DNA of 64,000 nt from Chthoniobacterales bacterium. Its GTDB lineage: Bacteria > Verrucomicrobiota > Verrucomicrobiia > Chthoniobacterales > JACTMZ01. A model generated the notes under the pieces. The model was not told the origin of the DNA. It did no database searches and worked only from the letters and a program-made list of their open reading frames with translations. This document shows, piece by piece, positions 1-64,000 of the stretch. Location: NCBI GenBank assembly GCA_018402585.1, contig JAGYIO010000002.1, forward strand, positions 138,070-202,069, written 5' to 3'. Numbering within the stretch: the first letter of the stretch is position 1; each line of letters begins with the position of its first letter. A program made the translations under genes and the position numbers.

Positions 1-2
1 CG

Positions 3-2345
3 CGCATCGAACTGGGCGCGCAAAATTACAATGTCGAAGGACGGTTCCAAGGCAAGCCCTCGGCCATCATCGCCCTTTACCAGACGCCGGGCAGCAACGC
101 GCTCGATGCCGCCGCTTCGGCCAAGAAACTCATGGCCGACCTTGCCGGACGTTTTCCGCCCGGCATGCAATACACGGAATCGCTCAATACGACACTGGCC
201 GTGACGGCGGGGATCGAGGAAATCGTCAAGACGCTCTTCGAGGCCTTGCTCCTTGTCGTCATTGTCGTCTTCATCTTCCTGCAAGGTTGGCGGGCCACCC
301 TCATTCCTTTGCTCGCCGTGCCGGTCTCGCTCATCGGCACTTTTGCCATTTTTCCCTTGCTCGGTTTTTCGATCAACACGCTCTCGCTCTTCGGTCTCGT
401 GCTCGCCATCGGCCTGGTCGTCGATGACGCCATCGTGGTGGTCGAGGCGGTCGAGCACCACATCGAGGAGGGCATGTCCCCGCGCGATGCCACGCTCAAG
501 GCCATGCAGGAAGTTTCCGGTCCCGTGGTGGCCATCGCCATCGTCCTCTCCTCGGTCTTCATCCCGACCATTTTCATTCCCGGGATCACCGGCAGCCTCT
601 ACCAGCAGTTCGCCGTGACCATCGCGGTGTCGGTTTGCCTTTCCGCCTTCAACGCGCTCAGCCTCAGTCCGGCCATCGCTTCCCTCATCCTCCGCCCGAA
701 GGGCGAAACCCGCGGACCGCTCGGTGCTTTCTACAATTGGTTCAACACCATGTTCGGCAAGGCCACGAACCATTATGTGCGGATTTGCGGCGGGGCGATC
801 CGCAAACTCGCCTTGAGCGGCGGCTTCCTCCTCCTCCTCACCTTGGCCGCACTGTTTTTCGGAGGCCGCCTGGCCCCTTCCTTCCTGCCCGAAGAGGATC
901 AGGGATATTTTTACGCGGCCCTGCAATTGCCCAACGCCTCATCGATGGAACGGACGTCCGCCGTCGCCGCCCAGGCCGAGAAAATCCTCATGACCACCCC
1001 CGGCGTGGAATACGTCACCACGGCGGTCGGCTTCAACCTGCTCAGCCAGGTCAACACGACCTACAATGCCTTCTTTTTCGTCACGCTGAAACCATGGGGT
1101 GAACGCACTTCGCCGGAGACGCAATACGGCACCATCATGCGCTCGATCAATGGCAAGCTGGCCATGCTGCCATCCGCCATGGCCTTTGCCTTTTCGCCGC
1201 CCGCCATCCCCGGCGTCGGCACTTCAGGCGGCGTGAATTTCGTCCTGCAGGACCGCTCGGGTGGCACCGTCCCGTTCCTTGCCGAGCAGACGCAGATCTT
1301 CATGGCCGCCGCGGCCAAACGTCCCGAATTGCAGAACCTGAACACCACCTTCCTGCCGTCCGTCCCGCAGCTCAAGCTTTCGGTCGATCGCGACAAAGCG
1401 CTGATTGAAGGTGTGAGCATCGATGACGCCTACAATTCCCTGCGCACCTTCCTCGGCGGATCGATGGTCAATTATTTCAACCGCTTCGGTCTGCAGTGGC
1501 AGGTTTACGTGCAAGCCGAGGGCACCTACCGCACGGACATCGAAAAAGTCGGCCAATTCTACGTGCGCAACCGCAAAGGCGAAAGCGTCCCTGTGTCGGG
1601 CATCGTGCAAAGCAAACCCCGCTTCGGTCCCGAATTCACCATGCGCTTCAACATGTATCGTTCCGCGCAGATCAATGCCACGGCGGCCGATGGCTACAGT
1701 ACAAGCCAAGCCATGGCCGCCATGGAGGAAGTCTTCGCCCAGACCATGCCGAAAGAAATGGGCTTCAACTACCTCGGTATGTCCTTTCAGGAGAAGCAAG
1801 CGGCCGAAGGCGTCTCCCCGGTGGTCATTTTCGCCCTCGCCCTTGTCTTTGTCTTCCTCATCCTCGCCGCGCAATACGAAAGTTGGTCGCTCCCGTTCAG
1901 CGTCCTGCTCGGCACGCCCATCGCGGTCTTCGGCGCCTTCTTCGCCCTCTGGGCTCGCGGGATGGAGAACAATGTCTACGCGCAGATCGGACTCATCATG
2001 CTCATCGGCTTGGCGGCCAAGAATGCCATTCTTATCGTCGAATTCTGCAAGTCCGAATACGAAAGCGGAAAAAGCCTTTTCGATGCGGCCTTGGCCGGGG
2101 CCCGGGTGCGCCTGCGCCCCATCCTTATGACCGCCTTCGCCTTCATCCTTGGTTGCGTTCCGCTCTGGACCGCCACCGGATCGGGCTCCATCTCGCGCCA
2201 GACCATGGGCACAGCCGTGATCGGCGGCATGGGCGCGGCGACCCTCTTCGCCATTTTCATCATTCCGATGCTTTTTTACGTGGTGGAAAAACTCAGCGGC
2301 TCGAAACCGGGTGGACCGTCCAAGCCGGCGGACGCGGTGAAGTGA
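3..2345 (+). CDS. RND efflux transporter permease subunit, AcrB/AcrD/AcrF family (5'-truncated by window)
   Basis: Open frame from base 3 (RIELGAQNY...); motifs GLVVDDAIVVVE, GLAAKNAILIVEF, RLRPILMT. Confidence 0.95.
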   Translation, partial: RIELGAQNYNVEGRFQGKPSAIIALYQTPGSNALDAAASAKKLMADLAGRFPPGMQYTESLNTTLAVTAGIEEIVKTLFEALLLVVIVVFIFLQGWRATLIPLLAVPVSLIGTFAIFPLLGFSINTLSLFGLVLAIGLVVDDAIVVVEAVEHHIEEGMSPRDATLKAMQEVSGPVVAIAIVLSSVFIPTIFIPGITGSLYQQFAVTIAVSVCLSAFNALSLSPAIASLILRPKGETRGPLGAFYNWFNTMFGKATNHYVRICGGAIRKLALSGGFLLLLTLAALFFGGRLAPSFLPEEDQGYFYAALQLPNASSMERTSAVAAQAEKILMTTPGVEYVTTAVGFNLLSQVNTTYNAFFFVTLKPWGERTSPETQYGTIMRSINGKLAMLPSAMAFAFSPPAIPGVGTSGGVNFVLQDRSGGTVPFLAEQTQIFMAAAAKRPELQNLNTTFLPSVPQLKLSVDRDKALIEGVSIDDAYNSLRTFLGGSMVNYFNRFGLQWQVYVQAEGTYRTDIEKVGQFYVRNRKGESVPVSGIVQSKPRFGPEFTMRFNMYRSAQINATAADGYSTSQAMAAMEEVFAQTMPKEMGFNYLGMSFQEKQAAEGVSPVVIFALALVFVFLILAAQYESWSLPFSVLLGTPIAVFGAFFALWARGMENNVYAQIGLIMLIGLAAKNAILIVEFCKSEYESGKSLFDAALAGARVRLRPILMTAFAFILGCVPLWTATGSGSISRQTMGTAVIGGMGAATLFAIFIIPMLFYVVEKLSGSKPGGPSKPADAVK

Positions 2346-2404
2346 CGCCTGATCGCAAAGTGCCGCGGGCTCGGAGACGGTAATTCCCGCGGCCAGCGGG
2401 CGGA

Positions 2405-3682
2405 CTACACTCCGGGTCCGGTTTCGTTTTTTACCTCGGGCTCGCTTGGACTTGGCAATGGGTCCGGCGCTTCGTCTTTTTGCTCAAGTTCCATGATCCG
2501 CCGCGCACTCCGGTCGCCGATCCAGGCCCCGAAGCGCACCCAACCCGAGTCCTGTGCCGCCTCGGCAACCTGCCCGAGCCGCTCCTTCTCCTCCCGGGTC
2601 TCATCCAATTTCTCGCGGGTGCGGCGGAGGGCGTCCGCGTATCCGGCCAGATCGAGCGGATCATGCCCCTCGAGCAATGCGGCCCAATGGGCGGGCGCAT
2701 TCTGCGCCTCGTGGGAGCGCAGGGTGGATGTGAGCACGGCCTGCGTGTCTTCGGGACTGGCGGCCGCCGCCAATTGCAGGATGATTTGTTGGAACAGATC
2801 CTCCCGTGCTCCGGTCAGACTGTTCCAGGCTGTCCGGTGGTAGGCCGCGGTATTGCGCCGCGTCTCCGGCGAAACGGCCAGCCTACCGCTCAAGGCGGTG
2901 AGCACGGAAAGCTGGAGCTGCAAATTTTCCGCGGTCTGGCGCGGGGTTGCCTCCCGCGGGGGGGCCGGCGGGTAATGATCGAGCAAAGCCTCGGGCCAGA
3001 CGATCATTTGGCCTTGCAAGGCGGCAATCAAGACCACGGCTTGGTCGAAAGAGAGGGTGTTTTCCGGCCATGGATTGGCCGCCAGGTAGTCGCGTCGGAC
3101 GAAGAGGTTGGAGAAGGGGCCGGGGAAGTATCCGCAACCCAGCCAATCAGGCAGCTCCGCTCCCCCTTGCCCCGGGGCCCACAAGCGGGCCAAGTGGGCG
3201 GTGCGCGGGTCATCCGCGGGAAGCGCTTGGCCACGACTGTCAATCGCCCGGAGCCTGGTCACGACGAGGCCGGGCGGACGGTTCCCCTCCGGAGTCTCGA
3301 ACGCCGCAAGGCACTTCTCGATGCGTTGTGGTGCGTAGCGGTCGCCCGCCTGCAGGAAAGTGAGATAATCGTCGGGGGCACAATGTTCCAGCACCGCGTT
3401 GATCGCGGAGGCCAGAGGGCCTGGCTCGACTGGGAAGAGTTCGACCGGTAACTCTGGAAATTCGCCCGGCAGCGTCTCCGTCCCGGGATGTGAGCCGTCA
3501 TCCAAGAGGACAATGCGGGCCGGCGGGCGGGTCTGGGCGGCCAGTGATTTGAGCGAGTCCCGCAGGCCGGGCATTCTCGGGAAGAGTGGCATGACCACTG
3601 CGACGCGGGCCCCTTCGAAACGAGGAGCCGGGATGCCGCTGTTCTTTGTTGCCTCCGCCATGGGCTTCCATTCGTAATACAC
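2405..3682 (-). CDS. Glycosyltransferase family 2-like protein with C-terminal coiled coil
   Basis: VAVVMP...IVLLDDGS N-terminal GT-A pattern; start uncertain (may be 3661). Confidence 0.7.
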   Translation of the reverse strand: MYYEWKPMAEATKNSGIPAPRFEGARVAVVMPLFPRMPGLRDSLKSLAAQTRPPARIVLLDDGSHPGTETLPGEFPELPVELFPVEPGPLASAINAVLEHCAPDDYLTFLQAGDRYAPQRIEKCLAAFETPEGNRPPGLVVTRLRAIDSRGQALPADDPRTAHLARLWAPGQGGAELPDWLGCGYFPGPFSNLFVRRDYLAANPWPENTLSFDQAVVLIAALQGQMIVWPEALLDHYPPAPPREATPRQTAENLQLQLSVLTALSGRLAVSPETRRNTAAYHRTAWNSLTGAREDLFQQIILQLAAAASPEDTQAVLTSTLRSHEAQNAPAHWAALLEGHDPLDLAGYADALRRTREKLDETREEKERLGQVAEAAQDSGWVRFGAWIGDRSARRIMELEQKDEAPDPLPSPSEPEVKNETGPGV

Positions 3683-3712
3683 ACTGTTCTAATATTCCAA
3701 CTTGATTAAACC

Positions 3713-4855
3713 ATGAGCAATCGAACCTTCCCGCCCTTCAGCTTGAGCCGTCTGCTCAAGAAGACCTTCGAACCCACTCCCGGCCAGCGTGTCTGCGTCC
3801 TTATTGACTTGAAAAACCCGCGCGATATCGTGGACTTCAAATTTCTGGCCGACGAAGGCCTCACCGTGCAGCGCAAGGCGCACGATGTCTTTTTCCAAGG
3901 CTTGAAAAACGGGGTCCTGGAGGAACTCGGGCTCAAGGGTGGTGAAATTTATGCTTACGAACTGACCGGCGGGAGCAATTTGGATTTGCCCGACGAGGCC
4001 TTTGCCCCGGACGGTCGCCAGCTTAGTTTTGAAAAAGACATTTATCCGAATTACGACCTCATCCTCTGCGTCTCCACTTACTCCGCGACCGCCCCGCTCA
4101 CCGCTTCGGCCAAGCAGCATGGTTTCCGCGGCGCCACCCTGCACGGGGTCAACGATGTCATTCTCAGCTCCGGCCTGTCCGTGGACTACGACGAAGTCAG
4201 CGTCGAAGCGGAGAAGCTCCGTCAAGGCATGACCCGCGCCGATTCGGTCGAACTCGATTTCCTGCTCGAGAACGGGGTGATGCACACCCTCAGGCTAGAA
4301 CTTGGCCGGCAAGAAGCGCAGAAGAGCCACGGCCTCTGTCGCGGCAGCGAGCCCGATGTAGCCAACCTGCCTGCCGGGGAGATTTATTACGTACCGGTCG
4401 GGGCGGAAGGGGAATTCCCCCTCAAATACGCGGACGGCACCCTCGGCCTCATGCATGTGACCGGCGGCCGGATCAAAAAAGCGAGTCTCATCAAAGGGGA
4501 TGCGGCCATCATCGCAGCGCACAATGAAAAATTGGCCAATGATCCGGTGACCGGCGAACTCGGGGAATTGGGCTTCGGCACTCAAGTCCTTCCGGTTTCC
4601 GGGCGCGACATTCAAGACGAAAAGATCCGCGGTACCTTTCATATCGCCACCGGGCGCAGCGACCATCTCGGGGGCAGTCTCACCCCGGACCGCTTCGCGA
4701 ACAAAATGAATGCGACCCATGACGACATCCTTTTCTCGCCCGAAAAAACGCCCGAGGTGAAATCGTCCGAGGTCCGCCTCTTCCGCGACAACAAAGTGGA
4801 AATCTTGCTCAAGGATTTCCATCCGTCTCCTTACATGGAGAGCCTGCTCGCCTAG
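3713..4855 (+). CDS. Aminopeptidase-like metallopeptidase (M29/aminopeptidase T-like)
   Basis: NLPAGE, GELGFG, DEKIRGTFHIATGRSDH, HDD metal-ligand motifs. Confidence 0.7.
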   Translation: MSNRTFPPFSLSRLLKKTFEPTPGQRVCVLIDLKNPRDIVDFKFLADEGLTVQRKAHDVFFQGLKNGVLEELGLKGGEIYAYELTGGSNLDLPDEAFAPDGRQLSFEKDIYPNYDLILCVSTYSATAPLTASAKQHGFRGATLHGVNDVILSSGLSVDYDEVSVEAEKLRQGMTRADSVELDFLLENGVMHTLRLELGRQEAQKSHGLCRGSEPDVANLPAGEIYYVPVGAEGEFPLKYADGTLGLMHVTGGRIKKASLIKGDAAIIAAHNEKLANDPVTGELGELGFGTQVLPVSGRDIQDEKIRGTFHIATGRSDHLGGSLTPDRFANKMNATHDDILFSPEKTPEVKSSEVRLFRDNKVEILLKDFHPSPYMESLLA

Positions 4856-4871
4856 CCGGAGGCGCGCCGGC

Positions 4872-5621
4872 GTGGCCGACAACCTCTACGAAAGCGACCG
4901 GCAGGTCCGTGAATATCTGCTCTTCCATTACGGGGAGCCGGATCTGGTTTTGCCGTGGAAGCGCGGTCCGCGGGAGGCGCTCGGCTTCCCCGCGCGCTGT
5001 GTGCGCGAACTGATCAATTCGTCGTCGGTCGGTCGCGACGCCCGTGCCCTCGATCTCGGGTGCGCGGTCGGACGTTCCTCCTTCGAATTGGCCGGCCATT
5101 GCCGCGAAGTGATCGGGATCGATTTCTCGCGCGCTTTCATTGCCGCCGCGGAAAAAATTCGCTCGAGTGGGTCGCTCGCTTACCAATACGCCTTGGAAGG
5201 CGATCGCACGGCATCCGCCACCGCCCGCCTTCCATCGGGCATCGACCCCGCCCGGATCCACTTCGAAGCGGGAGATGCGATGAATTTGCGGGAGAATCTC
5301 GGGGAGTTCGACATTGTTCTGGCCGCCAACCTGCTCTGCCGTCTGCCCGACCCGCGCGTTTTCCTCGAACGCGTCCCGCAACTGGTCAAACCCGGCGGAC
5401 AACTTTTGCTCACCACACCGTTCAGCTGGTTGGAACAATTCACGGCGCGGGACCATTGGGTCGGCGGACGTGATGAGGTGGAATGTGCCGAGGAATTGAC
5501 CCGCCTCCTCGAACCGCATTTCGAACTCAAACTTTCCAAAGACCTGCCCTTTCTCATCCGGGAACACGCGCGGAAGTTCCAGTGGAGCGTGGCTTGGGGC
5601 ACGCGGTGGGTGCGACGTTGA
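4872..5621 (+). CDS. SAM methyltransferase, OvoA C-terminal (4-mercaptohistidine N1-methyltransferase)-like
   Basis: YESD..V.EYLLFHYG start, LDLGCAVGRSSFELA, ANLLCRL, IREHARKFQ. Confidence 0.8.
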   Translation: MADNLYESDRQVREYLLFHYGEPDLVLPWKRGPREALGFPARCVRELINSSSVGRDARALDLGCAVGRSSFELAGHCREVIGIDFSRAFIAAAEKIRSSGSLAYQYALEGDRTASATARLPSGIDPARIHFEAGDAMNLRENLGEFDIVLAANLLCRLPDPRVFLERVPQLVKPGGQLLLTTPFSWLEQFTARDHWVGGRDEVECAEELTRLLEPHFELKLSKDLPFLIREHARKFQWSVAWGTRWVRR

Positions 5622-6193
5622 TGGACTGGAACCAACGCTACGAGGCGGAGGACACGCCTTGGGACAAGGACGAGGCGCACCCCGTGCTGCTCGACATGCT
5701 GACCCACGGCGCCCTCGCCGGACGGGTCCTTGTGCCGGGCTGCGGCACGGGCCACGACGTGCGCGAACTTGCGCGGCGCGGGCTGGAAGTTGTCGGCCTT
5801 GATCTCGCCTCGCTGGCTCTCGACCGCGCGCGCTCCCATCCGCCGGCGGGCCACGAGACCTACCAGCTCGGCGATCTCTTCCATGTGCCGGAACGCTGGC
5901 GACACCATTTCGACGGGGTTTTCGAACACACCTGTTTTTGCGCCATCGAACCGGCGCGCCGTCCCGACTATGTCACGGCCGTGGCCGAAGCGCTCAAGCC
6001 CGGCGGACACCTGCTCGCTGTCTTTTTCGTCAATCCCGACAACGACGGCCAAGGTCCGCCCTTCGGTTGCACGGCGGCGGAACTGGACCTTCTCTTCGGC
6101 GAAAACTTCCGCCTGCGCGAGGAGCATTGGGAAATTCCGACCTACCCCGAGCGCGCCGGACGGGAGTTGCTTCGGCTTTACCAGCGCGTTTGA
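5621..6193 (+). CDS. Thiopurine/thiol S-methyltransferase family protein
   Basis: W..RY....TPWD, RVLVPGCGTGHD, FEHTCFCAI, GPPF; TGATG overlap with the upstream gene. Confidence 0.85.
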   Translation: MDWNQRYEAEDTPWDKDEAHPVLLDMLTHGALAGRVLVPGCGTGHDVRELARRGLEVVGLDLASLALDRARSHPPAGHETYQLGDLFHVPERWRHHFDGVFEHTCFCAIEPARRPDYVTAVAEALKPGGHLLAVFFVNPDNDGQGPPFGCTAAELDLLFGENFRLREEHWEIPTYPERAGRELLRLYQRV

Positions 6194-6201
6194 ATGACGG
6201 G

Positions 6202-6990
6202 GTGAAATTCCGCGCTGTTCTCTTCGACCTCGACGACACGCTGGTTTGGGACGAACGGATGTCGCGCCAGGCCCTGATCGAGACGGCCGCCCGCGGGGCC
6301 GCCGTGCACGACCTCGATGCCGGGCGGTTGATGTCGGCGGCCAAACAGGCCGGGGACACGCTGTGGCGGGCCCACGCGCCGGTCGAGCGCTGCGACGAAC
6401 TCGGCATCGTGGCCTTCGAGGGGATGTGGGGCCACTTCCAGGGCGAGGAGGATTACCTGCGCCACCTGCGCGAATGGACGCCGCAATTCCGCCGCGCAAT
6501 CTGGGAACACGCGCTGCAAGAGCAGGGGATGGAGGACGGGAAACTCGCGGAACAACTGGGCGAATTTTTCCGCCTCCGCCGGCGTGAATTGCAGGACCGC
6601 CTGCCGGGTGCGGAAGCGGTTCTCCACACCCTGCAGCAAGCCGGTCTGCGCATCGGTCTGCTGACCAACGGCGCGGCCAGCGTGCAACGCGAAAAAATCG
6701 AAACGTCCGGCCTCGGGATGTATTTCGACGCCGCGGTGGTTTCGGGTGAACTCGGCACCGGGAAACCGGAGCCGGCAATTTTTCAGCACTTGCTCGGGCG
6801 CCTTGGGGTGGAAGCGCGGGAATCGCTCATGGTGGGAAACTCGCTGTCCCGCGATGTGATCGGCGGCCAGCGCGTCGGCTTGCACACTTGCTGGCTGGCC
6901 CTCGAGGGGGAAGACGAGCCGGTTGGCCTGGTCGAACCCGATTTCACCATCCACTCGCTCGGCGAGTTGCCGCGTTTGGTGCTGGGGTAA
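6202..6990 (+). CDS. HAD-superfamily hydrolase
   Basis: FDLDDTL, LTNG, GKPEP, MVGNSLSRD motifs; GTG start inferred. Confidence 0.85.
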   Translation: MKFRAVLFDLDDTLVWDERMSRQALIETAARGAAVHDLDAGRLMSAAKQAGDTLWRAHAPVERCDELGIVAFEGMWGHFQGEEDYLRHLREWTPQFRRAIWEHALQEQGMEDGKLAEQLGEFFRLRRRELQDRLPGAEAVLHTLQQAGLRIGLLTNGAASVQREKIETSGLGMYFDAAVVSGELGTGKPEPAIFQHLLGRLGVEARESLMVGNSLSRDVIGGQRVGLHTCWLALEGEDEPVGLVEPDFTIHSLGELPRLVLG

Positions 6991-6998
6991 TTTGTCCA

Positions 6999-7064
6999 GG
7001 TAGGGACGAGCGGCCCGCTCGTCCACCCCGTTTCGATCGGGCCCGCGGGCCGCGTGCCCCTACC
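6999..7064. repeat. GTAG-type REP-like inverted doublet
   Basis: ggtagggacgagcggcccgctcgtcc ... gcgggccgcgtgcccctacc between convergent genes. Confidence 0.6.
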
Positions 7065-7072
7065 TTACTTTA

Positions 7073-7726
7073 TTACGGCAACTGCACCGGCGCCTCGTCC
7101 GCCGGCAGGACGTCGGGATACTGCCGCGCCGGCACGAACTTCGCCTGGGGTTGCGGCCGCGGCGGTTCCTGCAGCGGCCAGGTCGGATCGATGCGGGTCT
7201 GGAAGAGACCGGACAACGATTCTTTTTCCAACTTTTCGGTGAAGTCCTTGAGTGTGGTGTCAGCCCGCCGGACCTTGTCGAAAAACAAGGTGTAGTAAGC
7301 CCGCCGCGCGGCACGGTAGTCCTCCGGAGTCGGTGCGGTATCCGCCATCTGCTCCAATTCCATCAACCTCGGGTCGCGGTCGAGGCGTGCTTTGATCTTG
7401 GCCAAGCGGATGCGCATCTTGCGCTCGGCTTCGAGCGGATCTTCGAGGACCGGAACCGCGGCCGGCAAGCGCGGGGCGCTGCGGCCACTGAGACTTCCGG
7501 CCGAGCCTGACGGTGCGCCGAAAAGATCGTCCCCGAAAACGTTGTCCTCTCCCGGAAAATTTCCGTCCATCTCCGGCAAGGCCTCTTCACCAGGTTCGAG
7601 GGCCGGCTCTTTGATGATGGTTTCCTCGGCTTCGACGATCAGCGCAGCGCTCGGCTTTTCTTCCTCGGCCGGAAGGGTCGCCACCGAGAAAACAATCGGA
7701 ACCAAGGCAATGAACCAACGCATCAT
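7073..7726 (-). CDS. Hypothetical exported protein
   Basis: Signal peptide-like N-terminus, acidic low-complexity region then helical domain. Confidence 0.7.
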   Translation of the reverse strand: MMRWFIALVPIVFSVATLPAEEEKPSAALIVEAEETIIKEPALEPGEEALPEMDGNFPGEDNVFGDDLFGAPSGSAGSLSGRSAPRLPAAVPVLEDPLEAERKMRIRLAKIKARLDRDPRLMELEQMADTAPTPEDYRAARRAYYTLFFDKVRRADTTLKDFTEKLEKESLSGLFQTRIDPTWPLQEPPRPQPQAKFVPARQYPDVLPADEAPVQLP

Positions 7727-7778
7727 GGCTCCTTGCATAGCGCGGGAGCCCTTGAAATGGAACCGCTTTCCCGCTCAC

Positions 7779-8879
7779 ATGAAGGATGTGCCTGCTGCCC
7801 GTGTTTCGCCGTCCACCGCTCCGGAGGCGGTTGACCCCGGCTCGGCGCTCTTTGACGGAGAAGGCTTTGGCGGCCTGGCGGCGACCGATCCGGAGGTGAT
7901 TCTGGAGGGCGGGTGGGATGATTGGGGAATGCTGGAGGAGGCGCTCTCCGTCGGCTCGGGGGGTGGACTGGCCGGGTGGTTCGATTACGACGGGAATTTC
8001 CGTTTCGGGGATTTTCCCGATTGGTCAGCCTCGCCGTCCTGCGCCGTGCCGGGCCCGGAGAGGCGCCCCGATCCACCCGATTTCTCGCCCGGCCTGGGCG
8101 AGGAGGAATGGATGCAACTGGTCGGCCGGGCCAAGGATTACATTGCCGCGGGCGATATTTACCAGGTCAACCTGACCCGCACCCTTTCTGCCCCCTGGTC
8201 GGAAGACCCCGCGGCATTTTATCCCCGGCTGCGCCGCGCGAGTCCCGCACCCTATGCCTGCTTCGTGCGCTTGGGCGACACTGCGGTCCTCAGTGCATCA
8301 CCCGAATGTTTCCTGCGCATCGATGGACATCGTATCATGACGCGCCCGATCAAGGGAACGCGTCCGCGCGGGGCCGATGATGCGGCGGTGATGCGCGAAT
8401 TGCTCGCTTCGGAAAAAGAGCGCGCCGAGCTGATCATGATTACCGATCTTGAGCGCAATGATCTCGGGCAAGTCTGCGAGTTCGGCAGCGTGCGGGTCAC
8501 CGCGCTTTGCCAACTGCAAAGTTTCGCCCAGGTGCATCACCTTGTTTCCGAGATCGAGGGTAAGCTGCGGCCGGAGGTCACTCCGGTGCAAGCGGTGCGG
8601 GCCTGCTATCCCGGAGGATCGATCACCGGCGCACCGAAAAAACGGGCGCGGGAAATTATTGCCGAACTGGAGCCGGCCCCGCGGGGCATTTACACGGGGG
8701 CGATCGGCTTTTTTTGCCGCGACGGCTCCGCGGTTTTCAACATCGCCATCCGCACCCTCGTGGTGCGTGACGGGCGGGCCACTTACGGGGTCGGTGCCGG
8801 ATTGGTCGCTGACTCCGACCCGGCGTCCGAATATGAAGAAACCCGACACAAAGCCGCGGGTCTCTTCGCCGCCCTCTGA
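7779..8879 (+). CDS. pabB: Aminodeoxychorismate synthase component I / anthranilate synthase component I family
   Basis: GDIYQVNL, SPECF, RPIKGTRPR, KERAELIMITDLERND, PGGSITGAPK, NIAIRT; start inferred. Confidence 0.8.
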   Translation: MKDVPAARVSPSTAPEAVDPGSALFDGEGFGGLAATDPEVILEGGWDDWGMLEEALSVGSGGGLAGWFDYDGNFRFGDFPDWSASPSCAVPGPERRPDPPDFSPGLGEEEWMQLVGRAKDYIAAGDIYQVNLTRTLSAPWSEDPAAFYPRLRRASPAPYACFVRLGDTAVLSASPECFLRIDGHRIMTRPIKGTRPRGADDAAVMRELLASEKERAELIMITDLERNDLGQVCEFGSVRVTALCQLQSFAQVHHLVSEIEGKLRPEVTPVQAVRACYPGGSITGAPKKRAREIIAELEPAPRGIYTGAIGFFCRDGSAVFNIAIRTLVVRDGRATYGVGAGLVADSDPASEYEETRHKAAGLFAAL

Positions 8880-9646
8880 TGAAATCCTCCGCACCCGTAG
8901 TCCTCCTCGCGGTGGCCGCCCTGGCCGTTAGCCTGACCACTCTCGGCACGCTGCTCGGGGTGCGCTTGGTTGCGGCCGACCGCTTGCGCCAAATGTCGGC
9001 GGCCATGAAGGAACTGGGCAACGCTTCGATCGAAACCACCATCACCGTGCGGCAGACCTTGCCGCTCTCCGCGCAGATCAAGATCATCAAACCGACCCAG
9101 ATCGACCTGACCCTTGACGTGGCCGACAAAATACCGATCCGCCTCGAGGTCAAAGTGGACGAGACCCTCACCGTCCCGCTCGACCTGCAGATCGACGAAC
9201 AAATTCCTTTGGTCACGGCCATGACCATCACGGAAAAGTCGCGGGTCCGGGTCAAAGCCGAGATCGACCTCGAGCAACCGGTCAGGTGGCGCCTGATCGA
9301 ACGCATCGCGCCTTTGCTCAACATCAAGGGAAGCGTTCCGCTGGACCAGGAGATGGAGATTCACTTTCCCGAGACCCTGCAGGTCCGGGGGAACATCCCG
9401 GTCAAGTTCCGCCTGCGCGAAGAGTTGCGGGTCCCCGTGGCCTTTGAGGTGCCCGTTGATCAGATGCTCGACCTCAAACTGGCCATCCAACAACAGGCGC
9501 GGGTCGGTTTTCCCGAACCGCTCGAGATCACGGGGGAAATTCCCGTGGTGCTGGAAATCCCCGTCTCGATCCCCCTGGAACCCACCCCGGTCGGTAGCTA
9601 CCTCCACCAGATGGCCGGGCAACTCGACAGTCTGCTCGCCTGGTAA
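8879..9646 (+). CDS. Hypothetical membrane-anchored protein with repetitive beta-strand pattern
   Basis: N-terminal TM segment; V/I/L/P-rich alternating pattern; TGATG coupling to pabB. Confidence 0.7.
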   Translation: MKSSAPVVLLAVAALAVSLTTLGTLLGVRLVAADRLRQMSAAMKELGNASIETTITVRQTLPLSAQIKIIKPTQIDLTLDVADKIPIRLEVKVDETLTVPLDLQIDEQIPLVTAMTITEKSRVRVKAEIDLEQPVRWRLIERIAPLLNIKGSVPLDQEMEIHFPETLQVRGNIPVKFRLREELRVPVAFEVPVDQMLDLKLAIQQQARVGFPEPLEITGEIPVVLEIPVSIPLEPTPVGSYLHQMAGQLDSLLAW

Positions 9647-9698
9647 AAGTCCGTCCGCGGGTTGCATCCCGAGGGCAATCGGGTTTATTAGTTCAACG

Positions 9699-10535
9699 AT
9701 GTCCGCCTCCGTCCCCATTTCGCGCCGGCGGTTTCTCCGGACCCTCACGCTCGGGGCGTGCTTTTATCCTGCAGCCCGGACTTTTGCCTCCATGGGCGGA
9801 GAGTTCGGCTTGCATCCCTTGACCCCACTGCTCGAAGCACCCCCGCTCTTGCCGGCCAAGCCTCCCGTCATGCTCCCGCCTTTCCACTCGGCCACCATTG
9901 GCACGCCGCATCTGGCCCTGACCTTCGATGACGGTCCCCACGGCGCCCTCACCCCCCGGTTGCTCGACGCGCTGGCCAAGCGGAAGGTCAAAGCAACGTT
10001 CTACGTCATCGGCCGCAATGTCGAAATGCACCCCGAGATTGCCCGCCGCATTGTTGCCGAGGGCCACGAGATCGCCAATCACACGTGGTCGCATCCCTCG
10101 CTCTCGGGTCTTGCCGCGGGGCGGGTGGCCGAGGAACTTCGCCGCACGCACGAGATCGTGCTTGAGGTGACCGGCGTGCGCATGACCAATCTCCGTCCGC
10201 CCTACGGCGCCTTTAACGACCGCGTGCGGCAGGTGGCGTTCGACGGGCATGGCTATGACACCATCATGTGGTCGGTCGATCCCCAGGACTGGAAATACCG
10301 CAATAGTGCGCGGGTCACCCGCGAACTGGTCTCCGGCGCCGCGCCGGGTGCGGTTTTGCTCTGTCATGACATCCACAAAACCACCATCTCGGCCATCCCG
10401 CGGGTGCTCGAGCAGTTGTTGGCCCGGGACTTCCAGTTCGTCACCGTGGCCCGATTGATGGCCATGGACAAATCGGGGCGACAGGATTCGAACCTGCGAC
10501 CTCCTGGTCCCAAACCAGGCGCTCTACCAAGCTAA
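9699..10535 (+). CDS. Polysaccharide deacetylase (CE4) with Tat-like signal
   Basis: SRRRFL, LTFDDGP, HEIANHTWSH, RPPYG, LCHD; 3' end overlaps tRNA-Pro antisense. Confidence 0.88.
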   Translation: MSASVPISRRRFLRTLTLGACFYPAARTFASMGGEFGLHPLTPLLEAPPLLPAKPPVMLPPFHSATIGTPHLALTFDDGPHGALTPRLLDALAKRKVKATFYVIGRNVEMHPEIARRIVAEGHEIANHTWSHPSLSGLAAGRVAEELRRTHEIVLEVTGVRMTNLRPPYGAFNDRVRQVAFDGHGYDTIMWSVDPQDWKYRNSARVTRELVSGAAPGAVLLCHDIHKTTISAIPRVLEQLLARDFQFVTVARLMAMDKSGRQDSNLRPPGPKPGALPS

Positions 10536-10546
10536 GCTACGCCCCG
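10473..10546 (-). tRNA. tRNA-Pro (TGG)
   Basis: Minus strand CGGGGCGTAGCTTAGCTTGGTAGAGCG-CCTGG-TT-TGG-GA-CCAGG...GGTTCGAATCC-TGTCGCCCCGA; CCA not encoded. Confidence 0.96.
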
Positions 10547-10582
10547 TAACTAACAGCTACGATAACCCGCCCGGGGCGATTG

Positions 10583-11866
<1,284 letters not shown>

Positions 11867-11945
11867 CAGGGAGTGCGGTTGATCCTGCTTTGTGCCGATG
11901 AGCGCAGACCGACACGTCAAGTTGAGCGAAGTTCGCGGCGGAAGT

Positions 11946-12443
11946 CTACAACGTGTTCCGCTCCTCGATTTGCCGGACCATGCGCTTGACGTGCGCATGT
12001 TTCATCCGCGGCTGGAGCACGGCCAGGCTGCGGCGCCGATCCCCCCATTCGAGGATTTCGATCGTGACCCGCCGCACGCCCCATTGATTCATCCGCGCGC
12101 GGGTCGGTTTGTAGAGATCGATCGTATTCGTGCCGGCCAGCATCCAGCCGTAGTCGTCGACTTGGTAGATTTCCCCCGTCTCGACAAGATGAAACATGGT
12201 GCCGAGCGGCCAGCGCGACCAATCCGCGGCGGCACTATTGACCTTACCGCGGCGCAGGAGGGTGCCGGCCGCGGATTTACGCCCGTATTTTTTGTGGTCC
12301 GCCTCGGTATGGGTGTAAGCCGTGGTGCGCACGTTTTGTACCGGGGTGACGGCCAGGGGTTGTTCGTAAGGCGGCAATTTGCGGGGGGCGGCGCATCCGG
12401 CGAGGAGGAGGGCGGCACAGGCGGCGGGGAGAACAAGGCGCAT
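11946..12443 (-). CDS. 3D (Asp-Asp-Asp) domain lipoprotein
   Basis: Lipobox LAGC; TTAYT, AAADWS..PLGT, VDDYG, IDLY. Confidence 0.8.
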   Translation of the reverse strand: MRLVLPAACAALLLAGCAAPRKLPPYEQPLAVTPVQNVRTTAYTHTEADHKKYGRKSAAGTLLRRGKVNSAAADWSRWPLGTMFHLVETGEIYQVDDYGWMLAGTNTIDLYKPTRARMNQWGVRRVTIEILEWGDRRRSLAVLQPRMKHAHVKRMVRQIEERNTL

Positions 12444-12534
12444 GGCTTGTCATGGCACGGACCCTTGGCCCGCGCCAGCCAAATGCGGGCGTCTTGCCTG
12501 TCGCGCCGCGCGTAATTAATCTTCCCAACCGTCT

Positions 12535-13560
12535 ATGAATCTTTTCTCTCTCGGCCTGAGTCATCACACCGCCGCGGTTTCCTTGCGCGAACGCTTTGCG
12601 GTGGGCGCTGACCAGACTGATGCCGTGATGCGCGGCTTGCGCGAGGGCGCGGGGCTCGAGGAAGTCGTTCTCCTTTCGACCTGCAATCGCGTCGAGGTCT
12701 ACGGGGTGGCGCAGGATCCTGCCGCCGCGATGGAAATCGCGCTCGCCGCCCTGCAGCGTCGCGCGGGTCGTGCCGCGGAGTTCGCCCGCTTCAACGGTGC
12801 CGGCTCGGTGCATCACCTTTTCCGGGTCGCGGCCGGCCTTGATTCCATGGTGCTGGGCGAGACTGAGATCCTTGGTCAAGTCAAGGACGCTTACGCTGCC
12901 GCCTTCGGTGCCGGTCACACTTCCGCGGTGCTCAACCGGCTCTTCCAGCACGCCTTCCGGGCGGCCAAGCAGGTGCGCAGTGAGACCGAGATCGGCCGCG
13001 GTGCGGTTTCTGTCGGTTCGGCCGCAGCCCGACTCGCCTCCTCGGACCTCGGCGACCTTTCCACCTGCCGCGCCCTCCTGCTCGGTGCGGGCGAAGCGGG
13101 CGAAGACGTGGCCCGGAGCCTGCATGCGCGCGGACTGATGGAACTGCTCGCCGCCAACCGCACCTTCAGCCGGGCCGAAGCGCTGGCCGCCGCCTTGGGC
13201 GGGCGCGCCGTGGAATTCGAGCGCTGGCGTGATCATCTGGCCACCGTCGACATTGTCATCGCCTGTGCCGCCACTCCGTCACGTTTGTTGCGGGCCGACG
13301 AACTAGCCCCTTCCCTCGCGGTGCGCGAGGAGCGTCCGCTCTTTCTCCTTGATCTCGCCGTGCCGCGCAACTTCGACCCGGCCATCCGGATCCTGCGCGG
13401 TGCCACCCTGCATGACATCGACGACCTCGAAGCGGTGGCCCGCGAGGGCGAATCGCTGCGCGCGGCCGAGGTGGAAAAGGCGGAGGTGGTCATTGCCGCG
13501 CAAGTCGCCGAATTTGCCCGCCGTGCCGCGGAGCGCCCGGCCTTCGCGGCGGCGGCCTGA
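12535..13560 (+). CDS. hemA: Glutamyl-tRNA reductase (short form)
   Basis: LSTCNRVE, GLDSMVLGETEILGQVK, DLAVPRN. Confidence 0.95.
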   Translation: MNLFSLGLSHHTAAVSLRERFAVGADQTDAVMRGLREGAGLEEVVLLSTCNRVEVYGVAQDPAAAMEIALAALQRRAGRAAEFARFNGAGSVHHLFRVAAGLDSMVLGETEILGQVKDAYAAAFGAGHTSAVLNRLFQHAFRAAKQVRSETEIGRGAVSVGSAAARLASSDLGDLSTCRALLLGAGEAGEDVARSLHARGLMELLAANRTFSRAEALAAALGGRAVEFERWRDHLATVDIVIACAATPSRLLRADELAPSLAVREERPLFLLDLAVPRNFDPAIRILRGATLHDIDDLEAVAREGESLRAAEVEKAEVVIAAQVAEFARRAAERPAFAAAA

Positions 13561-13566
13561 GCCATC

Positions 13567-14475
13567 ATGTCCGAATTCATCCTCGCGACGCGCGGCAGCG
13601 AGTTGGCCCGCGTGCAGTCCGGCATGGTGCGCGAGGGTCTGCTCCGCGCCTGGCCCCAACTCACGGTGCGCGAGGACGTGGTGCGCACGACCGGCGACCG
13701 GCATGCGGAGGAAAACCTGACCACGCTGGGCGGATCGGGAGTCTTCACCAAGGAACTGGAGGCGGCGCTCTTCGACCATCGCGCTGCGGCTGCGGTGCAC
13801 AGTCTGAAGGATTTGCCCGTGGATCTTCCGTCCGGCCTGGTCCTTGGCGCCATCCTGCCCCGGGGGGCAGCCGGCGATGTGCTGGTGAGCAGACAACCCG
13901 GCGGACCGGCCGGTCTGCCCGCCGGGGCCCGCATCGGGACAGGCAGCCCGCGGCGGGCCGGCATGATGCGCGCCCTGCGCCGCGAAGCCGTAGTGGTTCC
14001 GATCCGCGGGAACGTGCCCACCCGCATCGCTCGCGTGGGCGAAGGGCAGTTTGACGCCGTGATCCTCGCCGCGGCCGGCCTCGAGCGGCTCGGATTTCCG
14101 GTCGACGGCCCCTTTCTCCTGGGCCCGGTGCTGCTTTACTCTTTTTTGCTCCCGTCCTTCTTGCCGGCCCCGGGACAGGGGGCCATTGCGGTCGAAGTGC
14201 GCGCCGACGACGGCCCGGCCCGGGAGATGGTCGGCGTGCTCGACGATGCCGGAACGGCCGCGGCCGTGCGGGCCGAACGCTCGGTCCTGCGGGCCATCGG
14301 GGGCGGGTGCCATCTGGCCCTCGGAGCACTCGGCCGGGTGGAGGGCGATCGGTTGCATTTGCAGGCGGTTCTGTTTGACCACCCCGGCGGGGAGCCGAAG
14401 ATGGCCGAGTTGAGCGGGGCCCGCGCGGAGGCCGGAGAACTCGGGAGCGCGGTGGCCGCGTTGTTACTTTTATGA
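13567..14475 (+). CDS. hemC: Porphobilinogen deaminase
   Basis: ATRGSELA, GVFTKELE, AVHSLKDLP, IRGNVPTR, PAPGQGA. Confidence 0.96.
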   Translation: MSEFILATRGSELARVQSGMVREGLLRAWPQLTVREDVVRTTGDRHAEENLTTLGGSGVFTKELEAALFDHRAAAAVHSLKDLPVDLPSGLVLGAILPRGAAGDVLVSRQPGGPAGLPAGARIGTGSPRRAGMMRALRREAVVVPIRGNVPTRIARVGEGQFDAVILAAAGLERLGFPVDGPFLLGPVLLYSFLLPSFLPAPGQGAIAVEVRADDGPAREMVGVLDDAGTAAAVRAERSVLRAIGGGCHLALGALGRVEGDRLHLQAVLFDHPGGEPKMAELSGARAEAGELGSAVAALLLL

Positions 14476-15974
14476 AAAAAGGAAAATGCTTTCTCGTCGG
14501 GGCCGGTCCGGGTGACCCGGGCCTGCTTACCCTGCGTGGAAACGAAGTGCTCGGACGCGCGGAGCTCGTGGTCTATGACCATCTGGCCAATCCGGAATTG
14601 CTCGGGCTGGCTCCGGAGACAGCCGAGTTGCTCTACGCGGGGAAAAAACCGGACGACCACAGTATGACCCAGGAAGAGATCAACTGCCTGCTCGTCGAGC
14701 AGACGGCGGCCGGCCGTCTGGTTGTCCGACTCAAGGGTGGAGACCCCTATGTTTTCGGCCGCGGGGCGGAGGAAGCCGGGGCCTTGGCCGCCGCCGGCCT
14801 CGACTTCGAGGTGGTGCCCGGAGTCAGCTCCGCCTTGGCCGGGCCGGCCGCCGCCGGTATCGCGGTGACGCAGCGCGGGGTGAATGAGGATCTGAGTATT
14901 TTTAGTGGACATCAGGATCCGGAAAGCGAGGAAGGGCGCGAATTCTACCGCGGGCTGGGGGCGCGGGGTGGCACGCTGGTCATGTTGATGGGGCTGGAGC
15001 GTTTGTCCGGCATTGCCCGTGAACTGCAGGCCGGCGGGGCCTCGCCGGATTTGCCGGTTGCCGTGGTCCGCCGCGCCACGATGGGCGACCAAGTCACGGT
15101 GCGTGCCCCGCTCTCCGAGATCGCCGCCCGCGTTGCTGCCGCGGGGCTGCGTCCGCCCGCGGTCATTGTTTTCGGCGCGGTCGCCGCGGCCGACCACGCG
15201 CTGCTCTGTCCGCGGCCCTTGACCGGTCGCCGCATTGTCGTGACCCGGAGCCGGGTTGGTGCCTCGAAATTGGCCGGCGCCTTGCGCGACCTTGGGGCCG
15301 ATGTGTACGAGATGCCGCTGATCAAAGGCGAGAAACCGGAGAATTTGCGCGAATTTGCCGAGTTGGTCCAGGACGCGCACGGCTACGAGTGGATCGTTTT
15401 CACCAGCGCCAACGGGGTGGATGCTTTCTTCGAGATTTTCTACAAGCTGTACGACGATGCCCGGGAAATCGGCGGGACGAAGTTCGGCGCGGTCGGGGCC
15501 GCCACGGCGCAGCGGATCAAAGACTGGCATTTCCACGTGGACCTCGTGGCCGAGGAGTTCCAGGCCAAGTCACTTGCTGCGACCTTCCGGGACTACACCG
15601 ACGTGGAAAATGTGAAAATGCTCGTGGTTCGCCCGGCCGAGACCAGCGGCGGGCTCGCCCTCGAGCTGACGAAAATGGGGGCGATCGTCGATCAAGCCAT
15701 CGCCTACCGCACGGTGGCCGAGAGGACAGACCGGACCCGCGCGCGCCAGCGCTTCGCGGAGGAAGGGGCCGATCTCGTGGTTTTCACCAGCTCTTCGACC
15801 GTGCGGAATTTTTTCGCTTTGAAGCTCAAAATGCCGAAAGGCCTCCAATTTGCTAGCATTGGACCAGTGACCACCGGGACCATGGCGGAATTTCAGGTCA
15901 AGCCGTCTATCAAAGCTAAGCAGCATGATATCAACGGTTTAGTCCAAGCTATTTCCGCCTTCTACGCGGCCTGA
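14472..15974 (+). CDS. cobA: Fused uroporphyrinogen-III C-methyltransferase / uroporphyrinogen-III synthase
   Basis: LVGAGPGDPGLLT, RLKGGDP..FGRG.EE; C-terminal HemD motifs FTSANGV, FTSSSTV, SIGPVT. Confidence 0.93.
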   Translation: MKKGKCFLVGAGPGDPGLLTLRGNEVLGRAELVVYDHLANPELLGLAPETAELLYAGKKPDDHSMTQEEINCLLVEQTAAGRLVVRLKGGDPYVFGRGAEEAGALAAAGLDFEVVPGVSSALAGPAAAGIAVTQRGVNEDLSIFSGHQDPESEEGREFYRGLGARGGTLVMLMGLERLSGIARELQAGGASPDLPVAVVRRATMGDQVTVRAPLSEIAARVAAAGLRPPAVIVFGAVAAADHALLCPRPLTGRRIVVTRSRVGASKLAGALRDLGADVYEMPLIKGEKPENLREFAELVQDAHGYEWIVFTSANGVDAFFEIFYKLYDDAREIGGTKFGAVGAATAQRIKDWHFHVDLVAEEFQAKSLAATFRDYTDVENVKMLVVRPAETSGGLALELTKMGAIVDQAIAYRTVAERTDRTRARQRFAEEGADLVVFTSSSTVRNFFALKLKMPKGLQFASIGPVTTGTMAEFQVKPSIKAKQHDINGLVQAISAFYAA

Positions 15975-16067
15975 GGGTCAGCGTGAAGCGGGGCGGACAC
16001 CTCGGCTCGTCGCCCTTTTGCGCCCTGCAAAAACCACGCGGCTCATTCCCAGCCAGACGAATAGGCC

Positions 16068-16101
16068 TTGACCTTTATTGAGATTGAGACACAGTCGCAG
16101 T
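16068..16101 (+). promoter_or_regulatory. Putative -35 (TTGACC) and Fur-like operator upstream of the heme-uptake operon
   Basis: TTGACC 16068-16073; tandem ATTGAG-ATTGAG and imperfect palindrome ATTGAGAC-aca-GTCGCAGT 16083-16101. Confidence 0.45.
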
Positions 16102-16174
16102 ATTGAGTGCGGCGCTAAAAGATGCTCTCTCATTTGGCGGTCGGCCGTAATCGTGTAATTTATCCTAACTATCT

Positions 16175-16867
16175 ATGATCACCCGTCATTCCTTTGGCGC
16201 CATGTTCGCACTTTGGGCCTCTCTTCTCCCAAGCTCCGCCTTGCTTGTTCCTTTCGCCGAGGACTTCACCTTTGGTGCCGCGAACTGGCTCAACGGCGCG
16301 AGTACCGCGCCTGCTTGGTCCGCCGCGGGTGGGGTTGATGGCGGGGCTTATATCTCGGCGCCGGGTGCCATCACGGCCGGGGGATTTGGTACAATTGTCT
16401 TTCGCGGTAACGCTTCCGCCGCTGCCAGCGGCGACGCGTTTGTCGGGGATTGGATCTTAGGAGGGGTGAGCACTTTCAGCACTTACCTTTCCCATGATGC
16501 CCCCGTCGCCCTGAACTTTTACGCTCGCTTGGATGCCGGTTCGGGTCGTGCCGGCAGCACGGTCGACTTCAGCGTGGCTCCGGGCGCTTGGTTCCAGCTT
16601 GAGGTTCCCATTGTCAACGCACCGACGTCATTCCAATCTTATGGTGCCGGGACGTTCGCCACAGTCTTCAACGGGATCCAAAACGTGCAGATCGCTTTGT
16701 CGGCGACGCAGGACCCGAGCACGGCGGGACAAACCTACAACGTTGCCTTGGACCAAGTGGCCATCGTGCCTGAGCCGGGGACCCTTGGTCTGGTCGCTTC
16801 AGGTCTCGCGGCTCTCTGGTGGTTGCGCTGCCGCAGTTTTTTTCGGAAGCCTCTCAACAAACCTTGA
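16175..16867 (+). CDS. PEP-CTERM sorting domain protein
   Basis: Signal peptide; C-terminal VPEP + TM helix + basic tail. Confidence 0.9.
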   Translation: MITRHSFGAMFALWASLLPSSALLVPFAEDFTFGAANWLNGASTAPAWSAAGGVDGGAYISAPGAITAGGFGTIVFRGNASAAASGDAFVGDWILGGVSTFSTYLSHDAPVALNFYARLDAGSGRAGSTVDFSVAPGAWFQLEVPIVNAPTSFQSYGAGTFATVFNGIQNVQIALSATQDPSTAGQTYNVALDQVAIVPEPGTLGLVASGLAALWWLRCRSFFRKPLNKP

Positions 16868-17859
16868 ACACTCGCCGTCAACCGTTGCTGCCGCTCATCC
16901 GCCTCGTGCTCTGCGCCGGGGTGGTCTTTGTCGCCTTATTGCCCGGAGCCAACGCGCAACCGGTCAGTCCCGATCTGGCCGGTGCCACTTCTTATGACGG
17001 CTGGACCAGTCTTTCTCGCTACACTTACCCCGATTTCCCCGGCTTCCCCGGCACCTCCGACTGGCCTCGGCCCCTTGCCCCTCTCGCGCCCGGGTCAGGT
17101 GACGCCGAGATAACCCGCTTGGCGCCCGCGGCCGGCGGCACGGGTGGCGCTTACCCCGCGGAGGAATCACTTTACTTCGGTAGTTTTCTTCAGATCCCCA
17201 ACGCGCTCGGGGGAACTTTGCGGGTGGGCGATGCGACGCCGCTGGGCGGAGTGAAGACGGTGGTGCTGCAGATGCAAATCGGCGAGGTGGAGGGCTACGA
17301 TTTCGTCAGTCCCGGCGGTGCGCCCGCGCTCAAGGTGAACGGCGAAACGGTCGGCCGTGCCTCACTCCCACCCGTGCTCCTCAACCGTTTTCAAAGCGGA
17401 ACTTACCCAAGTCCCGAAACAGGCCTTGATGAGCCGGTCTTCGTCAATACCTGGGGTTTCCAGTGGGACGTCAGTAGCCTCGGCCCCATCAGTTCTCTCG
17501 GGATCGACTTCAGCGCCGTAACCCATGCGCAAATTTACGAAGTCCGCCTCGACCAGTCTGATGTCGCGCAGAGCGGGGCGGTTTTCATTCCCCGCTTTCT
17601 GGCCCTGGCCGGCATGGGAGCACCGCTTTATGATGAAATTGAAAGCAGCACCTCGGTCACGCACAGCTTCATCGGGCCGCCTGCGAGCACCTTGATCGTG
17701 GAATACAGCGAGCACGCGGACCAATCAGCATGGACCCCTTCCGCCCCGGTCGAAACAAATTCGGGCGCTTTCCAAGTCACCTTCACTGCGCCGGGGGATC
17801 GACGCGCTGCCTGGAGCCGCAGTATGTTTTTCCGCGCCAAATATCCATCAGACCCATGA
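16864..17859 (+). CDS. Hypothetical secreted beta-rich protein in the heme-uptake operon
   Basis: Signal peptide ending ANA-Q; TTG start overlapping the upstream stop (inferred). Confidence 0.75.
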   Translation: MNTRRQPLLPLIRLVLCAGVVFVALLPGANAQPVSPDLAGATSYDGWTSLSRYTYPDFPGFPGTSDWPRPLAPLAPGSGDAEITRLAPAAGGTGGAYPAEESLYFGSFLQIPNALGGTLRVGDATPLGGVKTVVLQMQIGEVEGYDFVSPGGAPALKVNGETVGRASLPPVLLNRFQSGTYPSPETGLDEPVFVNTWGFQWDVSSLGPISSLGIDFSAVTHAQIYEVRLDQSDVAQSGAVFIPRFLALAGMGAPLYDEIESSTSVTHSFIGPPASTLIVEYSEHADQSAWTPSAPVETNSGAFQVTFTAPGDRRAAWSRSMFFRAKYPSDP

Positions 17860-18647
17860 AAACCACGCGGAACACCGCCTTTACCCTGATCGAACTGCTT
17901 GTTGTCATAGCCATCCTGGCGGTCTTGGCCGGCATTGGCAGTGCGGGGCTTTTGTCCGTCGCGGATAAAGCGAAGACCGCAACCGAGACCGCTGCAGCCA
18001 GGACGCTTATTTCCGCTTATCAAGCCGCTGCTGCAGACAATGGCGGACGTTACCTCGCGGCGCGCGATACCTCGGCGGTAAACGTGCTTAACGGCAAGGG
18101 CAAACCCGTCAGCAACCGTCAGGTGCGGGCCCGCTATCCTTTCCGATTGGCGCCTTATTTCAATTACGCGATCGAAAGCACGCTCCTGGCCGGAGACAAC
18201 CGCCAGCAACTGCTCAAGGTCATGAACCTTTCGAGTCCCTCCGGCAGCATGTATGATTACGGGGTTAGTGCCTTTCCGTCCTTCGGTATCAACCGCTACT
18301 TTGTCGGCGGCACGGCCGGCCAGACCAACAGCGACTGTGTCCATTCGGTCGGACAAGCCGATCGCTCCATCATTGCTTTTGTCTCTGCGGGCAGCAGTGA
18401 AATCAATGGCTACGAATACGTGCGGGCACCCGGCGAACCCGGCGGAGGCTGGGGCGGGGGAGAGTGGACTGAGGATTCGGACCCTTCCCAATTCGGCTTC
18501 GTCCATCCGCGCCACGGCGGGAAAGCGATTGCCGCTTTCCTGGATGGCTCCACCCGACTATTGACCATTGAGGACTTGCGCGACATGCGGCTTTGGAGCC
18601 GGCAGGCCGCGCAAGAAAACAATCCGAAATACACTGCCGGCCAGTAA
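17856..18647 (+). CDS. Prepilin-type N-terminal cleavage/methylation protein with H-X9-DG motif
   Basis: AFTLIELLVVIAIL; C-terminal H-GGKAIAAFL-DG; ATGA overlap. Confidence 0.9.
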   Translation: MKTTRNTAFTLIELLVVIAILAVLAGIGSAGLLSVADKAKTATETAAARTLISAYQAAAADNGGRYLAARDTSAVNVLNGKGKPVSNRQVRARYPFRLAPYFNYAIESTLLAGDNRQQLLKVMNLSSPSGSMYDYGVSAFPSFGINRYFVGGTAGQTNSDCVHSVGQADRSIIAFVSAGSSEINGYEYVRAPGEPGGGWGGGEWTEDSDPSQFGFVHPRHGGKAIAAFLDGSTRLLTIEDLRDMRLWSRQAAQENNPKYTAGQ

Positions 18648-18669
18648 GGCCAACCCGACCACCACTATT

Positions 18670-19302
18670 ATGACCACCACCGCAGCACCCACCGGCATCA
18701 TGGGCCGGCTCAAAGCCGGGACGGCCGAGCAACATGCCATCGCCGAAGCCAAGCCGCTGGAAGCTGCGCTCGTCGCGGGCTCCATCGACCACGACCAATA
18801 CAAACAGTATCTCGGCCAGCGCTGGCTCATCCATCGCGAACTCGAGGCGGCGACGGACCGTGCGCTCGGCGAGGACCAGCGTCTTTCCCAGCTCGGACTA
18901 CCCGGTCTCTACCAGACCGCGAATATCGAAGCCGACCTCGCTTACCTGGGGGTCGAGACGGGCTCGATCAAACCGCTCAAGGGCGCGCAAGACCTGGTCG
19001 AGACCATCCACCAAGCGCCGTCCCCCGCCGTGCTCATGGGCATCTATTATGTTTTCGAGGGGAGCAAAAACGGTGCGCGTTTCATTGCCCGCGCCCTTGG
19101 GAAAGCTTGGGGCAAGACGGATGGCGAGGGGATGAAATACCTCGATCCGCACGGCGAAGCGCAGCGCGCACTGTGGCTGAAATTCCGCGAGGACATGAAT
19201 GCCATCGATTGGTCCTCCGAAGAGCAGGACACCATGGTCAAAGCGGCACAGGATACCTTCGACGCGATTTCCGCGCTGGACGACGAAATCCACGTGGCCT
19301 GA
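18670..19302 (+). CDS. Heme oxygenase (biliverdin-producing family)
   Basis: LK.GT...H..AE proximal His motif; YVFEGSKNG distal helix motif. Confidence 0.85.
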   Translation: MTTTAAPTGIMGRLKAGTAEQHAIAEAKPLEAALVAGSIDHDQYKQYLGQRWLIHRELEAATDRALGEDQRLSQLGLPGLYQTANIEADLAYLGVETGSIKPLKGAQDLVETIHQAPSPAVLMGIYYVFEGSKNGARFIARALGKAWGKTDGEGMKYLDPHGEAQRALWLKFREDMNAIDWSSEEQDTMVKAAQDTFDAISALDDEIHVA

Positions 19303-19322
19303 CCGCACCTGTCTCCAGCCCG

Positions 19323-20153
19323 ATGCTTCGTCCGGCGATTATCCTGGCCGTCCTGCTCACCGCGCTGACCGCGCGAGCCGAGTCAGTCCGTATTGTCACG
19401 GCAGGCGCGGCGGTAACCGAAATTGTTTCTCGCCTCGGCCTTGCGCCGCAGATTGTTGCGGTCGACACCTCAAGCAAATATCTGGAGGAGACGCGGGACA
19501 AACCCGATGTCGGCTATGTCCGCATGCTTGGGGCGGAGGGCATTCTTTCGCAGAAGCCCGATCTCGTCCTCGTTTCCGGCGAGGCGGGTCCGCCGCCCGT
19601 GCTCGAGCAGATCAGAGCGGCGGGCGTGGACGTGGTGGTCATTTCCAACGGCTACACCCTCGACAATATCGACGACAAAATCCGCACCATTGCCGCGGCG
19701 GCCGGGCGGGTCGAAGACGGAGAGAAGCTCATTACCAAGGTCAATGCCGATCTGCAGGCGCTCCGCTCCGCGACGGCCACCAATGAGGGTGAGCGTCCCG
19801 GGGTGGTCTTTCTCCTCGCGCGCCACGGCGGCAACCTCATGGCCGCGGGCACGGAGACCGCGGCGCATGCCATGATCGAGGCCAGTGGCGGACGCAACGT
19901 CTGTGCCTCCTTCAGCGGCTACCAGCCGCTCTCGGCCGAAATTTTTGCCACGGCCACACCTGACTTTGTCATCGTTTCGGAGAGCGTGGGAGGTGATGAC
20001 ACCCAATTGCTGGCGCGTGTGCCGGGACTCGGCGCCACGCCGGCCGGCCGGCAGCTGCGGGTCATTCGCGTCGATGACGCCGCCTTCCTCGGTTTTGGCC
20101 CGCGCACCCCGTCTGCCGCGACCGAGGTCGCCCTGGCCTTGAGAAAGCCGTGA
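19323..20153 (+). CDS. hmuT: Hemin ABC transporter substrate-binding protein
   Basis: AVDTSS, VGYVRMLGAEGILS (Tyr heme ligand), LGFGPR. Confidence 0.88.
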   Translation: MLRPAIILAVLLTALTARAESVRIVTAGAAVTEIVSRLGLAPQIVAVDTSSKYLEETRDKPDVGYVRMLGAEGILSQKPDLVLVSGEAGPPPVLEQIRAAGVDVVVISNGYTLDNIDDKIRTIAAAAGRVEDGEKLITKVNADLQALRSATATNEGERPGVVFLLARHGGNLMAAGTETAAHAMIEASGGRNVCASFSGYQPLSAEIFATATPDFVIVSESVGGDDTQLLARVPGLGATPAGRQLRVIRVDDAAFLGFGPRTPSAATEVALALRKP

Positions 20154-21187
20154 ACGCGGCACGGGAGGACGACTCGCTCCGGCGGGGTCGGGCTCATCGA
20201 CGCCTTTGCTTTCTCGCCGCGCTCTTGCCCCTCGTCCTGCTCATCGCGTCCGCCCTCGGGGCGGTCAACATCGGTTTCGCTGATCTGCGCAATCTTGTCG
20301 CTGCTCCAGCCCAGGTCCCGGAAATTATCCGGGCGGTGTTTTGGGAGATCCGCCTGCCGCGTGTCTTGCTCGCGGCCTTGGTTGGTGCGGCTCTCGCTTT
20401 GGCGGGAGCGGGGGTGCAAGGGCTCTTTCGGAACCCGCTGGCCGACCCCGCGCTGATCGGGGTGAGTGCCGGCGCCGCGGTGGGTGCGGTGGTCTGTTTC
20501 TTTTTTGGCTGGGAAGGTTTGCTCGGTGGCTGGTTGCTGCCTCTGGCCGCTTTCCTCGGCGGTTGGCTCGCGGTGCTTGTCTTGGGCATTTTCCACGCCG
20601 GTTTTGCGGCCGGCGGCACGGCCAAGCTGATTCTGGCCGGCGTCGCGCTCAATGCCATGCTCGGCAGTGTGCTCGGATTTTTTCTTTTCTCGGCCAGTGA
20701 CGATGCCTTGCGCTCCATGACCTTCTGGACCCTTGGCAGCTGCGCCTCGGCCCAATGGCCCCAGGTGGTCGTCCTGCTCGTTTTCCTCGCAGCCGGCATC
20801 ATTCTCCTCTGGCGGAATGCGCGTTCCCTCGATGCTTTGCAATTCGGCGAAGAACAGGCCGCCCATCTCGGAGTGTCGGTCCCGCGGGTGCGCCGCGAGG
20901 TCATTGTGGCCGCCGCCTTGTTGGTCGGCGCGGCCACGGCTTTTGCCGGTACCATCGGTTTTATCGGCTTGGTCGCTCCGCACATGGCGCGCCTTTTGCT
21001 CGGCGGCCTGCATCGCCTCGTGCTGCCAGGAGCTCTCCTGCTCGGCGCCATGCTGCTCGTTCTGGCCGATCTCGGGGCGCGCACTCTGGTCGCCCCGGCC
21101 GAACTCGCGGTCGGAATCCTCACTGCGGTGATCGGCGGACCCTTCTTCCTCGCCTTGCTCTGCCGCCCGTTCTCTGCGTCCACCTGA
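20150..21187 (+). CDS. hmuU: Hemin ABC transporter permease (FecCD family)
   Basis: IRLPRV, QGLFRNPLADP, IGFIGLVAPH. Confidence 0.9.
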   Translation: MNAAREDDSLRRGRAHRRLCFLAALLPLVLLIASALGAVNIGFADLRNLVAAPAQVPEIIRAVFWEIRLPRVLLAALVGAALALAGAGVQGLFRNPLADPALIGVSAGAAVGAVVCFFFGWEGLLGGWLLPLAAFLGGWLAVLVLGIFHAGFAAGGTAKLILAGVALNAMLGSVLGFFLFSASDDALRSMTFWTLGSCASAQWPQVVVLLVFLAAGIILLWRNARSLDALQFGEEQAAHLGVSVPRVRREVIVAAALLVGAATAFAGTIGFIGLVAPHMARLLLGGLHRLVLPGALLLGAMLLVLADLGARTLVAPAELAVGILTAVIGGPFFLALLCRPFSAST

Positions 21188-21981
21188 TGAACCAGCACCT
21201 CCCGTCTCTGGTCGCGGAAAAGGTCACGCTCTCCCGCGAGAAGCGACAGATCCTCGATGGCGTTTCGCTCCGGGTGAGGCCGGGAAAATTGCTGGCCGTG
21301 ATCGGTCCCAATGGCGCCGGAAAATCCACCTTGCTCTCGGTCATGTCTGGATTGTCCAAGGCGGGGAGCGGACAGGTCATGCTCAACGGACGCGCGATCT
21401 CGGACTTCCGTCCGTCCGACCGTGCCCGGCACTGTGCCGTGATGCGGCAAGACAATGCGCGGCCTTCCGGCCTGACTGTGCTCGAAGCGGTCGAGCTCGG
21501 GCGCCTGGCCTATGGCGCCGAGGACGATGTGCGTTCCCTGGCCTGGGAAATGTTGCAGCAGATGGATCTCGCCGATCTGGCCGGACGTGACTGCTCCCGT
21601 CTTTCCGGCGGCGAGTGGCAGCGGGTGGCTTTCGCCCGCACGATGGCGCAAATCTCCGGCGGGGAGACGGCCGGAGTGCTCCTGCTCGACGAGCCGGTTT
21701 CAAGCCTCGATCCCGCCCATCAGCACCAACTTCTCGGCGAGGCCCGCCGCCTGACCCGGGCCGGGCATGGCGTCCTCGCCATCCTCCATGACCTTAATCT
21801 CACGGCGCATTACGCGGATGAGGTGGCCTTGCTCGCGGCCGGACGCATCCATTCCAGCGGTCCGGTGGCCGAGATCATGCGACCCGCGGTCTTGTCGGAA
21901 ATCTACGGCTGCCGGGTGAGTGAAATCCGTGAGGGTGGAGAACGCGCCTTGGTCAGCTTTCCGGCGGAAAAAACGCGCTAG
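21187..21981 (+). CDS. hmuV: Hemin ABC transporter ATP-binding protein
   Basis: GPNGAGKST, LSGGEWQRV, LLLDEP, LHDLN. Confidence 0.9.
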   Translation: MNQHLPSLVAEKVTLSREKRQILDGVSLRVRPGKLLAVIGPNGAGKSTLLSVMSGLSKAGSGQVMLNGRAISDFRPSDRARHCAVMRQDNARPSGLTVLEAVELGRLAYGAEDDVRSLAWEMLQQMDLADLAGRDCSRLSGGEWQRVAFARTMAQISGGETAGVLLLDEPVSSLDPAHQHQLLGEARRLTRAGHGVLAILHDLNLTAHYADEVALLAAGRIHSSGPVAEIMRPAVLSEIYGCRVSEIREGGERALVSFPAEKTR

Positions 21982-22037
21982 ATTACTGCGGTCGCCGGGG
22001 CGGCCTGATCCCAAAGGCCCGGCGCCTTGGGACTGGG

Positions 22038-22107
22038 GTGTGGCATCGGCATCCTGCCGATGGGTTTGGATCGTGACGGGCGGGACGCCCGTGCCCCCTG
22101 CCCAAAC
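22038..22107. repeat. REP-like palindrome pair (GGCAyGGGC...GCCCGTGCC family)
   Basis: gtggcatcggcatcctgccgatg and acgggcgggacgcccgtgccccctgcccaaac; related copies at 30142-30210 and 61918-61941. Confidence 0.65.
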
Positions 22108-22243
22108 CAGAAGTCGACTCGCCCGGCGGGTCCGCCGTGACGCGAGTTGCTCGGGAGTCCCTGAACCCGGGTGCGGCGGGGGTGGTTTGGGAGTAACGGG
22201 GGCCAGCGTCGACTGCGAGCTTGGGCAGGCCAGAGGTCAGAAA

Positions 22244-22321
22244 GCCACGGATGGAAGAAGATAACAGAAGTCCTCGGACTGAAGCCCCGCTTATCCTCTT
22301 TCATCTTCTTCCATCCGTGGC
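22244..22321. repeat. Perfect 19-bp inverted repeat with 40-nt spacer
   Basis: gccacggatggaagaagat 22244-22262 / atcttcttccatccgtggc 22303-22321. Confidence 0.85.
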
Positions 22322-22395
22322 CTGTCTTTATTCCCCTTCGAGAGAATAACTCTCATTGAGTTAGTGGGGAGTCGAAAAGCAAAAGGACGTTGGTC

Positions 22396-23475
22396 TCATT
22401 CCCCGAGAAAAATTCCCAGCGCGCGGGCGTGGCGCAGGAGTTGGCTTTCTTCAGAAACGGTGCGCAGCCGGTTGACCGCATCGGCCAAGGCCACATCGGT
22501 GACTGAGCCGAAGCGGTAGCTGACCATGCGGCCGAACATGCCGTCGGCCGCGAGTTCCACCGCACGGACCCCGAATTGTTGTCCAATCACCCGATCGAAG
22601 GCGCCCGGAGCGCCGCCACGCTGGAGGTGGCCGAGCAGGCAAGAACGGGTCTCGCGTCCGGTGCGCGCGGCAATCAGCGATTCGACGTAAGTGCCGATGC
22701 CGCCGAGGCGGCTGTCCCCCGTCGAGGTTTGTCGGCGGATCTGCCGTCCGGCCTTGGCCCGCGCGCCTTCGGCCACCACGGCAATCAGCGAGCGTTGTCC
22801 GCGCCGCTCCGATTCCTTGATAAAGCGGGCCAAACGGTCACCATCAAAGGGCAATTCGGGCAACAAGGCGATTTCCGCTCCGCCGGCCACGGCACCGTGC
22901 AAGGCCAGCCATCCGGTGTGCCGTCCCATGACCTCAAGCACCATGATCCGCCGGTGACTTTCGGCCGTGGTGCGGAGGTTGGCCACCGCTTCGGCAATCC
23001 GGGTCACCGCAGTATCGAAACCGAAAGTGACATCGGTCGAATCGAGGTCGTTGTCGATCGTCTTGGGCACGCCAATGACCGAAATTCCGGCCCGGGCCAG
23101 ATGCAAGGCGGTGCGCAGCGAACCGTCACCACCGAGGACGACCAGCGCCCCGACCCGGTTTTGCTCGAGCGCCTGGCGGGTGGCGCGGACCAGCGGTTCC
23201 GGCAAAATGGTTTGTCCAGCCGGACCCCGCCGCGTTTGGAAACGTCCTTTGTTCGTTGTCCCGAGAATACTTCCGCCTGTGGCCTCGATTCCGAGGGTAT
23301 TGGCCGGGGTGAGCAGGCGCGCGCCGGCGGGCTGGAGCAGGCCCTCGTAGCCTTCGGGGAAACCGACCACCTCAAGGTTCCGCGCCTGGGCCGCGCAAAC
23401 GAAACCGCGGATCACGGCGTTGAGACCGGCACAATCACCGCCGGCGGTCAGGATGCCCAGACGCGAGGCGGGCAT
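22396..23475 (-). CDS. pfkA: 6-phosphofructokinase
   Basis: GILTAGGDCAGLN, LGGDGS, PKTIDND, EVMGRHTG, LGHLQRGG. Confidence 0.93.
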   Translation of the reverse strand: MPASRLGILTAGGDCAGLNAVIRGFVCAAQARNLEVVGFPEGYEGLLQPAGARLLTPANTLGIEATGGSILGTTNKGRFQTRRGPAGQTILPEPLVRATRQALEQNRVGALVVLGGDGSLRTALHLARAGISVIGVPKTIDNDLDSTDVTFGFDTAVTRIAEAVANLRTTAESHRRIMVLEVMGRHTGWLALHGAVAGGAEIALLPELPFDGDRLARFIKESERRGQRSLIAVVAEGARAKAGRQIRRQTSTGDSRLGGIGTYVESLIAARTGRETRSCLLGHLQRGGAPGAFDRVIGQQFGVRAVELAADGMFGRMVSYRFGSVTDVALADAVNRLRTVSEESQLLRHARALGIFLGE

Positions 23476-23480
23476 GAGGG

Positions 23481-24407
23481 TCAGAGGGTGCTGCGCTTGC
23501 TCACCGGCCGGCCTTGGGCCGACCAGTTTTCGTGCAGGCTCCAGCCGCGTTGGATCAGGGTGAGGCCCTCGGAAAAACGATTGGTTGACCCGAGGAGCAC
23601 GACGATGATGCGGCGCGGAATGGCCGTCTTTTGCCCGTCGCGTTCCACCGCTTCCGGTTCGCGATCGGCGGCCAGCACAATGCAATCGCCGGCCAACCGG
23701 GTGCGTCCGGTCTTCACCCCCTCGATGCCGTTGCGCCCGAGCAGTTCGTTGGTGTTGCGCAGGAGGAACCCACGGGTGGTTCCGTCGACTCCCTGGATGG
23801 AAATTTCCCGTGTGGGCTGCGAGACGTAAAAGTTGAAGCCGGCGTGGCTGTAAGCATAACGCGTGAGGCGCGCGAGATCCGCCGCGGTCGAATGCGGGGG
23901 CGGGGTCATGCTGTCCAAGCCGTGCGGGTTGAGGAAAAGCGAGCGCTTCAATCTGAGTTTGCGGGCCAGGGCGTTCAGGTGCGCAGAGAAGTTGTCCACT
24001 GGACTCAGGGCCTGCGGATTGGGCAAACCAGTGCCCACGTTCTGAGCCAAGGTGTAGGCCGCGTGGTTGTCCGAACTCATCATCGCGGAATAAAGCAAGT
24101 CGCGCAGGGAGACTCGGTCGCCGGGTTGCAGTTGGCAGGGGTTGACCCCGCCCACTCCGCCCACTCCGGAGGGCACGCTGACCATCGTGCCCAGTGAAGT
24201 CCCCGTGGCTTCCGCCCAGTCGAGCACGACCATGGCGGTGGCAATTTTGGTCAGGCTCGCGATTTGCCGCTTCTCGTTCTGACCGGAAGCGGCCAGCACG
24301 TGCCCTGTCTCATCGTCTACGATGATCCAACTTGAAGCGGCCACTTGAACCGGCCCGGGGGCGAGGATCAGCAGGATGACGACAAGAGTGGTGGGCAGGA
24401 GGGACAT
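23481..24407 (-). CDS. D-alanyl-D-alanine carboxypeptidase (peptidase S11)
   Basis: SLTK, SDN, KTG motifs; NPHGLD. Confidence 0.9.
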
Positions 24408-24503
24408 GACCAGTCGAAGCTAACCTCCGGTCGCCGAAAATCAATGCCTTCCGCCCCTGGCGGACATTGCCCAACGGGTGCGCGGGTGCTTTACTATCCG
24501 GCT

Positions 24504-25706
24504 GTGAGCAAAGCCGCCTTTGATTCCATCGAGTCCGTGCTGAAGGACGTGCGCGCCGGCAAGATGGTTATTGTGACCGACGATGCCGAGCGCGAGAACG
24601 AGGGCGACTTGGTTATGGCCGCGAGCAAAGTGACGCCGGAGGCGGTCAATTTCATGGCAAAGTACGGGCGCGGCCTGATCTGCGTTCCGCTGGCCGCGAC
24701 CCGGGCGCGGCAACTCGGCCTGCAGCGCATGGTGGCGCACAACCGCGAATTGCACCGCACCGACTTCACTGTTTCGGTCGATGCCGCCAAGGGGGTGACC
24801 ACCGGGATCAGCGCGCGGGACCGCGCCAAGACGATCCGCACGTTGGCCGGGACGAAGAGTGGTCCAGCCGACCTGACCGAGCCCGGGCATGTCTTCCCCC
24901 TGCAGGCGCGGGAAGGCGGAGTCTTGCAACGGGCGGGGCACACCGAGGCAGCCGTCGATCTGGTGCGTCTCTCCGGGCTTGATGCTACGGGGGTGATTTG
25001 CGAGGTGCTCAACGAGAACGGTTCGATGGCGCGGCTCAACGACCTGCAGAAATTCCGCCGCAAACACAAGCTGAAGATTTGCTCGATCCGCGATCTCATC
25101 GCTTACCGCCGCCGCCGCGAGAAACTGGTCGAACGCGAGCAGTGCGTGCGCCTGCCGACCGATTACGGCGACTTTGATCTTTATCTTTACCGTTCACTGA
25201 CCGATGACGCACATCATCTTGCCCTCGTCCGCGGCAAAATCGACCCGAAGCAACCTGTGCTGGTCCGCGTGCACAGCGAGTGCCTGACTGGCGACGTTTT
25301 CGCTTCGCGCCGTTGCGATTGCGGTTCACAGCTGCACCAAGCCATGTGCCAAATTGCCCGGCAGGGCGCCGGCGTTCTGCTTTACATGCGCCAAGAAGGT
25401 CGCGGCATCGGGTTACCGGCCAAAATTCACGCTTACAAATTGCAGGAAGAGGGCCTCGACACGGTGCAGGCCAACCGCAAGCTCGGCTTCCCCATGGACC
25501 TGCGGGAATACGGCCTGGGCGCGCAGATCCTCTCCGACCTCGGGGTGCGTAAAATCCGTTTGATGACCAACAACCCGCGCAAAGTCGTCGGCTTGTCCGG
25601 CCACGGCCTGCAAATCACCGCCCGCGTGCCGCTCAAGTCGGTGCCCCACCCGGAGAACGAACGTTACCTCAAAACGAAAAAGCGTAAGATGGGTCATCTT
25701 CTCTGA
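24504..25706 (+). CDS. ribBA: Bifunctional DHBP synthase / GTP cyclohydrolase II
   Basis: [40 protein letters not shown]. Confidence 0.96.
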
Positions 25707-25741
25707 TTGCGATTTGCCCCGCCTTTCTGGCAGAAAGCACC

Positions 25742-26236
25742 ATGTCGAACAAAATCCCGACCCGTCCGCCGAAACTGCTCCCTACAGCGACCCCCCGCTT
25801 TGCCATCGTGGCGAGCGAATACAACCCCGAATTTGTGCAGGGCTTGATCAACCACACCTGCAAGGAACTTTACAAGATCGACCCGAACAGCGTGGTCGAC
25901 CTCTTTGGAGCACCCGGCGCGTTCGAGGTTCCTTTGGTGGTCGAAATGGCGGCCGCGCAGCACAAATGTGATGTGATCATTGCGCTCGGACTCATTCTCC
26001 AGGGGCAGACCAAACACGCCGAGTTTATCGCCGTGAGCGTGAGCCATGCTTTGCAGCAGGTCGCGCTCAAGCATGGTTTGCCCGTCATTCATGAAGTCCT
26101 GCTCGTCTCCGGCGAGGAAGAAGCGCGCGAGCGTTGCCTCGGCCTTGAACTCAACCGCGGCGTCGAGGCGGCCCGGGCCGCTTTCGCGATGCTCAAGGTT
26201 AAAGAAAAATTCAAAAGCCAATCGTCCCTGCGTTGA
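25742..26236 (+). CDS. ribH: 6,7-dimethyl-8-ribityllumazine synthase
   Basis: PGAFEVP, ALGLILQGQTKH; position after ribBA. Confidence 0.93.
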   Translation: MSNKIPTRPPKLLPTATPRFAIVASEYNPEFVQGLINHTCKELYKIDPNSVVDLFGAPGAFEVPLVVEMAAAQHKCDVIIALGLILQGQTKHAEFIAVSVSHALQQVALKHGLPVIHEVLLVSGEEEARERCLGLELNRGVEAARAAFAMLKVKEKFKSQSSLR

Positions 26237-26676
26237 CCGCTCCACGCGCTGTGTCCAAAGAAAACCGCCGCCAAGCCCGCATCCAAGCCGTGCAGCAACT
26301 TTATGGTTGCGAGATGCGCGGCGTGCTCGTTCCGCTCTCTGGGGATCCCGCGGTGCCCCTGGCCGCGGAGGAACTGACGCCCTTTGCCCGCGAATTGCTC
26401 GACCAAGCACTCGGACGTCTGCCCCAGATCGACGCCTTGCTGGCCGCCGCACTGCAAAACTGGGACCTGCGGCGTCTTGGGGCGGTCGACCGCGCCATCC
26501 TCCGTTTGGCCGTGGCCGAGATGCTGGCCCGTCCGGACATTCCCCCCGCGGTGACGATCAACGAAGCGATTGAGATGGCCCGCAGCCTGGCCACCGCGGA
26601 ATCGGCCCGCTTTGCCAACGGTGTGCTCGACCGGGTGCGCAAAGAAATCGGCCGCGACTCGCACCTGGTCTCCTGA
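26233..26676 (+). CDS. nusB: Transcription antitermination factor NusB
   Basis: RRQAR..A.Q.LY, VDRAILRLA, INEAIE, FANGVLD. Confidence 0.93.
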   Translation: MTAPRAVSKENRRQARIQAVQQLYGCEMRGVLVPLSGDPAVPLAAEELTPFARELLDQALGRLPQIDALLAAALQNWDLRRLGAVDRAILRLAVAEMLARPDIPPAVTINEAIEMARSLATAESARFANGVLDRVRKEIGRDSHLVS

Positions 26677-26678
26677 TT

Positions 26679-27530
26679 ATGGCGGCAGGATTTCTGCGCG
26701 CCATGGCGGAACGTTTCCGCGGCCGACCGGTCGATTGGGAGGAACTCGAATCGTTATTTCTGCAGGCCGACCTCGGGGTGAAGACGACGATGGACTTGGT
26801 GGCATCATTGCAGGCGGTGACCGGATTCTCCGCCACGGCCGACCAGGTCGAACGCGAGGCGCGCGCCGCATTGACCAAGCTGCTGCCCGCGCCTTCTCCG
26901 CCGCTCCTCCCGCTCCCGGGGCGTCCGCGCGTGCTGCTCATGGTCGGGGTCAATGGCACGGGCAAGACCACGTCCCTGGCCAAGTTGGGTGCCTTGCTTC
27001 GCCGGGGGGGGAGTTCGGTCGTGATGGCCGCCGCCGATACCTTCCGTGCTGCAGCCATCGAGCAACTTGCGGCCTGGGGGGAAAAGTTGCAAATTCCGGT
27101 GGTGCGAGGCGCTTACCAAGGCGATCCCGCCGCGGTCTGCCATGAGGCCTACGAATCCGCTGCCCGGGAGAAAGCCGACTTCCTGCTCTGCGACACGGCG
27201 GGCCGTCTGCACACCAAGCACAATCTCATGCAGGAATTATCCAAGGTGAAACGCGTCCTCGCCCGGCGTGATCCGGAGAGTCCGCACGAGGTGCTCATTG
27301 TGGTGGACGCCACGACCGGTTCCAACGCGCTGGAGCAGGCGAGGCAATTCCAAGCGGCTTGCGGATTGACCGGTGCCATTCTGACCAAACTCGACGGCAG
27401 CGGCCGCGGTGGCACGGCGGTCGCCTTGCGGCAGGAACTCGGTGTTCCGGTGCGCTTCGTCGGCACGGGCGAGAAAGAAACCGACTTCGCCCCCTTTGAC
27501 CCGAGGAAATTCGCAGCCGAGATGTTTTAG
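26679..27530 (+). CDS. ftsY: Signal recognition particle receptor FtsY
   Basis: GVNGTGKTT, DTFRAAA, DTAGR, TKLDG. Confidence 0.95.
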   Translation: MAAGFLRAMAERFRGRPVDWEELESLFLQADLGVKTTMDLVASLQAVTGFSATADQVEREARAALTKLLPAPSPPLLPLPGRPRVLLMVGVNGTGKTTSLAKLGALLRRGGSSVVMAAADTFRAAAIEQLAAWGEKLQIPVVRGAYQGDPAAVCHEAYESAAREKADFLLCDTAGRLHTKHNLMQELSKVKRVLARRDPESPHEVLIVVDATTGSNALEQARQFQAACGLTGAILTKLDGSGRGGTAVALRQELGVPVRFVGTGEKETDFAPFDPRKFAAEMF

Positions 27531-27598
27531 TTTAGCGAGGGCGTTGAAAGCCGGAGCAAAGCGGATTCCGGCTTTAAATTAGGAGACCGCCTCCTGCC

Positions 27599-28123
27599 TT
27601 ACTCCGCACAGTAGTGCAGGCTGACCCGCCGCATGGTCTCGTTTTCTTGCCGCGCGCTGTAATGGACGAGGCGGAGCGAGACGAAATTTTGGACCCACAT
27701 CCATCCCTTGAGCGTGTGGCGCAGTCCATTCTCGTTGCCGGTCTCATCCGCGTAAAGACGGCCCGGCCCGTATTTGCGGTCGGCCTCGCGCTTGATCGTC
27801 GCCACCCAGGCCTTGACCTTTTCATCACCCCAGCTGGGGCGGTCGTATTGCAATTCGACTTCGCTCAGTCCGTTGTTGTTGAAGTAGAAAAGGGTGCGCT
27901 TGAGGCCTTCCTGCACGATGCCCTCGACGACCAGCACGTCGCGCGGGCCTTTGCTGTGCTCTGCGACCACTTTGGCTTTGGCCTTGCCCACCACATCCCT
28001 GATCCGCCCCTGCGCTTCGCCCCATTGCATGCCGAAGGGCGTTTTGATCTCCTGCTGCGCGACAACCGGCGCAGAGGGCAGGACCAGAGCCAATAATAGC
28101 AGCGGGACGGAACGGAATGACAT
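27599..28123 (-). CDS. Hypothetical exported protein
   Basis: Signal peptide MSFRSVPLLLLALVL..., PFGMQWG domain start. Confidence 0.65.
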   Translation of the reverse strand: MSFRSVPLLLLALVLPSAPVVAQQEIKTPFGMQWGEAQGRIRDVVGKAKAKVVAEHSKGPRDVLVVEGIVQEGLKRTLFYFNNNGLSEVELQYDRPSWGDEKVKAWVATIKREADRKYGPGRLYADETGNENGLRHTLKGWMWVQNFVSLRLVHYSARQENETMRRVSLHYCAE

Positions 28124-28168
28124 GGCAGCGGCAGCGTTTCTAGCGTATCTCCCCCAGCGGGTATCCTG

Positions 28169-29671
28169 ATGTCGGAACAAGCCACAAGCAAACTCAGTCG
28201 TAAAGGCCTGGCCGAGGGCTCCATGGGCATGCTGGCCATCGTCACCCTCGGAGTCTCGGTCATTGCCCCGGCCTATGCCCTGACCGCCACGATGGGGCCG
28301 ACCGCGGGCGTGGTGGGCAACCACATGCCGGCCGTCTTCCTTGTCGGTTTCATTCCCATGCTGCTGGTTGCCCTCGGCTACCGTGAATTGAATGCCGATG
28401 CGCCGGACAGCGGGACGTCCTTCACTTGGGCGACCAAAGCATTCGGCCCGTATGTCGGTTGGCTCGGCGGATGGGGGCTGGTCTCGGCCACGGTCATCGT
28501 GCTCTCCAACTTGGCCGGCATTGCGGTGGAGTTTTTCTATCTGCTGCTCGCGGAGGTTGTCCGTATTCCCGCCATCGCGGATTGGTCGGATCATCTCTTG
28601 GTCAACCTAGGGACCTGTTTTGTCTTCATGGGCGCGGCGGTCTGGGTTTGCTACCGCGGGGCGACGGCAACCAAGGCGGTGCAGTACTCGCTCGTCATCC
28701 TGCAGATCGTGGTCCTCGTCTGGTATTCCATCGCCGCCTGGCAGGCCGCGGGAGAGGCGCCGGTCTTGCCGTTTTCCTGGGATTGGCTCAATCCGCTCTC
28801 CGTCAGTTCCTTCGCGGCCTTCGCGGCCGGGCTTTCGCTCTCCATCTTCATTTACTGGGGCTGGGATGTCTGCCTGACCTTGAATGAGGAGGCAACCGAG
28901 GGGGCCCGCACGCCGGGCCGGGCGGCGGCCTTGGTCATTCTCCTCATGCTCACGCTCTACCTTGCGGTTGCCATTTCGACCATGCGCTTTGCCGGTCTCG
29001 GCGACGCCGGGTTGGGGCTGGGCAACGCCGCCACCCGCGAGAACGTGCTCGCCGCGATGGCCGGTCCGGTCATGGGACCTTTCGCCATTCTCGTCGCGCT
29101 CGCGGTGCTGGCCAGTTCCATCGCCTCTCTCCAATCCACCGTGGTCAGCCCGGCGCGCACCCTGCTCGCCATGGGCCATTACCGGGCCATCGCCGAACGC
29201 TTTGCCTGGATCCATCCGAAATACCGTTCGCCCGGCTATGCCACCATTGTGGCCGGGTTGGTCGCGGCCCTTTTCTATGCCGTCATGCATGTGGTCAGCG
29301 ACCATGTCCTGGCCGACACCATCCTCACTTTGGGCATGATGATCTGTTTCTACTACGGGCTCACCGCGTTCGCTTGCGTCTACTATTTCCGCCAGACCCT
29401 CGGCCATAGCGCGCGGAATTTTTTCCTGCGCGGCGCCGCGCCCTTCACGGGTGGTCTGATCCTCGCCGCGGTCTTTCTTGAGACCGCCTATGACAGCATG
29501 AACCCGGCCTTCGGCAGCGGATCCTCCGTCTTCGGGGTGGGCCTCGTCTTTTGTCTCGGGGTGGGCATTATTTTGCTCGGTGTCGTGGTCATGCTGCTCA
29601 TCGCTTGGCACCGTCCCGGATTTTTCCAAGGCGAGACCCTGCGGCAGGACACGCCGACCTTTGAGGGTTGA
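28169..29671 (+). CDS. APC family amino acid permease
   Basis: About 12 TM segments, PDSGTSFTW, FIYWGWD. Confidence 0.9.
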   Translation: MSEQATSKLSRKGLAEGSMGMLAIVTLGVSVIAPAYALTATMGPTAGVVGNHMPAVFLVGFIPMLLVALGYRELNADAPDSGTSFTWATKAFGPYVGWLGGWGLVSATVIVLSNLAGIAVEFFYLLLAEVVRIPAIADWSDHLLVNLGTCFVFMGAAVWVCYRGATATKAVQYSLVILQIVVLVWYSIAAWQAAGEAPVLPFSWDWLNPLSVSSFAAFAAGLSLSIFIYWGWDVCLTLNEEATEGARTPGRAAALVILLMLTLYLAVAISTMRFAGLGDAGLGLGNAATRENVLAAMAGPVMGPFAILVALAVLASSIASLQSTVVSPARTLLAMGHYRAIAERFAWIHPKYRSPGYATIVAGLVAALFYAVMHVVSDHVLADTILTLGMMICFYYGLTAFACVYYFRQTLGHSARNFFLRGAAPFTGGLILAAVFLETAYDSMNPAFGSGSSVFGVGLVFCLGVGIILLGVVVMLLIAWHRPGFFQGETLRQDTPTFEG

Positions 29672-29704
29672 GCCCGGCTGTCAACGGCCCGAGCCTCGCT
29701 ACCC

Positions 29705-30094
29705 ATGAAAACCCTTATCCTGCTCAGCCTGCTCGTGGTGGCCTTTGTCCTGGTCAAGCGGGCCATGGCGGGCCCGTCGATCAGCGCGGCGGAGGCCGAC
29801 GAACGGGTCAAGGCCGCCACCGCGGTGCTCATCGATCTGCGTGAGCCGGACGAATGGACCGAGGGTGTGGCGGCGCCGGCCTTGCTCTGCTCCCTGAGCG
29901 ATCTGCGCGGGCCGCGGGTGCAATGGAAAGCGGTGCTCGAAGCCAACAAGGACAAGGAGCTAATTCTCTATTGCGCGAGTGGAGCGCGTTCGGGGATGGC
30001 GGCGGGGATTTTGCGCAAGGAAGGCTACAATGCGGTCAATGCCGGCGGCTTCGGCCATTGGAGCAAGGCGGGATTGCCCGTGCGGAAACCCTGA
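29705..30094 (+). CDS. Rhodanese-like domain protein
   Basis: LIDLREPDEW, YCASGARS; N-terminal anchor. Confidence 0.88.
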   Translation: MKTLILLSLLVVAFVLVKRAMAGPSISAAEADERVKAATAVLIDLREPDEWTEGVAAPALLCSLSDLRGPRVQWKAVLEANKDKELILYCASGARSGMAAGILRKEGYNAVNAGGFGHWSKAGLPVRKP

Positions 30095-30141
30095 GCCGTA
30101 ACGATGCCGTTAAAGACGCGCTCCGCATGCGGTTGGGCGCA

Positions 30142-30210
30142 GTTTGAACAGGGGGCACGGGCGTCTCGCCCGTGTTGCCGGGTCGTGACGGGCGAGACGC
30201 CCATGCCCCT
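30142..30210. repeat. REP-like inverted doublet (same family as 22038-22107)
   Basis: gggggcacgggcgtctcgcccgt ... acgggcgagacgcccatgcccct. Confidence 0.75.
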
Positions 30211-30327
30211 TGGTCACGCGCGAAACTCTGCACTAAAAAGTGGGTCGCTCTAAAAGACGTTTCTCTCTGCCAAAGCATGAAAAGACCACGGCTTTGCCAT
30301 CGTTCCAGCTGAGGAAAAAGCGACGGC

Positions 30328-30385
30328 TTGTCGCGGCGGTCTATGACCGCCGGACCAATTGCAGAGACATAGACCCCCGCTACAA
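30328..30385. repeat. REP-like inverted doublet (TGTAGCGGCGGTCTATG family)
   Basis: ttgtcgcggcggtctatgaccgccg ... catagacccccgctacaa; contains the stop codon of the C39 peptidase gene. Confidence 0.65.
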
Positions 30386-31039
30386 AGAAACTTGGTTGCC
30401 GCCGGGCGGTGGCTCGAGTTGGCGGTAAAAGCGGAGCGCTTCGATCGGGCTGCCGAACTCGGAGAGGAAGTAGAGCCCGTCTTGGTAGCGGCCTCCGGGG
30501 TCGCGGATGAGGTATTGGTAGCCTTGTTTGCCCACGATAACCACGAAGTGGGTGATGCCGTTCGGGTAACGCAGGCGCACGATCACCGGATTGCCCCGCA
30601 GGAGGTTCCAATCGATGAGGAAGTGTGAGGCGTCGTCCTCGTAAATGTGTTCGGCCACCCCGGGGGGAAACTCGGAAGCTTTTTCCCAGTAGAGCCAGCC
30701 CTGGCGGTTGAAGCCGCCGTTGCCCTGGAGGAATCGGTTCAGGGTCCCCGGGTCCACCTTCGCTCCGTAGGAGGCGAGGACCATGGCCGCCGCCGCCACG
30801 GCGCATCCTTCCGCGCCCATGGTGGTCGATCCGCCTGCCAGCTGGTTTTTGCCCCAGCGCTGATCGGCCTGCGCGAAGTGCGGCACGTCGTTCAGGACGG
30901 TGGTTGGAAAATACAACCCACCCTTTGGCGCGAGCGGGGTGGCGGTTGCGGTCCAAGCCTCCGCCCAGCGCCAGGCCATGGTGGCGCCGGCCGCGAGGAG
31001 GACCATGAAAAGGGCAACCATGGTGACGAAAACACGCAT
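30380..31039 (-). CDS. C39-like peptidase family protein
   Basis: FAQAD.RW, GCAVAAAAMV catalytic Cys, HFVVIVG, IRDP. Confidence 0.8.
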   Translation of the reverse strand: MRVFVTMVALFMVLLAAGATMAWRWAEAWTATATPLAPKGGLYFPTTVLNDVPHFAQADQRWGKNQLAGGSTTMGAEGCAVAAAAMVLASYGAKVDPGTLNRFLQGNGGFNRQGWLYWEKASEFPPGVAEHIYEDDASHFLIDWNLLRGNPVIVRLRYPNGITHFVVIVGKQGYQYLIRDPGGRYQDGLYFLSEFGSPIEALRFYRQLEPPPGGNQVSL

Positions 31040-31158
31040 AGCGCTGAAGAAACGCGAAATCGGGCCGGAGCCCAATCATTTTTAGGAATCTTTTCATGCA
31101 GCGGCGTAGTGGGCCAGTTCGCCTTTGGCTGGCGGAGCTGGTAAGGTACCTTCGGATC

Positions 31159-31824
31159 ATGAAACGGTTTTCGTGGGCGGTTTCGAGGGCGATCGTTCTG
31201 ATCGTGCTGACGCTTTGTGCCACCTGGTTCATGCGCTCCTGCGCCCGGATGCCGGGGGAAGCGGCCGAGGCGGCGGCGGAACCGGCGGTGGAGTTGGCCA
31301 AACGGGTGGTCGACGGCATTTCGCGGCGGTTGCAGTTCCGTCCTGAGGTACGGATTGATCAGGTGACGGTATTGTCGGCGGAGATGCCGGTCTTGGAATT
31401 GGCCGCCGTGCGGCGGGAATTCGCCCACGAATATCTCTGGGAAGAGCAATGGCTGGGGAGCACGAAGCGCCTGCACCTCCGCGGCACTTTTGCGGTCAAG
31501 GCGGGGGTCGATCTCCACGAGAAATTTTACCTTGAGATTGATTCACATGATCTACGGGTCAAAGCAGAGTTTGCCGAGCCGCGCGTGCTTGGAGTGGAGC
31601 TGCTCGCTTACCGGGTGGAGGAGGAGGAGGGGCTCTGGAACCGGTTGAGCGCGGTGGAACGTGAACAAGCGGTCAACGCGCTCCTCGTCTCGGCACGGGC
31701 GGCGGCGGCCAGGGATGGTAAGCTGACTGCGGACGCCCGGCGGATGCTCGAGGCGCAGATTTCGGCCGCGGTGATTGGAGCCGGCGGGCTCTGGCGTCCG
31801 GAGGTGGTCGAGCCGAAAAACTAG
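31159..31824 (+). CDS. DUF4230-like membrane-anchored protein
   Basis: N-terminal TM; LELA, WLGSTK, VKAGVDL, GLWN pattern. Confidence 0.7.
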   Translation: MKRFSWAVSRAIVLIVLTLCATWFMRSCARMPGEAAEAAAEPAVELAKRVVDGISRRLQFRPEVRIDQVTVLSAEMPVLELAAVRREFAHEYLWEEQWLGSTKRLHLRGTFAVKAGVDLHEKFYLEIDSHDLRVKAEFAEPRVLGVELLAYRVEEEEGLWNRLSAVEREQAVNALLVSARAAAARDGKLTADARRMLEAQISAAVIGAGGLWRPEVVEPKN

Positions 31825-32032
31825 CGATGTCGGTTGTCCGTCGGCTGACGACGGGAGGCCCGTTTCCCTGGATGGGACCGGCCGTCCTGCGGGGGCAACT
31901 TCTCGGTAAACTTCCGTTGGCCGTTATAAAAAGTTGCGGGGGGATCGTCGTCCGGTTGGGGGGGGGGTCCAAGTCATCATTCCTGCGGAGGCTATTGCCT
32001 AAAACTATGCTTTGGCCTAAAACCCGCACCCG

Positions 32033-32221
32033 ATGAGCGCAAACTCTTCCGATCACGCGGGCCTGGACACCGCACAGCGCGACCGTCTGCTACGGTGTCT
32101 GGTCGGTTGCTTCGGGGTAGTCGCCTTCCTCGCTTTCGGCATGGCCATCGCCACGTCCGTTTGGCAGCGGTCCGGCGGTGACCTCGATCCGGTATCTTTG
32201 GTCCAAGACGTGCCGCGTTAA
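32033..32221 (+). CDS. Small hypothetical membrane protein
   Basis: 62 aa, single TM segment, AT-rich upstream region. Confidence 0.45.
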   Translation: MSANSSDHAGLDTAQRDRLLRCLVGCFGVVAFLAFGMAIATSVWQRSGGDLDPVSLVQDVPR

Positions 32222-32432
32222 TTTATTTTCGCACAACTCTCGGGCCCGGTAAGCCTGGAGCGCTGCAAACAGCAGCGCCCCCATGGAGCGCATGGCGGCA
32301 AGCAAACTACGGCAGGGTCTGGAGGCCTCTTGTCTAAAAAGCGGGCGTGCAATCCGGGGGTCCAAAGGGCCGGGAAGTCCGCTGCTACCGCCCGGCCTTG
32401 CCCGTGCCCAGGGGGATCGGCTACTTTGCCCC

Positions 32433-33542
32433 ATGTCTGTGAGCAAAGAAAAGCAGTTCAAAGTGGCGGTGTTGGCCGGGGACGGGATCGGCCCGGAGGT
32501 CATGGTCGAGGCACTGCGCGTGTTGGCCGCGGTGGCGGTTAAGTTTTCCATTCCTTACCAACTTCGGGAGGAGCGGGTGGGCGGGTCGGCGATTGATGTG
32601 GACGGGGTGGCTTTGCCCGACCAGACGCTGCAAACCTGCAAAGAGTCCGATGCTATTTTGTTCGGCTCGGTCGGCGGTCCCAAATGGGAATCCCTCCCGC
32701 CCAACCAGCAGCCGGAACGGGCGGCCTTGCTCGCCCTGCGCAAGACCTTCGCCCTCTACGCCAACCTGCGGCCGGCTGTTTGCCTGCCGGAATTAACCCA
32801 CGCCTCGCCGGTGCGCGAGTCGATCGTGCAGGGCGGCTTTGATGTTATTTTTGTCCGGGAGTTGACCGGCGGACTTTATTTCGGGGAACCAAAATATATG
32901 AAGCACGAGAGCGGCGAGTGGTTCGCGGTCGATACGATGATTTATTGGGAAAGCGAGATTGAGCGCATCGCCCATGTCGCCTTCCAGACCGCGATGAAAC
33001 GCAACCGGCATGTCACCTCGATCGACAAAGCCAATGTCCTGCAAAACGGCATCCTTTGGCGCCAGACGGTCGACCGCGTGGCCCACGAGTATCCGGAGGT
33101 CAAATTGCGCCACCTCTACGTGGACAATGCCGCGATGCAACTGATCCGCAATCCGAAGGGCTTCGATGTTATTCTCGCGGAAAACCTTTTCGGCGACATC
33201 CTGAGCGACGAGTTGGCCATGATTGCCGGTTCGCTCGGCATGTTGCCCAGCGCCAGCTTGGGGATTTCCAAAGGCAACGGCCGCTACTTCGGCATGTATG
33301 AGCCGAGCGGCGGTACCGCTCCGGATATCGCCGGTTTGGGCATCGCCAACCCCATCGCGCAGGTCCTTTCCGCCGCCATGATGCTCCGTTACTCGGCCGG
33401 ACGCGAGGATGCGGCCTCCGCGATCGAAGCGGCCGTGCAGCGGGTCATCCGTTCCGGCCTGCGCACCAAGGATATTCATACCGAGGGGACGCAACTGGTC
33501 GGCACCACAGAGATGGGCAAGGCGATCAGCGGCGCGCTCTGA
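32433..33542 (+). CDS. leuB: 3-isopropylmalate dehydrogenase
   Basis: [35 protein letters not shown]. Confidence 0.96.
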
Positions 33543-33594
33543 AGGTCTGAAATCCTTGGCTTGGGCCGGCTTTTACCCGCATGATCCGCTCTCC

Positions 33595-34011
33595 GTGAAT
33601 TTCCGCAAACAGGCCGTGCCCGAGCCCGGCGCGTTTCAGATCGCGCCGATGGTGGATATTGTCTTCCTTCTGCTCATCTTCTTTCTCGTCACCTGGAATT
33701 TCGCGCGCTACGAGACCGAGCTTGATGTCAAGGTGCCCACCGCGAAGGAAGGCAAGGAGTCGCGGCGCGCCGTGGGTGAGGTGGTGATCAATGTGAAAGC
33801 CGACGGCACGATCCTGATGAACCGCCGCGTCTTGTCGGGGGAAGAACTGACCGCCACCTTGCGCCAAATTTCCGAGCTCTATCCCGATCAAGCGGTGGTC
33901 CTGCGCGGCGACCAGTCGACCGACTACCGTCACATTGTGGCCGTGCTCGACATTTGCCGCACGGCCAACATTTGGAATGTCGCCTTTGCTACGGGGCGAC
34001 CCGAATCATGA
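33595..34011 (+). CDS. exbD: ExbD/TolR family biopolymer transport protein
   Basis: APMVDIVFLLLIFF, VVLRGD. Confidence 0.88.
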   Translation: MNFRKQAVPEPGAFQIAPMVDIVFLLLIFFLVTWNFARYETELDVKVPTAKEGKESRRAVGEVVINVKADGTILMNRRVLSGEELTATLRQISELYPDQAVVLRGDQSTDYRHIVAVLDICRTANIWNVAFATGRPES

Positions 34012-36434
34012 AGCGCTTTTTTCTCTTTTTCCTGCTCGTTCCCGCGCTGCTTCGCGCCGAGGAGAATATTGAGGTCCGCCTGGCCGAGCCGGTCAATGCC
34101 GGGCCCGCACCCGAAGTGCGCCGGGCGGAACCGGTGGCACCGGCCGGTGCGGCGCACGCCCTGTCCGGGGTCGATGCGACGGACGGCACCGAAGCCATCC
34201 GCGCGGCGCCCTCCAATCTGGCGGATGACCCGGCGCGCCGCGCTTTCGAGCAGGCCAACGCCTTTTATGGCCAGAAGATGCACGATCTCGCCGGGCCGAA
34301 GTATATGGAGTTCCTCAGCATGGCCCCGCGCGGCATTGACCGGCAGGCCGCGTTGTTCCGGCTCGGCGAGTGCCAGCGCGCGGTGAAGCGCAATGCCGAG
34401 GCTGCTGCGGCCTACCGTCAGTTGCTCTCGGAATTCAACAGCGGGGAATTTCTCGGTCCGGCCGCCTACCGTTTGGGCGAAATCCAATTCGGCAGCCGTG
34501 ACTTCGATGGCGCGGCTGCTTCTTTCCGCCTCGCCGCGCACCATGTGCGCGACGCGAAGTTGCGGCTGGCCGCGAAGTTTTTCGAGGGCCGCGCCCTGGG
34601 GGCGGCCAACCGCCCGGCCGAGGCGCTGGCCGCCTACCGCGAGGTGGCCGCGCAGAAGGAGGACAACCCTTACCGTGAGCGCGCCATCTTCGACCTGGCC
34701 GAGGCCGACGCGCGCGCCGGCCTGACCGATAGCGCGCTGCGCCAACTGCGCGGTCTGGCCGAGACGGCGGAGAATCCGGTCATCCGCACCAGTGCGGCGG
34801 TCAAAGCCGGCCTGCTCGCCGTTGATCAGCGCGACTTTGAGACGGCGCGTCCCTTGCTTGAGCTGGGGGCAGCCAACCAGGAATTGGCCAACTGGCGCGC
34901 GGCGGGGCAAGCCGGTTTGGTCCGCTTGGAATACGAGTCGGAGAATTATCCCGCGGCGGCCAAGCTGGCCGAGGAAATCCTCCCCCTCCTCCCGGCCGAA
35001 GCGCAGCCCGATGTGCTCCTCCTCGCGGCCAATGCCCGCCGCCAAATGGGCGAGCAAGGCCGCGCGCTGGGACTCTACGACCGCCTGGTGGTCGATCACC
35101 CCGGATCCACCGCCGCACGCCAAGCGGGCTTTCACCGACTGGTCAGTCTCGTAGCGCAACAAGACCCGCGCTCGCTGGCCCAAATCGAAGCCTTTCTGCA
35201 ATCGTCCTCCTCGCAAGACCAGCGGGACAAAGCCGAGTTGCTCAAGGCCGAGCTGCTTTTCGGTCAGGACCGCTTTGCCGAGGCGGCCGAACTTTACCGC
35301 AAGGCTTCCAGCGCAGAGGGCACGGAAGGTTACCGTGCGGATGCGCTTTACCGGCTTGCCTGGTGCCAATTGCAGGCCAAGGCCTACGACGATGCGGTCG
35401 AAGTGCTCACCCGCTTTCTTCTGCAATACCCGCGCCACCCGTTCGCCGGTTCGGCTTACGCGCAGCGGGCGGTGGCCCAGCTTGAAACCGGCGACCAGGT
35501 TGCCGCCTTGGCCGACTTCGAGGTGGTGATCGACCGCTACCGTGACGCGAAGGAACGGGAAGATGCCATGACGCAGCGCGCCCTCCTGCTGGGCAACCTG
35601 CAGCGGCCGGCCGAAATGGCGGCGGGCTTCGAGCGGCTCCTCGCCGATTACCCCGCGAGCAAAGCAGGCGCGCAAGCCCATTTTTGGATCGGCTACGCCG
35701 CATCCGATGCCGGCCGGCCGGGTGAAGCCATTGCCTCGCTGGAGCAGGCACGTGAGCTCGGTCCCGACAAATACGGCGAGCGCGCCACACTCCGCCTCCT
35801 CCTCAGCCATTACCAATTGCAGGACCGCGCAGCGACGGGACGCGAGGCCAAGGCCCTCGGAGCGGAAAAAGCGCCCGCCGAAGTGCGCGAGTGGTTGGGG
35901 TGGTCCGCACTTGAAGCCGCAGACTATGCCACCGCGGCGGAGTTCCTCGCTCCGCTCGCTGACTTGGAGGGTGCCACACCCGAATTGCGTCTGTCCTTGG
36001 CCCAGGCCCAACTCGGGTCAGGGCAAAACGAAGCGGCCCGCCGCACGCTGGAGCAACTCCTGCCCAAAGTCCATGAGCCCCGACTCAAGGCCCGCACCTA
36101 TCTCCTCATGGCCGACGTGCTCCTCGCCCTGCGCGACGGGGCGGGGGCCAAGACGCAGGCCGAGGAGGCGCAGCGTCTGCAACCCGAAGGCCGCCTCAAT
36201 GCCGAGGCGCGCCTGGCCAACGGGCGCGCCTTGTTGGCCCAAGATAAATTCGATGACGCGGCCCGCGCCTTCATGGCTGTGGCCCTGCTTTACGACGAAA
36301 AAGACCTCACACCGCAGGCCCTCGCTCTGGCCGAGCAGGCCTACCGCCGGGCCGATAACCCGGGCGATGCCGACCGTGCGCGCGAGGAGTTGCAGCGGCG
36401 CTACCCCGACTTCAAGGTTCCGGTCCCGTCCTGA
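34008..36434 (+). CDS. Large exported tetratricopeptide-repeat protein
   Basis: Signal peptide and many TPR-like helical repeats. Confidence 0.85.
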   Translation: MKRFFLFFLLVPALLRAEENIEVRLAEPVNAGPAPEVRRAEPVAPAGAAHALSGVDATDGTEAIRAAPSNLADDPARRAFEQANAFYGQKMHDLAGPKYMEFLSMAPRGIDRQAALFRLGECQRAVKRNAEAAAAYRQLLSEFNSGEFLGPAAYRLGEIQFGSRDFDGAAASFRLAAHHVRDAKLRLAAKFFEGRALGAANRPAEALAAYREVAAQKEDNPYRERAIFDLAEADARAGLTDSALRQLRGLAETAENPVIRTSAAVKAGLLAVDQRDFETARPLLELGAANQELANWRAAGQAGLVRLEYESENYPAAAKLAEEILPLLPAEAQPDVLLLAANARRQMGEQGRALGLYDRLVVDHPGSTAARQAGFHRLVSLVAQQDPRSLAQIEAFLQSSSSQDQRDKAELLKAELLFGQDRFAEAAELYRKASSAEGTEGYRADALYRLAWCQLQAKAYDDAVEVLTRFLLQYPRHPFAGSAYAQRAVAQLETGDQVAALADFEVVIDRYRDAKEREDAMTQRALLLGNLQRPAEMAAGFERLLADYPASKAGAQAHFWIGYAASDAGRPGEAIASLEQARELGPDKYGERATLRLLLSHYQLQDRAATGREAKALGAEKAPAEVREWLGWSALEAADYATAAEFLAPLADLEGATPELRLSLAQAQLGSGQNEAARRTLEQLLPKVHEPRLKARTYLLMADVLLALRDGAGAKTQAEEAQRLQPEGRLNAEARLANGRALLAQDKFDDAARAFMAVALLYDEKDLTPQALALAEQAYRRADNPGDADRAREELQRRYPDFKVPVPS

Positions 36435-37009
36435 TGATGCCGCTTGCCTTACCGGCGGGGGACTTCCGCGCTTTCATCTTCGATTGCGACGGCACGTTGG
36501 CGGACAACATGCATTTGCATTACGAAGCGTGGCGCCGGGCCATGGCAGAGGTCGGCGGGTCTTACCCGGAGGAACTTTTCTACGAATGGGGCGGGGTGAC
36601 TACCGCGGAGATCGTGTGCCGGCTCAACGCCAAATTCAGCTTAAGCATGGAGGTCGAGGAAATCGTCCGGCGCAAGGAGCTTTACTACCGCGATTCCATC
36701 CCACAGGTGGAGCCGAACCACGCTGTGGTGGCCCTGGCCCGGGAATTCCACGGCAAGGTACCGCTCGCCGTGGCCTCCGGCGGCCACCGCGATCTGGTCG
36801 AACGGACCTTGCAGGCCTTGGAAATTCGCGGGCTTTTCTCGGAGGTCATTGCCGCCGAGGACTACAAAAGGGGCAAACCGGCTCCTGATCCCTTCCTCAC
36901 CGCCGCGGCCCGCCTCGGGGTCACCCCGGAGGCTTGCTTGGTCTTCGAGGATACCGCCACGGGGGTCGAGGCGGCCCGTGCGGCCGGGATGGCGTGGGTG
37001 CTGGTCTAA
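36434..37009 (+). CDS. HAD family phosphatase (beta-PGM/YqaB-like)
   Basis: FDCDGTL, GKPAPD, VFEDT..G..AA. Confidence 0.9.
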   Translation: MMPLALPAGDFRAFIFDCDGTLADNMHLHYEAWRRAMAEVGGSYPEELFYEWGGVTTAEIVCRLNAKFSLSMEVEEIVRRKELYYRDSIPQVEPNHAVVALAREFHGKVPLAVASGGHRDLVERTLQALEIRGLFSEVIAAEDYKRGKPAPDPFLTAAARLGVTPEACLVFEDTATGVEAARAAGMAWVLV

Positions 37010-37037
37010 CCGGCGGAGGTGGGTTAAGCTGGCTGCC

Positions 37038-37490
37038 ATGACAACCACCGCAGGAAAGACCGCACTGACCGATAGTCTCAACCAAGTGTTGGCCGACACG
37101 TACGCTCTCATGTCGCTGACCCATCTGGCCCACTGGAATGTGGAAGGGCAGGGCTTCTTTGCGCTGCACACCGCGTTCCAGACGCAATACGAGGAAATGT
37201 TCACCGCGGCGGATGACATTGCCGAGCGTATCCGCGCCCTCGAGGCTTACGCCATCGGCGGCCTCGCCGCTTTGGCGGATAAAGCGCAACTGAAGGCATT
37301 CACCGCCCCGCTTTCGCAGGAAAGCTATGTGAAGCACCTGATCACCGGTCATGAAAAAGTGGTGGCCGATGCGGCCAAAGCCCGGGCGGTGGCCGGCGAG
37401 GTGAATGATCCGGAAAGCGAAGACCTCATGATCCAGCGCATCACGACGCACGAGAAGGCGCTTTGGATGCTGCGCAGTTTCTTGAAATAA
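37038..37490 (+). CDS. dps: Dps ferritin-like DNA protection protein
   Basis: HWNVEG..FF.LH, DDIAERIRAL, HEK..WML. Confidence 0.93.
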   Translation: MTTTAGKTALTDSLNQVLADTYALMSLTHLAHWNVEGQGFFALHTAFQTQYEEMFTAADDIAERIRALEAYAIGGLAALADKAQLKAFTAPLSQESYVKHLITGHEKVVADAAKARAVAGEVNDPESEDLMIQRITTHEKALWMLRSFLK

Positions 37491-37567
37491 AACCGGCCGT
37501 CCGGCCGCGGAGGTCTGGTCAGAGCGAAATTCGCCGTACCCTCGCGGCGGGACCGGCCCGGTCGACT

Positions 37568-38464
37568 TTATGGCGCGAGCAGTGTAAGGATGGCCTTCTG
37601 GGTGTGCAGGCGGTTTTCGGCTTGGTCGAAAATGGTCCCTGCGTTGGCTTCGAAAACCTCGCTCGTGATCTCTTTGCCCCGGTAGGCGGGAAGGCAGTGC
37701 ATGACCAGCGGGGTGCCGCCGGCCGCCGCGACCGCGGCTTGGTTGATTTGGTATCCGCCGAATTGCGCGAGGCGGAAAGCGGTTTCCTCCTCCTTGCCCA
37801 TGCTAACCCAGACATCGGTGTAGAGGACATCGGCGCCGGCGCTGGCGCCGAGAACGTCGTCCGTCACGACAATGTCTCCGCCCGCGCGGCGCACCAGTTC
37901 GGCCGGCGGCTGGAACTTGGCCGGGGCGGCCAGGCGCAGGGCGAAGCCGAGTTTGGCGGCGGCCCAGATCCAGGAACGGGCCACGTTGCAGTCGCCATCG
38001 CCGATGAAGGTGACAGTGAGGCCGTCGAGCGAACCGCGCTTTTCGATGATGGTGAAAAGATCGCTCAAAATTTGGCAGGGGTGCTCGAGGTCGGTCAGCG
38101 CATTGATCGTGCGGATGCCGCTCAAGGATGCGAACTGCTCGACATCCCCCTGCGCGTAGGTGCGGATGACCGCGCCTTGCACCATCCGGCTCAGGACGCG
38201 TGCCGTATCGGAGATCGGTTCGCCGCGGCCGAGTTGGATCTCGTTGGCCGCGAGGAAAATCGGCTGCCCGCCAAGTTCCCGGATGCCCGCCTCAAAACTA
38301 ATGCGCGTCCGGGTGGAAGATTTGGAGAAGAGGAGCGCCCAGCATTCGCCGGCCAACGGGGCCTCGGGGTGGGGTCCGCGCAGGTGCTTCATCTCCGCCG
38401 CCCGGGCCAGGATCTGCTTGATCTCTGCGGCGTCGAGTGACTCGATATTGAGCAAGTGTCTCAT
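37568..38464 (-). CDS. argF: Ornithine carbamoyltransferase
   Basis: SSTRTR, HPCQ, DVWVSMG, HCLP. Confidence 0.95.
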   Translation of the reverse strand: MRHLLNIESLDAAEIKQILARAAEMKHLRGPHPEAPLAGECWALLFSKSSTRTRISFEAGIRELGGQPIFLAANEIQLGRGEPISDTARVLSRMVQGAVIRTYAQGDVEQFASLSGIRTINALTDLEHPCQILSDLFTIIEKRGSLDGLTVTFIGDGDCNVARSWIWAAAKLGFALRLAAPAKFQPPAELVRRAGGDIVVTDDVLGASAGADVLYTDVWVSMGKEEETAFRLAQFGGYQINQAAVAAAGGTPLVMHCLPAYRGKEITSEVFEANAGTIFDQAENRLHTQKAILTLLAP

Positions 38465-38633
38465 GGGATGGCCGAAGATTACCCGCAAGCGTGCTTCGTG
38501 GTAAACAAAGGAGAGACGGCCTCGGGACCTGTGTGCCGGCGCGTCCCAGCTGCGGGGGAGGATGCGCGCAAACAATGACCGGAGGGCAGGGCCTCCGGAC
38601 CCGCCGCGGCGACCAAACGCTGCGCCCCCTCGG

Positions 38634-39887
38634 TTACGAGCTGCTACTTCTGCTTGCTTCCGGCTGAGGCGAGCTTTCGGCAAGCACGTTGTGCAGGATC
38701 AGCGCCGCCTCGTCGCATTCCGCCGCGGTGACATTGAGCGGTGGAAGGAGACGGATGGTCTGCTCCCCGGCCGGGACAACGAGGAGGCCGGCCTTGATCA
38801 GTCGTTTGGTCAATCGCAGGGCCACCGTGCCTTCTTCGCCCGCGAGCGGCGGCAAATCTTCCACTTCAAGGCCAAGGAGGAGTCCGGCCCCCCGCACTTC
38901 GCGGACGTGCGGCATTTGTTCGGCCGCAGCAACGAGTTGGGCCCCGCGTTCCCGTGCATTAGCCAGCAGGCTTTCTTTTTCAATCGTCTCGATGACGGCC
39001 TGGGATGCGGCGCAGGCGAGGGGAGAGCCGCCGTAGGTCGTGCCATGTGTGCCGGGCCCGAGCAGGTCGGCGAAGGGTTCGCGCACCCAGAATGCGCCGA
39101 GCGGGAAGCCACCAGCAATGCCTTTGGCCCAGCTGACCGCATCCGGCACCGCGTCCGGCGCGCCCGTGGCCTCCCACCCGCACCAATACCCGGTGCGCCC
39201 GAAGCCGCACTGTACTTCGTCATAGAACAAGAGCACCCGGTGTTCGTCGCAAAGCGCGCGCAAGGCACGGAGGAACCCGGCGGAAAGCGGCCGCACACCG
39301 CCTTCACCTTGGATCGGCTCGACCATGATGGCGGCTGTGCGCGCGCCGACCGCATGGGCCAGGCACTCGAGGCGCGCGGGCACGCTGAGAAAGCCGTCGA
39401 GGGGCGGGCCGAATCCGAGCTTCACCTTGAGTTGGCCGGTGGCCGCGATGCCGCCGAGGGTGCGCCCGTGGAAAGAGCCATCCAAGGTGATGATCTCGTG
39501 GCGGCCGCGCGCGGAACCGTGTTTGCGGGCCAGTTTGTAGAGCCCTTCATTGGCTTCAGCCCCGCTGTTGCAGAAAAAGATTTTTCCGGGCGTCCCGACC
39601 ATCGCCCCGATCCGCGCGGCCAATTCGGCCTGCGGGCGGTGGAGGAAGAGATTTGAGATGTGAACAAGGGTGGCGGCCTGTCTGGCGAGGGCTTTCTGCA
39701 GGGCGGGATGGGAGTGACCAAGGGTGTTGACCGCGATGCCGGAGGTGAAGTCGAGGTAGGCGCGGCCCTCCTCGTCCCAGACGCGCACTCCTGCCCCACG
39801 GACGAGGGCAAGAGGAAAGCGTGCGTAGGTGGGAATGATGTGCCGCGCATAAAGCTCGGCCGTAGTCGGCTGCAGGCGCTCGGACAT
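38634..39887 (-). CDS. argD: Acetylornithine aminotransferase
   Basis: NSGAEANE, FHGRT, EPIQGEGG, DEVQCGFGRTG. Confidence 0.9.
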   Translation of the reverse strand: MSERLQPTTAELYARHIIPTYARFPLALVRGAGVRVWDEEGRAYLDFTSGIAVNTLGHSHPALQKALARQAATLVHISNLFLHRPQAELAARIGAMVGTPGKIFFCNSGAEANEGLYKLARKHGSARGRHEIITLDGSFHGRTLGGIAATGQLKVKLGFGPPLDGFLSVPARLECLAHAVGARTAAIMVEPIQGEGGVRPLSAGFLRALRALCDEHRVLLFYDEVQCGFGRTGYWCGWEATGAPDAVPDAVSWAKGIAGGFPLGAFWVREPFADLLGPGTHGTTYGGSPLACAASQAVIETIEKESLLANARERGAQLVAAAEQMPHVREVRGAGLLLGLEVEDLPPLAGEEGTVALRLTKRLIKAGLLVVPAGEQTIRLLPPLNVTAAECDEAALILHNVLAESSPQPEASRSSSS

Positions 39888-39989
39888 GCTGCGCGATATT
39901 AGAGGGAGCGGCTGCCGTGACAAGAGGGCAAGAAGGCCGGAGGGCCGGGGCGCTTGACCGAGATGCGGTCGGCGGTTTGCATGGGTGGC

Positions 39990-40880
39990 ATGTGGATGCA
40001 CGTCCTTCGCTCGGTACTTTACGGCCTGGTTGTGCTCATCCTAGCCGGGGTTGCCCTGCTGGCCGGGATCATCACGGCGAAAAAAACAGAGCAGGCTCCG
40101 CCTTTGATCACAGTCACAGCAGTGCCGCCGGAAGAGCGCGCGGCTGCGCGGGAATTGGTCGAGCAGGCACTGGCCGCGCGGCTGGCCGGCAATCACAGCG
40201 TGGCCTTGGCCAGCCTGGAGCAGGCGCGGGCCCACGATCCGGCCATGCGCGGGTTGGATTACCAGTTCACCCTGACTTATCTGGATTTGGGTAAATTCGA
40301 GCCGGCGGACCAAGCCGCGCGGCGCTCGGTTGACCGCGGGGAAGAAAGAAGCAGTGCGCAGGCCCTGCGCGGCTCGATCCTGCTCGAAAAGTCGCGGGCG
40401 GAGGGCAAGGTGGCCACGGCGGGGACGGAAATTTTGACGCACTTGGAGGAGTCACGGGCTACCGATCCGCTCAATCCCATGCCGCTCTACATCATGGGCG
40501 AATATTACCGGGCGGATGGTCGGCCCGGACTGGCGGTCGAGGCCTACCGGCGGGCCCTCGAGCGGGTCTCAAAGACCGATAGCTTCTTGGTCACCACGGT
40601 GAAGGCCGGGCTGGCCGGGTTGCGCTTGAACTATCAGGCGGACCATCCGCCGCTTAAGTTGCGCAAGGTCAACGGGGTGCTCCCGCCGGAGCAGCTCTTT
40701 TTTGGGGCGGCCGATGCGCTTCTGCGCGGCGATCATGGTGCGGCGGCGGGCTTTTTGCGCGAGGCGAAAACGCGGATGCCGGAGGAAGTTTTTGCCTCCT
40801 TACTCCAGGATTCGTTCTTTCAAGATTATCTGGAGGCCAGCATATTGGAAGACCCCGCGCAGCCCGCCCCTCCCCCATGA
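39990..40880 (+). CDS. Membrane-anchored TPR-like hypothetical protein
   Basis: N-terminal TM and helical repeats; start uncertain. Confidence 0.65.
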   Translation: MWMHVLRSVLYGLVVLILAGVALLAGIITAKKTEQAPPLITVTAVPPEERAAARELVEQALAARLAGNHSVALASLEQARAHDPAMRGLDYQFTLTYLDLGKFEPADQAARRSVDRGEERSSAQALRGSILLEKSRAEGKVATAGTEILTHLEESRATDPLNPMPLYIMGEYYRADGRPGLAVEAYRRALERVSKTDSFLVTTVKAGLAGLRLNYQADHPPLKLRKVNGVLPPEQLFFGAADALLRGDHGAAAGFLREAKTRMPEEVFASLLQDSFFQDYLEASILEDPAQPAPPP

Positions 40881-42001
40881 ACGCCCGTTTGCCCCGATTT
40901 TTGGCCGTTGCCCTCACGACCCTTTCTTTGACCGCCGCCGCGTGGGCTGAGGAAGGCGGGGTCTTCACGGCCGACCTTCCTTTTGATGCGGCCCAGCCTT
41001 TGCCCGCATGGATGCACGGGGCTCCCGTCTCGGCCCCGGGGCAGGGCGCCCGCATTGCCTTCCAACTTTCTCCCCCGAAAAACCAAGATTTGCTCGTCCA
41101 TTTTGTCTTCGACGAGACGGAGGGCGGTGGCCTGCGCATCGAATGGTTGCGTGACGGCCAAAGCTCCCCCGAACTGCTGGCCGAAAATCTCGGCGAAAGC
41201 CTCGGGGTGCCGAACCAACGGCCGCTCCTGATCAGCGCCTCGCGCCTCGGTGGCAATGGCTCGCTCCTGCTCCAAGGCGGAGCGAATTTGAACGTCAATC
41301 GCGTGAAATTCGAGTGGGTCTCCGAGCGCACCATGCTTTCCTCAAGTGCGCGCTTTGTTCCCGTGGTGGTGACGGCGTCGCGATTGACCTTGGCCGAGGC
41401 CGAGGTGGAGGGCGGGCCGCGGCCGGCTCCGCGTGACGAATGGCGCGACCGGGTGGTGCGCGCCGCGCTGACCGAGGGTGCGGAGTTGCTTACACCTTCG
41501 CTTGAGTTGCTCGCGGAATTGGAGCAAGCGCCGGATCAGGCCCGCCTGGAAGCTTCGCTGGCTGGAGTGTTTTTGGATCAGGAAATCTGGCTCTTGGTCA
41601 ACGGGCAGGAGGTGGGACCGATTGCGGTGGAAGTTCCGACCCTCGAAGATCCGGGTCACCTTGGCTTGCCCGGCCGGGAGGTGAATTTTGCCGGCTGGCG
41701 CCGGGGCTCGGTGCACATCCCGGCCGACCTCATGTTGCCGGGGGAAAATTCGCTGCTCCTCGAGTTGCGCTCGCCGCTCAAGACCGATTACCGCAACCGC
41801 ACTTTTATCCGCGACGCGGTCCTCGAGTTGTCTTATCCGCGGGCCGTGCGTGAACCGGATCTTTCCCTGCCCTTGCCTGACCTGCCGACCGGGGAACCAC
41901 AGGACCCGGAAGAAGAGCCACTGCCGGCGGTGGAGTCCCCGGCCCCTGCGCCGGCCGAAGCTCTCTCCGATTTCTGGGGCCGGAGCGAAGGCTCACTCTA
42001 A
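40877..42001 (+). CDS. Hypothetical exported protein
   Basis: Signal peptide ending AWA; ATGA overlap. Confidence 0.7.
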   Translation: MNARLPRFLAVALTTLSLTAAAWAEEGGVFTADLPFDAAQPLPAWMHGAPVSAPGQGARIAFQLSPPKNQDLLVHFVFDETEGGGLRIEWLRDGQSSPELLAENLGESLGVPNQRPLLISASRLGGNGSLLLQGGANLNVNRVKFEWVSERTMLSSSARFVPVVVTASRLTLAEAEVEGGPRPAPRDEWRDRVVRAALTEGAELLTPSLELLAELEQAPDQARLEASLAGVFLDQEIWLLVNGQEVGPIAVEVPTLEDPGHLGLPGREVNFAGWRRGSVHIPADLMLPGENSLLLELRSPLKTDYRNRTFIRDAVLELSYPRAVREPDLSLPLPDLPTGEPQDPEEEPLPAVESPAPAPAEALSDFWGRSEGSL

Positions 42002-42083
42002 TCCGGCCTCCGCAGGCGCGTGTTAGCGGGTTGACTTCGTGCAGACCGCTTTGTTTTGCCCTGCTTGGCCGGGCCAAGGGGCT

Positions 42084-42112
42084 TTGACAAGGCGGTCGAG
42101 TGGAAGCATCCT
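42084..42112 (+). promoter_or_regulatory. Putative sigma70 promoter of the T2SS operon
   Basis: TTGACA-N17-CATCCT just upstream of gspG. Confidence 0.45.
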
Positions 42113-42121
42113 TTCACGTTG

Positions 42122-42559
42122 ATGAAATCTTTTTCCAAACGGCTCCGCCGCGAGGCGGGCTACACTTTATTCGAGATCATGCTCGTGCTCGGCATCATTG
42201 CCGTGCTGGTCGGATCGGCCATTTATTTGTTGGTCGGCAATATCGACGTGGCCCGCGAGTCGCGGGTGGAAGCCGACATTCAGAGCATCAGCACCCAGAT
42301 CCGGGTTTACGAAATGCAAAACTTGCGTCCGCCGAGCAGCGCGCAGGGCCTCGCCGCCTTGGTCACGCGCCCATCGGCCGAACCGGCACCACGCCGTTGG
42401 CGGCAACTGCTTGAGAGGGTGCCGCTCGACCCTTGGGGCGAGGAATATGTCTATTACTGGCCCGGGAAAAAGAACGCGTCCGGTTTCGATCTTTTTTCCA
42501 AGGGACCGGATCGCCAGGAGGGCGGGGGCGACGACATCGGCAACGACCCCGGCGAGTAA
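42122..42559 (+). CDS. gspG: Type II secretion major pseudopilin
   Basis: GYTLFE, QGL.ALV..P, DPWG..Y.Y..PG, GPD...G..DDIGN. Confidence 0.93.
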   Translation: MKSFSKRLRREAGYTLFEIMLVLGIIAVLVGSAIYLLVGNIDVARESRVEADIQSISTQIRVYEMQNLRPPSSAQGLAALVTRPSAEPAPRRWRQLLERVPLDPWGEEYVYYWPGKKNASGFDLFSKGPDRQEGGGDDIGNDPGE

Positions 42560-42569
42560 GGCCGAGGCG

Positions 42570-43073
42570 ATGAAAACGATCCGGGCGGTGGCGAAAAGCG
42601 GGCAGCCCGGCCGGCGCTCCGGTGGCTACACGCTGCTCGAGATCGCGCTGGTCGTGACCATCATCGTGCTCCTGGTCGGTGCAGTCGTGCCGCTCACCTC
42701 GGGCTTCGTGCGCGAACAACGTTTGCGCGACTCGGTGCGCGGACTCCTCGTCTTGGCCAAAACGGCGCGGACCGTGGCCATGACCACGGGTCGTGCGGCG
42801 GAGGTGGTCTTCGCCAAGGGTGGCTTTGCTTTGCTGCGGGCGGGCGAGGAAGAGCCTTCGGAGTTGGTGCGCTTGCCGCGCGGCACGCGCTATCAACTCC
42901 TGCCCTTCGGCGCCGACAAAGCGCTGCGTCCGGACGGTCAGCGTTGGATTTTCCAGCCGACCGGCCTGTGCGAACCGCTCACCGTGCGGATCATGGAGGA
43001 CGAGGCCTGGATTGAGGTGCGCTTCGATCCGCTGACCGCCGGAATCGAGGAGGAGAGTTACTACATCCCGTGA
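42570..43073 (+). CDS. Minor pseudopilin (GspH-like)
   Basis: GYTLLE prepilin motif, position after gspG. Confidence 0.8.
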   Translation: MKTIRAVAKSGQPGRRSGGYTLLEIALVVTIIVLLVGAVVPLTSGFVREQRLRDSVRGLLVLAKTARTVAMTTGRAAEVVFAKGGFALLRAGEEEPSELVRLPRGTRYQLLPFGADKALRPDGQRWIFQPTGLCEPLTVRIMEDEAWIEVRFDPLTAGIEEESYYIP

Positions 43074-43450
43074 AAAAGGCCGGTTTCACCCTGCTGGAAA
43101 TGCTCACCGCGATGTTCATGTTTGTCCTCGCGGTGGGCGGACTGGCCATGGCGATGGACAAAATTTTCGCGGCCAATGTGCTGATGCGGCGCGACGGCGA
43201 AGTGCGTCAGCAGCTGGAGTCATTACTCGATGAATCGATGGTCATACCGATCGCCGATCTCGAGCAAGGCCGCGAGGTGGGGCCCGATGCGATGGGCGCG
43301 ACATTTTTTGTCCGGGCCGAACCCGCGGAGTTTTTCAATATGAACGGGGAAGAACTCACCGGTTTGTGGTGGATCACGGTGCGCGCGGAGTGGACCGAGG
43401 GACGGGAGGATCAAGCGTGGGAGGAAAAATTCCTGCGTTACGAACCATGA
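43070..43450 (+). CDS. Minor pseudopilin (GspI-like)
   Basis: GFTLLE, 126 aa. Confidence 0.78.
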   Translation: MKKAGFTLLEMLTAMFMFVLAVGGLAMAMDKIFAANVLMRRDGEVRQQLESLLDESMVIPIADLEQGREVGPDAMGATFFVRAEPAEFFNMNGEELTGLWWITVRAEWTEGREDQAWEEKFLRYEP

Positions 43451-44124
43451 GAAACGCCGCCCGCGGATTCACCCTTTTCGAGATGGTGGTGGTCCTTGCC
43501 ATCTTCGTCCTGCTCGCCGGCGGCATTTATGCGACGGTCAATGCGGCGGTACGCGCCACGGCGACGCTGACCGAGGAGAACCTGCAAATCCAGCGGCTCA
43601 ACGCTTTTGTTTCGCTCATGCGGCGGACCTTCCACAACCTGCCGGCCAACGCCCGGTTCGCCGGCGGGGTACGTGCGGAAGGGGGCGACGGTTTTCCCGA
43701 GATCACGCTGCGCGATGCGCCCGGCGTCTTTGCCTGGGGCCTGGGCGGCCCCTCGGCCGGGACCGCGTTGCTCACCGCGCGTCCGCGCCTCGGCGGCGGT
43801 CGTGAACTCAGCCTCATGCTCCTGCCGGGGTCACTCGGAGAAATGGAGCGGCGCGACGGGTTGGAGCGTGGGGCCTGGATGCGCTTGCTGCCCGACCTGC
43901 GCGAGGTCAAGTGGCGCTTCTACAACTTGGAGCAGCAGGAATGGGTGGAGCAATGGCTTGAAGGGGAGCGACCGCCGCTGGTCGAGCTCAACTTGCAGTT
44001 GCTCGGCGAGGAAGTGCCCCGTCAGTTTATTTTCTGGCTGCCGCCGGTCAAGGAAGTGGCCCTCAACGAGGCCGGCTTGGAAGCGCAAGGCCCCCCGCCG
44101 GAATTGGAGGTCGAGCTGCCGTGA
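43447..44124 (+). CDS. Minor pseudopilin (GspJ-like)
   Basis: GFTLFE; C-terminal W...W....P..VEL. Confidence 0.8.
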   Translation: MRNAARGFTLFEMVVVLAIFVLLAGGIYATVNAAVRATATLTEENLQIQRLNAFVSLMRRTFHNLPANARFAGGVRAEGGDGFPEITLRDAPGVFAWGLGGPSAGTALLTARPRLGGGRELSLMLLPGSLGEMERRDGLERGAWMRLLPDLREVKWRFYNLEQQEWVEQWLEGERPPLVELNLQLLGEEVPRQFIFWLPPVKEVALNEAGLEAQGPPPELEVELP

Positions 44125-45047
44125 GCGCACAGTTCCGTCCCTCGGGTGCCGCCCTGCTCCTCGTGCTCTGGGCCATCACCGTGATTTCCTTCGCCGTGCT
44201 TTGGATGGCCGGCGTGGTCAATCTCGAACTCGAGACGACCGTGTCCGATTCGGCCGGTTTGCGCGCGCGTCAGATTGCGGTGAGCGGAGTGGCCCTCGGC
44301 CTGCATCCGCAGGTGAAGCGCGAGGAAACCGGGTTGCTCAACCGCGACTTCGGGGCCGGCGAGCGCATGGAGGTGCGCATCCGCGGCGAGGGTGCGCGTT
44401 TCAACATCAATCAATTACTTCAGGACCAGGACCGCATCACCTTGCTGAATCTTTTCACCTTGTGGGGGCTCACGGCGGACGAGGGGAATGCGCTGATCGA
44501 CAAGCTCGCCGATTGGGCCGACGAGGACGAGTTCCGCACCGGATTCGGCGGGGCGGAGCGTACGGAATACGAGGCGGCCGGCATTACCGACGCACCGGCT
44601 AACCGTCCGTTCCGCAGCGTCGCGGAAATGGGCCGCGTCCTTGAGATGGAAAAGCTCGCGGCGCTCAAGCCCGATTGGGCCGAGAGTTTCACCATTTTCG
44701 GTGACGGCCTGATCGACGTGAATGAGGCAGAGGCCGACGTGCTCCAAGCCGCCACGGGCATCACCCCGGAAATGGTGCAGGGCATCTTGCAGCAGCGCCG
44801 CGGCGCCGACGGGGTCGAGCCTTCGGAAGATGATCTGCGTTTCGATGATGTCAGCCAGGTGGCCGGCTGGTTGGCCGGTTCGACCTTGCCGGCGGAACAG
44901 ATCATGGGGCGCCTTACCACGGAGAGCTCGGTCAAAAGAATTGATAGCCGGGGCATCGTGGGCGAGCGTTCCCGTCTGATCTCCGTGGTCGCCCAGGCGG
45001 GCGAAGGCGGGGAAGCTGCCACTTACCTGCTATGGGAGGAAAAATGA
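44121..45047 (+). CDS. gspK: Type II secretion protein K
   Basis: GAALLLVLW, RFNIN, DWAD.D, IDVN.A. Confidence 0.88.
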   Translation: MSAQFRPSGAALLLVLWAITVISFAVLWMAGVVNLELETTVSDSAGLRARQIAVSGVALGLHPQVKREETGLLNRDFGAGERMEVRIRGEGARFNINQLLQDQDRITLLNLFTLWGLTADEGNALIDKLADWADEDEFRTGFGGAERTEYEAAGITDAPANRPFRSVAEMGRVLEMEKLAALKPDWAESFTIFGDGLIDVNEAEADVLQAATGITPEMVQGILQQRRGADGVEPSEDDLRFDDVSQVAGWLAGSTLPAEQIMGRLTTESSVKRIDSRGIVGERSRLISVVAQAGEGGEAATYLLWEEK

Positions 45048-46312
45048 AAAGCCCGCGCCAGATACGCCGCGCCCTCTTCCGTCCGGCCTCCGCCGGGTGG
45101 CAGAAATGGGAGCAGGACGAGGCCAGGCTTTGGCGCGAAACGGGTGGAGCGGCCGATTTGTCCGAATTGAAACCGGAGGCCGGCGCCTTGGTGGCCGTGC
45201 CGGTGCGTCGCGCCTTTTCGCTCGCCGTCTGGGTGCCAGCCGAAGATCCGTCTTTGTTCGGAGACCTCATCTTCACCCAGCTTGAATTACGGGGACTGGC
45301 CGGCCGCACGCGGGAAACGACCTCCTTTTCCTGGCAAGAGGTGGCTCGCGAGGGCGGCGAGGCTTTGCTCCATGCGGTGGTTCTACCTTCAAATCTTGCG
45401 CCGCGCTACTGGCATGGTGCGGTAACCGAATACGCCGTTTCGCCTTCCTGCCTGCCGCTCGCCCCGGATGCGGTGACGGTCTGGGAGGAGGAAGGCGGAT
45501 GGGTGGCCGGAGTCACGCGCGGGGACCGGTTGCTCCACTTCCAACCGCTGGCCGAGAAAACACCCTCGGCCCCAATGGCCATGGAAATTTGGCTGATGCA
45601 GGCGCCGCTCGAGGCGGGGCGTATGCTGAGCGCCAACGCACGCGTCACGCTTTACTACCAAGGCACTGCTGCCCCTGACTTGTCGGATTGGCGCAGCGCC
45701 GGCGAGCTCGAAGTCGCGGCGGAGAAATTTCCCCCGCCGGTGCTGCCGGCCGCACCGCTTGATTGCCTGCCTCTGCCGGTGCGCGATTTGCAGCGCACCA
45801 AAGAGACGGGGGCCCGGCGCCAGAAAATCGCCCTCTTGGCCGCGGCCGTTTATTTTGTTCTCGTTCTGGCCCTTGCGGCCAACACGCTCTGGCTTTGGTG
45901 GCGGGCGGATTCTCTGCAGGCCACGATGGCGGGTGAGGCGGGCGAAGTGGATGCGGTGCGCGCGGCCATGCAGCGCTGGAACGCGATCGAACCGGCCCTC
46001 GATCCGGTTGGTTATCCGCTCGAAGTGCTCTATCAAGCTGCGCGCTTGCTCCCAAAGGACGGGGTGCGTTTGACCCTCTTCCAGATGAATGTGCAGCGCG
46101 TGATCCTCGCCGGGGAGGCTTCGACCCTGCAGGCGGCGCAGCGTTTCCAGGAGGATGTACGCAAAAATCCGGATCTGACCGCTTACGATTGGACGATGGA
46201 AAGCCCGCGCCCGCTCCCCACCGGTAGTGCGCGTTTCCAGATCGACGGCGTGCGCCACGGCGCGGTCGCCGCGGATGGAGAGGAGGCAAGCAATGAGAGC
46301 ACTGACGGCTAA
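45044..46312 (+). CDS. GspL/PilM-PilN-like T2SS platform protein
   Basis: Cytoplasmic domain, single TM, periplasmic L.GEA domain; operon position. Confidence 0.65.
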   Translation: MKSPRQIRRALFRPASAGWQKWEQDEARLWRETGGAADLSELKPEAGALVAVPVRRAFSLAVWVPAEDPSLFGDLIFTQLELRGLAGRTRETTSFSWQEVAREGGEALLHAVVLPSNLAPRYWHGAVTEYAVSPSCLPLAPDAVTVWEEEGGWVAGVTRGDRLLHFQPLAEKTPSAPMAMEIWLMQAPLEAGRMLSANARVTLYYQGTAAPDLSDWRSAGELEVAAEKFPPPVLPAAPLDCLPLPVRDLQRTKETGARRQKIALLAAAVYFVLVLALAANTLWLWWRADSLQATMAGEAGEVDAVRAAMQRWNAIEPALDPVGYPLEVLYQAARLLPKDGVRLTLFQMNVQRVILAGEASTLQAAQRFQEDVRKNPDLTAYDWTMESPRPLPTGSARFQIDGVRHGAVAADGEEASNESTDG

Positions 46313-46832
46313 GGAAAAAAAATTACTCCTCGCCTTGGTCGGCGCACTTTTCGTGCTGCTCAATGTTGTCGGCTTGCAGGTTTTCCTCAACCGCCAGCGG
46401 GCGCTGCAAAGCAGTATCGTGCAGCTCCAGAGTCAACTGACCGAAGGCCGCGCCATTCTCGAGGAGAAGACGATCTGGCAGGAACGTGCGGCCTGGCTCG
46501 ACCAGCATCAACCCGGGGACGACGTGACCACGACAGATGACGACGCGAAGTTTTATGAATTTGTCGAGAGCAGTGCCCGGAACGCCGGGCTCACTTACAC
46601 GCGGCGCGATGCGGGAACCCAGCCGGTTGGTGGAACCTATGCCGAGGTCTTCGATTCATCGCAGGTCAAAGGCAAGATGGAGTCGCTGGTCAAATGGCTC
46701 AGCGAGTTGCAGCAACCCAAGGCCTTTCGCGCCGTCAAACAGATCTCGATCAAAAGCGGCGAACCGCCCGAGGTCATGGCCGAAGTCGAGGTGGCGCGTT
46801 GGTATCGTCCGGTGCAAGGAGGAGAGCGATGA
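46293..46832 (+). CDS. GspM-like T2SS protein
   Basis: LT.KEK.LL + TM + coiled coil; L.KWL..LQ. Confidence 0.7.
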   Translation: MRALTAKEKKLLLALVGALFVLLNVVGLQVFLNRQRALQSSIVQLQSQLTEGRAILEEKTIWQERAAWLDQHQPGDDVTTTDDDAKFYEFVESSARNAGLTYTRRDAGTQPVGGTYAEVFDSSQVKGKMESLVKWLSELQQPKAFRAVKQISIKSGEPPEVMAEVEVARWYRPVQGGER

Positions 46833-47680
46833 GAGGGGTGCTTCTTTTCCTCCTTGCCGCCCTGCTTCTCCTCGGCATCCCCACATTCGCCCGCGGCGAT
46901 GAAGACCAGCCGGATGCGTCTGCCCTGCTCAAGGTTCCTTTAGTCGAGGCGCGCCCGAGCGGCGTCGAGGGCGAAGAAAATGTGGCCCCGCCCGACCCTT
47001 CCCCCACGCCCTCGCTGCTCGCCGAGACAGACCCGCCGGTGGCCGGGGAACCTGCTCCACCCGCGGACGATGGCATCACCCGGCCAGCCTTCCCTCTCTC
47101 GCGTTATCAACCCTTGTGGCAACGCTCGCCCTTCCAACTGGAATCCGTTGCTCCGCCGGTTGAGTCGGCCGGCTTGGCCCAACGCTTCGCACTGACTGGC
47201 ATCGCAGAGATCAATGGCGAGCCCATGGCCTTTGTCATGGAGCGCGCCACGCAAAACCGCTTGATGGTCAAAGCGAACAGCACGGAAGGCGGTGTTTCTT
47301 TGGTGCAAGTCGATGTGCAGCAGAAATATACGGACTCCTCGGCCACGCTGCGCCAGGGGGCGGAGGTCGGGGTGGTCCGCTTTGAGGCCGCAGCCGCCAT
47401 GGCTCCCGGGATGCCTCAGCCTGGCATGCAGGTGCCCCGGCCGATCCCGCAAGCGATACCCCAACCTGGGGTGCCTCCTTCAGCCGCCGCTTTCCCCGGG
47501 GTCCCCCCGGCCGCACCGATCCCCGGCCAGCCCGCACCAGGCATACCTCAAGCTCCCGGCGCAGTGCCCCAAGTGTCCAGTTCGGGCAACCCGGCGAACG
47601 GGCAAGTCGAGGGCGGCCAAGGGCAGATGCCCCCGCCTCGCATCATCCGGCGCCGGGCTCTCATCCCCGCCGCGCCTTGA
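46829..47680 (+). CDS. Proline-rich hypothetical T2SS accessory protein (possible GspC analogue)
   Basis: RSPF motif, LTGI core, Pro-rich flanks; directly before the secretin. Confidence 0.6.
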   Translation: MRGVLLFLLAALLLLGIPTFARGDEDQPDASALLKVPLVEARPSGVEGEENVAPPDPSPTPSLLAETDPPVAGEPAPPADDGITRPAFPLSRYQPLWQRSPFQLESVAPPVESAGLAQRFALTGIAEINGEPMAFVMERATQNRLMVKANSTEGGVSLVQVDVQQKYTDSSATLRQGAEVGVVRFEAAAAMAPGMPQPGMQVPRPIPQAIPQPGVPPSAAAFPGVPPAAPIPGQPAPGIPQAPGAVPQVSSSGNPANGQVEGGQGQMPPPRIIRRRALIPAAP

Positions 47681-47711
47681 GAAACTTGCTAAGCATGCTT
47701 TAATTCCATCC

Positions 47712-50234
47712 ATGGCCCGCTTTTGTTCCCCGATTCTCGCCTCTGCTTGGCTCGTCGCGGCCTTTTTCGCCCTGACCCCTGCCGGCGCGCAGGATGCGGC
47801 ACCTTCACCGGCCATGGTGCCGCCCGATGCCGCCGCGCCGGCAGGCCAACCGCTCGCCCCGTCCCCGGTACTCGAACTTGAACAACCTGCGCCGCTGCCG
47901 CCCGCTGTGGTCGATCCGGGCTTACCTGCCCCGCCGGCTCCTTCCCCGCCCGCGCCCCGCCCGGTCCAAACCGAGCCGACCGTGCGCCTCACTTTCCCCA
48001 ACACTTCGGTCAACGAGATCCTCAGTCTCTACGAGGTGCTGACCGACAAGCGTCTCGTGCGGGACTCCATGCTCGCCCAAGGACAACCGCTCACCATTAT
48101 CGTGCCCGGAGAAGTTCCCCGCAGCGAGGCCATCCGCCTGATCGAGGCCTCCCTCTTGCTCAACGGCTATTCGTTCGTCCCGGTCGACGACCAGACGGTG
48201 AAAATCCTCGGTCCCTCGAAATTTCCCCGAGCTGAAGGCATCCCGATCTTTTCCACTCCCTACCTGCTGCCGGCCACCGACCAAGTGGTCAGCTTTTTCA
48301 TGAAATTAAGCTACCTCGCGCCCCAGGAGGCTGCGCAACTTTTCCAGACCTTCGTCAGTCCGCCCAAGTCCTACACTTCCTTCACCCCGGTGCCCAATGT
48401 GCAGGCCGTGCTCATCACGGAAAACGTCCCGATCATCCAGCAACTCATCGCCCTGCAGGCCATGGTCGATGTGCCGCCTGCACAGGTCATGACCGAGTTC
48501 GTCGACCTCAAACGCGCCGATGCCGAAAAGGTGGTCGAACTTTTGCAAACCTTGCTCGAGGAGCGGAAAGAGGGTGCCGGAACCCCGGGCCAGCCCGGCT
48601 CGCCGGGCGGCGCCCCGCAGGTCGATGCCCAGGGCCAAGTCATCCAAGCTTCCCTTGGCGCGGTGGGCGGCGGGCAGTTCGAATCCAATCTCGTCATCGG
48701 CGAAACGCAAATCGTGGCCGATCCTCGCACCAATCGCATTCTGGTCGTGACCCGTCCGATCAACTTCCCCTACATCAAGCAACTCATCGAGCAACTTGAT
48801 GCGCCCGTGCCGCTCGATTCCGTGCTTGAGCGTCCGCTCCAATTTGTCGCCGCCGGCGATGTGCTCCCCGTCCTGCAAGATTTGCTTTCGGAAGGCGAGG
48901 AAGGCGGAGCCGGCGGCGGGACGGCGCGCGCAGGGGCAGGTGGCGCCTCCGTGGAGAGCGGTTCGAGCTTCGGCCAAGGTATAGATTCCGATTCCGGCGC
49001 TGGCGCGGGCGGCGGCACCAGCCGGCCCGACCGGATCAAGGAACCCACCGCCGATGTCGCCCCCGAATCGGTCATCGTCGGCAACACCAAAATCATCGCC
49101 GACAAGAGTGCCAACTCGATCATTGCCATCGGTCCGCCGGACAGCCGCCAGAAAGTCGCCCAACTCCTCGACATGCTCGATGTGCGGCCGCGCCAAGTAT
49201 ACATCGCGGCCGTGATTGGGGAACTCAGCTTGACCGACAAGATGGAATTCGGTTTCAACTATTTCTTGCGCAACCAGAGCAGGGACGGCAGCAGCGTGGG
49301 CGGTGCGCTGCTCAATCCGGGCGTTGGCTCCGGCACCAACCTTTTTATCCCGCCGGACCTCCTCACCCCCGCTGCTCTGGCCGCCAGCGCCTTCACCGGT
49401 TTGACCCTCTACGGAACCATCGCCAACACACTCGACTATTACGTGCGGGCGATCGAGACAACGGGCAAGTTCAAGATCCTCTCCCGCCCGGTTGTTTACA
49501 CCACGAACAACAAAAAAGCGGTGATCAGCTCCGGACAGCGCGTGCCCTACACGAGCAGTACCTTGACCTCCACTTCCATCAGCGGAGTCGGTCCGAACCA
49601 GAACGCCGGTGTCACCGCCAACATCACCTATCTCGACGTTCTACTTAAGCTCGAAGTGCTCCCGCTGATCAATGCGAACCGAGACGTTACCCTGGTCATC
49701 GTGCAGACGAACAACAATGTCCTCCGCGAGGAGAACTTTGGTAATGATAACAAGGCCCCGGTCGTCGGCGCTCAAGAACTCACCACCACAGTAACCGTGC
49801 CGAGCGGCGGCACGGTGGTGCTGGGAGGTCTGATCATCGAAAACACCAGAGCGGACGATGGCGGCTTGCCCTTCCTCATGCGGCTTCCCGTGCTCGGCTA
49901 CATTTTCAAGCAGACCACGCGTTCGGTTGAGCGGCGCGAACTGCTCGTTCTCCTCCAGCCCACCGTGGTGGAAGATGATGCCGAAACCGCGGTGGCCAGC
50001 GCCGAGGAGCGCTACCGCACGAAGCTGGGGGACGAGGTCTACGACGAGGCGGACGCCTGGCAATTGGGCCGCACCCCGGTGGTCAACGACTCGCCCATGC
50101 TCACCCCCGACGCACGGGTGCGCAAACCGCGCGATCCGCTCCGGCCAGCCGGGATCGACTACCAAGAGTATGCGCCCGACCCTAAGCCGAGGCCGACGCC
50201 CACTCCCGGGAAAAAGAAAAGATCGGAACCCTAG
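47712..50234 (+). CDS. gspD: Type II secretion secretin
   Basis: N domains, LDV..RQVYI, TVVLGGLI, PFL..LPVLG.IF. Confidence 0.92.
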   Translation: MARFCSPILASAWLVAAFFALTPAGAQDAAPSPAMVPPDAAAPAGQPLAPSPVLELEQPAPLPPAVVDPGLPAPPAPSPPAPRPVQTEPTVRLTFPNTSVNEILSLYEVLTDKRLVRDSMLAQGQPLTIIVPGEVPRSEAIRLIEASLLLNGYSFVPVDDQTVKILGPSKFPRAEGIPIFSTPYLLPATDQVVSFFMKLSYLAPQEAAQLFQTFVSPPKSYTSFTPVPNVQAVLITENVPIIQQLIALQAMVDVPPAQVMTEFVDLKRADAEKVVELLQTLLEERKEGAGTPGQPGSPGGAPQVDAQGQVIQASLGAVGGGQFESNLVIGETQIVADPRTNRILVVTRPINFPYIKQLIEQLDAPVPLDSVLERPLQFVAAGDVLPVLQDLLSEGEEGGAGGGTARAGAGGASVESGSSFGQGIDSDSGAGAGGGTSRPDRIKEPTADVAPESVIVGNTKIIADKSANSIIAIGPPDSRQKVAQLLDMLDVRPRQVYIAAVIGELSLTDKMEFGFNYFLRNQSRDGSSVGGALLNPGVGSGTNLFIPPDLLTPAALAASAFTGLTLYGTIANTLDYYVRAIETTGKFKILSRPVVYTTNNKKAVISSGQRVPYTSSTLTSTSISGVGPNQNAGVTANITYLDVLLKLEVLPLINANRDVTLVIVQTNNNVLREENFGNDNKAPVVGAQELTTTVTVPSGGTVVLGGLIIENTRADDGGLPFLMRLPVLGYIFKQTTRSVERRELLVLLQPTVVEDDAETAVASAEERYRTKLGDEVYDEADAWQLGRTPVVNDSPMLTPDARVRKPRDPLRPAGIDYQEYAPDPKPRPTPTPGKKKRSEP

Positions 50235-50249
50235 CGGGAGAGGCATCCT

Positions 50250-51968
50250 ATGGCCTTGATCCCCGAACTGGTCGAACTCGCAGCGCGCCATGGCGCTGCT
50301 GACCGGGAAAAAATGACGGCGTCGCTGCAGGAAGCGGCGCGGACCCAGTCGTCGCTCCTGCGGGCTTTGCTCGACAGCACGGAGCTGGACGAAAACGGGT
50401 TCTACCGCGACCTGGCCGACAAATTTCACCTCCGCTGGGGCGGGAGCGAGGTGGCCAAGGCCACCCCGGAAATGCGGGCCAAGCTGCCGGCCCGCATCGC
50501 CCTGCGTTACCAGTTGCTCCCGATCGAGACGAACGACGAATCGATCACTTTGCTGACCTACGATCCTTTCGACCTGCTCGCCCGCCAAGCCGTGGCCGAA
50601 GCCGTGCCGCAGCAAGTGCGTTATGAAATCTACACCCGGAAAGGAATTCTGCCTGCCTTGCGCCAAGTCTACGGTATCGGGGCCGAAACCTTCGAGGAGC
50701 TGCTCGAGGGACGCGGCATGGAGGAGGACATCGACCTCGGCCGGGGCGAGCAGGTCAACGTGCTCGACGAAGACGAATCGGAAGAGGCTTCGGTCAAAAA
50801 ATTCATTTACCAAGTCATGCGCGAGGCCCTGCGCGAGCGCGCCACCGACATCCACGTCGAACCGCTCTCCAATGACCTCCGTGTCCGCTACCGCATCGAC
50901 GGCGTCCTGCAGGAAGTTCCGGTCCCGGCCCAGATGCGCAAACTCCAGCGTTCGGTGATCAACATCCTCAAACTTACCGCCGGCCTCGATCTTGGCGAGG
51001 ATCGGCGTCCGCAGGACGGACGAATCAGCCTCGAGTTGGGCGGGCAACCGATCGACGTCCGGGTGGCTTCAATTCCGACCATCAATGGCGAAAGCATCAG
51101 CCTGCGCCTCCTCGGCAAGGAGGTCTTCAGTCTCGAGCGGCTCGGGCTGGACGAGGACTACGTTAAAAAAGTCCGGGATCTCCTCGCCTTGCCCAATGGC
51201 ATCATCCTGGTCACCGGCCCGACCGGCTGCGGCAAATCGACCACGCTTTACACCTTCCTTTCCGGGCTCAACACGAAGGAGCGCCGCATCCTCACGATCG
51301 AGGACCCGGTCGAGCACAAGCTGGCCGGGGTGAACCAGAGCGCGGTCCAGCCCGAGATCGGCAACACCTTTGCCAATCTCCTGCGCAGCTTCCTCCGGGG
51401 CGACCCGAACGTCATTATGGTCGGCGAAATGCGCGACTACGAAACGGCCGAAATTGCCATTCGCGCCGCCCTCACCGGCCACTTGGTCTTCAGCACCCTG
51501 CACACCAACGACGCGGTCGGCGGGATCACCCGCCTGCTCGACATGAACGTCGAACCCTTCCTCGTGGCCAGTGCGGTGCGCGCCTTCATCGCCCAGCGTC
51601 TGGTCCGCAAGCTCTGCCCGTCTTGCAAAGCGCCCGCCCAGCCGGGTGATTACTCGCCGGCCTACCTGCGCAGCATCGGCTTGCCGCCCGAATACGAGAG
51701 CAAGATCATGCGCGCGGTCGGCTGCGAAAACTGCCGCCAGTCGGGATACGAGGGGCGTCTCGCCATCATGGAACTCTGCCTGGTCACGCCGAAGCTGCAG
51801 GAAATGATCACCCAGCGCAAAACAGCGGCCGAACTTCGTCCCGCGGCGGAAAAAGAGGGCATGCGTCCCTTGCGCAAATACGGTTTTGACAAAGTTGCGG
51901 CCGGCCTCACCACGATTGAAGAAGTGATGCGCGTCACGACCTCCGACCTCAGCGCCCAGGACGAATAA
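50250..51968 (+). CDS. gspE: Type II secretion ATPase
   Basis: ATDIHVEP, PQDGRI, GPTGCGKSTT, GEMRD, TGHLVFSTLH. Confidence 0.94.
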   Translation: MALIPELVELAARHGAADREKMTASLQEAARTQSSLLRALLDSTELDENGFYRDLADKFHLRWGGSEVAKATPEMRAKLPARIALRYQLLPIETNDESITLLTYDPFDLLARQAVAEAVPQQVRYEIYTRKGILPALRQVYGIGAETFEELLEGRGMEEDIDLGRGEQVNVLDEDESEEASVKKFIYQVMREALRERATDIHVEPLSNDLRVRYRIDGVLQEVPVPAQMRKLQRSVINILKLTAGLDLGEDRRPQDGRISLELGGQPIDVRVASIPTINGESISLRLLGKEVFSLERLGLDEDYVKKVRDLLALPNGIILVTGPTGCGKSTTLYTFLSGLNTKERRILTIEDPVEHKLAGVNQSAVQPEIGNTFANLLRSFLRGDPNVIMVGEMRDYETAEIAIRAALTGHLVFSTLHTNDAVGGITRLLDMNVEPFLVASAVRAFIAQRLVRKLCPSCKAPAQPGDYSPAYLRSIGLPPEYESKIMRAVGCENCRQSGYEGRLAIMELCLVTPKLQEMITQRKTAAELRPAAEKEGMRPLRKYGFDKVAAGLTTIEEVMRVTTSDLSAQDE

Positions 51969-53206
51969 TGCCCTTCTTTGTCTACCAAGCCCTGCAGGCC
52001 GGCGGGGGCAAGACTTCGGGGGAACTCGAGGCCCTCAGCCGTCAAGACGCCTTCAGCAAACTCCGGCAGCAAAACCTGCAGCCATTTTCCCTCGCCGCCA
52101 AAGGGGCCGAAGCGGCCGAAGCGGCCGCCGCGGCCGCCGCCGGCGGCCCCGCCTCGGGTGAGAACACCCTCAACCGCGCGCAAGTCCTTCTCTTCACCGA
52201 GGAATTGTGCGAACTGCTCGAGGCCGGGCTGAAACTCGACCGCGCCCTCCAGGTCATCGAACAGCGCCAGGACAAATCCTCGCTCAGCGGTGTGGCGGCC
52301 AGCGCGCGGCAATCGCTGCGCGAAGGCGCCACTTTTTCCGCCGCCTTGAAAAAGGCCAGCCCGAGTTTTTCCGATCTTTATTGCAACATGGTCAAAGCGG
52401 GCGAGGCGAGCGGCACGGTCTCGAAAATCCTCAAGCGCCAAGTCGAGTTCCTCACCATGATGGGCGACCTGCAGCGCCGCGTGACCAGCGCGTTGATCTA
52501 CCCCTCGGTCATTTTCTCGGCCGGTATCGCCCTTCTCATCATTTTCATGACCTTCCTGCTCCCGCAGTTGACTGCCCTGCTGGGCAAGACCGGGCAATCC
52601 CTGCCCTTTGCCACGCGGATGCTTATCGGCACGAGCGAATTTTTCGGATCCTACTGGTGGGCCGTCCTTATTCTCCTCGCGGCCGGCATCCTTGGCTTCC
52701 GCCATTTGACCAGCAAAGGCGACGGGCGGATATGGTGGGACCGGACCAAGCTGCAGCTCCCCATCTTCGGGCCTTTGCTCCGCATGCGCTTTTACGCGCA
52801 GTTCACCCAGACGCTCTCCACCCTGCTCAACAATGACGTCTCGCTCATGCAGTCGATGCAACTTATCCGCAACGCGACACCCAACGTCTATCTCCAAAGC
52901 CAGCTCGAGCGTATTTCTGAAAACGTGCAGGACGGGGCCCAACTTTCGCGCGCCATCCAGCGGGTACAATTTTTCCCGCCGACCATGATCGATATCATCC
53001 AAGTCGGTGAAACGACCGGTGACCTCGGAACCGCGCTCGAGCGCAGCGCAAAGAGCTACGACAAACAACTTTCTGTCGTGATCGAACGGGTCACCGCCCT
53101 GATCCAACCCATGGTCATCCTCATGGTTGCCCTCTTTGTCGGCTTGGTCGCTTACTCCATGATCACCGGCATTCTCACCACGGTCTCCGGTTTGCCCAAA
53201 CGATAA
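51968..53206 (+). CDS. gspF: Type II secretion inner-membrane platform protein
   Basis: AGEASG, ALIYP, VGETTG.L. Confidence 0.93.
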   Translation: MPFFVYQALQAGGGKTSGELEALSRQDAFSKLRQQNLQPFSLAAKGAEAAEAAAAAAAGGPASGENTLNRAQVLLFTEELCELLEAGLKLDRALQVIEQRQDKSSLSGVAASARQSLREGATFSAALKKASPSFSDLYCNMVKAGEASGTVSKILKRQVEFLTMMGDLQRRVTSALIYPSVIFSAGIALLIIFMTFLLPQLTALLGKTGQSLPFATRMLIGTSEFFGSYWWAVLILLAAGILGFRHLTSKGDGRIWWDRTKLQLPIFGPLLRMRFYAQFTQTLSTLLNNDVSLMQSMQLIRNATPNVYLQSQLERISENVQDGAQLSRAIQRVQFFPPTMIDIIQVGETTGDLGTALERSAKSYDKQLSVVIERVTALIQPMVILMVALFVGLVAYSMITGILTTVSGLPKR

Positions 53207-53641
53207 GGGCTCCGGACTTTTCCGGGCTGCCCTGCTCCGCCGTGGTCGCCTTGACCGGCTGTGCGGCTTGGGGAAAGCCGCGGGCCCGGCTGGTGGCCAG
53301 GCACCGCGGACTGCACGACGCCTTCCGCGCCCCAGAGGGGTGCCGCCAGCTGACCGACCGGAACACCGATTTGCTCCCCAGGGCGAAGGCGCAAAACTCG
53401 GTGGTCGAGATTGCCGCCCAAGAGCAACGGGGTCTCCTCGTGGTTGCTGGCCCCTGGATGCGCCTGAGCCCAATTGCGATCGGGAGTCATCTCGGCGAGG
53501 TTTCCGGCCGCCCCGCCTCCCACGGTTCCGGCTGAAAAAGGACGTCGCGATCGGACTTTTTGGCCTCTTGCCGTTGGGTTCGCCCGTCACGGTCGAAGCG
53601 GCTGAAGTGGAAACAGCGGCCTCCGGTCAATCGGTTTCCGG

Positions 53642-55132
53642 CTAAAAATCCCCCGCGCGCAGCGACCGGAAGGCGGCCCCAAGGTGGTCGAGCAGGTCGG
53701 TCGGGGTGAGCGATTCCGGGGAGGCACCCTGCGTCAGGGCGATTTCCGCGGCCCGCCCGCAGACCCAAGCCCCGATGGACGCAGCCTGATAAGGGTCGCT
53801 GCCTTGGGCCAGCAAGGCGGTACAGACCCCGGTGAGAACGTCACCCATCCCCCCGGTCGCCATACCGGGATGTCCCGTGGTGTTATACCGGAGCGGCAGA
53901 CCGCGCTGGGCGATGACCGTGCGCGCGCCTTTGAGCAAAAGAGTGACCGCATGCTGGTCGCTAAAATCACGAGCCACTTTGCTGCGGTCCTTGATCTTCC
54001 GGCCGGCGAGGAGACGTTGCATTTCACCGGGGTGGGGGGTGAGCAAGCGTGGTCCCTTGGCCTGGTCGATGTGCTGCAGTCCGGCGTGGGCGACAATGGT
54101 CAAGGCATCGGCATCGACCACCACCGGACAAAGCGCCTCGCGCAGGACGCGCAGGGTGCGCACTTCTTGTCCGCTGCCGAGCCCCGGCCCGATGCCGATT
54201 GCGTCGACCGGAAAGTTGAAAATATCGGTCAGCTTTTCGAGCGGACGCACCATGACCTCGGGAATCATCGTGGCGGCCAGCAGGTCATAGGCCTCGGGCA
54301 AAGCGCCGAGCGAAACCAAGCCGGCCCCGCCCCGCACGGCGCCCGCCGTGCAGAGGTATGCCGCGCCCAGCGTGCCGCGCGAACCGGCGAGAAGAACGGC
54401 GCGCCCGCACATTCCCTTGTTCGTCTCGAACGCACGCGGCGGCCAGTCGCGGCGCAGGAGGGGAGCGGTGAGCAATTGGTCGGCCCGGCCGGCGGCCTCC
54501 GGCCGGCGAAAGTCGGGTGAATCAAGCAGGCCGAGCCGGCCGACGTGATTGACCGCCGCATCGGCAATCAGGCCGGTCTTGGCAAAACCGACCGTCGCGG
54601 TGAAGTCGGCCTCGACGCAGGGGTCACCGGGAAGGCCGGTGTCCGGGTCGAGGCCCGAGGGTACGTCGACGGCCACCGTTCTCGCGTTGGCGGTGCGGCG
54701 CAATTCATTCATCTCGAGCGCGAGCGAAGCGAGTGGCTCGCGCAAGGTTCCTTGCGAGCCGAGACCAAGCAACGCGTCGAGTTGCACCAGCGGGCCGTCC
54801 TGCGGGGTGGAAGGACGGAAAGGGCCGGACAACAGCGAAGAAGGCAAGGCGTCGAACTTGTCGCGGGTCAGCGCGGCCAACTCGTTGCGTGAAAACGGGG
54901 TGCGGACCAAGACGCGCCACCCGAGCACGGCAAGGTGCCGCGCGGCGACCAAGGCATCGCCGGCATTGTGACCTTTGCCTGCATAGCAGACAACCAATCC
55001 GGGCCGCGGGAAAAATTGGCTGACGAAGCGGGCCAGCTTCGCCCCGATGGTTTCCATGAGGACATCAGCGGGGATGCCGCGGGAAAATATTTCCTGCTCG
55101 AGTTGGAGCATGCGGGCGCGGGTCAGAAGCAT
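53642..55132 (-). CDS. nnr: Bifunctional NAD(P)H-hydrate epimerase/dehydratase
   Basis: LME..G, GKGHNAGD, AVDVPSG, TPHPGE, MATGGMGDVLTG. Confidence 0.93.
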   Translation of the reverse strand: MLLTRARMLQLEQEIFSRGIPADVLMETIGAKLARFVSQFFPRPGLVVCYAGKGHNAGDALVAARHLAVLGWRVLVRTPFSRNELAALTRDKFDALPSSLLSGPFRPSTPQDGPLVQLDALLGLGSQGTLREPLASLALEMNELRRTANARTVAVDVPSGLDPDTGLPGDPCVEADFTATVGFAKTGLIADAAVNHVGRLGLLDSPDFRRPEAAGRADQLLTAPLLRRDWPPRAFETNKGMCGRAVLLAGSRGTLGAAYLCTAGAVRGGAGLVSLGALPEAYDLLAATMIPEVMVRPLEKLTDIFNFPVDAIGIGPGLGSGQEVRTLRVLREALCPVVVDADALTIVAHAGLQHIDQAKGPRLLTPHPGEMQRLLAGRKIKDRSKVARDFSDQHAVTLLLKGARTVIAQRGLPLRYNTTGHPGMATGGMGDVLTGVCTALLAQGSDPYQAASIGAWVCGRAAEIALTQGASPESLTPTDLLDHLGAAFRSLRAGDF

Positions 55133-55251
55133 GCTCTTGGTTCTACGCGGGCCGCGGCGGGATGAGAAGAAAGGTTGTCCGGCCGCGAGACCAGACCTGG
55201 GCCGGCTGATCCCGGAGGCCCGGCCCGACCTGACGCGGGCCTGGCCGCCGA

Positions 55252-55824
55252 TCAAGAACGACCGCTGCGCACGACAACGCTCCAGTGTGCTCGCGCATAA
55301 CGCCAGCCGGAATAAATGGAGAGAAGCACGCTCGCCGCGACGAGGATCTGGCCGATGCTCAGCACCCAGAGCGGCCACAAGCCAATCCCGGAAAAGTCGC
55401 CCGCCGCATCACGGAGGAGGAAAAAGCCGATCATGATCATCTGGGAGGCCGTCTTGGTCTTGCCGGCGGGGTCGGCGGCCAGGACGGTGCCGTGGCTAAG
55501 GGCGAGTTGCCGCAGGCCGGTGATAAGAAAATCGCGCGAAATCAAGATGATCGCGGCCCACGCAGGGATGTCGTGCGACCAGGTCAAGCAGACGAGGGCG
55601 GCGGCGATGAGGACTTTGTCGGCCAGGGGGTCCATGAGGCGGCCGAAGTCGGTCTCGGTGCCGGTGCGACGGGCGATGACGCCGTCGAGGTAATCGGTGA
55701 TGATCGCGGTGGCAAAGGCGGCGGCGGCCACGGTGGCGCCCCACGTCAGGCTGCTCTCGCGGGCCATGACAAAGATCGCCGTGAGGAAAAGGCGCAGGAT
55801 GGTGAGTTGGTTGGGGAGAGTCAC
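55252..55824 (-). CDS. pgsA: CDP-diacylglycerol--glycerol-3-phosphate 3-phosphatidyltransferase
   Basis: LPNQLT..R, TDYLDG.IAR......FG..MDPLADK. Confidence 0.92.
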   Translation of the reverse strand: MTLPNQLTILRLFLTAIFVMARESSLTWGATVAAAAFATAIITDYLDGVIARRTGTETDFGRLMDPLADKVLIAAALVCLTWSHDIPAWAAIILISRDFLITGLRQLALSHGTVLAADPAGKTKTASQMIMIGFFLLRDAAGDFSGIGLWPLWVLSIGQILVAASVLLSIYSGWRYARAHWSVVVRSGRS

Positions 55825-56107
55825 GGCCGTGGTGCACGATGGCAAACCGGGACGTTGGAGACAAGACGGCGCGGCGCAGGCTGAGCGGCTTTGCCTGGCG
55901 CTGGTCGGCGGCAATGAGCAGGCAGAGACGGCGTCCCGCGGCCGGTCGGAGTGGTCGGGCGGTGGGGAGTCTGCTTGCCCTTTTCGGACCGGGGCAAAGA
56001 TTTTTTTTGAACGTTCGTTTGACCGTGCGGTCTATAGCTCCACGAACTTGGAGATCCGGCCCGCAGGGGAGCCTCGAAAAAACTTGAAGATTTTTTCAAA
56101 AAGGCGA

Positions 56108-56135
56108 TTGACTCTGCGCTGCTTTCTGGCAATCT
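56108..56135 (+). promoter_or_regulatory. Putative rRNA operon promoter
   Basis: TTGACT-N16-CAATCT preceded by A/T tracts; boxA-like TGTTTTTTGAAA at 56251. Confidence 0.5.
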
Positions 56136-56445
56136 CTCCATCCCCGCAAACGGGGTCCGAATCAATCGGTTCGTGTTCTTCTCATTGATGGCAATGAGCA
56201 GCAAGGCCAAAACCTTCCTGCCTGTTGTTTGTCCGGGGGGGAACACATAATGTTTTTTGAAATCCTGACTCTGAAAGTAAATTCAGAGGGTAACCACAAA
56301 GATTGAATTGTGGGTTATCGTCAGCAGTTTTTTTATGCGACATAAATTGGACCGCAAGGTCCGTCGCCCGTCGGTCTTAGCAACCGGCGGGAGATACTAT
56401 GTCAGGATTTGGTACTCAACCCGCAAGGGTGGTACCAGCTAACTT

Positions 56446-58015
<1,570 letters not shown>

Positions 58016-58187
58016 CAAGACTGTCCGGTTTACCGGACATTCAGGTCGACGATTAACTCGGAATGCAGTTTATTCCGATATTTCGTGGTCACGTGAAAAC
58101 GTGGACCACCTGGTGACGAATAACCCACAACTCAGTTTTTGTGCCCTGCCCTCTAAAAAAGCCCGATCCGGGCAAATTATTTTTCCC

Positions 58188-58260
58188 GGGGGCATAGCTC
58201 AGTTGGTAGAGCGCCAGCTTTGCAAGCTGGATGTCAGGGGTTCGAATCCCCTTGCCTCCA
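58188..58260 (+). tRNA. tRNA-Ala (TGC)
   Basis: GGGGGCA acceptor stem, CCAGC-TT-TGC-AA-GCTGG, GGTTCGAATCC. Confidence 0.97.
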
Positions 58261-58323
58261 AGCGAAGCGAGGAGGCCTCGTATCTAATGCGAAGCCTAAC
58301 CAGGAAAGATCGCCATGGCGATC

Positions 58324-58339
58324 AATCCCCTTGCCTCCA
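58324..58339 (+). repeat. 16-bp direct repeat of the tRNA-Ala 3' end
   Basis: aatccccttgcctcca identical to 58245-58260. Confidence 0.85.
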
Positions 58340-58344
58340 TGTGG

Positions 58345-58435
58345 AGTTTTAAGTTTGTAAGAATTAAGTTTTAAGGGAAAGCGGCACTTCTCGTGCGGTG
58401 TCTCTTAAAACTTACAAACTTAAGCTCTTAAAACT
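58345..58435. repeat. AT-rich 7-8-mer tandem repeat forming a long inverted repeat
   Basis: AGTTTTA-type units on the left, TAAAACT-type units on the right. Confidence 0.75.
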
Positions 58436-58441
58436 TTTCTT

Positions 58442-58515
58442 GGGCCTGTAGCTCAGTTGGTTAGAGCATGCGCTTGATAAGCGCAGGGTCACTGGTTCGA
58501 GCCCAGTCAGGCCCA
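58442..58515 (+). tRNA. tRNA-Ile (GAT)
   Basis: GGGCCTG acceptor stem, TGCGC-TT-GAT-AA-GCGCA, GGTTCGAG. Confidence 0.97.
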
Positions 58516-58691
58516 CGCCTGGCCGGCCGGAGCATGGACAGCACGAAACAACACTTTCAGACGTCGGGATGGACGTCGACGTTCTTTGACATCTGCATAG
58601 AGGGTAAACACAACTTCAAAGAGAGTTAGAGAATCTATAGAAATAAAGATTCAATTCATTTACGCGCGTCGCAAGACGCGGTAAGAAGATT

Positions 58692-61555
<2,864 letters not shown>

Positions 61556-61759
61556 TTTTTTTCCTCTGAGGACCCTTCGGGGCCGCTCATGAAATTTATG
61601 ACTTTACTAACCTGTTGGTAGTTGTGCCTCTATGCAGATGTGAAGGAACACGACGTTTGTCGCGGTTCTTCTTTGAAATTTTGGTAACGATTGGATCGTT
61701 AGAACTTGATTCGTTTGGAGGGCGGCCATCCCTGGCCGTCGCTTCCCGAGCGGCTCAAA

Positions 61760-61876
61760 TTCTGGTGATCATAGCGCAGTGGACCCACCCGTTCCCATCC
61801 CGAACACGGAAGTGAAACGCTGCAGCCCCGATGGTAGTGCTCCTCTAGGTTGCGCGAGAGTAGGACGTTGCCAGAA
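61760..61876 (+). rRNA. rrf: 5S rRNA
   Basis: TCTGG...CCAGA terminal helix, CCCATCCCGAACAC, GATGGTAGT. Confidence 0.96.
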
Positions 61877-61879
61877 TCC

Positions 61880-61914
61880 ACCCTCCCCATGGTTTTCCAT
61901 GGGGAGGGTTTTTT
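61880..61914 (+). terminator. Rho-independent terminator of the rRNA operon
   Basis: accctccccatgg-tttt-ccatggggagggt followed by a T-run. Confidence 0.85.
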
Positions 61915-61917
61915 ATT

Positions 61918-62036
61918 TGTGGCACGGGCATCCTGCCCGCGATGTTCTGAGTCCATGGGCCAGATGCCCAGACCACATGCTTTCACCGTAGATGACGCAG
62001 AGATCGCCGAGAACCTGTAGCGGCGACAGCCTGTCC
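61918..62036. repeat. Cluster of degenerate REP-like palindromes
   Basis: tgtggcacgggcatcctgcccgc 61918-61940 and tgtagcggcgacagcctgtccgc near 62016, resembling the families at 22 kb and 30 kb. Confidence 0.5.
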
Positions 62037-62095
62037 GCCCGTGTGCGGATCCTCATCGCCGGTCGTTTTCCGAAAAAGTAGAAGCAACTGTGTTG

Positions 62096-63236
<1,141 letters not shown>

Positions 63237-63396
63237 ATTAGCACTATAGCAAAAAGGAACAGACAAGCGGCATCCTTGCCGCGCAACCCCAACGATAAGC
63301 GCCAGGGCCGGATTCTCACCAGGCATGCAAGTTGGACGCCCACGTCGGACTGCTTTTGCCGTGCTCAGTCGCCCCATATCGGCGACGGTTCACCTC

Positions 63397-63951
63397 ATGA
63401 AATTCCCGCTCCACACCAAAGATTCCGCCCCGGAAGAATCCAAACCCTTGCTCGCGCAGGTCGAGGCCGCTTTTGGCTTTGTGCCCAACCTTACGGCCAC
63501 GCTGGCCGAATCCCCCGCGGCCTTGTCCGGATACCTGCAGCTCAGCAGCGCGATTGAGCAGCATGCCGCGTTGAGTCCGCAGCAACAACAGATTGTCATG
63601 CTCGCGATCAGTGAGGCGAACGGTTGCGATTACTGCATGGCCGCACACAGCCTCATCGCCGGTATGGCTCAGGTGCCGGCGGAAACGGTGGCTACCCTTC
63701 GCCAGTGCGGGGATTTGACCGATCCCACAGAAGCGGCCCTGGGCAAGTTTGCCCGCGGCGTCATCGAACACCGCGGGTGGGTTCCGGAAGGCGATCAAGA
63801 GGCGTTCCTCGCCGCCGGCTTCACGCGGCGCCAATTACTCGATGTCATCGCGCTCGCGGCTCTCAAAACGTTGAGCAACTACGCCAATCATCTGGCCCAC
63901 ACGCCGCTCGACCCCGCCTTCGAGGGGCATCGTTGGACCAAATCACGCTGA
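63397..63951 (+). CDS. Carboxymuconolactone decarboxylase / AhpD-like protein
   Basis: FGFVPNL, ESPAAL.GY, NGCDYCMAAH, LSNYANH. Confidence 0.88.
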   Translation: MKFPLHTKDSAPEESKPLLAQVEAAFGFVPNLTATLAESPAALSGYLQLSSAIEQHAALSPQQQQIVMLAISEANGCDYCMAAHSLIAGMAQVPAETVATLRQCGDLTDPTEAALGKFARGVIEHRGWVPEGDQEAFLAAGFTRRQLLDVIALAALKTLSNYANHLAHTPLDPAFEGHRWTKSR

Positions 63952-64000
63952 CCCCCCGCCCGGGAAGCATGCTCGCCAAATTCACCGCCACCACGGCCCC

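Follow-up and report, generated by a model that had tools for sequence, protein, structure and literature searches.

The seven genes at 16175-21981 on the + strand of the window (the whole 64,000-nt stretch of DNA analysed here) are co-oriented and closely packed, as the original prediction had noticed, and follow one another in the order G1 (a PEP-CTERM protein), G2 (a secreted protein), G3 (a prepilin-like protein), heme oxygenase, HmuT, HmuU and HmuV. Taken as a whole, they are best explained as a single operon, under common regulation, that serves heme use in a host without TonB-dependent receptors, a reading to which we give a probability of about 0.5. Within it, G1, G2 and G3 would be the envelope end of the heme pathway. 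The interpretation in the original prediction is partly supported overall.

The unity of the operon is argued by its junctions, by a conserved palindromic site 5' of G1 and by RNA contigs that run from G1 to hmuU. Neighbouring genes overlap at four of the six junctions (TTGA, ATGA, GTGA and one shared base), and the other two are gaps of 22 and 20 nt. The putative conserved promoter/operator (16068..16099, + strand) consists of TTGACC at 16068-16073 followed by a 25-nt imperfect palindrome, TTATTGAGATTGAGACAC(A/G)ATCGCA, at 16075-16099. This 25-mer lies 5' of G1 with at most one mismatch in 11 related loci, and it is the single site of its kind in the 2.46 Mb genome even when up to six mismatches are allowed. 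A scan with the sigma-70 consensus found no promoter. In each of two libraries from one lake metatranscriptome study, a contig with about 93% identity (4411 and 4321 nt) starts right after the palindrome, at 16100 and 16113, and extends in one piece to 20513 and 20413, from G1 into hmuU; these contigs come from a close relative, do not prove a single transcript, and belong to RNA libraries that may contain DNA. Their depths are 77.5 and 45.2, against 5-7 immediately upstream.

Genes for tetrapyrrole synthesis, recognised by Pfam and NCBIfam, lie immediately 5' of the operon in the same orientation (12535..15974): hemA (12535-13560), hemC (13567-14475) and a cobA/hemD fusion (14472-15974). The same genes are also found 5' of the cluster in loci L015, L017, L036, L059, L069 and L070 and, in part, in L016. 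The source organism is a lake bacterium.

The four distal genes resemble known heme importers. The heme oxygenase (18670..19302, + strand; PF01126, E 8e-23) is of the HmuO/HemO type and cytoplasmic, lacking a signal peptide. Its best solved relative is Corynebacterium diphtheriae HmuO (1iw0, E 5e-9), with which a His is paired in the TAEQH/TAQAH segment. The best solved relatives of HmuT, the periplasmic heme-binding protein (19323..20153, + strand; PF01497), all bind heme (5gj3, 1e-47; Yersinia pestis HmuT 3md9, 8e-47), followed by BhuT, ShuT, PhuT and HutB, while B12-binding proteins match no better than 3e-10. The Tyr of its VGY segment is aligned in all five printed alignments. HmuU (20150..21187, + strand; PF01032, E 5e-88) is a FecCD-type permease and HmuV (21187..21981, + strand; PF00005) an ABC ATPase that scores 254.9 bits with the heme transporter model NF010068, slightly below the cut-off of 261. 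Judged from these sequence relationships, the assignment is well founded: heme would pass from HmuT in the periplasm through HmuUV in the inner membrane to heme oxygenase, which would open it and so free the iron. As in the HmuTUV, ShuTUV and PhuTUV systems with HmuO or HemO, one operon holds the genes for heme oxygenase and for an importer made up of periplasmic heme-binding protein, FecCD permease and ABC ATPase. Unlike in those systems, three envelope genes of other kinds come first, and no TonB-dependent receptor was found at any level from the operon and the window up to the genome and the sampled genus. The earlier observation that the cluster and the window lack such a receptor holds for the whole 2.46 Mb assembly (89.6% complete), which has no match to PF00593 or PF07715, and the barrel is found in none of the 15 sampled genomes of the genus. 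In the sample of the order, 105 of 151 genomes have a TonB-dependent receptor.

G1 (16175..16867, + strand) has a signal peptide, a domain of about 170 residues and a PEP-CTERM anchor (VPEPGT...WWLRCR), with scores above the cut-offs for PF07589 (24.4 bits, cut-off 20.7) and TIGR02595 (21.2 bits, cut-off 16). An exosortase gene is encoded in the genome, and processing of G1 is therefore probable. G1 precedes the long form of G2 in 11/12 genome loci and 22/28 metagenome loci, and it precedes the short forms of G2, which have a PEP-CTERM of their own, in none of 5 genome and 18 metagenome loci. G1 may thus be an envelope anchor, a part that the short forms carry in themselves.

G2 (16864..17859, + strand) is predicted to be exported by the Sec pathway and belongs to an unnamed family with at least 141 homologs; it has no match in Pfam or NCBIfam. 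A longer ORF (16819-17859) begins at GTG 16819, and the likely start is TTG 16864, which overlaps the stop codon of G1; with this start the protein has a classic signal peptide, whose last residues, ANA, are followed by Q. The AF2 model (pLDDT 86.7) has an N-terminal jelly roll at about residues 55-250 and a C-terminal Ig-like domain at 260-341 (numbering of the 346-residue ORF). In VIA, the jelly roll matches CBM, MAM and ephrin-receptor types with Z of 8-9.5. Foldseek returned nothing at E<=0.001, and neither of these searches nor the profile search of PDB sequences lists a hemophore. The predicted fold would be a generic CBM-like jelly roll, with VIA matches of Z no higher than 9.5 and only to carbohydrate-binding and MAM types. 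In Haloferula and Luteolibacter, distant relatives of G2 have TonB-dependent receptor genes nearby, with a cobalamin riboswitch at 3.3 kb in one case.

G3 (17856..18647, + strand) is a prepilin-type protein with a class III signal and an enlarged globular head. Its N-methylation motif is AFTLIELL, with Glu at mature position 5, and it matches PF07963 (29.9 bits) and TIGR02532. The proposed H-X9-DG character stands in its literal form (H220-x9-D230-G231) but not as a match to the TIGR04294 model, which G3 of the window does not reach at E<=1 and which 35 of the 51 subfamily members do. The full prepilin signal and Glu5 are kept in all 51 aligned members, among which no His is invariant; the His of H-X9-DG is replaced by Tyr or Phe in some orthologs. 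There are at least 283 homologs. The AF2 model (pLDDT 91.7) has a long N-terminal helix, and every one of the best 21 VIA matches is a type IV pilin or pseudopilin (top Z 5.4), which points to a type IV pilin fold. Structure prediction thus bears out the pilin-like nature of G3, but not a hemophore-like nature of G2.

G2 and G3 are predicted to bind each other. Three runs give ipSAE values of 0.80, 0.81 and 0.80, with the best control at 0.00, a partner pLDDT of 91 and at least 86% of contacts common to the runs; the score is a model confidence and not a measurement. Of solved complexes, 116 of 157 reach the mark used, and of mismatched pairs 2 of 215, rates that apply only roughly here since own alignments were used and heme was included in the runs. 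The predicted interface lies on conserved motifs of G2 (residues 67-80, 123-125 and 193-204). The idea of a substrate-specific pilin-like protein is upheld to the extent that G3 forms a specific orthogroup and is the predicted cognate binder of the secreted protein encoded next to it.

The linkage of these genes is strongly conserved, as a survey of gene neighbourhoods indicates. Among 25 genome loci with G2, 20 have a G3 match, 16 heme oxygenase and 10 hmuT. A G3 ortholog of 45% identity or more is present in 71 metagenome loci; it adjoins G2 in 64 of 65 testable cases, and a heme oxygenase gene in 46 of the 47 testable for that gene. Many of the loci surveyed are from related lake populations and thus non-independent. 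In the genus sample, 14 of 31 genomes have a G3 ortholog, and all 14 have heme oxygenase as well. Another genome (G152, 65% complete) has heme oxygenase directly 3' of G1 and a G3-like gene on a separate contig, with no match to G2. Four sister genomes have the order G1, X, another pilin, heme oxygenase and hmuTUV, in which X is unrelated to G2 and the pilin is 33-34% identical to G3; a pair related to X and this pilin (36% and 36% identity) lies 3' of hmuTUV-hemS in another class. The proposed tie to hmuTUV itself is not general. Five small genomes have G2-G3 beside a convergent heme oxygenase, and neither an HmuT homolog nor a FecCD permease was found in them; hmuT is adjacent in none of the 24 metagenome loci with this arrangement and at least 1.5 kb downstream. 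The pair therefore needs no adjacent HmuTUV, and perhaps none at all. Distant G3-like genes (below 45% identity) have heme oxygenase alongside in 0/9 cases and a G2-like neighbour in 3 of 6 testable ones, and in loci of the phylum sample a G2-like gene adjoins a distant G3-like gene in 4/6. Four distant genomes (L043, L044, L045 and L047) have G2-like and G3-like pairs without heme genes.

A machine of the type II secretion or pilus kind, which had been postulated, is encoded in the genome. The type II secretion cluster (42056..53206, + strand), recognised by Pfam and genome scans, is a candidate machine for G3 and comprises GspG (42056-42559), a pseudopilin (43366-44124), GspK (44121-45047), a GspM-like protein (46227-46832), a secretin (47292-50234), GspE (50250-51968) and GspF (51968-53206), all on the + strand. 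In related loci this cluster is not close to the heme cluster. The genome has three secretin ORFs, one prepilin peptidase and five T2SSE-family ATPases, two of which are short, PilT-like in length (365 and 332 residues) and side by side. A census by regular expression counts 14 prepilin-like genes, so that the expansion assumed for such genes does not apply to this genome, and about 30 PEP-CTERM-like ORFs. Other orphan prepilin genes lie 3' of genes for a GH16 protein, two PATR proteins, LTD proteins and a Big_7 protein.

Hemophore systems include HasA-HasR, HmuY-HmuR and the NEAT-domain relays. The role proposed for G2 and G1 is like theirs, the capture of heme at or outside the surface for an uptake system encoded alongside, but the partner here is a pilin instead of a TonB-dependent receptor or a cell-wall relay. 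The closest parallels for the pair are reported from type IVb pili. In Vibrio cholerae, TcpF leaves the cell by binding to TcpB, the minor pilin at the tip (PMC10120004), and CofB-CofJ of ETEC is a minor pilin/exoprotein pair for which binding is reported (PMC9565799, PMC6048534). In both, as here, the gene for a protein of pilin fold adjoins that for a soluble protein exported by Sec, with binding predicted here and reported as shown there. However, TcpB and TcpF have no detectable sequence or specific fold relation to G3 and G2 (the TCP major pilin, with a Z of only 3.2 to G3, is one among many pilins), and the predicted contact is made by folded G2 loops and not by a disordered N-terminal export signal. 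Unlike TcpB and CofB, G3 is one of the H-X9-DG proteins, a group characteristic of Planctomycetes and Verrucomicrobia, and the G2-G3 pair sits in a nutrient-uptake operon, not in a pilus operon.

By this analogy, and from the orphan pilin genes of the genome that lie behind secreted proteins, G3 would be a minor (tip) pilin dedicated to its cargo and belonging to a machine of the type II secretion or type IV pilus kind. G2 would dock onto the enlarged head of G3 through its three conserved loops, and G3 would carry it through a secretin and display or release it at the cell surface. Together with G1, G2 may be the part that captures heme or hemoproteins, a role suggested by genomic linkage. 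Heme would then most likely reach the periplasm when the loaded tip returns as the filament depolymerises or retracts, or alternatively through some other channel. The reading of G2 (with G1) as a heme-capture module that owes its export or display to G3, in the manner of TcpB-TcpF, stands, on this analogy, at roughly even odds.

The inward carriage of heme on the pilin, as first proposed, is unlikely. On that model, the G3-G2 tip of a retractile type 4 filament would bind heme outside and be drawn back through a secretin; HmuT would receive the heme in the periplasm, and the filament would replace a TonB-dependent receptor. Pilus retraction in DNA uptake is an established precedent: with DNA-binding minor pilins and ComEC, the filament binds a substrate outside and brings it inward. 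In Planctomycetes, pili-like crateriform fibres are reported to bind dextran, with some label seemingly internalised (PMC5394234), and mucin uptake by Akkermansia requires the pilus-encoding genes of its mucin utilisation locus according to a review (PMC12418764); as described, none of the three precedents concerns heme or another small cofactor, an H-X9-DG pilin or an ABC importer. The lack of TonB-dependent receptors in the genome and sampled genus, the adjoining PilT-like ATPases, the three secretin ORFs and the persistence of G2-G3 with heme oxygenase where hmuTUV is missing, which makes the pair seem central to the trait, all speak for such a filament. Nevertheless, an inward direction of transport is conjectural, and in none of the loci examined does the cluster have a linked gene for a retraction ATPase or a secretin. 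The pilin-partner precedent on record is one of export, and the genome's orphan pilins lie beside enzymes such as GH16, which are necessarily outward-bound, and beside adhesin-like proteins, so that export or display is favoured over import as the primary role of G3. The module also occurs outside receptor-free genomes: the five small genomes have one TonB-dependent receptor match each, and other genomes with the module have 2-18.

Ahead of assembly, the long N-terminal helix of G3 could also hold the protein in the inner membrane, and PEP-CTERM proteins are anchored there until they are processed. Unpolymerised G3 might then be a stalk on which G2 and G1, with its C-terminal helix, stay periplasmic and hand heme that has entered through porins to HmuT or another inner-membrane transporter; G2-G3 without HmuTUV would fit a general periplasmic chaperone. 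We consider this quite improbable, as a prepilin signal with Glu5 in all 51 members is a feature of processing and filament assembly, the exosortase probably processes G1, and periplasmic heme relays are not known to require such parts. The CBM-like fold of G2, the pairs without heme genes in the four distant genomes, and the setting of the Haloferula and Luteolibacter relatives would suit a module of another kind: a unit for adhesion or display, with no heme binding of its own, that responds to iron starvation together with the heme genes and serves, for example, in attachment to heme-releasing algal cells or detritus. It is very unlikely in view of the near-constant tie of the G3 orthogroup to heme oxygenase and of a second type of partner and pilin independently tied to hmuTUV-hemS. 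That the genes are chance or hitch-hiking neighbours without a common function is hardly credible, given a linkage kept in several verrucomicrobial lineages and two gene orders, a common upstream site and RNA-library contigs that bridge the genes. With export and display by G3 as the preferred reading, a conserved heme and pilin operon in a host without receptors hints at pilus-based heme catching.

The seven-gene heme operon of the original prediction is borne out: all seven genes lie on the plus strand between 16175 and 21981, with overlaps at four of the six junctions. The first gene, G1 (16175-16867, +), encodes a PEP-CTERM protein with a signal peptide and a PEP-CTERM tail (PF07589, 24.4 bits, cut-off 20.7; TIGR02595, 21.2 bits, cut-off 16). 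The second, G2 (+), encodes a secreted protein without a Pfam or NCBIfam family match, in an open reading frame that runs from 16819. Its likely start is the TTG at 16864, which overlaps the stop codon of G1 and gives a signal peptide ending in ANA, before Q. G3 (17856-18647, +) is a prepilin with the N-methylation motif, including Glu5, and a literal H220-x9-D230-G231. The heme oxygenase (18670-19302, +; PF01126, 8e-23, 81.7 bits, cut-off 23) has no signal peptide, and its alignment with HmuO of Corynebacterium (C. diphtheriae) places His opposite His, a residue that we take to be the proximal ligand.

The last three genes encode the same set of binding protein, FecCD permease and ATPase as other HmuTUV importers, and here they are adjacent and overlap. 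HmuT (19323-20153, +) belongs to PF01497 (Peripla_BP_2, 2.8e-32). The seven solved structures closest to it all belong to proteins that bind heme or hemin (1e-47 to 5e-35), the nearest being 5gj3 (1e-47) and Yersinia HmuT (8e-47), followed by BhuT, ShuT, PhuT and HutB, whereas B12-binding proteins reach no better than 3e-10. The Tyr of its VGY motif is aligned in all five alignments with solved relatives and is presumably the axial heme ligand. HmuU (+) is a FecCD permease (PF01032, 4.6e-88) whose gene overlaps those of HmuT and HmuV. HmuV (+), encoded by the last gene, is an ABC ATPase (PF00005, 1.6e-26); it fits the heme ABC ATPase equivalog NF010068 far better than any other family, although its 254.9 bits fall short of the cut-off of 261. 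The genes hemA, hemC and a cobA/hemD fusion are located upstream of the operon. The same region has a ferritin/Dps-like gene of the iron storage type (PF00210) at 36849-37490 and an rRNA operon at 56446-61876, with 16S, two spacer tRNAs, 23S and 5S.

The G2 family, which carries no name, has at least 141 proteins that share a conserved N-terminal core, some 200 residues long. After it, short forms pass straight into a PEP-CTERM anchor, whereas the other members have a C-terminal domain of roughly 90 residues, in some of them with Ig-like inserts. Across the 25 genome loci that were found with G2, tblastn detects a G3-like gene in 20, heme oxygenase in 16, G1 in 11 and hmuT in 10. Two of the five loci without a G3 match run out within 150 nt of G2, and another, in a Pirellulales MAG, has a DUF1559 prepilin gene immediately after G2. 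On the G3 side, 80 of 163 confirmed metagenome loci were kept, 71 of them with G3 at 45% identity or more; as the loci stem largely from related lake populations, they cannot be counted as independent. The linkage of PEP-CTERM, pilin and heme genes, for which the original prediction proposed a survey, is conserved: among these 71 loci, G2 is adjacent to G3 in 64 of the 65 that extend at least 400 nt upstream, and heme oxygenase in 46 of the 47 that extend 300 nt or more downstream. Where heme oxygenase is co-oriented, hmuT follows it in all six metagenome loci that are long enough; where it is convergent, hmuT is adjacent in none of 24. Within the genus (31 genomes), a G3 ortholog is present in 14 genomes and heme oxygenase in 20, including all 14 with G3.

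A second pair occupies the same place in sister genomes. In four genomes of the genus, whose loci were chosen for having heme oxygenase and lacking the G3 ortholog, G1 is followed in order by an unrelated secreted protein (X, 378 aa), a different prepilin 33-34% identical to G3, heme oxygenase and hmuTUV. A genome from another class of the phylum has hmuT-hmuU-hmuV-hemS/chuX, then relatives of X (36% identity, 2e-37) and of its pilin (36%, 1e-34); this genome has six TonB-dependent receptor matches, none of them in that locus. X of locus L037 shows no relation to the G2 profile in single-sequence hhalign, and its C-terminal domain alone has a faint likeness to it (E 0.02). Two further alternative partners, the 307-aa protein of locus L046 and a neighbouring protein in locus L042, likewise show no relation to the G2 profile in single-sequence hhalign. 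Two different pairs of partner and pilin are thus each tied to heme genes, once to heme oxygenase and once to HemS. No other argument speaks so strongly for the pairing being part of heme use rather than an accident of neighbourhood.

The linkage has its limits. Distant G3-like genes (less than 45% identity) have an adjacent heme oxygenase in none of nine cases and an adjacent G2-like gene in three of six testable ones. In a phylum sample of 400 genomes, six have a G3-like gene at E<=1e-35; at four of these loci a G2-like gene is divergently adjacent, and heme genes are absent within about 5 kb. In one related genome that is 65% complete (G152), heme oxygenase directly follows G1 and the G3-like gene is on a separate contig. 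Five genomes of 1.7-2.2 Mb (G557-G561; loci L022 and L024-L027) have G2, G3 and a convergent heme oxygenase, and neither a HmuT homolog nor a FecCD permease was found in them; each has one TonB-dependent receptor match, and in three of the genomes the matched open frame is about 1000 aa long. An aminotransferase in the convergent-type loci, considered as HemL, is of the acetylornithine/putrescine type instead, so a tetrapyrrole link is absent there. Two convergent-type loci also have TonB-system genes 2-4 kb upstream of the G2-G3 pair: ExbB, ExbD and TonB, together with a BBP2-type porin gene, in L027 (2986-6621), and ExbB and TonB in L024 (4536-6612). Distant G2 relatives also occur near TonB-dependent receptors in Haloferula and Luteolibacter. 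In Haloferula luteola, 3.3 kb downstream of the distant G2 homolog, a cobalamin riboswitch (L032, 13225-13347) stands before genes for a DUF4465 protein and a TonB-dependent receptor; no riboswitch was found in L033 by Rfam, and the one near the G2-like gene is a weak lead.

The predicted fold of G2 (AF2, pLDDT 86.7) consists of a jelly roll at about residues 55-250 and an Ig-like domain at 260-341. Foldseek found nothing in the PDB at E<=0.001 for either G2 or G3, and the G2 profile found nothing below E 0.75 among PDB sequences. VIA matches G2 to jelly rolls of the CBM, MAM and ephrin-receptor types and to a phage baseplate protein at Z 8-9.5, a range that marks a common fold. No known hemophore (HasA, HmuY or NEAT) is among the G2 matches in the PDB profile search, Foldseek or the wide VIA search. 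In the protein atlas, G2 leads to unnamed verrucomicrobial clusters only and G1 to PEP-CTERM clusters only. G1 and G2 were rejected as paralogs; the match of G1 to the G2 profile covers 40 columns at only 11% probability.

G3 carries a class III signal (PF07963, 29.9 bits; TIGR02532, 28.6 bits), and its E13 is invariant in all 51 aligned members. Its model (AF2, pLDDT 91.7) has the pilin fold, in which a long N-terminal helix packs against a head built of beta-sheet. Type IV pilins and pseudopilins fill the best 21 VIA rows, although the top match, 6xxd_A, has a modest Z of 5.4 (rmsd 2.9 over 113 residues). As modelled, G3 is a pilin with an enlarged head. The H-X9-DG family TIGR04294 is matched by 35 of the 51 subfamily members, G3 of the window itself having no match at E<=1; nor does G3 match PF07596 (DUF1559) at E<=0.01. 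Its homologs are named H-X9-DG proteins in JGI.

The interaction of the two proteins was predicted with mature G2 (residues 48-346), the G3 head (30-263) and heme. The ipSAE of G2 with the G3 head is 0.80, 0.81 and 0.80, and 0.00 in all three controls; the mark for this score is reached by 116 of 157 solved complexes and by 2 of 215 mismatched pairs, counts that apply roughly here. The partner pLDDT is 91, at least 86% of the contacts are common to the runs, and the predicted interface on G2 (residues 67-80, 123-125 and 193-204) coincides with conserved motifs of the family. To our knowledge, there is no solved complex of proteins like G2 and G3, and the score is therefore unlikely to come from model memory. 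The position of the heme was unscored, so the run carries nothing on heme binding. The modelling supports binding of G2 to the G3 head.

The occurrence of G1 follows the form of G2. For long forms, it lies upstream in 11 of 12 loci from genomes and in 22 of 28 from metagenomes; for short forms, which have their own PEP-CTERM, it does so in none of five genome loci and none of 18 metagenome loci. We infer that G1 would provide in trans the anchor that the short forms have in cis, perhaps by gripping the C-terminal domain of G2. An exosortase gene (PF09721, 166.6 bits) is located at 107496-108287 of contig C12 of the genome.

Upstream of G1, at 16068-16099, TTGAC is followed by an imperfect palindrome of 25 nt. 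The 25-mer occurs with no or one mismatch upstream of G1 in 11 related loci, which are L039 and ten of the 12 that have G1 and reach far enough upstream, and it is unique in its own genome even at six mismatches. We read this segment as a putative promoter and operator of a dedicated regulator. At up to five mismatches the motif is absent from the convergent-type loci and from the subdivision-6 loci L018 and L023. The convergent clade has a conserved palindrome of its own, AATTAGA-N3-TCTAATT or close variants, about 90 nt before G2 (L024, at about 8800-8830; L076; L092). Scanning found neither a sigma-70-type promoter nor a convincing terminator after hmuV, and Rfam found no riboswitch or other cis-RNA upstream of the operon. 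A weak hairpin with a run of seven T (16817-16845) lies within the 3' end of G1, before the G2 start, and could lower read-through into G2. In lake-water metatranscriptomes from one study, two contigs of 4411 and 4321 nt, about 93% identical to the operon, span 16100 and 16113 to 20513 and 20413, respectively, starting close behind the motif and running through G1, G2, G3, heme oxygenase and hmuT into hmuU; their depths are 77.5 and 45.2, against 5-7 immediately upstream. Runs X5-X8, with small word shares, were left out, and gaps in the contig cover of X3 and X4 carry no meaning. This fits co-transcription of the operon in a close relative, although contigs are no proof of one transcript or one start and RNA libraries may contain DNA.

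The TonB-dependent receptor, which was said to be missing from the cluster and the window, was not found in the rest of the genome either: the barrel (PF00593) and plug (PF07715) have no matches anywhere in the assembly of 2.46 Mb in 35 contigs, which is 89.6% complete, in a search whose positive controls gave matches. The barrel is matched in 105 of 151 sampled genomes of the order and in none of 15 other sampled genomes of the genus, with a completeness of 86-100%, so that its absence characterises the lineage, within this sampling, and is not an assembly gap. The genome nevertheless encodes two TonB_C and eight ExbD matches. An ExbD-family gene at 33409-34011 is followed by a gene for an 826-aa TPR protein (together 33409-36434).

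Machines that could handle a pilin are present. Following the heme operon at a distance of 20 kb, a complete type II secretion cluster (42056-53206) encodes GspG, pseudopilins, GspK, a GspM-like protein, the secretin, GspE and GspF. The whole genome has three secretin open reading frames, a prepilin peptidase gene and five T2SSE-family ATPases. Adjacent genes encode two of these ATPases that are short and PilT-like; a prepilin gene lies near them (C12:291184-296270), and a DUF1559-type prepilin gene lies beside ComEC (C12:334011-339390). A regex census gives 14 prepilin-like open reading frames. Several orphan prepilin genes stand directly after, and once before, genes for large secreted proteins (C30:2897-6855, C23:152112-155994, C2:22297-24872, C34:16549-21467 and C33:123028-127088); the neighbours are a GH16 protein, two PATR-repeat proteins, one of them with PEP-CTERM, LTD-domain proteins and a Big_7 protein. 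The arrangement resembles a rule by which each cargo has a pilin of its own. No ABC importer is encoded beside the other prepilin genes in the neighbourhoods examined.

Comparative genomics shows that the partner and pilin pair, with its PEP-CTERM anchor in cis or in trans, belongs to the heme pathway. Homology shows that HmuT, HmuUV and heme oxygenase import and open heme. G3 would be a minor pilin dedicated to one cargo, carrying G2 through a secretin and displaying or releasing it, and G2, together with G1, may capture heme or a hemoprotein, as its linkage suggests. The TcpB-TcpF pair is an analogue for such display or release (PMC10120004). In that type the exoprotein is bound directly to the minor pilin, and G2 and G3 are alike in this by prediction only; a specific similarity of G3 to TcpB/CofB is absent from the fold lists, and we treat the likeness as one of analogy, not of membership. 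For a genus in which no receptor was found, the most attractive idea of how heme enters is that the loaded tip is retracted across the outer membrane. An orphan pilin beside an enzyme such as GH16 points instead to export or display, and retraction that carries heme across the outer membrane has about one chance in five. The broader proposal, that H-X9-DG pilins are substrate-specific retractile type-4 tips whose docked binders draw nutrients, here heme, through a secretin into the periplasm, is likewise improbable. Uptake of fibre-bound substrate has been proposed in Planctomycetes (PMC5394234) and mucin uptake dependent on pili in Akkermansia (PMC12418764). If the broader proposal were true, it would amount to outer-membrane import independent of TonB, and would account both for Verrucomicrobia that lack receptors and for the large H-X9-DG/DUF1559 families found among Planctomycetes and Verrucomicrobia.

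Each of the components is known already: heme ABC importers, heme oxygenase, PEP-CTERM proteins and pilin-exoprotein pairs. H-X9-DG/DUF1559 prepilin-like proteins are numerous in Planctomycetes and Verrucomicrobia. A literature search, in which subscription papers were not covered, found no functional study of them, and the best ten of 355 matches for heme uptake with type II secretion or a pseudopilin held nothing relevant. Within the same coverage, a heme operon that opens with a dedicated module of pilin and partner, from a lineage in which no receptor was found, appears to be an undescribed combination, as does a functional assignment for any H-X9-DG pilin. One orthogroup of the H-X9-DG kind can now be linked both with a defined substrate pathway, that of heme, and with a defined partner whose predicted interface is confident. 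Its carriers are abundant freshwater bacteria of a genus in which the receptor has not been seen. Since the heme pathway, a defined partner and a receptor-less genus come together here, the role of the pilin and the acquisition of heme can be tested with three small soluble proteins. Even in the conservative reading, that of a minor pilin dedicated to a heme-capture protein, the TcpB-TcpF principle, so far one of pathogen colonisation factors, would extend to the acquisition of nutrients by environmental bacteria.
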